From positions 401,594-465,593 of the forward strand of contig NW_019217818.1 of assembly GCF_002571385.2 (NCBI RefSeq): DNA of 64,000 bases. The letters run 5' to 3'. The notes under the pieces were generated by a model that saw only the letters and a list, made by a program, of their open reading frames with translations, had not been told where the DNA came from and ran no database searches. Positions 1-64,000 of this stretch are shown in pieces (the first letter of the stretch is position 1; each line of letters begins with the position of its first letter). Origin of the DNA: Stylophora pistillata. Its lineage: Eukaryota. The translations under genes were made by a program, and so were the position numbers.

Positions 1-1119
1 TTTTCAAGTAAAATGTGTAATGAAATGGCTAAAAAACCATAAAAGATTTCTCAAATCATAAATCAGTATTTCACTACACTAACGTGCCACCCAAATAGAA
101 TCACGTTCGATAATTGCCGATAATCAACCAATATTTTCTTTCGAGCTGAGAGTTTACCTGGTCTCTTTCGAGTTTCTCTCGTTCTTGAGTTAAGCTTGGC
201 TTCTTACTCAGTCCAAGTGCTGGGGCGCTCATGATTTACCCAACTAACATGTCAAACAAAAGATCAATTCACGTAAAGGCACGTTTTCAAGCACTGAAAA
301 CTTTCAAAATATAAGCATCGAGATATCTCGTTCGCAGAAGTCAACTTGGCCGCCAATTTCTTGGAACGGTCAGGGCACTGGAAACGAAATAGGTTGGTGC
401 TTGGTGAAATGTATGCAAATATTACCATATATTCCCAAATGTTCCAATGTATTGATACAAGTATGAAGGATTTCACCAAGTACCTACAACGAAATAACTC
501 TTTTCCAGGACACCCTGTCGAACGCATTTAATCCTCTCTAACTGCCTGACATTTCCTTGAAAATTAGTTACGAGAATTTGGTCTTAGGTTCAGATAAGAA
601 CTTCTACCTGATAAGTTTAGGTATTTTCATGACCTGTTTGTTGTATAATGTATGGATATCACAGGGAAACGTTACATGTTTTAAAAATCATTTTGTTGTA
701 AGAGTCTAAAACTTCCAACTTGTTGGCACCATCGTTAAATGATTTTGTTTGACCGAAAAGCATTTTCAACGAAAGACAAGCTTATGATTTTGAGCTGAAT
801 AAAACCTTGATTATACAGGTAACTATCCGAATGTTTACTTTGCGATTGCATTTGGAGTAAATAAGCAAGACTGTACTGTTGGGGTACTAAAGAACAGTGG
901 ACGCACCCTGAATGCGAAAGCGTCTGAGGTGACTCTTCAATCCAAACTTTGCAAAAATCAGGCGAGTATTCGTTAAAATTTTATTACTCTTCCCATACTT
1001 TTTGGGATGAGCATGTTGAACTTTTGGCATGTATATCATTACACTGACGGAAGCTTTTTTGAATGCGCGTTCGGAGTCTTCTCTTCAAGTATAACGAAGT
1101 AAATAGAGTGTAAGTTTCT

Positions 1120-1192
1120 AAAGAAACTGTGGTCCATTGGTGCTGCATCGATGGGGGAATTACAAAATGATTTGGTTTTATCAATTGAGTTG
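1120..1192 (-). mobile_element. Penelope pseudo-LTR 3' fragment
   Basis: Similar to 1885-1940 and 62942-63024 (gaaactgtgg..tgctgcatcg..ggttttatcaa..gagttga). Confidence 0.55.
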
Positions 1193-1365
1193 AAAGTGCA
1201 AAAATTAGCCACAGACGTTATGAGGGTTGGCACTTTGCTTTGAAGAAGTCTAGCCTAGTTAGGGCTGACTAGAAATTGACCGACAGTCCCTGGGTCTCCG
1301 AGGATGTAAACGACGCAGAAATAATGTAAATCTGAACTAACGGAAATCAGCCGAAATATACAAAA

Positions 1366-1826
1366 TACCGTAAAAACCCGCTGATAAGCCGCACCCTGAA
1401 TTTAGCAGTTCAAATTTTGGAAAAAAAAGTTTTTTGAAAGAAATCGAAAGAAATCCAAAGTCGAGTCTTGAGAAGTCTTCTTCATCCGCTGTTCATCGAA
1501 CGTAAACTGAATATTAACATTGCGACGGAAAATACTTCAGTCTTACCTATAATTTTATCACTTTAGTGTAATGAACATCGCTTCTACTAACTTTTGACAT
1601 ATGATTGATCTTTTTCTGGTATTTGTTGACAGAAATTTCTTCATTCAACACAGTTTTTCCATAGATTTTTGGATTGCAACAAGAACGTGAGGAGAATATT
1701 TGAAGCTTAGTGACTAGGCATTAGATCGGACGCAAAAATGGAAAACTCCGCAGACAAGCCGCACCCCCAATTTCTAGCGACGATTTTTGGAATAAAGGTG
1801 CGGCTTATCTGCGGGTTTTTGCGGTA
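1366..1826. mobile_element. Tc1/mariner (pogo-like) MITE
   Basis: TA|CCGTAAAAACCCGCTGATAAGCCGCACC at 1366 and its imperfect inverse GGTGCGGCTTATCTGCGGGTTTTTGCGG|TA ending at 1826; TA target duplication; no ORF. Confidence 0.85.
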
Positions 1827-1879
1827 GTCAAAATACGACATAAAACAAAAGACAGAAAACAATATAAATGAATAAACGA

Positions 1880-2915
1880 GGTACGTTTTTGATGAAACTG
1901 TGGTGCTGCGTCGGTGGATATTTTAGTTTTATCAACTGTGTTTATAAAGTAAATTTGGCCACCGTAAGAGAGTTTCATCGCTGACGTTTCGAGCGAGCGT
2001 TAGCTCTTCGTCAGAGCGAGTGGAGAAACTGCGGGTTGTGTGTGTGTGTTTAGAAACAGAAAATGGAGCTACGCTATTGGTGGGAACATGATAACGAGAA
2101 AAACAAGAGTAACTATTGGCTGAGTTCAAAGCGTTCGTTGATACCTATGGGATCAAGGGTGCCGATTTGAAAGATAAACTTTTGTCCAAGAGTTTTGCGG
2201 CTTTCTGACCTACCAAAATGTAAGGAAAGGCCGCAGAGAGCGACATGCTGTTTAGGATGATTGAGTAGATTAAAGCGTCTAGCGACTGGTTTTGATACGT
2301 CGTTTTCATTCCTCTCTACGTCTCGAAGATGTTCTTGGAATCGTTCACCTAGTCGTCATCCTGTTTCACCAATGTATATTCTTTTGACAATAGGTGCAAG
2401 TTATGTAATAGATGAAACTGACGGAGGAGCATGCGAAGTGATCAGTAATCTTAATAGATCGTTTAGGTCTCGATATTTTCTCAATGTTATGAATGAAAGG
2501 ACAAGTTTTACATCGTGCGCGAGTACATTTGAAAGTTCCGGGTTGATCCTATGTACATTGCCTATGTAGTCTAGTGTTTTTTTGTCGCGTTTGAATGAAA
2601 TAAGTAGAGGTTACGAAAGGAGGGTAACACTCTCGGGATCGTTTTGAAGTAATTTAAAGTTTTAAGAATAACGGACTTAAATACGTGGCTGTGAGGGTGA
2701 AATGTGAGAGTGAATGGAATGTGGTCGTTATTTTCCTTTTGTGACGTTTGTCGTAGTTGGGCGCGGTGGTGGCCCGCTTGAACGACAGAAACAGGATAGC
2801 CATGTTTTCCGAAAAACTGGCCCATTGCCTCTGATTTTTCGAAAAAATGAGAGTCATCGCCGCATAAACGAAAAAGTCTAAGAAACTGAGAAAATGGAAC
2901 GAAATTCTTGACCTG
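1880..2915 (-). mobile_element. Penelope-like retroelement 3' part: degenerate RT C-terminus, GIY-YIG endonuclease and pLTR
   Basis: Minus-strand frames read VPFSQFLRL..., HIPFTLTFHP, IYIGETG*RLGERFQEHLRDV...GINERF, followed by a pLTR carrying a hammerhead; stops and frameshifts present. Confidence 0.9.
1980..2017 (-). ncRNA. Minimal type I hammerhead ribozyme (Penelope pLTR)
   Basis: Minus strand GCT-CTGACGA-A-GAGCTAACGCTCGCTC-GAAAC-GTC-AGC: intact CUGANGA/GAAA core, GUC cleavage triplet, palindromic ACGT helix III. Confidence 0.85.
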
Positions 2916-2957
2916 TGTTAAACGATAAAATTAAATCTATATCTAATCTGAAAATAT

Positions 2958-4672
2958 TGTAAGGGTTTCCTTATATTGGTGATGGGAAAAAGAAGTGGAA
3001 ATAATATATTACTATAAGCCATTCAGTACAAAATTATAATAATCAAAGTTGATTATTTCCTATTCCCTTTGGCGGCCTTATCTTACAGGTAGAATTTCTG
3101 TCACCTTTTTCTTATTGTGGTTATGAACTTGACATGAAAGCAGATGTTCAGTTTCTATGGTGATTTGAACTTGTGGTAGAATATTTCGGTTATCTCGCGG
3201 TAAGCTATATTTCAATTATGTTGATCTGCTTGATAAAGAAGTGAGTAAATCGCTCTGGTAAAAGTTAATCTTGTACAAGAATTACTGAAAATTCCTACTT
3301 CTTATACTTTCGACTATTTTCAGGCTCGTTTATACATCAGATTCTATGTCAAATTCACGATCAAGAAAGAACTTCTTAAACTTTGATTTGATACCTTCAA
3401 CACCTCTTTCTTTAGGGTGACCTTAAGGGAAAACAACTTTTACTTTCCGTTCTCCGCACTGCATTTTTAATTAGATAACTTGTTCTAGGTGTACAGTGGG
3501 TACGCCCTTTCTTCTCCGAACTTACTCTTTATTCTGTTGTTATGTAACGTTCTCCGAATGCTATTTTCTCTTAGGATATTGTTTTAAGTGTGATTCTTGT
3601 TCTGTCGATAAGTTCATTATAATTTTTATATTGTCAATCTTATTTTTGTTTTGCCCAATCTTGACCGTAAGAGCAAGAAACTTAAGATAGAAAATGATTT
3701 TGTAAAGCGTAAATATCTCGAAGGTACATACTTAGTATGCAGGATCTGTTTCTCGTAACTTAACGTGATTTGCTAGCTAAGTGAGAAACGATGACGATGC
3801 TTAAAGACTGATAGTTTAGTAAGTGTCACCTTTATATACTGGTACCAGCATTCTCACTCGATTTTGAGTTAATTCCAAAGGCAGTAACTGAGTTGTGTAG
3901 AATAGAAACGAATAAAGAAAAATCGACTTTAAAATTGAGTGTTAGAAAAATACCTTTGACAAGCTGGTGGAGGACCCTGGCATATGAATGGTCGCGGTAG
4001 TGAGTTTCAACAACAACAACCTCTTCGCCTCCCACGCTCTTTGCCATGAGTACTTTTGTGGAGCTTGCAATTCCAGTACTAACAGTTACAGCGACGCCTC
4101 AGAAGGCAAGAGCCTCGAAGAACGCGTGGCTCATAGAAACTTTTTTTTTTTCCAGTTCTAGGAAACTGAAGAGCGAAAGATACAGAACAGTCAGGACCAA
4201 AGGCCAGGACATGATACAGAAAACTCAGGACCAAAGACCAGGGCAAGATACAGTAAGAGAAAACACATCATTTTGAATATGGTTACTTCTGCTGTGCTCT
4301 TTAGACAAGTTGAACATTTTTATGTCTTTTTCCATATCTGAATCATTGAAATTTAATTTGTTCCCTTGTACTGGGTAGGTTTAATGCTGATGTATGTGGA
4401 AATCTGTGACCACCTAGTCAAATCCTTACTCGATCGCAAGTTCAGAAAAAGAACAAAGAGACAAAAACCATACCCACCACTTGTACTTGCTCTTATCGAA
4501 ACACTGCAACCACTACTCAAATTAGTATTATGGACGAACAACAACAAGAAATGTTTAAAACGATGTTTACAGATATGTGTAACGCGCTTCCAGAAGATAA
4601 AGCTAAGGAGTCGCAGACACAAAAAAGACATTGGACAAACTTCAGACGCGTTTAGAAAAGTAGCCAAGAAAA
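2958..4672 (+). mobile_element. Ty3/gypsy 5' half, copy 1 (LTR, PBS, leader, gag start)
   Basis: LTR ends ...CCTTTGACA at 3961 with AATAAA at 3911; PBS TGGTGGAGGACCCTGGCA 3965-3982 (tRNA-Ala-like); gag ATG at 4530 (MDEQQQEMFKTMF...), truncated at ~4670. LTR 5' start (TGTAAG at 2958) is tentative. Confidence 0.8.
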
Positions 4673-4910
4673 ATACTTACAATCTTGAGTTTGGGAAGGA
4701 CTGGGTTGCGTCTGACTAGATCGAAATGGGGAGATAGTACACGGGATAACTGCATCGCCCGAAATAGACAGATCTCAACCAGTATCTCTACTACGAGAAC
4801 TAAAGCTTATATAGCTTACATGAGAGTAATTATTAGGATAACTATATGTACAAATACTGGGTGTAAAAGAATAGGCCCTTGCCCTGCAAGGAAAACCACC
4901 GGCAAGAGCC

Positions 4911-6454
4911 CTCACCCGTTTAACGGAGGGTGCTGCTCCCTGGAGTTGGCTCGCCCTGAAAACTGAGTTCGAGGGGGGCCATACCCCTGAGATGGGGGCA
5001 AACGTGGGTCTCTACTACGCTGTTGACAATTGCACCAAGTGTGCCCGATGTGCTAGCAAAAACTGCATACCGGATCACTCTCAACGATGCGAAAACTACG
5101 TCCATACGAGCGAAAATCGGGCCTGCGCGGATTTTTATTGCGTCGTAATTCACTTTCCAAACGATTAATCTGGCGTTGCATTTGATCTGTTTGACGATGT
5201 CCAGACCAATTTCGCATTTGCGAAAAGCGCTGCGCTTCAGCGTTCTCTGGCTGAGCAATAGCGGCAATATTAGTACCACCGAGGAGCAGAACGTCGTTGA
5301 TTGTGTTTCTGGATTTGTTTAATTTTCCGAGAGATATCATCCAATCGTTTTTCCAATTGCGTTTGTGTTGATTCTGTAGAAACAGCGCCAATTGTTTGTG
5401 AATTTGTAGCCTTCGACCGCGACATTAATTTAGTAAACATTGCTTCCATTTACGACAAGATTGACTATCACTTGTACTTTGGTTAATGTCAACCGCCTCC
5501 CCGGTAGCTCAATTGGTTAGAGCGCCGGATTGTGGATTGTGTTGTGCGGGAGATCGAGGGTTCGAGCCCTGGCCGGACCGATACTCATGGTCTTAAAATA
5601 AGTGAGGAAAATTTGCTACCTTTCTATAATCAAGAAATGGATAGATATTCTAGTCTTCTCGGATAAGGACGAATAAACCGTAGGCCCCGTCTCCTGCAGG
5701 GTTAGGGGTAGGAGACGTTAATTTCCCACGCACGAGATTACTGTGTTGTGGATGTCCTCCCTTGGGGTGGGATGGGTGGGAATTGGCCCTGAAAAGCCCC
5801 CATGGGGAGTGGTCAACTAACGTATGTATGTATCTATGTATGTATGTGTGTATGTAACAAGCTCTTTCATTCGAGCGAGAGATTCTGCTTCCTGAATATC
5901 TTTTGGTCGAGCTAAAGTAACATAGCTTTGAATATGCGGTTGTAGTCCCCGAATGAAATAGCGCATTGAATCTGCATCAGATAGTTTAAGACGCTTGCAA
6001 AGTCGAGTAACATCCACAATGTAATCGTCAATACGTTCGCCTTGCAACTGATTCCTAGTAGTTAGTTGTTGACTAATAATCCAATTTTGCGGTCCAGAAG
6101 AAAACATTCCTTGAACGCAGCCTGAATTTGGGTGGGATCTTTTTGTTGATACTCCCTTAATACAGGAACCATGCTTGCGCTATTCTCGATAAATACAACG
6201 GAAAAGCATTTAATTATTGATGCTGGCAATTCGCGAAAAAGAGTCCAACCGTCGTAAATTCAGTGTATCTACTGGAGGATTTCCGTCAAAAATCTCTAAT
6301 TCAATGCCACTAGTACTTGGATGCTTTTCTAAACGCGCGTAAAGTTTGTCTAAGTTTTCTTTTTTTGTGTGTGACTCCTTACTTTATCTTCTCGAAGCGC
6401 CTTACACATATCCGTAAGCATCGTTTCAAACATTTCTTGTTGTTGATCGTCCAT
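4911..6454 (-). pseudogene. gag: Degenerate gypsy gag (capsid plus CCHC zinc knuckle)
   Basis: MDDQQQEMFETML...AFPLYLSRIAQAWF...RLCKRLKLSDADSMRYFIRGLQPHIQSYV...CSFC*HIGHTWCNC (CX2CX4HX4C)...PPLNG*; frameshifts and a SINE insertion. Confidence 0.85.
5492..5856 (+). mobile_element. tRNA-derived SINE with Nin/Deu-like central domain, inserted in gag
   Basis: A box GGTAGCTCAATTGG, B box GGTTCGAGCCC, central GTCTTCTCGGATAAGGACG..AAACCGTAGGCCCCGTCTC, (TATG)n tail; the gag frame ...KELV|DI... rejoins when it is removed. Confidence 0.85.
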
Positions 6455-6740
6455 AATACTAATTTGAGTAGTGTGTGCAGTGTTAGGATAAGAGCAAGTA
6501 CAAGTGGTGGGTATGGGTTTTGTCCCTTTGTTATTTTTTCGAACTTGCGATCGAGTAAGGATTTGACTAGGTGGGCACAGATTTCCGCATACACCAGTAC
6601 TAAACCTACCCAGTTACAAGGAACAAATTAAATTACAACGATTCAGACATAGAAAGAGACACAAAAATGTTCAAATTGTCCCGAAGAGCAAGCCCGCATA
6701 GCAGGAGTAACCATATTCAAAATGATGTGTTTTCTCTTAT

Positions 6741-6959
6741 TGTATCTTGTCCTGTTTTTTGGTCCTGACTGTTCTGTATCTTGTCCTGGGTTTTGGTCCT
6801 GACTGTTCTGTATCTTGTCCTGTTTTTTTGGTCCTGGCTGTTCTGTATCTTGTCCTGGGTTTTGGTCCTGACTCTTCTGTATCTTGTCCTGTTTTTTGGT
6901 CCTGGCTGTTCTGTATCTTGTCCTGGGTTTTGGTCCTGACTCTTCTGTATCTTGTCCTG
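6741..6959. repeat. ~35-bp tandem repeat in gypsy leader
   Basis: At least 6 units of (tgtatcttgtcctg..ttttggtcctg.ct.ttc) running into an N gap; only ~2.5 units in copy 1 (4178-4252). Confidence 0.9.
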
Positions 6960-7913
6960 NNNNNNNNNNNNNNNNNNNNNNNNNNNNNNNNNNNNNNNNN
7001 NNNNNNNNNNNNNNNNNNNNNNNNNNNNNCTACCGCGACCATTCATATGCCAGGGTCCTCCACCAGCTTGTCAAAGGTATTTTTCTAACACTCAATTTTA
7101 AAATCGATTTTTCTTTATTCCTTTCTATTCTGCACAACTCAGTTACCGCCTTGGGAACTAGCTCAGAATCGAGTGAGAATGCTGGTACCAGTATATAAAG
7201 GTGACACTTACTATACTGTCAGTCTTTAAGCATCGTCATCATTCTCACTTAGCTAGCGAATTACGTTAAGTTACGAGAAATAGATCCTACATACTAAGTA
7301 TGTACTTTCGAAATATTTACGCGTTACAAAATCATTTTCTACCTTCAATTTCTTTCTCTTACGGTCAAGATCGGGCGAAACAAAAATAAGATTGACAATA
7401 TGAAAATTATAATGAAATTATTGACAGAATAAGAATCATACTTAAAAAAATATCCTGAGAGAAAATAGCATTCGAAGAACGTTGCATAACAACAGAATAA
7501 AGAGAAAGTTCGGAGAAGAAAGGGCGTACCCACTGTACACCTAGAACAAGTTCTCTAATTAAAAATGCAGTGCGGAGAACGGAAAGTAAAAGTTGTTTTC
7601 CCTTAAGGTCACCCAAAAGAAAGAGGTGTTGAGGGTGTCAAATGAAAATTTAAGGAGTTTTTTCTTGATCGTGAATTTGACATAGAATCTGATATAAAAA
7701 CGAGCCTGAAAATAGTCGAAAGTATAAGAAGTAGGAATTTTCAGGAATTTCTGAACGAGATTTAACTTATACCAGAGCGATGCACTCTCTTCTCTATCAA
7801 GCAGATCAACATAATTGAAAAAAAGCTCACCGCGAAATCCACCATAAGTTCCAATCAATGTAGAAACTGAACATATGCTTTCGTGTCAAATTCACGACCA
7901 CAATAAGAAAAAG

Positions 7914-8009
7914 TATTAACAAAGATTTAGTAATACATAGACATGTAAAAATGAATGATATAAAATCCCGACGTTTCGGCGACTTCATGACGCCATTATC
8001 AAGGGTACA
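7914..8009 (-). mobile_element. 96-bp Penelope-type insertion with variant hammerhead
   Basis: TSD AATAAGAAAAAG (7902-7913 and 8010-8021); absent from the paralogous LTR at 3099-3120; minus strand CCC-TTGATAA-T-GGCG..CGCC-GAAAC-GTC-GGG. Confidence 0.8.
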
Positions 8010-8077
8010 AATAAGAAAAAGGTGACAGAAATTCTACCTGTAAGATAAGAAAGCAAAAGACCGCGGTTATAAACTTG

Positions 8078-8155
8078 GTTAACTCCTCGAAACTTCAGCT
8101 TTTGTAATCGTTACGGTGCCAATTTACCATTTCAACTTTGTTGATATATCCAAAT
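8078..8155 (+). mobile_element. Penelope pLTR fragment (inverted relative to the host Penelope)
   Basis: ctcgaaacttcagcttttgtaatcgttacggtgccaatttaccatttcaactttgttgatatatccaaatta, near-identical to 21613-21686. Confidence 0.75.
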
Positions 8156-8370
8156 TAACTCCTCTCTGGTAGAGGAAGTAGCGCCCATACAGTCGTCAAT
8201 GTACTGAACGACCGAAGAGTTCAGGTTTGGGCCATTGCATTGACTGGAAAATTGATGTTTGATAAAACCTACGAAAGGATTGGCGTAACTGGGTTCCATT
8301 TTGTTACCTATGGCTAAGCCATTAGTTTCTTTGTAATAGTTGTCCCAGATGAAAAACAGTTGAGTGAAAG
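8156..8370 (-). mobile_element. Penelope RT core fragment
   Basis: NYYKETNGLAIGNKMEPSYANPFVG...QYIDDCMGATSSTREEL (RT motifs with YIDD). Confidence 0.85.
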
Positions 8371-8374
8371 CACT

Positions 8375-9825
8375 AATAATAACCATAACAATAAAGACAC
8401 GTATAGAGCGCTGCGTCCACTAATTGCTCAAAGCGCTACACAACAATAGTTAAACTATAAAATACAAAAGCCAATAGCTATTATGATGAAATAACTAAAC
8501 TGTACACTACTAAATACTAGACATCATATGTCAATTTAAATAAGTATGTCTTCAACTGCGTCTTGAACTGGTCAACAGAGATAAATACTCGTGAGTTCAA
8601 GAGGCAATTGATTCCATAGCCTTGGAGCAACTATAGAAAAAGCTCTATCACCATACGTCTTTAACCTGAATCTAGGCACAGCTAAAAGATTCTGAGAACT
8701 AGAACGAAGTAAACGTGGACTATTACGATAGTGTAAAAGTTCAGATAGATAAGTTGGTTTCAAGCCATCGAGAAACTTGTGCACTAAAAGCAATATTTTA
8801 AAATGTATAATTTGGATATATCCACAAAGTTGAAATGGTAAATTGGCCACCGTAATGATTACGAAAGCTGACGTTTCGAGCGTTAGCCCTTCGTCGGAGC
8901 CAATAGAGGAATTGTGGGTTGTGTGTGATTTTAAAGGCAGAAAATGGAGCTACGTTATTGGTTTTAAAATGTATGCTATAGTTCAACGGTAGCCAATGAA
9001 GTTTAAACATGATAGGAGTAATATGGTCAAACCGCTTAGTTAACGTAACAATGCGTGCAGCAGTATTTTGTATTAATCTTAGCTTATTTAGCAGGTGTTT
9101 GGGAAGTTCATATAACAAGGAATTGCAATTCACTATCCGTTTTAGAGCTAATGAACGCACGTACTAGAATTTCAGAAGTGTCTTCACTAAAGTACTTCCT
9201 AATCTTGGCAATGTTCCTTAAGTGGTAATGGCACTGAGGAGACACAGATTTTTTTACTGTAACATGTTCCGTTAGGTTAAGACAATGATCGAAAGTAACC
9301 CCCAGATTCCGGGTAGAAATTTTGGGTTGCATGAATCTTCTCATCACCCACTTGGATGAACTCAAGGGCGGGTTTAGAACGAAATTGTGAGGTTATAAGG
9401 ACAAGTTCAGTTTTCTCCTGATTGAGTTTAAGGCCATTATTCACCATCCAGCAGTCAAGATCATCTACAAAGCACTCAACACGACGCTTGGCAAGTGAGA
9501 GATCATAGCTACATTTTTAAAAGATATATACAGCTGGGTAACATGAGCGTAGAAATGATACCGTAACTTGTGCAACTTTAATGATGTCAACAATGGGTGA
9601 TGTGTACAAGAGATAGAGAAGAGGGCCCTGAACAGATCCCTGAGGTACGCCACATTCCAAAGGGCGCAGTGTTGACTTGCAGTCATTGACCCGCCTTACG
9701 AACTACTTGCGAGACTTTAGGAAGGATTCAAACCATCCAAGTACAGTAACCTTAACTCCAAAACGATTTTGCAGTCTAGATAACAATATCGATCGAGTGG
9801 TCTACTGTGTCGAAGGCTGTGAAAT
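8375..9825 (-). mobile_element. L2/CR1-group LINE 3' part (degenerate RT and 3' tail)
   Basis: [19 protein letters not shown] (decayed YADD), RNLGVTFD, LHWLP, TYGDRAFSIVAPRLWNQLP; 3' stem-loop AGCGCT..AGCGCT and (TTA)n-like tail at ~8375-8440. Confidence 0.85.
8809..8961 (-). mobile_element. Solo Penelope pLTR insertion with hammerhead (U4C-mutated core) inside the L2
   Basis: 13-bp TSD TTTTAAAATGTAT (8796-8808 and 8962-8974); hammerhead 8867-8900 CCGACGA-A-GGGCTAACGCTC-GAAACGTC. Confidence 0.85.
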
Positions 9826-10014
9826 CCAAATACCTTGGATTTGACCCCATTTTTTCCAGTCCTTTGCTAGCGGCAACTCCTAAAAGATGGAACAGTGGAA
9901 AATGTACCAAAAAAATCGGAAAAAATATCCTGCACAGCAGATTACTAGTAAAAAAAAATTCTTGATGATCAGAAATCACCCAACCCCCCCTCAAAAGTTA
10001 AATTGTCGGCCCTT

Positions 10015-10500
10015 AACAACTAATGTGCCGCCCATGTCAGCCGCTTTTATAACGATGTCTTTGCGTTTTATTAAGACCTTTTAGTGCCAACCACTCTTCC
10101 GAAGAAAGGTTGGAAAATTTGGTGCTACGATTGAAATTAAGTTTGTTTATATCGTGACGACATTTTTCTAATGAAAAAATCAAAAGATGCAAACTGGCCC
10201 ACAGTTTATTTATCTATAAAAGTATCTTTGTTCCAGGTGTTAGAATCATCCTCGTTGTCATGGGAAGAGGCTTTAATTGAACTCGGCGAAAGAATTTTTC
10301 AACGTCCTGCTTAACTGAGAATTCGTCGGTTGTTTTAGAAATAAGAACAAAATTTAAGCTCTTGCTGAGCACAGATTTCTTTGAATTCGTCGGTTGTTTT
10401 AGAAGCGGAAACAAAATTTAAGCCCTTATTAAGGACGGATTTCTCTGAGCCGAAAAGTGTAAGATTTTCTGGAATGGTAACTATGGTATTGAGGCTTTCT
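10015..10500 (-). mobile_element. Penelope ORF N-terminal fragment
   Basis: VTIPENLT..SEKSVLNKGLNFV (locally duplicated), VKQDVEKFFRRVQLK, NLSSEEWLALKGLNKRKDIVIKAADMGG. Confidence 0.8.
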
Positions 10501-11154
10501 GGGGACAAAACTAATTTACAAAGCTACAGGGACGCGAAAACGGCTAAACTAAACAGAAACCGAAAAGCACGAACAAAGATAATTAGTTAATCAAGGCGCC
10601 TACAATACATTTGCAAACAAAGTTTCTTTTATGTATTTAAGTCCTTCTTGGAAAATGATGAAAACCAACAGTTGAAGCTTTAATTGAAAAATTTCTGATC
10701 TGAAAATTCATTAGGGTACAAAAAGAGAACTCTTAAAATATCAAAACAAAACTGAAAAAAAAAAAAAATGAGAGAAAATAACAACAACAATTACAAGAGC
10801 GCACGACAGCAATGACGAGGGTTTTTTCCGGGAGTAAAACTCTACAGAAGTGTTGAAGACCAAAGGTCAAAGTCCTAGTCCAGGAGCTCGTGATAAAGCC
10901 CCTAAGTCCAGAGCCAAGTCCAGAGTCCAGTCGACGTTCCAAAAGAGTAAATACAAGGCATATAAAAGATTTATTCCAAACTTTTTAAAGAACTCTACGT
11001 GTTTGGCTTGAAACCTACAAAGATAACAGAAACTGTTAAGTCTTTAGCACTTCTTGAAGTCTTGACACCAGTTCATCTGGATTATTGACTTTTCTAATTT
11101 GTAAAAAAGAAAAGACTGGGACGAGGTATATTACTCGCATCGCGTGTTGTCAAA

Positions 11155-14100
11155 ATGGCGGCTATTGCTGAAATTTCAAGTCTTCAAGAGTGGGAAGAAG
11201 AATGGCAGCACTTGGAAGAGGAAACGCGGACGTTCAAGGTTATATCCATGTTATTTTTTTGTATATATCTTATTTAACATCGTAATGAGCGTGATGCCAT
11301 GATAGCGACGCCCACTCGAGCACTAAATGATCAAGGAAATAACTTCGTACGCGTGCATAATTGATTTTTTTGTTTCCACAGCATGCAGACAGAACATATT
11401 TACTAATTATTTTAATTTGCCTCTCATTGCTTGTCACATATTTACCATAGTTTTAATGTCGAATGATTTCTTGAGAAGAAGGCTTTTAATCATCTTAAGC
11501 TTAAGGGGCCGAGGATTGCAAATAATTGATCACATTTTGGTTATCAATCCCCGGCATTTCATTTGAAACCAAATCTTTTTTCAGCCCCTTTCCATATTAT
11601 TTTATAGAATAACTTCCTTCACAATAAAGATGACCCTCCATAGAAAACAGAAATTAATTTCGGTTTAGATAAATATAAAGCAAAGCTACGGAGTTAACAG
11701 CCTGTTCGATCTAAAAATATTCGTGGCAAGATTTCCTTATAACCCCATACTTCATTATGCATTCAATTTTCATTACTTCATTACGCATTATGCAATTTCA
11801 TTATGCAATTCATTATGCAATTTTCATTACTTCATTATGCATTCAATTTTTGGAGAAAGGAAAGCAGAGGCAAAACAACAGATTTCCTTTGGGACTACTG
11901 CTTTGTTTTTTATTGGTATAGAGTTATACGAAAATCTTTCCATATTTGTTGTTATGTGGAAAGTGAAAATATGACTGGGTATGTTCAATAATTTGCCAGG
12001 AAGAACATTACCTTGTTTTCAAATATCTGATTAAACAAAAACTGATTTTTTCTTGGTGATCTTCAGCAAACGAAGTTCCAGGACTATCAGCAAAAACTGG
12101 ACGAGTTTCATTCGAGTCAGAAATCCTGTGTCTCGGCTGTTAATCAACAGAAACGAAAACTTAGGGATTTTCAGGAATCACTGAAACGGTATGCCTTTCC
12201 TTTTTTTAAAGGAGCCTTGTCACATTTAAGCATTTTTTTCCTAGTAATATTAGTTAATCTGTACAATCCTTAAACTTTGATGTACCTTTTTGGCTCACTG
12301 GTACCTCTTTTAGGAGGCTTACACTTTTCCTTCCACTGAAATGTGCTTCACTCTGATGTTGAAAACAACTCTAAATTTTGTCAGACACAAGGTTTCATTT
12401 AAGCTTAACTAAGACCAAAATTAGTCTTTTTCCTTAATGTGTGTTTCAATAATTATTTCACAATATAATTTGTAAATATTTTTGTCCACTAGATAACATA
12501 TGAGCCAGGTATTTGAACTTTGTTGCCTTTTTTGCTTGCATGTAGGTTTAAGAGTGGATCCCTCACTGGTGAACAACAAGCTCAGTTTGCAAAACTTCAG
12601 ACAAAAATCTCAGACTTTGAAAGAAAAATTAAAGATTTTGAATTAAGTCTTCCTTCTCAAGCAGGGTAATATTTTTTTTATTTGATCCATCATTTATAGC
12701 AGGTGTTTTATCAATACGGAGGAGGTGCAATTTATTATATTTCATTGTTGGCTGAAAAACTTTTAAAATGTTACAGTTCTAGCATACTTATTTCATTTCA
12801 CTCCCAACCCCTTATAATCACCTTCTTTGAATAAGCCCCAACCTATAGGTAGATTGAGTTCCTAGGTGCCCATCCTCAAATAAGTGCCCCCCCCAAACTG
12901 TAAGAAAGGGAGAGCCCCCAAACAGTAAGAAAGGGAGATCCCCCCCTAACTGTAAGAAAGGGAGAGGGAAGGGGTTTGGCTTCAAGACAATACAGAATTT
13001 TTTTTTAGCGAGATTCTGTATTTGAGTTGTCAATTATGGAAGAAAGTGGTGTTGTTTATCATTTTTTATAATATCCCCTAATCTGTGGTCACCTGTCCAT
13101 TCCTGCAGTGGGTGACTGCTTCATACAGGTTCTACTGTAGTTCACAATAACCTGATCACGGCTTCAATCTGGACCTTTTGATCAAATGTCCATCTTACTA
13201 AACCAACAGTAAGCAGGTCTCCTAACTGTAAATTGACTGTACTATATATTCTCCTTCTTTAGTAATGAATTTCATTGCTTCATTCTTGGAAATTCTTGGA
13301 CATTCTTTTCTCCTTAGATTATTCCTTAAGCTGTGCTTGGGAAATATCAATGTCTCACTGTATAATTCACGGTGAGTTGTTAATGATTTGCATAACCTTG
13401 GGTTATTAGGATAGTTTTCAATACAATTTGACTTTTTGTGATCACCATTAATTTTTGGAGTATATGATAGCAAATAATTTTAGTTTTTTTTTTTCTTCAG
13501 GATGGCATACAAAGATGATTATGAGAAGTTTAAATTAAAGATGACAGTAATAAGCATGGTGTTTACCATATTAAACTTGTACATCTTTAATTACAGGTAT
13601 ACAACTTACCATACTCTTCAGAGAAAAGAAAGGCTTTCTCTATTTTTTTTGTGTATCCCAGTACTAGCAGCTTTTCTATACCTAAAAGTTCACTGGTAGT
13701 ATTTCATATCAATTTCCTACTTCAGAATGTTTATAGCATCTGTTGAAAACTTGGAGAAAATTTTGTATAAGTCTCACCAAATGAAGGTTATCTAAGAAAT
13801 ATCAAATTTTATGATATGGCAAGGTATTTCTGAAGGAATCCAAGCACTCTGGTTGGTTCTTATTTGGTTCATATTTTGCCATATGCACTATCACCATGGA
13901 AATGATCAAAAGCTGCACTAAAGCCTGCAAATTGAAAATAAATTAGTTTGGTCCAAGTTCCTTAGAATAAACTATTTATTAACCTTGCTTGCTTGAACTG
14001 TACCATAATGTGATTAGTGCAGGATAGCAGATGCCTTGTTCCATGCAATGTTATTGTGGTATTACAGTACATTAACCCTTCAAGAACATATTCTCATCGC

Positions 14101-17100
14101 TAATGGCTCACGGTATGAATCAAACAAAGTTTTACATGAATACTTTGTAAATTTTTTGTTATGAAGATATTCAATTCCTACAAACTTTTCCTTCTTGTTT
14201 GTTTTATTACTGACACTGTGAGTTTCAAATAATTTGGAAAAATAATAACAAAGGAATAAATTTACCCTTTTACCCCTAAGAGTGACCAGCATCTAATTTC
14301 TCCTTACAATATCACCCCTGAATCAAACATTAAGGTCACGAGAATTAAGGAAAGGATCATCAACAAAACAAGCTATTGATTGTTGAACAAATTCTCCTTG
14401 TTGGCTCCTTAGAAAATGTACAGACAACATTATAAGGAATATTCATACTGATTATAATAGGGTGAAGATGTGAATGAACTTTAAAGTATGTTTGGTTTTT
14501 CTTAACACAGGATAAAGGGCTGGTGGGTTGTGCATCATTATCTGTCCATCATTTTATCAGGATTTCTTCTTATATGGTGAGTTATTTCACTTTTTCCCAT
14601 TTTAAGTACGTAGTTTATTACACTAAAACAACAAAGTTGGACATTTAGATTTTAAGTTCACTGATCTTTACCATTTAAGAGATTTATTTTATGTTTATTT
14701 AGGCCAGATGGAAGGGTGTACCAAATTTTTAGGGGACAGTTCTTCCACTTTTCTCTATATCTTAGTAAGTATTGGATTATCATTTTGTTCATTCATAAAT
14801 AACAACACAGACTTATAGCTACAGCAGCAAAGGGGTGACCCTAAAATCTGGAATGGTGGAAAGGCGGAATGATGGAAAATGACCCCAAATCCTAAAACCC
14901 GGAATGGCAGAAAATGACCCCAAATCCAAAAACATGGAATGGCAGAAAATGACCCCAAATCCTAAAACACGGAACGGCGGAAAATGATCCCAAATCCTAA
15001 AACACAGCCGGATGACAGAGCATGTTGCACAAATTTTGTACAAAGACAGTCAAGTGCTTGGCCCATTCATTCCTACGACGATAATGCACGTGACCAAAAT
15101 TAGACTAGCGTGAGAGCAAGAGAGGTTTGCATGGGGTCATGCACGTGGGAATTTCTCATGGCCTGAGAAGACAAAAGAAAGTTAACAGAAGGAAGCCCTC
15201 AAGAAGAATTTGAAGAATTTCTCCACGACCAGGTGTCCAAAACACCACCATACTACTATGAAATTTGTGGCTTACATATCAGCAGAAGAAATAAACTTTC
15301 TGTACAGAAAAGAGGTTATTTCACTAATTCGTCTAATTTACATGGTGAGAATAGATTCTGTCGGTAGAACCCCACTAACTTGAACCTGCTGAACTCGAAA
15401 CCCCCCCTTACTCGGACTTCTTGAACAAAACCCAATTTCCCTTGGATTTGACCCCATTTTTTCCAGTCCTTTGCTAGCGGCAACTCCTAAAAGATGGAAC
15501 GGTGGAAAATTACCCTAAAGCCTTAAAGATGGAATTATAGGCAAGTCAAGGGATGAAGAGAGCCATATAAAAATCAAGCGTACCCACACTAATTTCCCCT
15601 TAGGAGGGTAACTTCCACAGATATTAAGTCAATACCAGAAAAAATTATCTTTGCTTGTAATAATGTGTAATATCATACTGTAGATGTTCAGTTTGTTTCT
15701 CATTCATTGCCTAACAATCAATTCCCAATAAATCAATCGAGGCATTGTACAATTTTCACCTTTAGTTAACTGCACATTCTAAGTCATTGTGCCTTTGTAA
15801 ATTCAGTTAACCTTTGAGAAAACTAAGTAGAAGACAAGCGATACAATATCTGAACTTCTTTGGTTTGAATTATTACTTAATCATCCATTAACTAATTTAT
15901 TGACCTCTCTTTTTTGAGTAAAATTGACCTTAAGCTTGTCCTGCAACTGTTTCCATGCCAATAATGGTAAACCATAACAATCCAAAGATCCATCTGAATT
16001 ACACTTCCCTTTCAGGAAGGGAAATTTAAGCGCCATAGAGTTGACAATTTGCAATTTGTTGAGGAACAATTTCGTCGTAGGATGGTGGTCTTTTGGATGC
16101 CTGATCATGAAGAAATTCTTCAAATTCTTCTTGACGGCTTCTTTCTGTTAACCTTCTTTTGTCTTCTCGTGCCATGAGAAATTCCAATGCGCAGGACCCC
16201 ATGCAAACCCCTCTTGCTCTCATGCTAGTCTAAGTTTGGTCACATGTGTTATTGTCGGGGGAATGAATCAGCCGAGTGCTTGACTGTCTTTGTACAAAAT
16301 TTGCACAACATGCCCTGTCATCCGTTCTATGCTTTAGGATTTGGGGTCATTTTCTGCCATTCTGTGTTTTGGGATTTGGTGTCATTTTCTGCCGTTCCAG
16401 ATTTTAGGATTTGGGGCCATTTTCCGCCGTTCCAGATTTTAGGATTTGGGGTCATTTTCCGCCGTTCTGGGTTTTAGAATTTGGGGTCATTTTCCACTGT
16501 TCCAGATTTTAGGATTTGGGGTCATTTTCCGTCATTCTGCCATTCTGCCTTTCCGCCGTTCCGGGTTTTAGGGTCACCCCAAAGTTATACCCCCAGTCTC
16601 CCTCCCTAAAAACATTTTGAAAATAGTTGTGCTATCCCATAAACTTTCCTTTTAAATAGGAACAATGCAGAGCACCTTGTAACATCTGTGAACAATTAGG
16701 GAACTTCAGAATTGCTGTATACTTAATTTCTCCTTTCAGATGGTTCTTTGCAAGAATTTTACCCTGATCTTACTTCTCCTTTGTCATTCAATGAAATACT
16801 CAGCATGATCATCATTCCATCATTGTGTTTCTAGGTTTTGTTCAACTTCTACAATTTAGATATCAGTCAAGAGCTCTGTATCGATTGCGATCACTGGGTG
16901 TCAGCAAAGACATGGATGTCACCAGAGGTTTGTGTAAATTTTAAAGCTCCATCTTTCTTATAGTTTCAGCTGTCTATCGCATTGAACTTTTAACTACCAG
17001 AAGTGATGAACATAGAACCTCTCCCTATCATATCCATCATTATCCACGAAAAAGGTAATGACGATATTCAAACTTATTTGGCAGAAGTTGTTACAAAGTA

Positions 17101-18781
17101 GGTATGTGTGGTGTATACAGGTCATTGGCAACTTTCGTGAAACAAATTATGTACTAAGAAGTGAATTATTTTTGCAGAGGGTTTCCATTCTTGGATGTGG
17201 AGAGGACTAGGGTTCATCATTCCCTTTCTTATTGTTGGCTATGTGAGTATGTTACCATGGCATCTTAGTCTTTGTTGGCTATGTGAGTATGTTACCATGA
17301 CATCATAGTCTTTGTTGGCTATGTGAGTATGTTACCATGACATCATAGTCTTTGTTGGCTATGTATGTTACCATGACATTATAGTCTTTGTTGTCTCATA
17401 TGTAACTTGATTAGTCAACAATTTGTTGAGTAAGTGGATGCAAATGTTTGGATATTCCATGAGAACCAGTGCCACAAATGTTGTATGTAGATTCATTTTA
17501 TGTTGTTTCCGTCTTTAATATTCTGTTATGTTTTAGTGCATTGAATCAGCTAGCATTTTGTGATTTATTTCAGTTTACCTTTAACTTTATATGGAATGGA
17601 AGTGATTAGAGTAAATGAGTGTGATAACAAGCATTTGATGGGCTGATCCAAAACATTATGATATTTCAACATAATTTACAGGGCAAATGATTTGTAATTT
17701 AATGCAAACTAGCAAATGTGTGTTATTCTATTCCCAGAAGATTCATCTTGCTTGTATACAGTTACAAATAGTTACCATGTTGCCTTGCATCTGTTTTCAG
17801 AAATAAATCATAGATGACATCAAAATCTGCTAAGAACTAGTCAGAGTGTGTCACAAATGTCTAATTACCATATTTTAATTTCTACTGTGATCCATCATTG
17901 TATGGACCTTATCAGCAACAATGGAACTATTTGTTTTATACAATAAAGTAGCAAAAAACTGTTGATGGTGACATCATCTATACCTCTGATAAATCATAAG
18001 TAAGAACAGTCAAACTGTTTGGAATTTACCTTATTATATAATTTGTACTGGCAGAAGCATGCTTATTTGGGGTGTATGCTATAACTTTTGAATCACACCA
18101 TATGGTTGTCTTTCCACAGTTATTTCAGTTGTTTAATGCTTACACTCTCTACCGATTGCATTTCCACCCTGACTGCACCGAGTGGCAGGTAAAGTTCCTG
18201 TGCCAGTTTGATGGAAGGATAAATCACTAATGTTGGGGAAAAAATGTATAAAATACATTTCTGTTCATGCACTATCTAATTTTTCAAGTTCAAAGGAGCA
18301 TTTTCATGATTCATGCATGCTTATCTACTCATACTAAACCACCTTTGCACCTTTTTCAAGTGTTTGTCTTTGTAAGAAAGCTACAAATATGAATTCAATT
18401 TTATGTTGCACAAATATCGCAACATAGGACTGCTTCCAGTGTAAAGCACCCTTCCTCCTACAATTTAAAGTAATCAGGACTATTAAGTGCAAAATACATG
18501 ACGGTGTCTGTTTTTTATCATCTCATGTCATGTCAGAAAAAAACTCCGAGGCTCATGAAGTACAAAAAATAAAAAACTCAAAAGTTAAGCATAACTTAGT
18601 TGATAGTATTCCATGACCATTTTGCTTTTGCAAATGTTAATCATTATTAATTCATTTTCAGGTTCTTGGCCTCAGTGTAGTATTTTTCATCCTGTTTGCT
18701 GGAAACATGACCACACTCTTGTTTGTTGTGAGGCAGAAATTTACAAAGACAGGGGTAGTTCCACAATTACCTTGCAGTTAA
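11155..18781 (+). CDS. TMEM120: Transmembrane protein 120 (TMEM120A/B, TACAN family), 12 exons
   Basis: Exons 11155-11238, 12067-12188, 12546-12665, 13318-13371, 13501-13596, 14023-14112, 14511-14576, 14703-14764, 16835-16927, 17178-17242, 18120-18188, 18662-18781; all GT-AG with consistent phases; motifs YKDDYEKFKL, ILIANGSRIKGWWVVHHY, EGFHSWMWRGL. Confidence 0.95.
11725..11941. mobile_element. MITE with ~25-bp TIRs (TMEM120 intron 1)
   Basis: GGCAAGATTTCCTTATAACCCCATAC ... GTATAGAGTTATACGAAAATCTTTCC; second copy at 46356-46489. Confidence 0.75.
14832..16580. mobile_element. Non-autonomous foldback-type DNA transposon with ~430-510-bp TIRs
   Basis: GGGGTGACCCTAAAA... at 14832 and its inverse ending at 16580; arms ~14832-15262 and ~16066-16580 contain 35-bp tandem repeats; AAA on both flanks. 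Confidence 0.85.
17232..17392 (+). repeat. 40-bp tandem repeat spanning the TMEM120 exon 10 donor site
   Basis: (ttgttggctatgtgagtatgttaccatg.catc.tagtct) x~4. Confidence 0.9.
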
Positions 18782-19332
18782 ATATAACCTCCTTTGCCAT
18801 CTGATAGAGGTGCCAGAGAGCCTTATTTTCAAGTCTTGTTGTTATCACTACAACAAATACAACAAGAATTGAGACCTGAATATAACTTAAGAGGCTCAGC
18901 GTTACTCAAAAGTGACTAATATATTAAGACAGGTTGATTTGGTTAAAGTAGACCTTTTTTAAGAGGAGCTCCTGTTGAAACTTTCATCAGTCAAGAACTG
19001 TCAAGACAATTTACTGATTTATTGACCTGAACAGAGATTTTATTTCTTTTCATCAGTTATCTATCTCATGCTCCCACTACCCACAACTCACTACAGAATA
19101 TTCATTTCTTTCTACCAGTTAGATTTTGGTCTTCTCTTTTCTCTCTTTCCTTTTACTGCCTGTGCAATATTGTAACATATTACAAGTTTGCAGTGAGTTA
19201 CTAGATTTTGTCTCATTATGCACCCTATTAACTCCATCTTTGGATCTAAACCTGTTCATTCAACAGCCTCATTTTGGCTCTTTCTAGAAAATCTCTCTTA
19301 ATAAATTATTTCAATTTTGAGTGAGAGAATGA

Positions 19333-19600
19333 TTAACAATTTTTCACTGAAGTGGAGGTGAATATACACCACTTTCACTGACACTGAGGTGAATAATTGT
19401 GGTAGTATATATATCACACACTTACCAAAAAGTTAGTTTATTTATTTTAAATACATATTTTGAAAAATGGTTTGAAATTAAACTCTTGATGTGCAATTTT
19501 CTCTCATTAGCCACTCAGGGGTGAATAATACTTGCTATTCACTTCTGAAGGAGCCAATCAGTGCACATAAAAAGCACTATTCACTTGTGTGGTATATACT
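19333..19600. mobile_element. Degenerate Crypton/Eulor-like hairpin element
   Basis: Imperfect palindrome 19333-19400, plus CCAATCAG...GTATATA at the other end. Confidence 0.45.
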
Positions 19601-20693
19601 GATTGTATTTATTAATAGACTGACTTGGCCAGCCATTTTTGACTGCTGTAAGCATCTAATGTTGGGGTTAAAGAATTGTACAAGGGTTATGGTATGTTTT
19701 GTTAAATGAAATACTACAGGATAGAGTAGCCTAGATTAGCAGATCAAATTTTTTCCACACAGATGATTTAATTTTCAGGAGGCCCAGTGCTATCACTGTT
19801 TGTCTTTTGTTTTGTTTAAGGTTATACAAATAACACAAAGACTAAGAATGTTCTAAACACCTGCAAATGGCATTGCATTATTTGAAGTACTTTTTAATTA
19901 AGTTTACGTATTACTATTTTATTACTGATAAGATTGCTTTTTATCATACACATACTTAAACTTGGTTTTTTGATAATATAATACTTAATATTTTGTGAAA
20001 TAGATCAGCATTCAACTATCACAGTCTTTATTACCATACTTGATTGTAAAATAGTGATATTTTATAATGTACATGTTAAAGGTACAGAAAGGATACAAAA
20101 AGCGATGACTTTTTTGTGTTAATTTTAGAATTTATATAGCGTCAGAACTCTTATGGAATCCTTAAAAAAAAATTTTTTTGTCACAACAAAAATTACCAAA
20201 ACAATCTATTCTACCAGACAAACAATCTATTCTACCAGAAATAAGTACCTCTGTACAGTGTTGGCTGTGTACAAAAGGCACATGGTTGGAAGCAATGAAA
20301 AATAATAAAAGGGAAATAGACAGCTCTCTTCATCATCACTGCCATTTTTATGTCTGTAACATGGCCAAAGGCTATGGGTTAGGGTCGAAATTGTTCCTCA
20401 TACTACATAACCACCCGTCATACATTATCTGGTGAATTGTAGATTTAAAAATAAAAAAATACAAATTGTGGAATGACAGCTCTTTTCAGAGAATGTTATA
20501 TCTTCTCTCAACTCTTCGAGTTCAACAAAAAGGCACTCTGCTGACCTATTTACTGCGTCACAAATACTTTGACTGGGCCCTAGTCAGTGGAACAACTGTG
20601 TCCCTCCAAGTAATCCTCTTCCTTACCTCCATTCCAAACATTTAAACTTTACCTGACATCCTAGATACCTAGTATTAAAAACTATCTGCAACA

Positions 20694-21195
20694 TTATAAA
20701 TTTGTGTAGGTAATTGCATGGGGCTGAATAAAATTATAGATTAATATCACATGTGTTTTCAGAAGTTGCTGAAATTGCATGACAAGGGCAATTTCAGCAA
20801 CTTCTGAAAATGCGAGTAATATTAATCCTTAATTTTACGAGGACCCATTGCGATTGCTTGTTAATGAAATAGAGGGAAAAAGTACTGAATTTCTGAATGC
20901 ACCCTTGAGTAATCAGTCACAGGAAGCCATTTAATGTTGACAAAGAGTCAATCACCACAAACATGCTAACGAGCTGAATGAAATTTTATTTTTGCACAAA
21001 CATAGCAGGATATTGAAAACCAGGCCTGCTAACAAACTTTCAACTTTGAAAATATAAAGTTAGTACTTTTTCAAACAAAGTTAAAGCATTCAAAATCATG
21101 AGCAAGTAATTTTGCCCTCTACACAAGCAAAATTAAGAAAAAAATACCCTCTTCATTGACCAATCAGCATTCAGTAATTTTGCCCTCTATGTTAA
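20694..21195. mobile_element. Crypton/Eulor-like hairpin element
   Basis: Palindrome TTTTCAGAAGTTGCTGAAATTGC...GCAATTTCAGCAACTTCTGAAAA near 20756-20810; CCAATCAG near the far end. Confidence 0.55.
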
Positions 21196-21393
21196 GCTGT
21201 AATGACTTGCAAAAAGACAGAGCTTAAGAAGCAAAGTACCTGTCAACCCTTTGATCCCTAAGACTGATGGACATCAAATTTTTCCCTACAATATCACCCC
21301 TGAATCAATCATTGAGGTCACAAGAATTAAGGGATTGATCCCTTACGAAAAAGAGCTCATGATATTTTTCAAAAATTCTTCCTGTGACTGAGC

Positions 21394-21946
21394 TCCTGCA
21401 CTTTTTCAGGAACCCATTTCAAGGACTTTCAAGGACTATTTGGGTCATTTTCAAGGACCTTTTACATTAAATAGGAGCAGCTGAAAAGTCCAATGAGCAT
21501 GACTTCACTTCAAGCATGAACATCAGAGTGATCATGTGCAAGGTAACCAAGGTTTTTTCAATGCACCAATCAGGTAAAAAAAAAAGCCCTTCACTCTGAC
21601 AAAGGGCTAACGCTCGAAACGTCAGCTTTTGTAATCGTTACAGTGGCCAATTTACCACTTCAACTTTGTTGATATATCCAAATTATAAATAAATCATGTG
21701 TCAAACATCATAATTGGATGCAGGATTTGAAAGGAAAACTCATTTTCGCTATTTTTGCTAGAAACTTACACTTTCAACATCAAAAACAAAAGAGAACTTC
21801 AACCTTGATTCATGTGCACTTATTTTCAAGGACTTTTCAGAAATTTTCAAGGACCCGAGTCTAAATTCAAGGGTTTTCAAGTCCTTGAAAACAAAAAAAT
21901 TAAATTCAAGGACTTTCTAGGACTTTCAAGAAGTACAGGTACCCTG
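21394..21946. mobile_element. hAT-like MITE with TTCAAGGAC subterminal repeats, nested in a piggyBac-like MITE
   Basis: Multiple TTCAAGGAC motifs; ends ...ACCCTG; splits the TTAACCCT-family MITE (21245-21385 and 21947-22015). Confidence 0.55.
21593..21687 (+). mobile_element. Penelope pLTR fragment with hammerhead (G8A core)
   Basis: ACT-CTGACAA-A-GGGCTAACGCTC-GAAAC-GTC-AGC followed by pLTR sequence. Confidence 0.8.
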
Positions 21947-22350
21947 CTGTCAGCATCATAAGAAATGTATATAGAACAGTATAAAAAACCTGTACACTGA
22001 TGTTAAGGTGGAGGGTCGATAATTCACATCATTTTGTGCAGATAAGTCACCAGTGATAGCTTCAAAAAGAAACTGACACCAAGTTTATTGAAGAGTCTGG
22101 TAACAGCAAATTGCCTTTAGTTAACATAAATAATGCATAATTTTTCACACATAAAAATATGTAACAATCTTTATGTGCATCAGCGTCATGGCATAAAAGT
22201 TATGGCATTCAAAATACCAAGTTAAATGTTCATTATTGACTTATGGAATACAGAGTGGGAGTGGCAGTCACTATGACAAAACCAGAGAAAATAACCTAAT
22301 AAAAGTAATCTGTCCATGAAATTTTGTTTTAATATGGGATTTCCAGGGTT

Positions 22351-25300
22351 CTATTTCTTGTGGCTGTGATCCAGTTGATGAGAGATACCAAGTTGTCGTG
22401 AAATATGAATCAATCCTTCCATTACACTATCCACCAGTCTGAAAGACAGAAAGAAGGCTATAGTAAGAAAATTGGAATGTTTCACACCAATGCCTTGAGT
22501 ATTATGGTTTTACGGGTAAGCACCAAGTGAAAAATAAAAGACAATTTTAGTTGTTGAAAATTGTCATTTTAAAATTATACTTTTTCTGAGGTAGACAAAC
22601 AAGGTCAGAAACAAGTCATAAGTCAGAGAGAGAAGGATGGTTAACCATTCCACTCCCAGAGATTAACATGTAACTTCTGCTTGTAATATCCATACATTGT
22701 CCAGCAAACAGGTAATGAGAATATTCAAACATATCAGGCAAAAGTTTCTATCTTGATCTAACACTAAATTCTCATGACTGGTTTAAAAGGAAATGTGTAG
22801 CAGCTAGAACGGAGAATTAACAATCAGACCTTGGGAGTTAAAGGGCTCACTCAAGATGTGCAAGATTGATGCAGACTGGTTATGGCAGACTGGACATAAT
22901 TTTCCGAGGTCAAACAAAATGGCTACTTACATGTAAATCTTTAATTAAATTTAGTTATCTACTGATGTGACCCACCTGTCTATAGGTTTGATAATAAAGG
23001 GTATTGCAGTGAGTCCCACAATAGTGGTCATCCACATTTGGGTACTAGGAGGCACTCCTCTCGCATATCTGTTAAGTGTGAACCTAGATGCTGCACAAAT
23101 TCTGTTGATTGTAAACCCTGGGATAATCACTGAAGCCAACCCCTGCCATATGGCTGCCTCTACCATGGTTTCAACAGCTTTGCGTTTCTTGAGGTAGCTG
23201 GACAGATGGGTGCTTTCCTGGTAGCATCGCCTCCCTTTGTCAATGGAGTCTGCCAGGCAGTAGGTGGAGGCAACTCCATAGCTACCGAGGTACATTAACC
23301 GAGGGATGTGGGTACGGAATGCCTCACCAAATTCATTGGCATATCCTGACGGTTATTAAGTACATATTTTAATCAAAATGTCTTTAAGTTTTAAGCAATG
23401 ATTATTAAAGGTTAAGGTCATATTTGGTTTATAAGTAGTCTTGCTGGTCAGTAGTCTTAATCATTTTCACCCTAACATTAGCATGAAAAGGAGAGCTCTT
23501 TGATCACCAACAAATCAGACCATTTTTATTATAATTATTGATACTTTTTTAACTTTTTTCTCTTTTTCACAGATAGTATATTAAGTCTTCTTTAAGAAGT
23601 AAACATTGTAAATTAGTAATGCAAGTCCACATCAGCCGATGGCTGCCAGTTTTTTAACCTGTNNNNNNNNNNNNNNNNNNNNNNNNNNNNNNNNNNNNNN
23701 NNNNNNNNNNNNNNNNNNNNNNNNNNNNNNNNNNNNNNNNNNNNNNNNNNNNNNNNNNNNNNNNNNNNNNNNNNNNNNNNNNNNNNNNNNNNNNTGTAGG
23801 TATATATGTATGTAGCTAGGTAGGTATGTAGGTATGTATGTATGTAGGTATGTATTTATATTTTCCACACTGTTCTCTTTCCATTTCCTATGATATTGAC
23901 AATAGGTGTCTTAAATTGGTGATCATTTCCTTTATTCTCATGACCTTAACATTTGATTAGAGGGTTATGCTGTAAGGAGAAATTAGATGCCAGTCACTCT
24001 TAGGGGTATATAGTTTACCCTTCAATCTAATTTTCCTGACAATATCACCCCTGAATCAACTGTTAAGCTGACAAGAATAAAGGAAATGATCACCAACTAA
24101 AGAAGCTCTTGATTGTTTCACAACTTCTCCTTGTCAGTACCTTAGGAAATGTATAAAGAACATTATGGAGAATATGGACACTGATGTTAGGGTGTAAAGG
24201 GTTAAGATTGATATATTCCTACTGAATAATATTAAAAGAAAATTTTACACCTGGTTAAACTTGGAGCTTTCAATAAAATTATTAGTCTTAGAGCTAATAA
24301 CATCACCTTAGGAAGGGATAGCCTGGGTTGCAAACACAAGGTGGGAAGGGGAAGGAGAGTGCAAGAAGAATGATAGGCTTAGAGATGTATGGCTAACAAA
24401 AATTAATGTCTGCAGAGGATGGCTGTAATATCTCTGGAACCCTGTGACAACTTTTTTTTCACCAAATTTTCAAGGAACACACATAATTTACAGAATGATA
24501 CAAATAAACAGTGATTGTGAAAATAAAGTTTTAAGCTAAATTCAACTTACAATGAGGAAATTATGAAAAAAAGACACTTTTCTTTTATTTCAATTTCAAA
24601 ATAAACCTGCTCTGAAAAATCTTTAAAAACAAAAATTAAATTTAAACCACACCTCAGACACTCAAAAGTGAAAACAAGCCTAGCATATCTTTTAATACAA
24701 GTCAAACATGTTTCGCATATAAAATTTTAGGGCTAGCAAGCTGAATTCACCCATTTTCCTTTCAAAACTGACTTTATTTAAGTCAACACAATGTAGAGTA
24801 ATGTTACATTGACAACAGAAAAACTTGTTTAGTTGAGCCAGGTTTAACAGAGTAAAATTCAGCAACAGAAAACAGAAAAACTAAATTTTACATAAGGTTC
24901 AGGTAATCATTAAATTGCATTTTCATTGAAATTTGAAAGCTGACAAACATCGTCTTAGAATCTTCTATCAAGAAAACAATTTCTAACCACATTTAACAAA
25001 AGCTATTTTAGCTTTAGTGTGGATGGAGTACAAATACAGTGGAAAATCAATTCAATCTTCTTCTATGATCTTCAAGAGGTGACCATTGACTAACAAAATG
25101 CATTTGACTTCTAATAACCACCATCTCAAGTGGCTGCCTCTGGTATTTTCATAAGGCCAATCCTATTTTTGCAGCCTAATGAGGTCAAAAGCTACCATTA
25201 TGGTAATGGAAGGTGAACTTGTCACTTATCAAAATAAAATCTACCTAATTCACTCAATACACAAGAATTAACCCTTGTGTAATTTCATGCTCTAGTTAGC

Positions 25301-27843
25301 TCACCCATTGGTTGACAAGGAACAAGTTACTGGTTCACTGATTTTGCAGGTATTTAAAGAAAAGTCCTGTCACATTGAGCCATTAGATAAACCAAATGCC
25401 ATTAATTAAAAGTAAACATTCACTGAGAACAAAATTCACAAGATTCAAAGCTTAGTTCTGGGCTACAGGTAAAAAAAAAAAAAAAAAAAAACAACAACAA
25501 CAGTCAGGGTAGATATCCAAAATGAAACAGATTGAGTGATAGCTGTCAGTTTCAGAAAACAGTAGAATTTAAAAGGTGAAAAACCTTGTTTTACAAACAA
25601 TAAATTTTTAATCAAAGGACACTATTAATTATTAATAGTTCAATGAACCACATTTTTCTGTCTTTTGGTAAAAGCTCATACTTAGCATTCTGTTTGCATG
25701 TTAATGAAAGGGAACAGTCTACAGATAAAAATGAACACCTGCTGAAAGGTTGTTCCAAACACTGGACTTGTATTTAAGTACAAGCCCTTGAAACCCAAGA
25801 TAGACAAACTGTTTTGACAGGAGGAGAGCTCCTGCTGTGGTTCATGATCACAGACACAGAAAACCAGTGAACAACACAGTAAACCAGTCTTACTTGATAA
25901 CACAGGAATGATAACAAAATTTTAGCTCTGGGAAGCTGCCAGAGTTAGCTGTTTTCTTAGTGTCCAATTGAAACAACTTCTTCTAGGTCAAAAGTTGGAA
26001 CCAAAATGGCTTACATTTTTTAACATGAAGGTATGTGAAGTTGTTTTACTTTGTTTTCCACAAGTTTCACTCTGGAATCAGAACTAGTACACTTATACAG
26101 TTGGTTAACTTGCATGCAATTTATTTACATGGAGATTCCATCCTTCACTGCTTCTAAGTAGAAAAAGTTGTCATCCATGACTGGACGAGAGGAAAGAGAC
26201 AAAGCATGAAAACTCCCTTAAAACGCTCTGCTACACAAAGATAACTGTATTCACCAGCAAAAGTCAACCATCATAATCCTATTAATATCCTTTGATCTCA
26301 CTAAAATAAGAAGTTACAGCTCTGCTTTAAACAGAAATAAAAGAAAGTTATGCAACCATGTAAGAATCCAGTAGAAAAGGGTTGATCCACAAAGTCTAGG
26401 AGTATAATGAATCCCAAGGTTTACTTTTCTTTTCAAGTGTAGAAGTTGTGGAAATCTTAAGTTCTCACATGCAAAAAAAAAAATCACTTTACCTATATTG
26501 CTTCTCTAAACAGAGAGCTTTTAAAGAATCCAGGCGTCCTATGTTTCAAACTGGTACCTTGCTTAAACCGTAATCAGTTTAATTCACACACACTGATACA
26601 CCATATCCCTAAAAGCATTGGCTGCAGGTGTGTTTGCTTGCTACTCATTTCTGAAGCACAAGCTACTTCAAGTAGGCAAAGCAGTCAAACTGAATACACA
26701 GTTTATAACTCACAATAAGGCAAAAAAGATCTCTCCAAAGACAATATACAAAAGCAGATGTCTAAACAAGGAACAGGTTTTATTTCTTGCCAATATTAAT
26801 CTGAAGTAACTTTCACAAGAAATAGAAAAAGGTTATGGGTCACAACTCATAAGACTTCACCACTACCTAGGAGCTTATCCTGAATAAGGATATACATGTA
26901 GCAAGTTCACATCCAATAAAGACTGCCCCTTGCATTTTGAAACCAGAGTTGTCAGGTTCAAGAAATGTAGCACTAGTAAAGATTGCCTATTCTCAATTTT
27001 GACTTCATTTGTATAGATCTGAAATTAGTCTACAACACTGACCAAAAGATCTCTTTTTTCATGGAGAGAGTAAAACATCAAATCCTTGAAAATTTTCTTA
27101 GGACAAAGGGAAAAAGAAAAGAGTTTTGGTCTAATGAGATTACCTTCTACATAATCTATCAACTGACCCTTCAGGACCCTATCAAACATGTAAACTGCAG
27201 TTGTCCTTGTCCTTTTCTGTATCTCGTATTACTATACTTAAAAACACACCAAGTCTTCTGACCTTCAAAACGTTACAGGGATAAGTTACCCATCTCACAG
27301 AAAATAAGATTTTGCACAGGGTTTGCAAAAGTTTGTTTGTGTCCAATGACCACACTTATACACATTGGTACCCACACTTTTGACTTACAACACATTATGA
27401 GGATAAGTGATCCTTCCAAGGGAAAATGAGATTTTGCAAAGGGTTCTAAACAGTTTGTTGGAATATTGGTATTTTGTTGAAGAAATCATGCATGCAAAGC
27501 ATGCTAACCACCACGTTACATGAAGGCAAAGTTTTAAATTAGATTAGAGACTCCCAAAAATAGATCACTGTAATGTACAGATCTCGCTGTGTTAGAACCT
27601 GCAAAGATTTCTGGACACTGTCTGCAGTCATCCCGATAAGATCAAGCGACTTCTCATGTAAACCCAACTCCAGAAGTGTGTGTCCAGCTGTGTCTATACT
27701 GTGTCCAAATTATCAGAGTATGAGTATGTGAACCGCTCAAAATAAACTATGAACTTACCTAGATATCTTAACGCTGTATCCCTGAAAATATCAACGTCAG
27801 CTACCGTGATATCGGAAACATCTTGCTGCTTTTCCACCATCAT
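22351..27843 (-). CDS. MTFP1: Mitochondrial fission process protein 1 (MTP18), 3 exons
   Basis: Exons 27759-27843, 22976-23345, 22351-22438; DIFRDTALRYLGYANEFGEAFR, IWQGLASVIIPGFTINRIC, AIPFIIKPIDRLVD. Confidence 0.95.
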
Positions 27844-28165
27844 TCGACCGCCATCTTGACTTTTAATTCCATTGTCTCTCGTACAAGCCTCGTCTCCATT
27901 AACGTGATAACATCGTTTCCAGGATCATCTCGGGAATAAGCCATAGCGTTCTGACCAGCCAATCAGATTTCATGTAAACATCACAACGAGTCGATTTGTT
28001 TTGGACACAATTATGACAACGTAAATTTTGCCAAATAGTTTTCAACGTTTTCATTTGCATGCAAAGAGCTACAAAACTTAAACCAGAGGGGTTCTGTACC
28101 ATTTTCAGCGTCTTGAATTAGCAACGTTAAGTTAAAAAGTTAACATTAGGAATCAACGAAGATCG
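27844..28165. promoter_or_regulatory. Putative bidirectional promoter (MTFP1 / stathmin-like gene)
   Basis: 322 bp between divergent ATGs; CCAAT box GCCAATCAG at ~27958; YY1/TISU-like CAAGATGGCGG on the minus strand at 27848-27858. Confidence 0.65.
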
Positions 28166-31100
28166 ATGGAGACTCATTTCGAGGTTAGTCTTTCTACTAC
28201 TTCATCTCAACCTTCGAATTTCGAATTTTTAGGCATTTTCTGGAAAAAAAAAAAAGAGCTCCAGACAGATTGGAAGTGAAACATCCCATTTTGAAAATAG
28301 AGGGATGTTTTTCTCCAAAAAGTTTATGGAATCCGAAGTATCATAAATTTAATCGTGCAAAGTTGTGGCATGTTTCCAGACTTGACTTGCATACTTTCCT
28401 CGCACCAAACGCAAGTTTGCAAATTTTTTCCGTGAAAATTGCGTGGGACATAGCTCTCTCTTTTGGCTTGTCTGCAGTAAGAAAAGTCTTTCCAAGTAGT
28501 ACTTTTAATCAGATCTATCTAAAGAAGGAATTTGATTTTCTGCATACTTCGATCCGTTTATTCACCAAACACTGCAAAAATACGGAACTATTTTTAGAAA
28601 TGACTAGTGAATAACTAGTGAATGAATTTGGCCAAACAAATACCTTGAAAATTCGAACATTTCTTTTTTCTACCAGAAAGTAGGGAGATGGTGAGCTTGT
28701 AATAGATTAGCATTCCAGTTAAATAAAGAAAAGGTGTTTGGTCATAATAACGTTTCAAATGGATCACCACATTCCTTGAATGACTTAGGTCATCCTGCAC
28801 TGCTGAACAGCATATACATACTGTGCCCTTGTACACCCGTCTCACTTCCCATAAAGTCCCTGTTAGATTCTAATAAGGTATACCAGTGTCCCACCCTCGG
28901 AAGAAAATTAATTGGAAACTAATTCCTTCCTAAAACAGAGTTTGATATCTTGTACTACTAAAATAATAGGGTCAAGAATTAAAAGCTTTCACACCATCTC
29001 CATACCCAAGGTAAGAATTCATGACTCCCTGCTCCCACCCCCACTGCAAAGAATCAAAATATATTGAATGACTATTACATGATAAGCCTTCCTCTCTATC
29101 AGGCCCCTCCCCTCTCTCTTTCTCTCTCTCACACTCTTTCCCCTAAAGGAGTCCCTTTTCTAGAACATCTGGTGTTTGATAAGCTCCCCTCCTATAAATT
29201 CTTCCTCCTCTTCTCTGAAATTCTAAAATAGAAGCTTCATAGCTATAAGTTTGGGCAGTCTATAAAAGAGTTCATTGTTTGTTTCCAACAAAAGTAATGC
29301 CCTAAAAAAAAAACAAACAAACAAACAAACCACGAACTACCAGCACATATTAGCCTTTAAATATGTAAATAACTAGACTGTAATGACTTATCACAATTAC
29401 TGGTAGACCCTGTAGTTTACATAATGTTTGGGCTAAGGTCTTTTTATAGATTCTCTCCTGTAGCTGCTCAATATTTCCTGTCAAATAAGTTATGAGAATT
29501 TGGTGTTTGATCAAGATAACAAGTTTTACCTGATAAGTTTGAGTATTCTCATTACTCATTGACTTGATAATGTATGGAGATTACAGGAGAATTTAAATTT
29601 TAATCATTCTGTCGATAAAAGGGTTATTATAAAGTAAGCTCCCCTCTCTAAAAAGCCTTCCATCTGGAGAACCTGAAAATTAACAAGGCCTTTAGGGTGC
29701 TTATTAAAGCATCTATGGCTAAAAATTTAGCATAAATATTTAACCCAAAATTTATATTCTGTACTTTAATATATAAACATTTTAATTTCAGAATGGGAAC
29801 AACAAGAAGGAAGAGACAATAACACACGATACTATTCAAAATAACGAGCAATCACCTGAGGATAACACAAAATGGAGAGGAGACTCTGGTGAAACTTCAA
29901 ATGGCTGTAGAAAAATATTAACAACAAGCAGGGTTACCAATGCTGTTGCCTTCCACATTCCCACAGGGAAACCAGTTTGTAGGCCACCACCAAAGCGTTT
30001 TTGTGACCAAACCACAGAAAGAGAAAACATAAGCCTTGAAAGGCTCACAGAGAAACAAAGAATGGCTGAAAGACGAAAGAGAGTAAGTTGACTATTAAAT
30101 AACATTGCTATGTTAAGATATGGGTTTGATTCAATGGATTCATTACAGACTTAAGGCTTGTGGATATGCATGTCTTTTAACAAACATCAGTTTTTACTTG
30201 TTCTGTTAAAAATATTTAATTTCTTAATTTGGGTATGTGGAATATTTCAATACGGACACATTTGAATCTGTCAAATGTTCTTTAAATCAATTAATCAAGT
30301 AGTTTGAGATGCACCGGCTCTGACGAAGGGCTAACACTTGAAATGCCAGCTGTTAAACTCTTTATGGTGGCCAAAGTTTTACCTTATCAACTCAGTTGAT
30401 TAAAGTAAATTACTTTAGTTTGAGATGCAGTATAATAAATGAGATCTAACCAATTACAGTCCATGCACTTCTCTGAGCTGTTTTTTGTCAATAATTGTTG
30501 CTCATGTAGTGTGAAGATCTGACTGACTGACTGACAGTAATTACATTACAAAACCTAAACAGAAGTCATCATCTATTGTATTTATTTGATAAAGGGCCCA
30601 CCTCTGATAAGATCCCACTCCCCCACCCCTCCCCCCCAAAAAAACCTGAAATGCAGAACAGGAGTACTGACTATTTCTTTGAATCACAATTCACTGTCTA
30701 TTATTGGTACATCTTTATGTTTAGTTACTAGGTACTACATGCTGAAAATAGACATGAAAATTTCATAAGTGCTCACTTTGAATAACCACCAACTCTCAAG
30801 GTTAAAAAATTTGAAAAGGGCCTGGCTATGAGTGGTACTTTACCAAATTAATTTAGAACAAAGCTGGCAAAGTCATGCAATCAAATTCATTATACATAAA
30901 GCGTGCTCAAAATCCGGATAGTGCTCGCTGATAGCGTCAGCAAATCCGACTTCGCCAGAATTTTTTTTTTTCGCGCAAGTGGCCATTGCTAGCACGGGGA
31001 AAAATAATATATATCACGACAATAATGGATACAAACAGAAACTCGGCCTACTAGTCCGAAAACGAAGACAATGTTTGGACCTTTTCCCTTGGGCTAGAGT

Positions 31101-32733
31101 TCTTAAATGAGGCAGAAAAAGAAAAAAACAAAGGAAAAGGAGACTCGGCATCAGCGCCATCACGATTCGCTTCAACTGATACTGTTGTTCATTTTTCACG
31201 TCGGATTTGATGCACAATTCCACTGGCTATGTTCTAAAACAATTGGTTCATGCTTTCAGCTGTGCACTATCGAGTTATGGAGCACGTGGGAAGTTTGGAG
31301 AGCACTCAAGAAGCTAGACTTGCCCTCGGCTATCACCTCGGGCAACTCTTACACTTCTTTCGTGTTCTCCAAACTTCCCGCGTGCTCCATAACTCGATAG
31401 TGCACGCTAAAGCATGAACCAATTGTTAAACAGTATGTCCAGGAGCTGGCTACCTGTACCCACATTGTCTTAACACCACTGCATGACCACAGTTCTTTTT
31501 AGGATATCTATTACAATGACTATCACTCTCCATGACTGACTTTTACCCTTCTGGTTTATACCATTTACTGCAAACCTAATTTTATATTCATCTTTACAGC
31601 AACAAGTGGAACAGAGACTTAAAAGAATCCATGATCGACAAGAAGCTGCTCGAAAGCTTGCACACAATGTTGAACTTCTCCTACAGCAGAAGTCTCTGGT
31701 AGATGCTGGGAGAGGCCCCAGTCATGACACACCCAAAATGACATCTTCTGAACTTCTTGCTACAGCCTGTCATGTTGTAAAAGATTTTAGAACTTTGACA
31801 TCTCAAATGACAAAAGATCTTGCTGTAGATGACAAAAACAATAACTTATCAAAAGATCATCCACCACTGGTCAAATCCAAAGATCAGAAGGAAAAACAAG
31901 CATGTTTGAAAACTTCATCTGTTGATGACACCAACAAGAGCATTGCATTTACTGTCGGATTTGATGAAGAAAGGCAGCCTCTATCTCCAGTGCCCAAAGT
32001 TTTACAGAAGACACACAGGAAGGACAGAAGTAAACTCACTGCTCAAGAACTAGATGAAAAGCAGAGAAGGGCCATGGAAAGACGGAATGTAAGCCAATGC
32101 ACTTAACCCTTTTACTCCCAAGATGTGTTCATTAATTCTTCCCCCTAGCTGCTACAGTACATTTCTTAATAAATTATGTATTGAGAAAAATTATGAAATT
32201 GGTGTTAAATCGAGATAACAACCTCCACACTTGAATATTCCCATTACGTTTTCTGGATGATGTATGGATATTACAGGGAAAAGTTACATGTCAATCAATT
32301 CTGGTGGTTAAAGGGTTAAAGAAATGTTAAGAAAGCATACTAGCACCTCCCTGTTGGGATAAAAGTCAGCTCTGCTATATGCAAAGAATGACTCAAAACA
32401 TTGTGTAGGAATTAAGAGATGTCTAAATCTTGAAAATCAAAACTTAAAATTTATTTCCTTCACTTCCAGAAAAGACAAGAGGAAAGAGTCAAGAGGGTTG
32501 TAGCTAACCGTGAAGCTCTGTTCAAGTTGGCCTCTGACCTGGAGACATTCATGATATGGAACAATGCTGAAGGAAATGACTTAAGGACATGTAATGATGG
32601 AGAACAAACGCATCAGGCAGCTCAGTTAGCAAGTGAAATTGCTGATAGTTTTGATAGATTGAGTCAAAGGTATTCACGAGATTTGAAGCAGGCTGAGGGT
32701 TTTCCAAGTGGTTTGTGGGGAATTAAGCAATAA
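28166..32733 (+). CDS. Uncharacterised ~353-aa protein with two tandem stathmin-like modules, 4 exons
   Basis: Exons 28166-28183 (METHFE, least certain), 29792-30082, 31600-32088, 32470-32733; all phase 0 GT-AG and open; motifs AVAFHIP..PPPKRF..SLERLTEKQRMAERRK and SIAFTVG..PVPKVL..TAQELDEKQRRAMERR. Confidence 0.75.
30314..30415 (+). mobile_element. 102-bp solo Penelope pLTR insertion with decayed hammerhead
   Basis: 14-bp TSD TAGTTTGAGATGCA (30300-30313 and 30416-30429); CTGACGA-A-GGGCTAACACTT-GAAAT-GCC. Confidence 0.85.
30890..31427. mobile_element. Crypton/Eulor-like element with 190-bp terminal hairpin (31238-31427)
   Basis: AACAATTGGTTCATGCTTT...AAAGCATGAACCAATTGTT palindrome, loop CTCGGCTATCACCTCGGG; relative at 56723-56911. 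Confidence 0.7.
32103..32319. mobile_element. piggyBac-like MITE (~215 bp); representative of ~14 copies in the window
   Basis: TTAA|CCCTTT...AAAGGG|TTAA. Related copies near 527-690, 14262-14470, 16989-17100, 21245-22015, 22640-22845, 23870-24205 (two), 29440-29627, 40258-40470, 41462-41665, 43236-43435, 57585-57865, 63200-63392. Confidence 0.8.
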
Positions 32734-34535
32734 TTAATTAGTCTCTGATCATGAGTGGACTGAAAAGGTTTCTGTAAATTGATTTTTGCTACGGGGTTGT
32801 CAGATTTTGTAATTGTGTGAATGACTTCAGACCAAATTGCACTTAACTCAGTTCAATTACAAATAATTATATTATATTCTGCTTAACAACTAAGATCACT
32901 AAGATTTTAGGATTGAGTTTTGACTGAGGTCAAATTAACTGACCTTGTAATATTCTAAGACAAAACAAAAGTGTGTAGTGAGTGTGCAGTTAAAATGTTA
33001 TTTCCACATGTTTTCTAAAAGTTTCATGTATGCAAAAATGTTACTGTGAAACTCAAACAACAGTAAACCACAGAAACATTTAAGTAATGTTTATTATTGT
33101 GGAGACTGTGTTGCTTAATTATCTCTCTTGGTGTCTAGCTCACTTCAGGATTGAGTTTTTGACACTAGTCAAATTAACCAAGCTAATTTTGTTGAAAAAC
33201 AAGAGAAGTGAGTAAAGAAACAAGTGAGTAGTGAGTATTTACTATAAAAGTTTCAGTCCTACAAGCATGCAGGAATGTTCAATTTATTTTACATTACATT
33301 GTTTAAAATCATGCTTCCTATTGACCATCCAAAGCCTTTTAAGTTTTATTCCTTTCAGGCCTCTGATAGAACTATATATTTACCATCTTATTTACAATGT
33401 ATACAATAGGTGTAAAAATGTGAATACGATCTTGCTAAACGTTGAAGTTTTATACAGTTGAGGATGAGGTACTGCACACTATAGTAATAGGATTTCTTTA
33501 GCCTCTGTGAACTCAAATTAGTATTAATGTTTGATGTACATAACGATCCTCTAAATCCATGCACCAAGGTAAATCACAAGCAACAAAGAACTAGTGTTGA
33601 GAATGACACAATAATTTGATAACTTTAACCTTAATTGGAAGCTTAGTTCTTCATAACTGTATAAAGTACATTGCCCCCTGTAAGTTGAAAATTCCCCCCC
33701 TCTCAAGTCACTTAAGACAAGTGTTGAATTTTTCAAAATAAAAAATCAAAATTTTATTCTCAAATTTGTACTGAAGTTTTCCTTCCAAACCTACATCTGT
33801 ATTAAAAGGAGAAGTATATTCTAGAAATCAAGTAACTTTTGTCACTACCATTCTAAAGAATACCTGAAATTATGGCTTTTGCATTCTGAGACTTTAGAGA
33901 GTGACTAACTCTCCTGACATTCATTTCAAATGTACTAAAAATTCAACTACATCTGTAATTAAAAAAACAACAACAACAACTCAGTAACCTAGCTTAATAA
34001 GCAAATTCCCAAACAGCAGCTGCTCTGGTTATTACCAGAAAAGCATCACTATTTGGGTCAAAAATACTTTCTTCTTCTTCCATTGCTCCTAACTGTTAAA
34101 AGAGTCTACCAAAAGATGAAGTGAAGAACGGAAAGACTTTATTTCATCACAAGTAGATGGCTTGAGTGCTAAGGAAGACTTTTGTTTGCTTCTCTTTCCA
34201 TTCAATGTTGCCTGGTGTAAACAAAATGGTACCTTACTTATTGCAACATTATTTGAAAAGGGAGGTTAATGAGAGGTTAATTACAATATAGTACCTGATT
34301 GGCTCATCTACTATTTTTCATTGTTGGTGTATATGCATGCTCTCTTGGTCATTTCCTTTGTTTGGTCAAACTTGGTATTGAAGAATGTATTTTAATGTCT
34401 ATTTACCTCCCACCTAAATTAGCTTCACTATTTTGTAGGTGGGGATTGTTAGAATGCTACATTGTTAAGATAAAGAAATTTTGTTGTTGTTGTTGCTGAT
34501 TTCCGTTTACAGTGTGCACCTACTATTTTTGCCAC

Positions 34536-37500
34536 TCATTCATTTGTCACTCGATTTTTTAGTTTATCAGGTCCCCATGATTCAAAAAGATTCTCTTCAT
34601 TGCTATCCAGTTCATCGTAAACAGTTGATATAATTCTTTTAACTTTTGGTCGTTTCGCATGTCGCTGTAACTTCTCACCATAGTAACCCAAGCCTCGCTT
34701 ACACTTTGGTAATTGTCCTTCAGCAAAAACAGGTTCTGTTATACCTTTCTGGGATGAACCAAGGCTTCCTCCTTCTCTCCAGCCTTGCTTTCTCAATATT
34801 TGGCTTCCAAATCCTTTTGTATGTTTCTCAAACCCTCCTATTTTATTTAAGTCAATATCATTTCCTTTCCTCCATTGCTTTTCTACTCGCATCTGGAGAA
34901 GATCTCTGGAGTCTTTGTCGCCTCCGCCTGCAAGCAAAAGAATAATTTACTTTTTATAAGCTTTAGAGTGGCCCCTACAGCTTGAAAAAGTTTGGTTGGC
35001 TAAATTTTATGGAGATTATTCTTTTCTTGTTAGTAGCACTGTGACACAAGCATTTCTTACCTGCAAGAGAGTCTCACTCCTTCTGTAAAGTGAGCTAGTG
35101 AGAGGTCTGGTGCTAACAATGCCAGTCAGCTGGCAAACCTCTCCTTGACTCACCTCATATCTTTTGAAAGAGAAATGGTATACTGACCAGTAAAACATTA
35201 GGAAAAGTAGGAATCTTTTATTTCTGTATTAGTTTCAGTAACTCCCCTATGAGAATGGGCTCTCATAAGCGACCAAAGTTATTATAAAAAATAGAGGGTG
35301 GTCGCTTACGAGAGCTTTTAGATCTTTATCAACACATTACATGTAGTAGTGCAGTGTATTGTATTTTTATTAAAGTGTTGACATACGTAGACCAGGCCCT
35401 TTGAGGTGGTGGTGGTTGCTTACAGGAACTGTCACTCACAAGAGCTTTCTATTAGAGAGTTTAAGTGACATTGAAATGTGGGTGGTTGTAGCCAGAGCTG
35501 GTTGCTTACAAGAGTGGTTGCAAGGAGAGCGTGGACTGTATTTTAAGTGGTATCAGTTTTTGAAAGTAAAGTTTGCATCATTGTATTAACAGTCATACCT
35601 GGATTTTCATAAATTTCCATATCTACATCCCAATCATCTGCAGTTTCCTCATCAAAGTCTGCTTCATCTTGTTGTTTCCAGAAGGCTGCATCAGTATAAA
35701 AGACAAGCCCACTTCCACCTTTCTCCCACTTCAGTTCAATATCCTCTTCAAATAATCTCTCTTTAGTGCGTTCTTGACTAGTGACATCATTGTGCAATGA
35801 TTCATGTCTCTCCCATTCCTCGACATCCCTCTCATCATCATCATCATCACCACCACTGACATCAACCACATAAATATCTTTCCTCTCAGAAACATTTTCC
35901 ACATTATCCCGTTCAGAACTTTGCATTTTTGAACTATCAGGAGTTGACAAAGAGCTGTCTTTGAGTGAATCACTTTTCTTTGCATCCCTTCCCAAATGGT
36001 GGTCTTTATCGTTTGGTCCTGAACTCAAAAGAACCCTTCCTTTTTCCAGGCTTGTGTAATTCAGTGGAACATTGCTGTACTTCTTTTTGGACTTTCCCAT
36101 AGAAAAATTAAGATCTAGTTTTTTTATTACATGAGGAGGCAGTTTGCAAGTTCTTATCAACTCCTTAAATACAGACAAGGGTGTTCCAACATTGCCATTG
36201 GGCATCAGAGGAGGAGGATGAAGCTCTATCATTTCCCTGAGGTCATGTTGTGAAAACTCTAAGTTTGTCCTTGGAGAAGGATTCTGTTTTTTGTCTTGTT
36301 TTGTTCTATAAAGGTCTTCTGCAGAACCTAAGAAAAAGAAGGGAAATGCTGAAGTGAGAGAACAAATTCAAAGTGTTCTGCATGAGTTAAGAACTAAAAT
36401 AATTTTATTAATAAGATGCCAGAAAGGTTCAAGTGGGGAGAGGACCTTAATTGAATATACAAATTTATTTGGAGTTGGTGATTCAGTCTTTGTAGGGTGA
36501 CAATTTCATAGCTAAATATTTGACATTGTTTAAATGTTAACATTTCAAACATGAGTACTTGGTCACTGTGCTGTGACAAGTATCATGCAAAGCACATCTC
36601 TTTCAATGTATCTTATTCTCTGAGAAGTTAAGCAACTACTGTATTTCATCTGGCAGACAAAAACCTTCAAATTTTTGTGATTTCCTGATTTCTTTGAACT
36701 GGAAAAGACTGAAGCTTCCTCTAACTTTTAAGATGCAAACAATGACTGTGTTATACACCGAGTGCAAATATGGCGTCCAATTTGAGTTGCCATTGTTCTG
36801 GACTCACTAGCCTCTCATGTGATGTAATAATCCTTTTGTGTTTCCACGTGAAGACGAGGCTAGTGAGTCCAGAACAATGGCAATTCAAAAATGGATGCTA
36901 TATTTGCATTCGGTGTATAGTGTGTCCATTTCATGATTGAAATTGTTGAAGACAGCAAATTTCAATAAGTTGTAATAAGGAGGTCTGATTTTTTCAAGAC
37001 ATCCACGGCTCTGAGTTTTTCAGGGGTCTGGGGTCTGAGACTTTGTGACATCCCTAATGATAAGCCAAAATATCTAGCTATAGATCCAATGTAAAGGTTA
37101 GCCCTGCATGAAAGGCAAGGCTGGCATGATTACATCAAGTAATCCCTCAATGTAATGAAATTAAGGGTTACATTAACACCAACCTTCTCCTTCTTTAACT
37201 CTGATTTTTGATATAAATGCCTTAGAAGGGAAATATTTTCCATTTCGGTCAACCCAGTTCTTGCCATGATAACAATTAATTAGGTCTTGAAGCTTCTCCT
37301 TTAAGATAAATATAACGCAGCACGTGGTCGAGGGCGTCTTGATTTCTTTATCTTCACCATTAGAGCCCGCCCCATGTCTGAACTCAGGCCGATGACGGAA
37401 ATGAAAACACTTGAAACCCTTCGATTCGTCGTTGATGAAGTTAGAAAACATTGCTCGCAAATCAGAAGAGCGAAATTCTTTCGGAATGTTACTAACAATT

Positions 37501-37556
37501 GCATAGCAACCCTCCTCTTCTTTATCAGCCAAATTTTTCTCACGTAAGTCTTCCAT
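34536..37556 (-). CDS. GPATCH3: G-patch domain-containing protein 3, 3 exons, ~497 aa
   Basis: Exons 37184-37556, 35599-36327, 34536-34927; FKCFHFRHRPE, EEWERHESLHNDV..WEKGGSGLVFYTDA, G-patch FEKHTKGFGSQILRKQGWREGGSLG. Confidence 0.95.
36753..36919. mobile_element. Palindromic MITE (~65-bp arms)
   Basis: TATACACCGAGTGCAAATAT...GACTCACTAGCCTC / GAGGCTAGTGAGTC...ATATTTGCATTCGGTGTATA. Confidence 0.75.
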
Positions 37557-37731
37557 AGCTAGAAATTTCGCGACAAAACAGATGTTCAAATTTCGCTGAA
37601 GCGCGCCGCCATCTTGTTTACAGTTACCGAAAAGGGTTATGGGTATTTGTATGTTGGTAGCCTGGCCTGCCCTTAGTTACAAGTAAATAATTATCTAATT
37701 TGTAGCTTCGAACAGTGAAAACAGCAACATA
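37557..37731. promoter_or_regulatory. Bidirectional promoter GPATCH3/MORN3
   Basis: Only 175 bp between divergent ATGs; perfect TISU/YY1 motif CAAGATGGCGGC on the minus strand at 37605-37616. Confidence 0.75.
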
Positions 37732-40700
37732 ATGCCGATCACTAAACAACCTAAGAAAAATGAACCGTTGTGGAAGGAATGGGATTACAAGGCACAGAAG
37801 AAAGGCGTTCATCATACAGTGTATTCCGTGAACGGCGATCGGTACACTGGTGATTGGGACAGAAACCAAAAGAATGGTAAGTGGCCATGGAAGTCTCCTA
37901 CAAATTTGCTCGAGCAGTCTTAAGTAGTCGTATTCGGTAGCTTGATAGTTACCTCTTTAACATTACACACATTGATTGGCTGATGGCAAAAGCATATTAG
38001 CTCAAATTATTATGGTGTTTTATAACATCCTTGCATTTAAGTTTTCGTATGTTCAGCCCAGTAAGTCCCAAACATCCCTAACCACATTTGTATTGCAGTT
38101 AATTGCAACACTTTACAGTTTATTACGAGTTTGAAATACAAATTAAGATAAACAACGTTCGCAGTTAGTCACAGCTAGTCTAGCAAGAGTACAGAAATGC
38201 ATGACCCTAATAGAACTCATAAGTATCTTAGTGAAAAAGGGTCTTAAAACCAGAGTAATTAGTAATTTCTGTCGATTCCAACAAATAAGCCAAAAAAAAA
38301 AAAACATGTGAGTTACTTTACACTTTTAGAAGGAAAGACGCAAAGTCTACGTGCAAATATGTATGACTAGTTGATTACTATATCAACAAACGTTTTGAAT
38401 TAAAAAAAGAGGAAAAAAGAATTTTCAACTTCATTTTGAAAAGGGACGTGTTTGGCAAAGACAGCAAGATCTTCCCCCTCTGCTCCATATCTACATTAAA
38501 AACACTGTTTTGTATTTCAAAAGGAAAAGGAACTATGACATGGAAGAAGTCTGGTGCTATTTATGATGGAGATTGGAAGGATGATCATCGCTGTGGATTT
38601 GGCACATACAGTGTTCCTGAGGGAGGAGGATACAGGAAAGTTTACTCTGGTGGATGGAAAAATGATAAAAGACATGTATGTATTTGTGGCATTTATAGAA
38701 ATGCTCACAGTTACTCTAAACTAGAATCTTGAAAGAGTATGTAAGAAAATGATTTAAAAAATCTGAAGTTTATCCAAGTCTTTCATAATAGGTTTAAGAA
38801 TCCCTATTCCTTTGAGAAGTCTTGTCAAAAAAGAACAATGGTCTGGTTTACAATTATAGTTATAGTGCAAGAACATATGGGGCTATTTGATGAGGGGTGG
38901 GGTAAACACGATTCCTGAACTATTTTCATTAANNNNNNNNNNNNNNNNNNNNNNNNNNNNNNNNNNNNNNNNNNNNNNNNNNNNNNNNNNNNNNNNNNNN
39001 NNNNNNNNNNNNNNNNNNNNNNNNNNNNNNNNNNNNNNNNNNNNNNNNNNNNNNNNNNNNNNNNNNNNNNNNNNNNNNNNNNNNNNNNNNNNNNNNNNNN
39101 NNNNNNNNNNNNNNNNNNNNNNNNNNNNNNNNNNNNNNNNNNNNNNNNNNNNNNNNNNNNNNNNNNNNNNNNNNNNNNNNNNNNNNNNNNNNNNNNNNNN
39201 NNNNNNNNNNNNNNNNNNNNNNNNNNNNNNNNNNNNNNNNNNNNNNNNNNNNNNNNNNNNNNNNNNNNNNNNNNNNNNNNNNNNNNNNNNNNNNNNNNNN
39301 NNNNNNNNNNNNNNNNNNNNNNNNNNNNNNNNNNNNNNNNNNNNNNNNNNNNNNNNNNNNNNNNNNNNNNNNNNNNNNNNNNNNNNNNNNNNNNNNNNNN
39401 NNNNNNNNNNNNNNNNNNNNNNNNNNNNNNNNNNNNNNNNNNNNNNNNNNNNNNNNNNNNNNNNNNNNNNNNNNNNNNNNNNNNNNNNNNNNNNNNNNNN
39501 NNNNNNNNNNNNNNNNNNNNNNNNNNNNNNNNNNNNNNNNNNNNNNNNNNNNNNNNNNNNNNNNNNNNNNNNNNNNNNNNNNNNNNNNNNNNNNNNNNNN
39601 NNNNNNNNNGGGGAAAGAAATCAAAGTAGTCAAAAGAAAAGGTACTAATCGTTATAATTGAATTATTTAGTAGACCAAGGGGTTAATGTGACAGGAATGT
39701 CTACTTTCCCTAGAAGGTTGGCAGAGTTTATCAACTTTGGTCTGGAAATTGTTTTATACCTCCTATAGTATGCTAACTCTAGAAATCTTGGTACTTTAAC
39801 TTACCAACATTAGCACTACTGTCATAGTAAGAAGGTTGCCATTGGAGTTTTCTCAAATTATGTAAAAGAGACATTGTATGTTTATCTGTATACACCTGTT
39901 CACTGATTTATTCTTCCTCTGTAGGGTTATGGAACTAATTTCTACTCATATAATGAATACTATGAGGGGGAATGGTATGCAGACAAACGAAGTGGCTGGG
40001 GAAGAATGTATTTTTCTGATGGTTCAGTCTATGAGGGAGAATGGTACAACAATATGAGAACTGGCGAAGGAATGCTTAGACTTGGTAAGCTTGTTATTTA
40101 TTAGTGACATGTAATTTGCGAACCCACATTGATTGGTAAATAATATGTACTTGTTGACTGAGTGGGAGGGCCAGATGGGAAAATATTTTGCCCAAGGTCA
40201 TGATGTACAGACCGAGCTCAGCAAGGTCTGTGCCATGAACAAGATAAAGATCTTTTCACTTCACCCTTTCACTCCAAGGAGAGACCAACAAGGAATTTCT
40301 CCTTACAATATCCTTACATTTTCAAGCAGAAAAGTAACAAGAAGAAAATATCAATGAGAAGATATTTCTTGATTTAACATTAAATTCTCATAGCTAGAAT
40401 CATAATTAAGTAACATAAGGGGGATGGTACAGAGAATTCATTTTTAGATCTTAAAAGGGAAAGGGTTGACAAGAATGGCTTTCAGTGATCTGAAGAAGTG
40501 CTTCTCAATTACCTGACTCAGAAATCATGCTTTTGTTACATTAAGTAAGTTATGATACTTGTTACTTGTTTGGTAGCAAATGAAAATCGATATGAAGGTC
40601 AATGGAAAGATGACAAAAAACATGGCAAGGGTAAATTCTTCTATCTTGATCGAGGTCAGATGTACACTGGGGTGTGGTGTGACAACATTCCAAAATGTGG

Positions 40701-41806
40701 CACTATGGAAGATTTTGGTCGACATGAGGCTCCAAACCCAACAACGTACCCAATACCTGAGGTTTGTGTCTTGTTCCGAAAGATTAGCATTACTGATATG
40801 AAAACAACAATATCAAGATTTCTTTATAAGTGTAAGATCAAGGTTGCTTATAGATGAATGTTGTAAAGATTCAGATCCCAGACCTTCTAATTTTTTGGTT
40901 GAATGTTCAACCAACTGAGCATTAGAATAAAGGAATGCAGGTCTTAACTACTTCACTTTTTCACAATTTTCCTAGGGAGTATGCCTCCATACCCCCCCCA
41001 GAAGGGTGATACCTGTGACCAGTGGTGGATCCAGACCTTGAGCTAAGGGGGACCCAGTGTTTGTGTGTGTACACCTGCCAGCTTTTCTTCCTTCAATTTT
41101 TTTCACCCATAGTAAGGGAGGCCCAGGCCCTCCCTGCCCCTCCCCTAGATCCACCACTACCTGTGGCATCACAATCAAAGGCTGCTAGGTAAAAAATCTC
41201 ACTCATTGCCAGCACACCAACTTGAGAGCTTTGTTCTTAAAATGCAAAAAATGTTCTGTATACTGTCAAGATCAGCAATGCTAAAGGTGTCGGGTAGAAG
41301 ACAGAGTATCATAAACCCATATAAAAAACTTTGAACTTGGACTTACAAAACATAGGAAAGATGTTACACTATTTTCATGAACATGGGAAAAACATTCATT
41401 CCTGATTTCTGCCTTCAGGAACATAACTTTGTATTGCATTAGTAACACTTATATGTAATTGTTAACCCCTCTGACCCCTAAGAGTGACCAGCATCTAATT
41501 TCTCCTTACAATATCACCCCTGAAGCAAACATTAAGGTCAGGAGAATAAAGGAAATGATCATCAAGTAAACAAGCTCTCATTTGTTTCAAATTTCCCTTT
41601 ACCAGCACTTCAGGAAATGTAGAAAGAACAGTAAGGACAATATGCATACTGATGTCGAGGTGTACCAGTAAAGCATTAATACAAAATAATATTATTTGCA
41701 TAATTTTCCTTTTTTTTTTTTTTTTCAAATACAGTGCAAACTGCAAGATACAAGAGGAGTAATCAAAGATGCAGAAGATACATTCCTTGATGAACAACAA
41801 TCCTAG
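37732..41806 (+). CDS. MORN3: MORN repeat-containing protein 3, 5 exons, ~237 aa
   Basis: Exons 37732-37876, 38524-38675, 39925-40084, 40577-40761, 41735-41806; MP..K.PK..EPLWKEWD.KAQK.G..H.VY.VNGD.Y.G.W N-terminus and multiple YxGxW MORN repeats. Confidence 0.95.
41020..41159. mobile_element. hAT-type MITE
   Basis: TIR CAGTGGTGGATC / GATCCACCACTA; 8-bp TSD CCTGTGAC / CCTGTGGC. Confidence 0.75.
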
Positions 41807-43020
41807 TAGATTAATATAATTTTATTGAGTTGTCCCTATTTTTTTTTTTATGCAATGTACATACGAACAAAAGCCAAAGGCATATGGACTTTATAACAGA
41901 TAAAACCTAGTTCTATGAAAATGTGTCCTAAATTGAAGGAAATCAGTACAGCTAGATATCAGTACTGAACATTTAGCTTAGACTGAAACTAGTCACGAAC
42001 ATAAACTAATGCACGAGAGTAACTAGCATACGATTGTGTACAATTTGTTCAAAGAAGCTTGACCAGTATATCGAATGAGAAATGTACTATAGAAATAACC
42101 AATCTTGATTTGAAGAACCTTTTGCATTATTTATGAAAGACTTTTCTCCTTACTCCAAGAATTCTATTGATCAATTTTCTCACCAAGTACAACCTCTGCT
42201 TTTTGTAGACTACAACAATGTTTATAATTGTTAGCAGTTTGTTTACTCTGGTCTAGATAAGTTTCTGTAGTGTACAATGAATAAGCATTTTGTATTTCAC
42301 TGTAAAGTATAATGAGTTAAAATATTCTGTACAGCAGCCTTCTTGATACTCCAGTAATCATCATCAATTAAATAAAATATTCACACTGTTGATGCAGGTT
42401 CCAAATATCACACAAATAGTTTATACTGATTCCTTTGTAAATTTTAAATTATTATAGTAAAAACAAGAAGAATATAGCTAAATGGAATAGATGGGACCTC
42501 AATCTCCAACCTGTTAAATCATTTTTTTATGGTACAAATATTGCCATTGTATATTGGATCACCTTTTCACTTCACTTACATGTCCATGCACAAACCACTT
42601 TCAACTAGTTCAAATCTCCTTGTTGATGAAAAGAAATTAATCAAATCCTGTAGTAGAATGACAGCTTAAATTTGCAAAATCAGTAGTACAAATCCTGGCC
42701 AAAGTAAACAGTTATAACAAAAAAGCCTTTGGTAAATTTCCTAAGAATGAAATCACAAGAAGTCAAACTTAGACAAGGTTACAACGAATTTAAAAATTTT
42801 CAGCCTTGTATGCTCAGTATCCAAGTTAGCAAATACCTTACTTGTATGTTAAAAGGGAGGCCTTAGTCTCATACAAAGTCATGAATGCATTTACAGTAAT
42901 TTACAACTATTCCATGTCAATACATTTGACAAAAATAACGAAGTATTACACATCAGAGACAGAGAGTAAATAAGACCACAATACACTTATCAATAGACCT
43001 AATATAANTATAACAAATCT

Positions 43021-43164
43021 CTTATTAACCAAGTTTGCTCGGGACTGTACTGGAAGAATATCGGCCCTCAGTCTTTTTTGTACGGACCGAGCGCAGCTTG
43101 GTCCGTACTGTCAAGACCTCAGGCCGATATTCTCCCAGTACGGCCCTCATGCTCGGTTGATAAG
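43021..43164. mobile_element. Crypton/Eulor-like hairpin element
   Basis: 144-bp bulged palindrome CTTATTAACC...GGTTGATAAG; same family in the opposite orientation at 57957-58100. Confidence 0.7.
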
Positions 43165-43707
43165 ATATATATACACTTATCAATACACCTATTATAACCA
43201 ACAATAATGACATACTGATTATATTGCTTGTGGTTTAAACCTTTAATTCCCAAGATCTAACTGTTAATTCTCCCACTTGCTGCTGCACATTTCTTCATAA
43301 ATTAGTTACCAGAATTTGGTTTTAGATCAAGATAACTTCTTGCTGATAAATTTGAATATTCTCATTGCTTGTTTGCCAAACAATATATGGATATTATAGG
43401 GAGAGTAAATGTTTATCACTTCTTGGTCAGGAGTTTCATAATTTACTGTTTTAGAGCAATTTGTAACTTATCCTTCCAAAAGTGATAATCATGTCTCTTT
43501 CCTTTACAGTTCCAAAAGATTATTCAGAAAAAGGTTATGAGAAAACACAAACATGTAAGCTAGAGGGTGTTATCTTGGAATTCAATTTCTCTAAGAAATT
43601 ATAAGGAATTGAGAAGCAGTGAAAAAGGAGGATTGCAAGTCAGACTGATTTTGGGAGGCACAGCCATAACAAGGAGCATGCCAACAAAAAGTGGTGTACA
43701 AACTATC

Positions 43708-46660
43708 TCAGACCCTGTGATTAGGACATGGACTGGCTGCTGGTGAGCTTGGTGCTGTTCCTGTATCTGTGTGCAGTTGGTTTGCAATCTGTTGCAGTTC
43801 TTCAATTCCCTGGAAAGACCTTTCATACTTGTGTTGGACAAGAGATCGGTAAAAATGCAAGGCAAACCATACAAACACAATGCATACAGGAACTAATACC
43901 ACAGAAGCAGCCACTGCCGCAGGCTTACTGTAATTGTAAAACTTCACCCAACAGAGTATTGCAATCTCTGCTAAAAAAAGAAGCGTCCCAAGGCCAGTTG
44001 AGAAAATCCATGCTATTTCAATGTGCATGTGAAGTTTTTCGTGAGGAGAATCTTGTACAATTTGGGTTCCTTGTTGGTGAATATTTGCCACACCATCAAT
44101 ATTTGGCAGAATACAGACAGATATCATAAGTGCAAAGACATGAACTGAGATCAGAATGGTAGTCATCACACTGAATGCTATCAAAAGCCCTTCCGGCACA
44201 CCTGGTTCTAACTGAATTTCCACCATGGCTACCTAAGAATGAAACAAGGAAAAGGTCCTTCAAAGAACAGAAAATGCACTGAAGTGTCCCATCCAATTAT
44301 AGGAAGGATGGTATAGCGACAATAGTCCATGGAGAGAGGGTGAGATAATCAACTAAGTTTTGCATGTACATACAGATACCTTTAGTCCAAACTCTTTTCT
44401 CTTTGACTGGAAGTTGCCAATTTCAAACACCCGTAGAAATGAAACTGCTCAAATACACCCTCTCCTGAGTAACTATCGATGAAAAGTCTAGTCACGAAGT
44501 ATGGTAATTACATTTTCTTGTCACCTTCACTCCAAGGGCACCAGATGGCCATTAAAAATTATAGAATATCGAAATGACTCTACATCTCTATTAAGGTCTG
44601 ACCTATGAAAATTGTATCTTCATAGGATAGAGTATCACTCCAAATAGCCCATGATAAGTTGTCTTCTATTCTGGCTCTATATAACCTAGAGACTTTCTAT
44701 TAATGAACCAGACTGAGTGCTAAAACACACCCAGAAGGTTGAGCAAACACCAGAAAAGTTTAAAAATCAAGCAACTCAAAGGAGGCAGTGTGGCCGAGTG
44801 GTTAGAGTGTCAGACTCGTAATCCGCCGCTCCCAGGTTCGTGTCCCACCCTGACCACTGGATTTGTTTCTCGGTGGCCCAGAGTTCAGATCCTTGGCCAC
44901 CCTTGTAAATAGCCAACTGGTTTGCCTCCGGCCAGTTGGGGTTCTTAATGATGTTCTTAATGATGTTATGTTCAATTTAGACCATTTGTTTCATTTGTTT
45001 GCAAGGACCACAATGGAAACTACTGGTTCACCAGTAATTGTGTAATCCTATAAAAAGACTTTTTTTTTTTTTAACTGCCGCTCATGATTTACAAACTTTT
45101 CAAGTGTTCTCTCAACATCCCAAGTGGGTAATTCTGCCAGTAAACAAATAGAAAATTACAGTCAGTTGCTTTTATAAAATAAACTTAGAATTCTACAATG
45201 TTTGATAGATCAGATACAATGAATATATGAAGTTCATATATTTGAACTGCGGTATTAGATACGTATGATGCACGATCCTCGCAGTAGATAGCGCTATTTA
45301 TGCAATAGCGAAAATCAGACCAAAAAAAAAAAAAAAAATCAGGCCTGTACGGGACTCGAACCACTGACCTCTGCGATACTAGTGCAGGGCTCTACCAATT
45401 GAGCTAACAAGCCAACTGGGAGCAGGCCGTTAAGTTGATTCATAATAAACCCGTGAAAGTGATAAATCAGATACAATGAATATATGAAGTTCATATATTT
45501 TGAACTGCGGTATTAGATACGTATGATGCACGATCCTCGCAGTAGATAGCGCTATTTATGCAATAGCGAAAATCAGACCAATGTTTGATGGGTTTACCAG
45601 TACATTAAATGATAGGTTTTTGACCAATCAGGGCCCTCATAGTATCTCAGTTATTTTATAAACTGAATATTTAATTTCCACATTACATAAAAGTCAACCA
45701 AAGATTCCACAAACCTACATTGTACTACAATTCAACAGTGTTCGACTGGTACTTATCAAAGTGTAAACAAAAAATTCTGCAAATGCAAGAAAGATAAACT
45801 TCTGATAACAATGGAGACTCATGATAAACAATCAAATTAACACAATAGTTATTTTACCACAATTGGCAGTAATGCTACAATCTGATTGGCCAATTTTCTG
45901 TTGCCGATAAGAGTACAGACAACGCTGCTGGTATCAGTGTGTCACGTAACATGTCATGCACTGAAAGAAATGTTTTATTTGATGTCAATATCATGCTAAA
46001 AAACAAATCGACAGTGGTTTAGCTTGGTCTGTACTTGGCCATTCAGATTGCAATATTACAGCCGATTGAGGTGAACATTCTTATCAACTGCAATATTCAT
46101 CATCACAGACGTCAAAATTTGTAGCAGACTCACTGAGGTGCGCCTCGTGAGTCCACAACATTCTGACCCCTGTGATAACGAATATAATTTGTTTTCGGTA
46201 AGGGTACAGACCATGCTAAACCACTATCGATTTGTGATTTTAATTGACGAAACATACTTTGTAAACAAAAACATTCCAAAAATAAGCAGCGTAAGGAAAG
46301 ATCCGCACACTATAATATTTCTCTGCTAAATATCACAAACATCAAATAAAGTCATGGGCAAGATTTCCGTATAACCCCATACTTCATTATACAATTCTTG
46401 GATAAAAGAAAGCAGAGGCAAAACAACAGATTACCTCCGGGACTTCGGCTTTGTTTTTGATTGGTATGGGGTTATACGGAAATATTTCCAAGTCATATTC
46501 TGTTTCCTAAAGTCAATATAATTTGAAGCATTAAAACACTAACCATTGCAAAACCAGACATCAAAGCCGATGTGCGACTTGATGCTTTCAGCTTTCCACG
46601 GGTGAGAAAGAGTCTTTTCACCGTCAGTTTTTGTACACACTCTTCCTCTGCGTGCTTCAT
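43708..46660 (-). CDS. ORAI: Calcium release-activated calcium channel Orai, 2 coding exons, ~213 aa
   Basis: Exons 46544-46660 and 43708-44232; [16 protein letters not shown]|VAMVE (selectivity-filter Glu retained), [44 protein letters not shown]. Confidence 0.97.
44781..45010 (+). mobile_element. tRNA-derived SINE
   Basis: A box TGGCCGAGTGG, B box GGTTCGTGTCC, then a non-tRNA body; in the ORAI intron. Confidence 0.75.
45207..45578 (-). mobile_element. Terminally redundant tRNA-containing retro-element (257-bp unit, ~1.4 copies)
   Basis: Direct repeats 45209-45321 and 45466-45579 differ by one T indel; tRNA-like core between them; 11-bp TSD CAATGTTTGAT (45196-45206 and 45579-45589). Confidence 0.85.
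45341..45413 (-). pseudogene. tRNA-Thr(AGT)-like pseudogene within the repeat
   Basis: GGCTTGT-TA-GCTC..GAGC-C-CTGCA CTAGTAT CGCAG-AGGTC-AGTGG TTCGAGT CCCGT-ACAGGCC-T followed by oligo-T; T-stem has two mismatches. Confidence 0.7.
45849..46245. mobile_element. Crypton/Eulor-like element (degenerate)
   Basis: TTATTTTA..CTGATTGG at one end; hairpin centred on GACTCACTGAGGTGCGCCTCGTGAGTC at ~46128-46154. Confidence 0.5.
46356..46489. mobile_element. MITE, same family as 11725-11941 (ORAI intron 1)
   Basis: TIRs GGCAAGATTTCCGTATAACCCCATAC / GTATGGGGTTATACGGAAATATTTCC; flanking direct repeat AAGTCAT. Confidence 0.75.
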
Positions 46661-48654
46661 GTCAATTTTTTCTCATTTGTGAGGATCAGCTGGATGTCCT
46701 TTTATATTTTAAGGAGACTTTTATCCAGTACAAACACGTATTTTTGCTAAACCGACATGGCGGTAATAACCCATACTGTATTTATTTATTTCAGGGTAGT
46801 ACCCGCTGACCAATCAGCGTGGATGTTTTTTGTTAATAGGTGACTGCGTGACAGGTGTCACGCCTTCTAATATCACGGACGTAAAAAAGAAGAGAAGACA
46901 TACATTTTTTTTAGGTGTCAAAAAAAAAATACACACAATCAGACATTTTCTCTGAAAAACTGTTTCATGTCCTGAAATATAAAAAGGCTGCTTTTTAGGA
47001 CAAGCACCAATGCCAGAAAGAATTTGGGTTTGATAAGGCTCGCGTCTCCAAACACCAAATCAACCTACAAAATCACTACAAAATCACTCGAGCATGAGTT
47101 GAATTCAGGCCATTTGGTATTGACGAGAATTAGTTCTGAACTTGAAGAAAGTTCAACTTGAACGTGATCACGTGCGAAACAGACATGTCTACTTAATGGA
47201 TACTCATTTGGGCTCGAAGTGAAGTTGGTTAAACTTGAGACTTAGTCTTCGATTTAAATTATCCAGTTTTGGCCGATGGCTAATCAACTCGGCGATACAG
47301 GAACTGATAGGCACTGATTTCGAAGGTTTTTTAGCGCTTAAAAAAAGGTGTTTTGACAATTGTTCAAACCCCTCCCCCCCTCCCTTCCCTTCCGTGATTG
47401 ATGAAACAGGCGAAGCAATTAAATAAGCCGAATTCAGATACTTACATTTATTGGTAACAACATTATAAACGTTATAATGCTTACAGCTAAATATAGATTT
47501 TAAGTAGAGCTACATATGCGACAAATGCGGGAATTGATCACCCCAAAAACTACTAAAGATCATCGTTACAGATGACAATAATCAGGCCTGAGAAAAGAGA
47601 ATTGGTCATTTAAGCGAAAGGATTGTGTAAATTAAAGTTCCCTTAATTTCAAAAAGTACAAATGTAGTAGATAAAGAATTTGTTAACTTAACAACAGAAA
47701 GTGCTCTTAATAAACTACTATCAAACTAATCCTATATCGGTATTGGAAAAGAAAGTCAGGTCTAACTGAGCACAAATTATTTAAAGCAACCCCTGATATA
47801 CAAGTACAACGTTTTCTAGTAGTCTTTCTTTCTCTTTGTAGTCTTGGTATAATGGAAAGAATTTTTGAGTCTGCAAAATTCATAACCCAAACCGACAGAA
47901 TTTTATTCAAATACAAATAAATTCAGTGGCACTCAATCAGACGCCTATGTGCAGCGAAACAATTTTGCAGTAGTCTTAGATTTACCACCTGACCTAATCT
48001 ATTTTATTTGTTTGGGGGTTTTTTTTGTTTGCTTTTTTGTTGTTGTTGTCTTTTTTTTTTGTTTTGTTTTTGTCAGTTGTTGTTGTTTTTTCTTTCTATT
48101 CATGTTACTGAAAAAAATTTGATGAAATAATCATTTGTTGACTTAAACTCTCCTGACTAGAGAGACATTTCTATACTATATTCGATTAAATCTTGAAACT
48201 GCTTACTGCAAGAAAGGACTAAAACGTACTATAGCACAATCAGAAAAAGTCCATTCCCTAACCACTGCTTACTCCTTTCAAGAGCTTAACAGTCGATCTC
48301 AAGAGTACATAATGAATCACTAGATCAAGTCCTTTTTCACGATGTAGGTCCTTTCTTGCAAACATTGTTTAAAAAAAAATTTTCAAACTGAATTCTTTAC
48401 CCGAAAAAAATTAATATAGTTCACAAACGTTTATGATATTAAAACTCAACTCTGTGGATACAGAGATATGTCCATTGAAACTCGTTTGTCCGTGTAATCT
48501 TTTTGGCTACAATTGAGGCGCACTTTGTAAAACACTGTTAAAAATTCTAAAGTAACAAGAAGCTTTCACATGTAATAAACAAAAGGTTTAAAGAATCAGC
48601 AAAATGAATAATACTACTATTATATCACTTCTTTATGGACAATAGAAGATGAGG

Positions 48655-50879
48655 CTACTCAATTATCTGAACCCGACCATTTCCTACGTCAACAACAAGT
48701 ATTCTACCATCTCCGAGAATTGCTGTAGAGGATGGTCCATCAAATTGTCCTATTTTTTTACCCTTTGTGCCAAATTTTCCTATAAACTTTCCATTTAGTT
48801 CAAATACCTGAATTCTATCATTCCGTAAGTCAGAGACCATCAGGTGTTCAGCTTTGTTAATTGACAAATAAGTCGGCCCATCGAACTCCCCATCCTGTGT
48901 GCCAAACTTTCTAAATTTGTACAGAAAATGTCCAGATTCGTCGAAAACTTTAATACAGTGTTCCTCATAGTCTGACAATATGAATATTCCTTGTACTGGA
49001 TGCAGTGAGTGGCAGTGGTGAAAGAACCCTCAGAGCCTATGCTACGGAGAAACTGGCCGGTACGAGAAAATATCATAACTTTCTCATTTTCGTCATCAGC
49101 AACAATATAATTTCCGTCACTACCGATAGATAACCCGCAAGGACTGCCGAATTGGTGATCAAGATTTCCCTTTTCACCAAACTTGTTAAGGAATACCCCC
49201 TTTCCACTGAATAGTTGAATTCGGTGATCATCTGAATCTGCTATGAAGATGGTTCCGTCATCGTTATCAATTGCAATTCCTTCAGGCGAGTTTAACTCTC
49301 CCTCTTTACCTCCCTTATACCCAAAAGATCTTAAGTAAGTTCCATCACTACTGAATACCTTTACCCTGTTGGTACGATTGTCAGTGACTACAATTTCATC
49401 GCGTTCGTTTACTGCCACTCACCAGGGTAAAGCAAAATCTTTATTGCCTGAACCAAATTTTCCGAAGGATAACACGGGTCTGAACTGTCTTGGTTTTACT
49501 TCAACTGTAAAGGGACTGTCACGAATGTGCTCTCCATTGACCTTCACGGACACAAGGCATTTTCCGGTTTCTTAAGCAAAATAGCTGATCTTGTAACTTC
49601 CATCTTCGATGTCCTGGACTCGAGTCTCTATTGCACCGTCATGGCTTTCCAGATTTTTGATCTCCACAGTTACATAGTCACGCTTTTCATAACACTGTGC
49701 CGGCTCCTTTAGCGTTTCTTGTTGTCAAAACTATGTTTGCTTCTAGTCCAATGGTTGCTTCACTGATTCCTTTTCCTGAGGCGCTTGACTCAGCTGAACT
49801 AGTAAGAAGAACTTTAACAAAGCCAATTTTGTCAGTCCATGTAAAATCGAACAATCTTTGATTTCTCACAAATCCAAAATCTGCAGTGTTCTGATTGCCA
49901 ATGGGAAGGTAAGCTAGCTCAACTTCAGTGACCCTGAAATATTTCTTCTAGAATTGTGTTTGACTACATAATTTCAGTGCTAATGTTCCTTTGCAGAATT
50001 GCCTCAGTTGCTCCGATTTCTGTTTCAGTTATTTTAACTTGGTTTTCAATCTCACCTCTTTGTATTTTCAGACGCTGCATGGACTCTGCCGCTCTGTTGT
50101 CTAAGTAATCAAAGCTTTCTTGCTTCTGCGCTTCCATGACGGCCATCATGTTGTCCACAAACTGCTGCACGCCTTTCTTTACACTGGCGACATGGTCTTG
50201 AATTTTGGCACAGTCCGAGTCAAGTTAAGCAATTTCTCGCCTCCTCTCCGATGCTGTTTTCTTCTGATTCTCGAGCACTAACTTTGGTTTTAATTTTCGT
50301 TCATTTGCAGCTTCTTCCAAAAGCATCTTGGCGTGACCGTCATGATTAGTGGCAACACACGAATGGCAAATTGGAACACAGCAATCTCTGCAGAAAAACT
50401 CCAATTCCTTACTCTCGCTTCAAAATGTTTGCAAAATCTTGGTCCTTAAAGTCTTTGAGCGCTAGTACACGGTGTTCCTTATTCGCTTTCATTCCATTGT
50501 CAAAACTGATGCAGTTGGCCTTGCACCAGAATGCACAACATTGAAAGCAATAGAAACTCTGGGAGCTCTTCTCGTTGCAATTTCCACACGTAACTCCAAT
50601 GGCATTGCACTCTTTAATGGCCAACGCGTCAAGCAGACTGTTGATGCGAAAGTTAGTTGGAAGATCCTTAAGATTTCCACTACCAGGAACTTGAATCTCC
50701 ATTCGACATTCAGGGCATGCAATGACATCACGGCGGCCACTAGTTCGATGAATCCCGTTCAAACAATTCAAGCAAAAAACATGTAAACATGGCAGCGTTT
50801 TTGGATCAGTGAGTGTGTTTATACACACAGAACAGGAGACCTCTTCATGAAGATTGTTAAGTAAGGTTTTGATATCCAT
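48655..50879 (-). pseudogene. Intronless TRIM-NHL (TRIM71/TRIM2-like) E3 ligase pseudogene
   Basis: MDIKTLL..RING (CSVC..LPCLHVFCLNC..CPEC), B-boxes, coiled coil, filamin-like segment and NHL repeats in order; premature stop at 50409-50411, further stops and several frameshifts. Confidence 0.85.
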
Positions 50880-51320
50880 GACAAGATTCGGAAATTGGGA
50901 AAATTGCACCAGAGAGAAAAGTTAAAAACGAAACCACTCCAAGCCAACTCAAGCGGAAGAGGATCTTAAACTTACTCCTAAAATCTGACCAAAGAGGCAA
51001 CGTTTTGGGTATGCTTTGACTCGTGCCTGACTGCTTAGAGCCTTAGTGACAGGATCTGCATTTCTTAGAAAAGAAAACACATTGTTGGCTGTGTCCTTAA
51101 AGACCGGGCGCGATTCGCGATACTTGCATATTCAGCATTTAACCCAAACACACTTAAGAAGTTGCGTCTAGTTGTCAGCCGACTGTCGCCCGTAAACGGT
51201 CCGTTGGTGTTTTAAGTCTGATTTTATAGAGTGTAAAAATAGATCTTGAGAGATACTTAATTGCGATTCATACGCAACAATTCGCAATTTTCGATCTAAG
51301 TTGAAAGGTAATGCGTAAAC

Positions 51321-51760
51321 TTATATCACATGGCTCGCAGCGCCCGTGGGCAAGATGATGCGAATCCTTTCTTCTGATTGGCTACCCGAGTGGGCAAGAT
51401 GGGCCCGTCTTGCCCGCTCGGGATTGCCCGCATTGATCCCGCGCATGAAAAAAATTTAATTAGAGCTATGTTGGTAATTCTTGAACAATTTCGGCGATGG
51501 AAACGCAAAAAATGACAGAAGATAGTCAAAACAAAGTAAACAAGAATTCTTAATTCTTATCAGTCAGTTAAAGCGCAATCTTTTTGTGATATAATAAATC
51601 CTTCATTAACCAAGATTGTTTGGTCAAGATGGCTGGATATTAGCCTCGTTCTTTTTTCGCATTTTTATGGACCTCGACTTCCTCTCGGTCCATAAAAATG
51701 CGAAAAAAGAACTCGACCAATATCCAGCCATGTTGACTTCACGTTTGGTTAATAACCCAT
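51321..51760. mobile_element. Crypton/Eulor-like element with terminal hairpin 51602-51755
   Basis: TTATAT..CTGATTGG at the left end; ATTAACCAAG...TTGGTTAAT bulged palindrome at the right end. Confidence 0.65.
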
Positions 51761-51974
51761 ATAACTATTAGAGTTTGCGGCAATGGAACCCGTGCCCAAG
51801 TTGTAGTATTTTCTGAGAGGTATGTTCAGGTTTTCTAGGTTCAAAAGTCAAGAAAGGTGTGCGATATTTAGCCACAAACTCCGGAGCCTGTTCTTAGCTA
51901 GGTAGGTAACTTTATTTCAACTCGGGTTGTTGAGGCTGATCAGGCCTCTAGCAATACATGCTAATATGCCGAGC

Positions 51975-52081
51975 AACACCCACCCATCCCACCCCAGGGG
52001 AGGACATCCACCACACAGTAGTCTCGTGCGTGGGGAATTAACGTGTCCTTCCCCTAACCCTAAAGGAGACGGGGCCTACGA
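51975..52081 (-). mobile_element. Fragment homologous to the 3' part of the SINE at 5492-5856
   Basis: Reverse complement matches ~5679-5780 (cgtaggccccgtctcct..gggttagggg..ggggtgggatgggtggg). Confidence 0.7.
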
Positions 52082-53122
52082 GAGGAATTATGGGTAGAAT
52101 ATAGCAATGAGTAAAACTCTGTCCATTAGTTTGACAGTTATCAGGCCTCTGGTTCCCCTTCAAAGGTGTAAATTTTTTACACAACTTCAATTTGTTTTCT
52201 TCAAAAAGGAGAAATGTTGGCAATTTCTAAGTGAGAAAACTTACAAAACTGACGAACAACCGCGATCTTCAAATGCTTACGTTTGTGATCCAACAGACAG
52301 GTCCCAAAGAAATAGAAAAGCTCATTCAAACTCGCTCGCCATTTGGATTGTGCCTCCACTGATGCAATGTACTGCATAACTTACTCTCAGTGCAGAAAGA
52401 GAAGCAAAAGTTATAGAGATCATTTCTGCGATTCCCGAAAAGCGCAAAACTCTACAACAGAAATTACTCGCTCAATTTCGCACCTTCAATGGATTAAACC
52501 ACCCTTCTCATTAAATTATCGAGTAATTAGTTCATCACGTATCATCCGTCACCATACTCACTCCAGGGCAGAAATACATCCTCAAGAAAAACACCCACAC
52601 ACAAACCAAAAGCTCCGAACTTGATATGATGAGTTGCGCATGCTCGGAACGTCAGCTCAACTGAAATCGCTGCGAACGGCAACGGCGGGCCAAGCTTACA
52701 TGACCCCAACTACACCCCCTACTAAAGGAAAAGGCCCTGGGAACGATGTTGAAGGCAGAGGCGAACTCACTATGATCGATGGACTAATATGTCATAGCCT
52801 GTTTTGCGCGTTCAGCACGATAGTGGCAGTTGAGTGAAAAAACGGGGGAAGCTTGGGTCAGGTCGCGTAATGAACCCCTTTCTGTAAGAGGCCGGACCCA
52901 GGCCTCCGTCGAGTTCTGTCTGCCACTACCATCACGTCCTTTACTTTTTCGCTTCATTTACTAACACCTGGAGCACGTTAAATTCGTCGCGACGAAGACG
53001 AAGTGTTTGGAGGGCGGGGGGCGAACTTGCACTTTGACAAACCCCCCGTAAACCACATGAAACTGTCTACAAACTTAACTTTAACCGTACCACAATTCTT
53101 AGTGTACAACAAGCTATTCTAA

Positions 53123-53177
53123 CGTATATGAGAACGATCCTTCGCAGTAAAGCACTATTTGAGCAATAGTGAAAATC
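53123..53177 (-). mobile_element. 55-bp truncated relative of the 45207-45578 element
   Basis: gatcc(t)tcgcagta..gc.ctattt..gcaatag.gaaaatc; 11-bp TSD AGCTATTCTAA (53112-53122 and 53178-53188). Confidence 0.7.
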
Positions 53178-54031
53178 AGCTATTCTAATTTCGTAAAAAA
53201 AATGCTGTCATTAAAACTATTCAATTTACAAAAATTGTTTCACAAAAGCAGGTCTAAACGCATTAAGATTTAAGTAACTGCATCTTTTATACGGGTCCAT
53301 CGTATATTTTATAAAGAAAAATTAAGAAAACTTTAACAATTATCGTTGGACCTGCATAGAACTGAGTACATGATAATCAAACGACAAAAAAAAAAAAGAA
53401 AAAAAAAAATGCGTGCCTGCTATGACCTGGTTTGTTTCATTTCAAAATTTTTCTGTGCCAGTGAACCACGAGAAATTGTGATCTTCGTCACATATTTCGG
53501 AAACCGCTCCCTCTCTAATGGCTCCATTACTATGAAGCTCTGTGGGTGGATGTATAACTTGCAATGTGAGCTTAACATAGCAGTGATCGAGAGAAAACTC
53601 TAAGAACAAGCAGCTAGGGAAAAGAACACTGAAAAGGTGAAGGCAGTTGTTTAGTGCTAATTTGCTCGTACTCAATACATCCCACTTTTAAAGCAAATGT
53701 CCTCAAATTGTTAAAGACAAAATGTTGTGCTAAAGAATAAAACAAACAATGGCGAGGAGCGTTGTACCTTAAACCTCAGGTCAACCCTCAGTTGTCATCT
53801 TACAGTGATACAATCCCACCTACGTCCAACTAAACTTAAAGAGTAAAAATGGAAGCGACATGATTTCAAATCACCAAACCAACAAAGGAAACGTGTCCAT
53901 GAATGGTTAAGAACGAAACGAATGGGCATGCGAATAAGGTTGGTGTAGCGGCCGAAGAAAACGTTTTGAAAAGGTTTTGAGTTCGATCGAGCAAAGGTTA
54001 TGCCAGTGCCGGGCATCACAGACAGCCGTAT

Positions 54032-57000
54032 TTACATATTTACAATAAGTTTTCCTTCCAGTATTTTCAGCAAATCCTTGCGAGATTTAACAAATTCTTG
54101 AACAGCATCGGAAGTGACCCCATTACAAGAGCGCAAGTCAAGACGGAGAAGCGACGGAAAGAGCTTCAAAAAGGACAACCACTTATCAGACAGCTTAGCG
54201 CAGCCACTCAGAAGAAACTCATTTATCGATGCCTGTCCACAGACACTTTCAATATCTTGATCAGTTATTCCGGGACAGAAACTCAGGTCCAGCTTCTTCA
54301 AGTCAAGGCAATGTTGCACCAGCAAACGAAGAGTCGAACCAGTGACGTCACTGCCGGAAAGAAAGAGGGTGGATAATCTTAAAAAAGGGCTTTTGTTGTC
54401 CCCTGGAGCCGCACGTGAGTCAGAAACAGGTAAAACAAGTTTTTTCATCAGAGAGTCAGTGATTCCAACGGACCAGCTAAGCCCCAGGACTTTCAACCGA
54501 GGGCAGATGACGGTGGAGAGCGCATACGCCGTGGCTTCCGTTGTGCCACTCAGATACAACTCTCTTATTCTCGGCAGACGGTTTAGAAGCCATTGCAGTT
54601 GTTTATAAGTGACGTTTGTCCAGCTCAGGTTAAGTGTTGTAGGTTGGCGCCGTACAATCCCCTTCAGGGCCGAAGGCGTCACAACTTTCTTTTCTGATAA
54701 ATCAATCACAGACCAGAGACGGCGATCCATGCACCAGCGGTTCCAGGTGCGACACACGCGCATACACAGACAGAGCTCAGGCTGGGAAAGAAAGCTAAAC
54801 ACTGAAAGCCAAAGCTGACGGTCCATCACGTGACTTTGGCCACTGTCCAGCGAAAAAGACTGAGGAGGAGGAGAGACTGGGCAAGGACGAACCACGAGTT
54901 TAGGTTGTACTTCTGGCGGAGGGCCAGGTGGAGGTTTGGGTGCTACAACAGGACGGCGATGCCGTGAAGTCACTTCATCCGAAACATTCACAGAAAACTC
55001 GTCACTTCCTTCTTCTGAGGACTCGCTCTCCATTTTGCTCCTCTGAAAGAAAAAGAAAGAGGTTTTTAACTGTGCACCTGAGTATGGAAGGTTGATGCGA
55101 GTAATATTCAGGCTTCTGGCTTCTGTCAGCCGTTGAAGCGAGACCACACTACATCTAGCTTCACAACATTAATTGCTGTGAATGAGAAGGAAGTCTACTT
55201 TAGTTCAAAGAGGTTTCACCATTTTTACTATGTACGTTTGTGACCATACAAGCACTTTAATCTTGGATGTAAAGGGTAGGTATCTATTTCTTACAAAGCT
55301 TTAAAATTACTCCTTTTTTCATTCTTCTTCGCTTCGAACTTTTCAGAAAAAGTTACATTCGCGGCCCCTGAGAAGGGGTCAGCAAACTTGGTGAAGGTTC
55401 GGCTTGAGAAATATGTTTAATGGCCTACGTGCCATCAAGTAAAAAACGAATTGATGTCTCACTGATCAGACACACACAAAAACGAAATCAAATGATACAC
55501 ATACTTAAAGGCACCTTTCTGATTTTCTCTTTTGTAGCTCGGTCATCCTGTCGATTAGGAAACGAGTTTTACAGTGAGTTATTAGACGACTTTGATAAAC
55601 TTCATTTCAAATCTTAGCCGAACGTACTGGACCCCTTCTCGTGGAAGCCGAACGACCACAGAAAAAGACGCAGTGCAGTGACTCGGAGACCGATAGCAAA
55701 CAATGGCAATGGTTCACATCGTACGATGAGTAGACATCCCAAAAATCACAAAAAACTGGTATATTTTAAATTCATAGCTGCATTACACACGATGGTTTCG
55801 ATCACAAGCGAGATGACGACGAAGCAATAAAATTAAAACCGAAACACTTTAGTCCACGACAATTACAAAGGTTTCCACGTAAAAGAGAGACAAGTACGGA
55901 CGACTATGTAGCCCTCGTGAATGTTAACCAAATTTAGAGAAATTTAAAAAGCAGAAGAATACTAGCGAATGAAACTTAGCCCGCAGTCTGAAGCGCCATG
56001 TACACTGGCCTTAGTTACCCTCAGATTCATGCACGTGTCGTTCTGTGCGGTGCTTGAATTTAAGAGAGCAGCAACACTCTCTCCTCTTTGTGCTAAGGTA
56101 CATTAATGCGAATGACCAAAAAGGGCCCTTGCTTCATAGCACTGAATGACAAAACAGCACTTCGTTTCAACAGCGCTTTTCCTGCCATCGTTTAAAATCC
56201 ATGTTATTTGTTCTTAAATTAACTATCAAGAGAACACGAACGCGTTATAATGTTCTCTACTATTTATACAACCAGAAGCAGACAGATTGAGAGAATAGGG
56301 CACCTCCTAAGCTTGACCCATCCCAAATTACCATCAGAAATATACACAAGGAACTGTATAGAAACAGGCAAGGAGAATCACTTGTAAAACATAGGGGGAG
56401 TAGAGGAGGAAAGGCTCTCTTTAACAACGCAAAGTATCCAGCAATTTGGCCGAGTTTCCTTACCGCACTTATTGCATAAAAAAATATTTAACTGCTGCAG
56501 AAAAGTCTTGGTCAAGGTTCAGTAGCAATTATAACATAACCAAAGTAAAGCGCGCACTCTGATTGGTCAATTTAGCGTCCCCCATTTGCCCATGGGTGTA
56601 CGCTGCTGACGTGAGCAAATGCAAAGACTATTTTTCCGCGCGCGCTTGTTTTTTCTGGTCGCGTAAGATTTGTTAAATAAAAGGGAACTCTTTAGCTACA
56701 ATGTATCAATGTTATGTTATAAAACAAATGGTAAACACCACAGCGTACACTATTGAGTTATGGATGCACTTGGGAGGTTTGCTAAGCACTCAAGAAGCTA
56801 GAGTCGCTCTCGGCTATCGCCTCGAGCGACTCTTACGCTTCTTTCGTGCTTAGCAACCTCCCGCGTGCATCCATAACTCAATAGTGTACGCTGTGGTGTT
56901 TACCATTTGTTAATTGGCGACGTAAGATTAAACAGAAGTAAGTTCTAGGGAAACTGTGCAACAGTTGTTTTGATGTGTTACAAACAACAGAAGAACAACA

Positions 57001-60000
57001 CTGTAAAGTAAGGCGCAAAGAACACTACGGCGATCAGCCATGAATAACTTGCTTAAGCCGAACTTAATTTAAGGGTGCAGGGAAAGAGCCTTCAGAAACA
57101 TCTCATAGACTGCTAAATTCAGATTCCAAATTGTCTACAATCCCTTATGAAATAGAGAGAGAAGTAAATGTCGCATTAAAACTTATCTCAGCATTTATTC
57201 TCTGCATACCTCCAATCATCTTTCGTACAGAGACAAATACTTTTGTCATAAAAATTAACCAAAAAGATTATAGAGACCTTGCTTAGAGGGAAGATTTTGT
57301 AAAGGGCGAAATAAAAGTAGTGGCCGTTTAACTAATAGCAAAAACATACTAACTGTACCTTTTTAGCGGACTCTTTAATGGGGCTTGCCTGTGTTCAAAA
57401 GAAGAAAAACAAACAAAACAAAAACATTGCAAGAATTCGAAAATAAACTTCTGTTAGCTACTACCATACTGTATTCGGACTTTTCTTTCGGTTACCTTTG
57501 TTCCTCTGTTGAACGGTCAGTTTCCTCGAATTATAACAAACAATTACCTGAATCTTTCCTAGAAGTTGTGTTGCCTTTTTCCTTTTAACCCTTTACACCC
57601 TGACTCGGTATGTATATTCTCTATACGTTTGCGAGGGTCCTCACAAGGACAAATTGTTTAACAATCATTAGCTTCTTTAGTTGGTGATCATTTGCTTTAT
57701 TCTCGTGACATTGTGTGATTCGTGGGTGACATTGTGTGATTCGTAGGTGACATTGTGTGATTCGCGGGTGACATTGTGTGATTCGTGGGTGACATTGTGT
57801 GATTCGTGGGTGACATTGTAAGTAAAAAATTCGATGTTGGTCACTCTAAGTGTTCAGAGGGTTTATTAGCCAGTACAAAAATACACTACCTTTCTTTTCC
57901 TTGCAGGAATACTTGGAAGATCATCGACAGATGTCGCCTATGAAAGATACATATATCTTATTAACCAAGCGCGAGGGCCGTACTGGGAGAATATCGGTCC
58001 GAGGTCTTGACAGTACGGACCGAGCGCAGCGAGGTCCGTACAAAAAAGACCGAGAGCCGATATTCTTCCAGTACGCTCCCGAGCAAGCTTGGTTAATAAG
58101 AGAATTATTATACGACTGAAGTTCAAAGGGACACAATTGCGGTATCATTCGGGACCATTCGGGACAGTCCCCGGTCCAATACTTAGAGAATATTGGACCG
58201 GCAATTATTGGCCCTCTGACTGCCCGAGTCGTGTAATAAAGTATACTACTGAGAGGCCATAATTATATCTTTTCCTGTACGTTCATAGTCTGGGGAGCAT
58301 ATGAAACGAAATTGTAACTCCAAGTATTGTAGCAAATAACTAATGTTAACGAAACAGAGAACATATAATCAAACCAAACAAACTGGAAAAGAAACGCTAC
58401 CGTAAAAAAATAAAAAACAACAACAAAGAACAAAACAACAAAACAAAAAAACAAAAAAACAAAAAAAAAAACAAAACCCCAAAAAACAGAGGAATGGAGA
58501 GACGGATAAGTGGAAGAGGAAAGGAATTCTGAATTCATGATAATCTACAAAACTGAACAAAAGCGCATCTATGTCTATAATGTTTGGTACGTAGAAAAGT
58601 GCTCAGCCACTCCTGATGGGTAAGACGCATCAATGAAACCGACTCGTTATCACTTTGTTTCGAACTGCTTGTAGAGATACGGTGTCTTACATCAGTTTCG
58701 TACTAAAACGCATGTGATGTTAACGCTGCTGTTTCATAGTAAAGAAAATTCTTTTGCAATATGAAGGAGTGTGCCAAAAGGATAGGCATACTGGCTCACA
58801 CTCGAACACTTTTCGACTGAAATTCGTTAAACCTAAAGGACAGATACAACGATGCAAAAGATAACGAAGGAGCCAAATTGACCTTAAAGTAAAATTTAGA
58901 AAATCTCCTGAATCGCTAAGCGTAGCCTTTCTAAACTAATCAGTGGGCAAAGTAAAACAAGAAGAAAGTAGTCCCAATAACTTCAGACACTTCATCAAAA
59001 ATCAATCTCATCAAATTCTCAGTTTACAGAATTTGACATCAGTACTCACCGCTGCATCTTTGCAACACTTGGGACACTCCCAGCAGTTGTTGATCTCAGT
59101 AACAATCTTACATTGCCCTTTGATGTCTTTTAAACAAGGCGGGTGAACAATCTCACCACAGAAGCGACACTCCATTAGTGGGTTATCCTCTGTGTTGACC
59201 TGATTACAAACTAAACACTTCACACAAGTGGGCAGGTTAGGCTGAAAAGAGAACAACAAGAGATTAACTATTCAATTTCCCACTAACGAGCTAATTTCAT
59301 TAGCTACAGGCGTGTGTCCCAGTTAAGTCAGCAGGAGGCGAGGAGTTTTGCATGTGCCCAGGGACGAGACGCAAGTCCATCGCAAGTTAACCCTTGTATT
59401 TTACCAGGTTTCTCATTACCGTTTACCTGACAAATTTATAACTCCGGGTTCTGTCAAAGCTACGTGTCTTCCTTTCCCCCTTAACAAACTTCAGTATGCG
59501 TAAATTAAAACGACTAAAACTTGACATACATCAGTGCACGCCCTAAGAAGACACGATTGCTTCATCCTTCCTGCCCCTCCAAATTTCTTCATATCTTTAC
59601 AGGTGCGGCACTCGCCACAGTCCTCTCGTTGACAATTTTCACACTGCCCACAACGAGTGCGCCGGCGTCTGATTCCTGGGCCGACTTTAGTACCGAGCAT
59701 TGGTCCCCTTGGACCTTGTTTCCTTGCTACAGGTTTTTTCTAAAACAGAAACAAAATATATCAATGTCTCTACAAATACATACTGCTGCATGTGATTGGT
59801 TGAAATAGTGGCACAACTTTTCAAAGCTAACTTGAGTGGGATGAAAGCCAGTATCTGAGCAACTACGCACCCATCCCTCCCCTAAGCCAACAACAGTCCA
59901 GTGACTACAAACTAGCGTTCACTTTGGACGAGGGCAAGGTAGGTGTGCAGTTGCTTTGATCATACCATTACTCCCTTAGTTGCTTGGTAAAGCAAAACTT

Positions 60001-63000
60001 GTACATCCTAGATCACTCACGACACAAACAAGCAATTATTCCACTGAACTACCTGTGCGTCTCATTACTGCTTTACTTACCACTACTGGTTTGTCAATCT
60101 GCAACAGATGTTGCAACCCTGACGCTGCAAGTTCGGGGTCATCGTCCCTATGTAATTCAAGAAGGTCCTAAATAGAGAAACAGAGTTAGTACGCCAAAAA
60201 CACACCAAGCTGAGAGGTAACTGAAGTACCATCTAATGTAGAGTGCCATGGCTTAAAGATAGACATACTATTGAAAACGGTTTTTATTATTTAAGAGGAG
60301 CTTAACGTTGCACCAACCTCTAATCTCTGCAACACTCCCTCGGGGTCTTCCAAAGTCTTAGGAACGTTCTTTTGAGCTTGAGGCCAATCCCTCAGTCTTT
60401 CTATCAACTTAGTCAACCCATCGACTTCAAATCGTGTAAGATACACCGGACTCCACGGAGTCTTCTTATCTTCCTCGTTCTCTTCACCATCAATCTTCTC
60501 TTTGTTCTCTTCTTCATCATGGGTTTCCCCATTCACTTCCACCTTTACTTCCTCGTCCTTTGCTTGTCGCTTAGGATTCCCCTTCTTTTTCTTCCATTCC
60601 TCTGTATCAGGTTCCTCTTCTTTACCATTCGTACTGCTCTTTTTCTCGGTGTTCTCCTGAGCTTGCTTGGCGACTCGGCTTGATCTCCTACGCCCTGTTG
60701 TCTCTGTTAAGTCATCCTCATTATTTTCTCCATGTGTGCCATTACTAGCTTTCTCGTCCACTTCTCGCGGATCCTTCTTGCCTGTTCGTTTACCTGCAGT
60801 TTTCCCTTTCAAGCCAGATGCGTCTTTTTTCTTTAAAGCGGAAGTATCTTCCTTGTTATCTGTTTTGGTAGACGATTTTAAGCCTAATTCTTGTTTATTT
60901 TGTTCCAACAATCGGACGTACTTGTCAGCGGCGTACCACATAATTTGAGGTAAAAACGGATACCGGAACTTCAGAGGGACCTGTAGAAAGAATAACAAGT
61001 ATCAAACAATGTACCAATTATGCAGGCCAGCTTTATCGAAAACTAGTGTTCTTAATTTTAAAGTTGGCTGATGTCTTATCCTCGTATGTTTTTTTTAAAA
61101 CACTGAAACAATTATCAGTCTTAAAAGCTGGAAAAACCGAATCAGCGACATACAAAAAAAAAAACTTATTTATCGACGACTAGAATAATTTTCCTAACGT
61201 TAAAGATGCCTGTTCTTCTCCAGCAGCTTTCCAAACAGATCTTTGCTAAGAACCATTCAATCGAATTGACTCTGATGTAACTATAAAAGACACTGGGCCA
61301 GTAAAAATGCTTCAAAGGGAAAGTGCATGAAATATTTCAGAGACTTTCCAGGGCCACTGAACATAGAAACTAACTACATGGATGAGCTTCTTTTGACCCG
61401 CTTTACCTGAGGTCTGAGCTGCAAGGTCCATGAAATCCAGATTATTCTTTCAATGTATTTCCCCGCATACTGATTTTAAAAGCATCTTTCAGATTTGAAC
61501 GGTTCCCAGAGTTGGGTAAATTTCGACAGGGGCAAGCTTCCTTTCACGTGAAAACGATTTTGAACAACGCAATGTTTACGATTCGTAACTGTTACCCAGA
61601 TCCTTAGGGACCAGTCATTACTTATTACCTAGAGGGGGGTTCGGAGGATTTTTGGGGAGATCACATGGTTTCAGGGGGACAGAGGAGGATCAGTCGTCGC
61701 TGACTGCCAATGAGGGGGTGGGGTGGGGTCATAAGAGTACAAAAGAGCCTCAACAGGATCGGATGTTTTCGCGACACAACCACAATCCTCCGACTCCTTG
61801 CTTGGCGATATGTGATGACCGGTCTCTTATTTGAACTTTACTTCCGTGATAAAAAGCTGGCGCGTCTCTCATTTGGCATATATGAGGTAATACCGCTGCA
61901 CAAGGAATGATTCGAAATCTACTCCGAATTTTACAACACGCAGCCTAGAACAAGATATTGTTTTGGAGCATGGAAACAATAAACCCTTGCTCTGTTCAAC
62001 CTCGATATCACCTGTCTCCAAGGGAACAGAACAGATGGACAGATGGACTTGGGAGCTGAACAGAGCAGAACAGATGGACTTGGGAGCGAGGAATGTCATT
62101 TCAAGGCAAACAGCAGATTTACACGTACCTTGGTATTGTCTTCGATCTGGCTGATTTTAATTTGTCCCGGGATGTTATAACTATGCACAAAATTCCCACC
62201 AAATACAAGCGAGTCCTCAGGGGTAAACACGGCATGGATCCAACCTAAACACAGTACATTGTGATCGTAAATCAAGCTTAATGGCAAGAGGAGGACAGGG
62301 AGGACGGACGGGAGGGGGAGGGGACGGGGAGGGACAGTGAGGGGAAGGGAAAGAGGAGGAGGAAGGGAAGGGGAAACACAAGGAGGAGGGGAAGGGAAAA
62401 AGGAGGGAAAGCGAAGGGGAAAGAGGAGGAGGAGGGGAAGGGAAAAAGGAGGAAAAGGGGAGGAGAAAGATAAGCAGGAGGGAAAGGTAAAGAGGAGGGG
62501 GAGGGGAAAGGGGATGGGAAATGGGAATAAGTAGCGGCTACGTCAAGCCATGTGTCATCCGAGAGGGAAACTACTTAAAACGGGCTTCCGTATCGCCTCA
62601 AGCGTTCCATTTCCAAAAGAGCTGGATCACGTTTGATTATCTTGTTAGGTCACAGTTTGATCCGTCTCGTCGAATTTGGTACGTGATCACAGTCGCGATA
62701 ATAGTTCAGACTCCACCTTCTCAATCGTCTGATTTTGTTGAATCACTTGTAAGATTAAAGACCGAATGGAACACCACTCGTTCATATCACCATCAATTAT
62801 TTTCAGGGGGATTCTACCGCCTGGTACTAACAAGTCCCTCTCCTTAATTAATCTTCGACCGACTGACCAAGCAACACTCTGTCACCTTCATTCTGCATAG
62901 GGAAAGAAAAGTGAGCGAAGGGGGGAGGGAGAGGGGGGGTAAGTTTCTAAAGAAAGTGTTGTGCTGCATCGGCGAGGGGTATTACAAGATAATTTGGTTT

Positions 63001-63729
63001 CATCACCTAAGTTGATAATGTATAATGGCCACCTTGGAACTCTAAGTGGCCAATATGCGTTATCAACTCAGTCTAAAAAACCAAATTATCTACTAGGGGT
63101 AGGCCAACTGATGTAGTTAAACAGCCTACTATTCATTGGCATGTGCTTCAAAGCCAGGGAGAAATTGCAGTGTTACTGACCACCATAACTGTAGACTATA
63201 GACACCCTTACACATCAATGTACCTATTCTCCATACTGTTCTCTATACATTTCCCAAGGTGCTGACAAGGAGAAATTGTTTAATAATCAAAAGCTTCTTT
63301 AGATGGTGAGCATTTTCTTTATTCGGGTGATTGAGGTTTGATATTATAAGGAGGACTCATATGCTGGTCACTGTTTAGGGGTCAGAGGGTTGGTGACAAA
63401 AATCAAAACAAGAGTAAGAGAGCTAATGAACCCAGAAAGAAACTCTTAAAATCGAGTTTCCATATAAAAAATTATGACTTGAGATTTTGATTCATTTAAT
63501 CTCACCCCCATGGGTTGTTTTTTGTAGTTTTTGACTCATTTAATCTCACCCCCATGGGTTGTTTTCCCCTCTCACCTGTGGGGATCAAGAACGTATCTCC
63601 TTTCTCCAAATAAGTCCGGCAACATTTCTCTACTTGGTCACCAAAGAAAACATTCTGTTGTTTTCCAGATAACACCCATTGTTCGTACAGATGAAGATTC
63701 TTTTCGGTGGGCGGAATTAGCCAGAAAAC
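54032..63729 (-). CDS. KDM2: Lysine-specific demethylase 2 (KDM2A/B; JmjC-CXXC-PHD-F-box-LRR), 5' exons beyond window end
   Basis: Exons 63576-63729, 62129-62244 ([19 protein letters not shown]), 60318-60980, 60081-60167, 59530-59739 (CXXC), 59050-59241 (PHD), probable micro-exons 57890-57937 and 57359-57388, and 54032-55042 (F-box/LRR); phases consistent. Confidence 0.95.
56529..56911. mobile_element. Crypton/Eulor-like element with 189-bp hairpin (56723-56911)
   Basis: Near-perfect palindrome AACAAATGGTAAACACCACAGCGTACACTATTGAGTTATGGATGCAC..., loop CTCGGCTATCGCCTCGAG; CTGATTGG near the left end. Confidence 0.75.
57705..57818. repeat. 21-bp minisatellite (x5) inside a piggyBac-like MITE
   Basis: (GTGACATTGTGTGATTCGTGG)n. 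Confidence 0.9.
57957..58240. mobile_element. Crypton/Eulor-like element, hairpin 57957-58100
   Basis: CTTATTAACCAAGC...GCTTGGTTAATAAG, loop CCGAGCGCAGCGAGG. Confidence 0.7.
61604..61829. mobile_element. MITE with ~14-bp TIRs
   Basis: AGGGACCAGTCAT ... ATGACCGGTCTCT, flanked by TTA. Confidence 0.55.
62287..62530. repeat. Purine-rich (G/A) low-complexity tract in KDM2 intron
   Basis: ~240 bp almost exclusively G and A, with many GGG(G) runs. Confidence 0.9.
62942..63090. mobile_element. Two inverted Penelope pLTR fragments
   Basis: 62978-63022 and 63046-63090 are imperfect inverted copies (gataatttgg...ggccac / gtggcc...ccaaattatc). Confidence 0.6.
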
Positions 63730-64000
63730 CTGCAACATAAAAGGAGTGAAACCCATAGAACATATGCATACACTTGGTGCAGTTCAAAGAAGGTTTGGGT
63801 TGGTTTGCTACTATCAAAGGCAAAAAAAAAAGTCTAGCATATAATGTTTATGTTTTCATCTTGCAAGCATAATATGTAAGATACTCTTCAGGTAATACTC
63901 TATAGGATAAAATTCCTTTCACGAAACGATGATAAAGTGTTATGTGACAAGGCAAATCTGTCACGCAATTTATTAAAACTCTACGTGACAAGTCTGACCA

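What the first reader, a model, noticed from the sequence alone, without database searches (positions are those of the whole stretch)
28166..32733. Uncharacterised protein built from two tandem stathmin-like modules with a duplicated intron position
Seen: module 1 is AVAFHIPTGKPVCRPPPKRF..ISLERLTEKQRMAERRKR|QQVEQRLKRIHDRQEAARKLAHNVE..ACHVVKDFRTLTSQMTKDL. Module 2 is SIAFTVGFDEERQPLSPVPKVL..LTAQELDEKQRRAMERRN|KRQEERVKRVVANREALFKLASDLE..ASEIADSFDRLSQRYSRDL. Both are split by a phase-0 intron at the same place, indicating an internal duplication of ~160 aa. Known: the stathmin-like domain has an AF-x-I beta-hairpin that caps alpha-tubulin, a Pro-rich linker and a SLEEIQKKLEAAEERRK helix. Inference: a tubulin-sequestering protein with two capping hairpins and an extra duplicated helix not explained by stathmin. 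It is not visible as a whole in the ORF track.
Basis: partly seen in the sequence, partly recalled or inferred. Interest (0 to 1): 0.72.

Follow-up and report, generated by a model that had tools for sequence, protein, structure and literature searches.

The report
Two-headed one-repeat stathmin of corals
This is a real, spliced coral gene whose protein carries two copies of a shortened stathmin unit that other marine invertebrates have singly, and each unit likely grabs one tubulin dimer instead of the usual two, though binding is untested.

Summary
Observation confirmed; interpretation mostly right but needs three corrections. RNA reads confirm all three phase-0 introns of a 353-aa coral protein. 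It has two homologous modules 160 aa apart. Each has a stathmin-type cap motif, a proline linker, exactly one 51-residue tubulin-binding-type repeat, a loop, and a second amphipathic helix that is not a repeat and is predicted to fold back.

Corrections: (1) the shared intron is the old stathmin-family intron, also present in two other stathmin genes of this genome. (2) The extra helix is not a coral oddity: the same module is a whole 127-153-aa protein in molluscs, an annelid, a brachiopod, sea urchins and hemichordates, all unnamed or misnamed. (3) One repeat per module points to one tubulin dimer per module; the best PDB sequence match of the family profile is the engineered single-repeat stathmin R1 (E 4.6e-7).

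The window's own protein falls below the Pfam cut-off. Verdict: an apparently undescribed invertebrate stathmin subfamily, duplicated in cnidarians; new variant of a known kind.

The parts
25999..26030 (+). 3' end of an alternative first exon (gives Met-Lys, then exon 2); its 5' start was not determined; lies inside intron 1 of the divergent MTFP1-like gene
   Evidence: Loose read ends before 29790 in 2 runs (4 + 6 reads) match 25999-26027 exactly and are followed by a GT donor; orthologues P0002 and P0003 start MKNG
28166..28183 (+). Coding part of first exon (6 codons)
   Evidence: GT donor, phase 0; 5 joint reads in 2 of 4 runs; P0001 begins with the same residues
29792..30082 (+). Exon 2: variable N-terminal region, cap 1, proline linker, first half of repeat 1
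29942..29962 (+). Cap motif of module 1 (aa 57-63), aligned through the family profile to the second strand of the RB3 N-terminal cap
   Evidence: F invariant in 24 of 25 rows
30029..31698 (+). Repeat of module 1 (aa 86-136), one 51-residue stathmin-type repeat, split by intron 2 (30083-31599)
   Evidence: Repeat score 18.4, reached by 8 of 1000 shuffles; predicted helix 88-138
31600..32088 (+). Exon 3: second half of repeat 1, loop, helix 2 of module 1, variable linker, cap 2, first half of repeat 2 (a phase 0-0 cassette spanning one module period)
31744..31827 (+). Second helix of module 1 (aa 152-179): amphipathic, conserved, not a tubulin-binding repeat, predicted to fold back on the repeat helix
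   Evidence: 17 of 30 columns (aa 150-179) invariant in 8 corals; repeat score -10.9, 261 of 1000 shuffles as high
31828..31932 (+). Variable linker between modules (aa 180-214)
   Evidence: 4 of 35 columns invariant; pLDDT under 50
31939..31959 (+). Cap motif of module 2 (aa 217-223)
32035..32568 (+). Repeat of module 2 (aa 249-299), split by intron 3 (32089-32469) in the same register
   Evidence: Repeat score 17.0, 0 of 1000 shuffles as high; intron register; predicted helix 251-299
32470..32733 (+). Exon 4, coding part: second half of repeat 2, loop, helix 2 of module 2, stop
   Evidence: single copy in the genome search
32596..32694 (+). Second helix of module 2 (aa 309-341)
   Evidence: 17 of 30 columns (aa 312-341) invariant; predicted helix and hairpin
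32734..33500 (+). 3' untranslated region (end not determined)
   Evidence: Same-strand read depth continues to the end of the laid stretch

Best explanation
The gene encodes a soluble stathmin-family protein built from two one-repeat modules, each of which likely caps and holds one alpha/beta-tubulin dimer, so that one chain would tether two separately capped dimers. Shown: the spliced, expressed gene; two homologous modules; in each a cap motif, a proline linker and exactly one 51-residue repeat, then a loop and a conserved amphipathic helix that is not a repeat; and the same module as a free-standing protein in at least five bilaterian phyla. Inferred from stathmin structures: the cap blocks the longitudinal face of alpha-tubulin and the repeat helix lies along one curved dimer. 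Predicted: the second helix folds back antiparallel on the distal part of the repeat helix. Inferred and untested: this hairpin ends the binding track, stiffens the lone repeat and excludes a second head-to-tail dimer, giving 1:1 per module, as in the engineered scaffold R1. Likely role: buffering or sensing of free tubulin. Likely origin: tandem duplication of the single module, in place before sea anemones and stony corals split.
For: Gene. Family: 3 of 9 coral orthologues and 7 of 12 single-module relatives reach the Pfam Stathmin cut-off. The single-module profile aligns to Stathmin-4 chains over cap, linker and first repeat (E 7.9e-7) and to the coral profile over 133 columns including the second helix (probability 99.3%). 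One repeat: 14 of 14 first-repeat stretches score above shuffles in the same register (0-33 of 1000); 0 of 14 following stretches score above zero. The canonical stathmin of this genome shows the 51-residue period five times. The best PDB sequence match of the combined profile is R1 (E 4.6e-7, against 1.5e-4 for the best two-repeat RB3 chain), and also of one coral orthologue's module 1 (R1-type chains, E about 0.1). Intron in the family register. Confident model of the single module (pLDDT 84, helices 48-97 and 111-140); its structural neighbours are generic two-helix hairpins. Background: PMC7491153 (passages: cap on alpha-tubulin; designed domains binding one to four dimers) and PMC11238091 (parts 1-2 of 8: the diverged STMND1 domain still binds tubulin, Kd 0.4-0.6 uM).
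Against: No binding evidence of any kind was obtained here. The window's own exons have no Stathmin hit, P0001 scores 11.7 bits against a cut-off of 24.7, and the coral-only profile does not find stathmin chains in the PDB. The sequence where the first cap strand should lie is poorly conserved, and no strand is predicted in either monomer model (expected without tubulin, so weak). On a 100-degree helical wheel the hydrophobic seam that the second helix would cover points the same way as the N-terminal seam of the repeat (about 1 degree for both; 65 degrees for the middle part), but about 90 degrees away at a coiled-coil pitch, so the hairpin might mask part of the beta-tubulin site. Charged helical repeats match each other easily. 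The full-length model is weak (pLDDT 59.6, pTM 0.27). The rooted tree does not resolve whether modules 1 and 2 are sisters.
Confidence: 0.55

Rival explanations
1. Self-masked, low-affinity tubulin sensor: the fold-back helix covers the beta-tubulin half of the repeat, so the free protein binds weakly (mainly through the cap and the first half of the helix) until a partner or modification opens it. Its job is signalling or localisation, not bulk sequestration.
For: The predicted hairpin spans about residues 62/69-141 of the single module, overlapping the second half of the repeat. The seams are co-facial at 100 degrees per residue. Authors argue for sensing rather than sequestration in STMND1 (PMC11238091, part 2), and a tubulin-binding-null STMN2 still rescues regeneration (PMC12130871, passages). 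Expression in whole-animal RNA is modest: about 100-240 reads laid per 10-13 million records.
Against: The second half of the repeat keeps the L-x-R-I pattern of terminal stathmin repeats almost invariantly (R72 28 of 28, I73 hydrophobic 30 of 30). The seams diverge at a coiled-coil pitch. No regulatory site is conserved in both modules.
Confidence: 0.22
2. Each module still assembles two head-to-tail dimers: on tubulin the second helix unfolds from the hairpin and docks on a second dimer as a degenerate second repeat, giving up to four dimers per chain.
For: The second helix begins about 65 residues after the repeat start, is amphipathic and is as conserved as the repeat. Cooperative two-dimer binding is the family norm (PMC6408325, passages).
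Against: 0 of 14 post-repeat stretches score as a repeat (best case 29 of 1000 shuffles, negative score). Profile comparisons of helix 1 with helix 2 give probability under 1% in 4 of 4 pairs. The helix breaks at a Gly/Pro loop at the 51-residue boundary.
Confidence: 0.11
3. Stathmin-derived but no longer a tubulin binder: the conserved helical hairpins dimerise or bind another partner, and the cap-like motifs are remnants.
For: The window protein is below the Pfam cut-off. Fold searches give only generic hairpins. The hairpin is as conserved as the stathmin-like part.
Against: The cap F, linker P, repeat K and A and the second-half R are invariant or nearly so in the rows that cover them, from cnidarians to deuterostomes. 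These are the positions that align to RB3.
Confidence: 0.12

Closest known systems
Vertebrate stathmins STMN1-4 / RB3 stathmin-like domain (Pfam PF00836)
   Same: Cap motif, proline linker and first repeat align; 51-residue repeat unit; family intron register, tested against this genome's own stathmins.
   Different: One repeat per cap instead of two; a loop and an unrelated amphipathic helix follow; two caps in one chain; no conserved phosphosite set found; no N-terminal lipid motif seen.
Engineered single-repeat scaffold R1 (PDB 4F6R, 6GVM; Mignot et al. 2012, paper not held; known through PMC7491153 and PMC4919923 passages and the PDB names)
   Same: Best PDB sequence match of the family profile (E 4.6e-7): cap plus one repeat whose first half resembles repeat 1 and whose second half resembles a terminal repeat.
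   Different: R1 is artificial and has no fold-back helix; that R1 is the one-dimer design is recalled, not read. This protein is natural, and the cnidarian form has two units.
STMND1 subfamily (PMC11238091)
   Same: Diverged invertebrate-rich stathmin branch; a PP-x-R-L/F linker like part of the STMND1 consensus; same intron register as this genome's STMND1-like gene.
   Different: No MGC lipidation start in either first exon; this genome has a separate STMND1-like gene on C132; the STMND1-like proteins seen here lack the fold-back helix.
Multi-repeat invertebrate stathmins (Drosophila stai; Lachkar et al. 2010, only the title seen in PMC3694009's reference list)
   Same: Raise tubulin capacity by repetition; this genome has such a gene with one cap and five repeats on C82.
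   Different: They repeat the helix under a single cap, giving one curved protofilament-like row. This protein repeats the whole capped unit, which would give separate dimers.
Unnamed single-module proteins of bilaterian invertebrates (for example XP_070542868.1 Ptychodera, XP_013379648.1 Lingula, CAH1780404.1 Owenia, XP_072163728.1 Diadema, XP_033748175.1 Pecten)
   Same: Colinear with module 1 from cap to the end of the second helix (probability 99.3%; 22-33% identity in the 9 checked).
   Different: One module only (127-153 aa); none is characterised; annotated as uncharacterised or misnamed.

Membership tests
Stathmin family (PF00836) | This protein itself reaches the Pfam cut-off (24.7 bits) | tested here: not met
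   0 of 5 window stretches hit; near-identical P0001 scores 11.7 bits, E 0.26
Stathmin family (PF00836) | Orthologues and the family profile match stathmin | tested here: met
   3 of 9 coral orthologues at or over the cut-off and 8 of 9 with a hit; 7 of 12 single-module relatives over it; profile vs Stathmin-4 chains E 7.9e-7
Stathmin family (PF00836) | Cap motif (second strand of the N-terminal hairpin) followed by a proline linker | tested here: met
   Aligns to the RB3 cap and linker; F in 24 of 25 rows, P in 23 of 23; present in both modules
Stathmin family (PF00836) | Complete two-stranded capping hairpin | tested here: inconclusive
   Upstream strand region poorly conserved; no strands in monomer models, which lack tubulin
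Stathmin family (PF00836) | First tubulin-binding-type repeat helix | tested here: met
   14 of 14 stretches above shuffles in one register; helices of 49-51 residues predicted
Canonical two-dimer stathmins (STMN1-4) | Second repeat 51 residues on, in one continuous helix | tested here: not met
   0 of 14 following stretches score above zero; helix broken by a loop
Stathmin family (PF00836) | Phase-0 intron in the middle of the first repeat (shared gene structure) | tested here: met
   Same register in both modules, in the C82 stathmin and in the C132 STMND1-like gene; 42 of 86 motif rows among the hits continue with V there, as expected for frames running into a GT donor (counted by eye; one of the 42 is a spliced protein). 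Vertebrate genes not tested.
Stathmin family (PF00836) | Binds or sequesters soluble tubulin | not testable with these tools
Canonical two-dimer stathmins (STMN1-4) | Conserved regulatory serines | tested here: inconclusive
   An S-P site in the linker of module 2 in 4 of 7 proteins; no conserved basic-x-S/T site; none conserved in the linker of module 1
STMND1 | N-terminal MGC myristoylation/palmitoylation motif | tested here: not met
   Starts are METHFE or MKNG; motif as defined in PMC11238091; a separate gene on C132 has it
STMND1 | Basic nuclear localisation signal inside the domain | tested here: inconclusive
   The PP-x-R-F/L core is shared, but the long basic run of the published consensus is not evident in module 1; function untested

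The most novel reading that the evidence does not exclude
An unrecognised, ancient animal stathmin class that is nature's own one-dimer tubulin trap: a cap plus a single repeat closed off by a fold-back helix that sets 1:1 stoichiometry and may act as a built-in switch. Cnidarians doubled it into a two-headed protein that holds two separately capped dimers on a flexible tether, a geometry unlike the head-to-tail rows of characterised stathmins.
Probability: 0.4. Interest if true: 0.68.

Novelty: new variant of a known kind. Interest (0 to 1): 0.47.

Why it matters
The natural stathmins described in the papers I could read line up two or more tubulin dimers head to tail under one cap; one-dimer versions had to be designed. 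A natural one-repeat class conserved from sea anemones to acorn worms would show another way to use the stathmin surface. It would give a ready small protein (130-150 aa) to test whether stathmins are bulk sequesterers or sensors of free tubulin, which PMC11238091 calls open. It could also supply a 1:1 tubulin chaperone for structural work. One coral genome holds at least three stathmin architectures (five repeats under one cap, lipid-anchored STMND1-like, two capped single repeats), so the family is more modular than the vertebrate members suggest. The weight is limited: binding is inferred, and no vertebrate or model-organism member other than Nematostella was seen among the hits I could name.

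Tried and rejected

Fold searches of both models gave no Foldseek match at E <= 0.001. VIA matches were generic hairpins at Z <= 9.0. They name no family and do not exclude stathmin.

A weak sequence hit of the end of repeat 2 to Mediator subunit Med22 (E 0.03-0.09; Med11/22 also among weak Foldseek rows at E 1.3) was treated as chance helical likeness: it covers one module only and the single-module profile does not recover it.

Second helix as a degenerate repeat: rejected. One search had a one-residue register error in the first template repeat; one search is the corrected run.

Exon-3 skipping, which would give a clean single module: no such joint reached the listing threshold of 3 reads in 4 runs. 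Depth was low, so a minor isoform is not excluded.

Rooting with 7 outgroup fragments left the order of events open: a module 1 + module 2 clade was neither found nor rejected (p-AU 0.205; 8 rows were left out of that tree).

A single-module paralogue in this genome: none found (only the best candidates are scored).

Atlas searches pointed to a 136-member, mostly cnidarian cluster with 14% Stathmin hits; used as a lead only (recognition score low).

Literature: 8 full-text searches (stathmin with coral, cnidarian, tandem, Nematostella, invertebrate groups, repeat terms, CCDC198) listed no paper describing this subfamily; I saw listings of 15-25 papers per search, not all matches, and subscription journals are not covered. 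Lachkar 2010 and Mignot 2012 are not held. A Nematostella apical-organ table lists a stathmin-like gene model 240906 (PMC4300403, passage); I could not tie it to this family because the supplement is unreadable. Six names and accessions were not found in the 4 readable supplements of PMC11238091; its tree's sequence list was not evident among those files, so members of this subfamily may be in that tree unseen.
Full report
1. The gene is real. Four exons (28166-28183, 29792-30082, 31600-32088, 32470-32733) joined at GT..AG phase-0 introns give 353 codons. An independently assembled protein matches at 345 of 353 positions with no gap. Raw RNA reads from 4 runs of 2 studies give the three joints with 5, 39 and 50 reads and strand-specific exon depth; a PolyA contig joins exons 2-3-4. 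Ten further reads in 2 runs bring a different first exon that ends at 26030 and gives Met-Lys before exon 2. The gene lies head to head with an MTFP1/MTP18 gene on the minus strand. Exon 4 has one match in the genome. The nearest named relatives are from stony corals (Oculina, Montipora) and several RNA holders are labelled coral.

2. Two modules. The two cap motifs are 160 residues apart. The modules align with score 92, reached by 0 of 5000 shuffles, and profile against profile at 96% probability, score 55 against at most 19 in 60 shuffles. Most of the signal comes from the first helix (43 against at most 20). The second helices match weakly (16.2 against at most 14.8) and the caps alone not significantly (3 of 60 shuffles as high). 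Among 8 coral proteins the helices are the conserved parts (29 of 53, 17 of 30, 25 of 53, 17 of 30 columns invariant), while the loops (0 of 11, 0 of 12) and the linker between modules (4 of 35) are not.

3. Stathmin descent holds at family level, not for this sequence alone. The window's exons give no Stathmin hit, P0001 scores 11.7 bits, and the coral-only profile finds no stathmin in the PDB. But 8 of 9 coral orthologues hit PF00836 and 3 reach the cut-off. A search of 1.84 billion representatives gave 68 hits, among them two-module proteins of Nematostella and of an unnamed record, and free-standing 127-153-aa single modules. I looked up 20 of the 68 by name: the single modules come from Ptychodera, Saccoglossus, Diadema, Owenia, Lingula, Patella, Haliotis, Pecten, Mytilus, Batillaria and Babylonia, plus Littorina; they are uncharacterised or misnamed. 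Their profile matches coral module 1 over 133 columns, second helix included (99.3%); 7 of 12 pass the Pfam cut-off; and the profile aligns to Stathmin-4 chains over cap, linker and first repeat only (E 7.9e-7). The range is a lower bound; absence from vertebrates or arthropods was not tested.

4. The intron is inherited, not new. This genome has a canonical stathmin on C82 and an STMND1-like gene on C132. Both have a GT donor in phase 0 after the same repeat position as both modules here. Among the search hits, 42 of 86 motif rows continue with V at that place, as frames running into an intron would (counted by eye; one is a spliced protein). The shared intron therefore supports stathmin ancestry. 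The duplication is supported by the modules' shared loop-and-second-helix anatomy. In trees, module 1 and module 2 each form one group across corals, Nematostella and the unnamed record, so the two-module form predates their split. Whether it arose in cnidarians or bilaterians lost a module is unresolved (p-AU 0.205).

5. One repeat per cap. The C82 stathmin has a 51-residue period repeated five times and its best PDB match is the engineered R4. A score matrix from those five repeats and two from an STMND1-like protein finds the first helix in 14 of 14 module stretches in the same register (0-33 of 1000 shuffles as high). It finds nothing in the next 51 residues: 0 of 14 score above zero, best case 29 of 1000. 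The helix ends in a Gly/Pro loop at the 51-residue boundary. The second half of the repeat has the pattern of a terminal stathmin repeat, which is why the engineered single-repeat R1 is the best PDB match of the combined profile (E 4.6e-7 against 1.5e-4 for two-repeat RB3).

6. The extra helix. AlphaFold2 gives helices 88-138, 152-179, 251-299 and 309-341 for the full protein (pLDDT 59.6) and 48-97 and 111-140 for the Ptychodera single module (pLDDT 84.3, 30 sequences). Structural neighbours are generic antiparallel hairpins covering the second half of the repeat and the second helix, so a fold-back is predicted; these matches name no family. The second helix has fully conserved hydrophobic columns at 121, 125, 128 and 132, and the end of the first helix at 83, 87, 90 and 91. 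Whether the hairpin leaves the beta-tubulin site free is open: the seams are co-facial at 100 degrees per residue and about 90 degrees apart at coiled-coil pitch.

7. How it most likely works. From stathmin structures (PMC7491153 and PMC6408325, passages), the cap blocks the longitudinal face of alpha-tubulin and the helix holds curved dimers, and designed domains bind one to four dimers. With one cap and one repeat, each module should hold one dimer. The fold-back helix would end the track and could stiffen the lone repeat. The cnidarian protein would tether two separately capped dimers through a variable 35-residue linker. Shown: gene, modules, homology, single repeat. Predicted: hairpin. 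Inferred: binding, stoichiometry, role. I put this at 0.55; a self-masked sensor at 0.22; two dimers per module at 0.11; no tubulin binding at 0.12.

8. Against what is known. It works like a stathmin, most like R1. It meets the family's cap-motif, linker, first-repeat and intron features, fails the second-repeat feature of STMN1-4, and fails the lipid motif of STMND1 (PMC11238091, parts 1-2 of 8 and passages). That paper's text does not mention tandem domains or cnidarians by the terms searched. Eight literature searches listed no description of this subfamily; two key papers are not held and subscription journals are not covered. Earlier notes of this scan hold nothing like this sequence and one other, unproven stathmin-like repeat protein in a flagellate.

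9. Verdict. A real feature: an apparently undescribed invertebrate stathmin subfamily of one-repeat modules with a fold-back helix, doubled in cnidarians. New variant of a known kind; interest 0.47.

Noticed in passing
L006:1489-2822 (G000 C82, about 226280-227612): Canonical stathmin of this coral with one cap and five 51-residue repeats; best PDB match is the engineered four-dimer scaffold R4. It would be predicted to line up five tubulin dimers.
   Followed up: partly
L004:946-2538, minus strand (G000 C132): STMND1-like gene with an MGC start and the family intron; it appears to end after about one repeat.
   Followed up: partly
L028:403-1791 (G000 C588): A 463-codon basic open frame ending in a stathmin-like cap, linker and half repeat; no Pfam hit; weak match to the single module (E 0.3).
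   Followed up: no
L008:1417-1659 minus (C109) and L007:1375-1779 minus (C228): Two further weak Stathmin profile hits (about 18 bits, below the cut-off) in this genome.
   Followed up: no
P0038 (KAK3752747.1, Actinostola) and P0047/P0085-P0087: Single-module records that look like module 2. P0038 reads as a module-1 cap joined to module-2 helices, which is what skipping exon 3 would give. Gene-model error, isoform or true loss was not decided.
   Followed up: partly
window 22954-27843 (minus) and 25999-26030 (plus): MTFP1/MTP18 gene head to head with this gene (start codons about 320 bases apart); this gene's alternative first exon lies antisense inside its first intron.
   Followed up: partly
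P0060, P0071, P0074: Proteins of or near the DUF4619 family carry a stathmin-like cap, linker and first half repeat after an MGC start; the Atlas also lists clusters with both PF00836 and PF15398. A search for CCDC198 (name for this family recalled) with stathmin found 0 papers.
   Followed up: partly
window 29446-29639, 30804-31579, 32162-32355: High-copy repeats inside the introns (depth up to several thousand times the exon level in a contig run).
   Followed up: no
window 34539-37676, 38367-40854, 43711-44232, 48658-50921, 54035-62542: Neighbouring genes by Pfam: G-patch protein, MORN-repeat protein, Orai, RING/NHL (TRIM-like), and an F-box/LRR protein; ordinary.
   Followed up: no
L025:1438-2472 (G000 C423): A diverged alpha-tubulin whose last 320 codons are free of the introns that split other alpha-tubulin loci of this genome.
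   Followed up: no
L110-L120: Eukaryote-type beta-tubulin genes on short contigs of prokaryotic genome records, most likely contamination.
   Followed up: no
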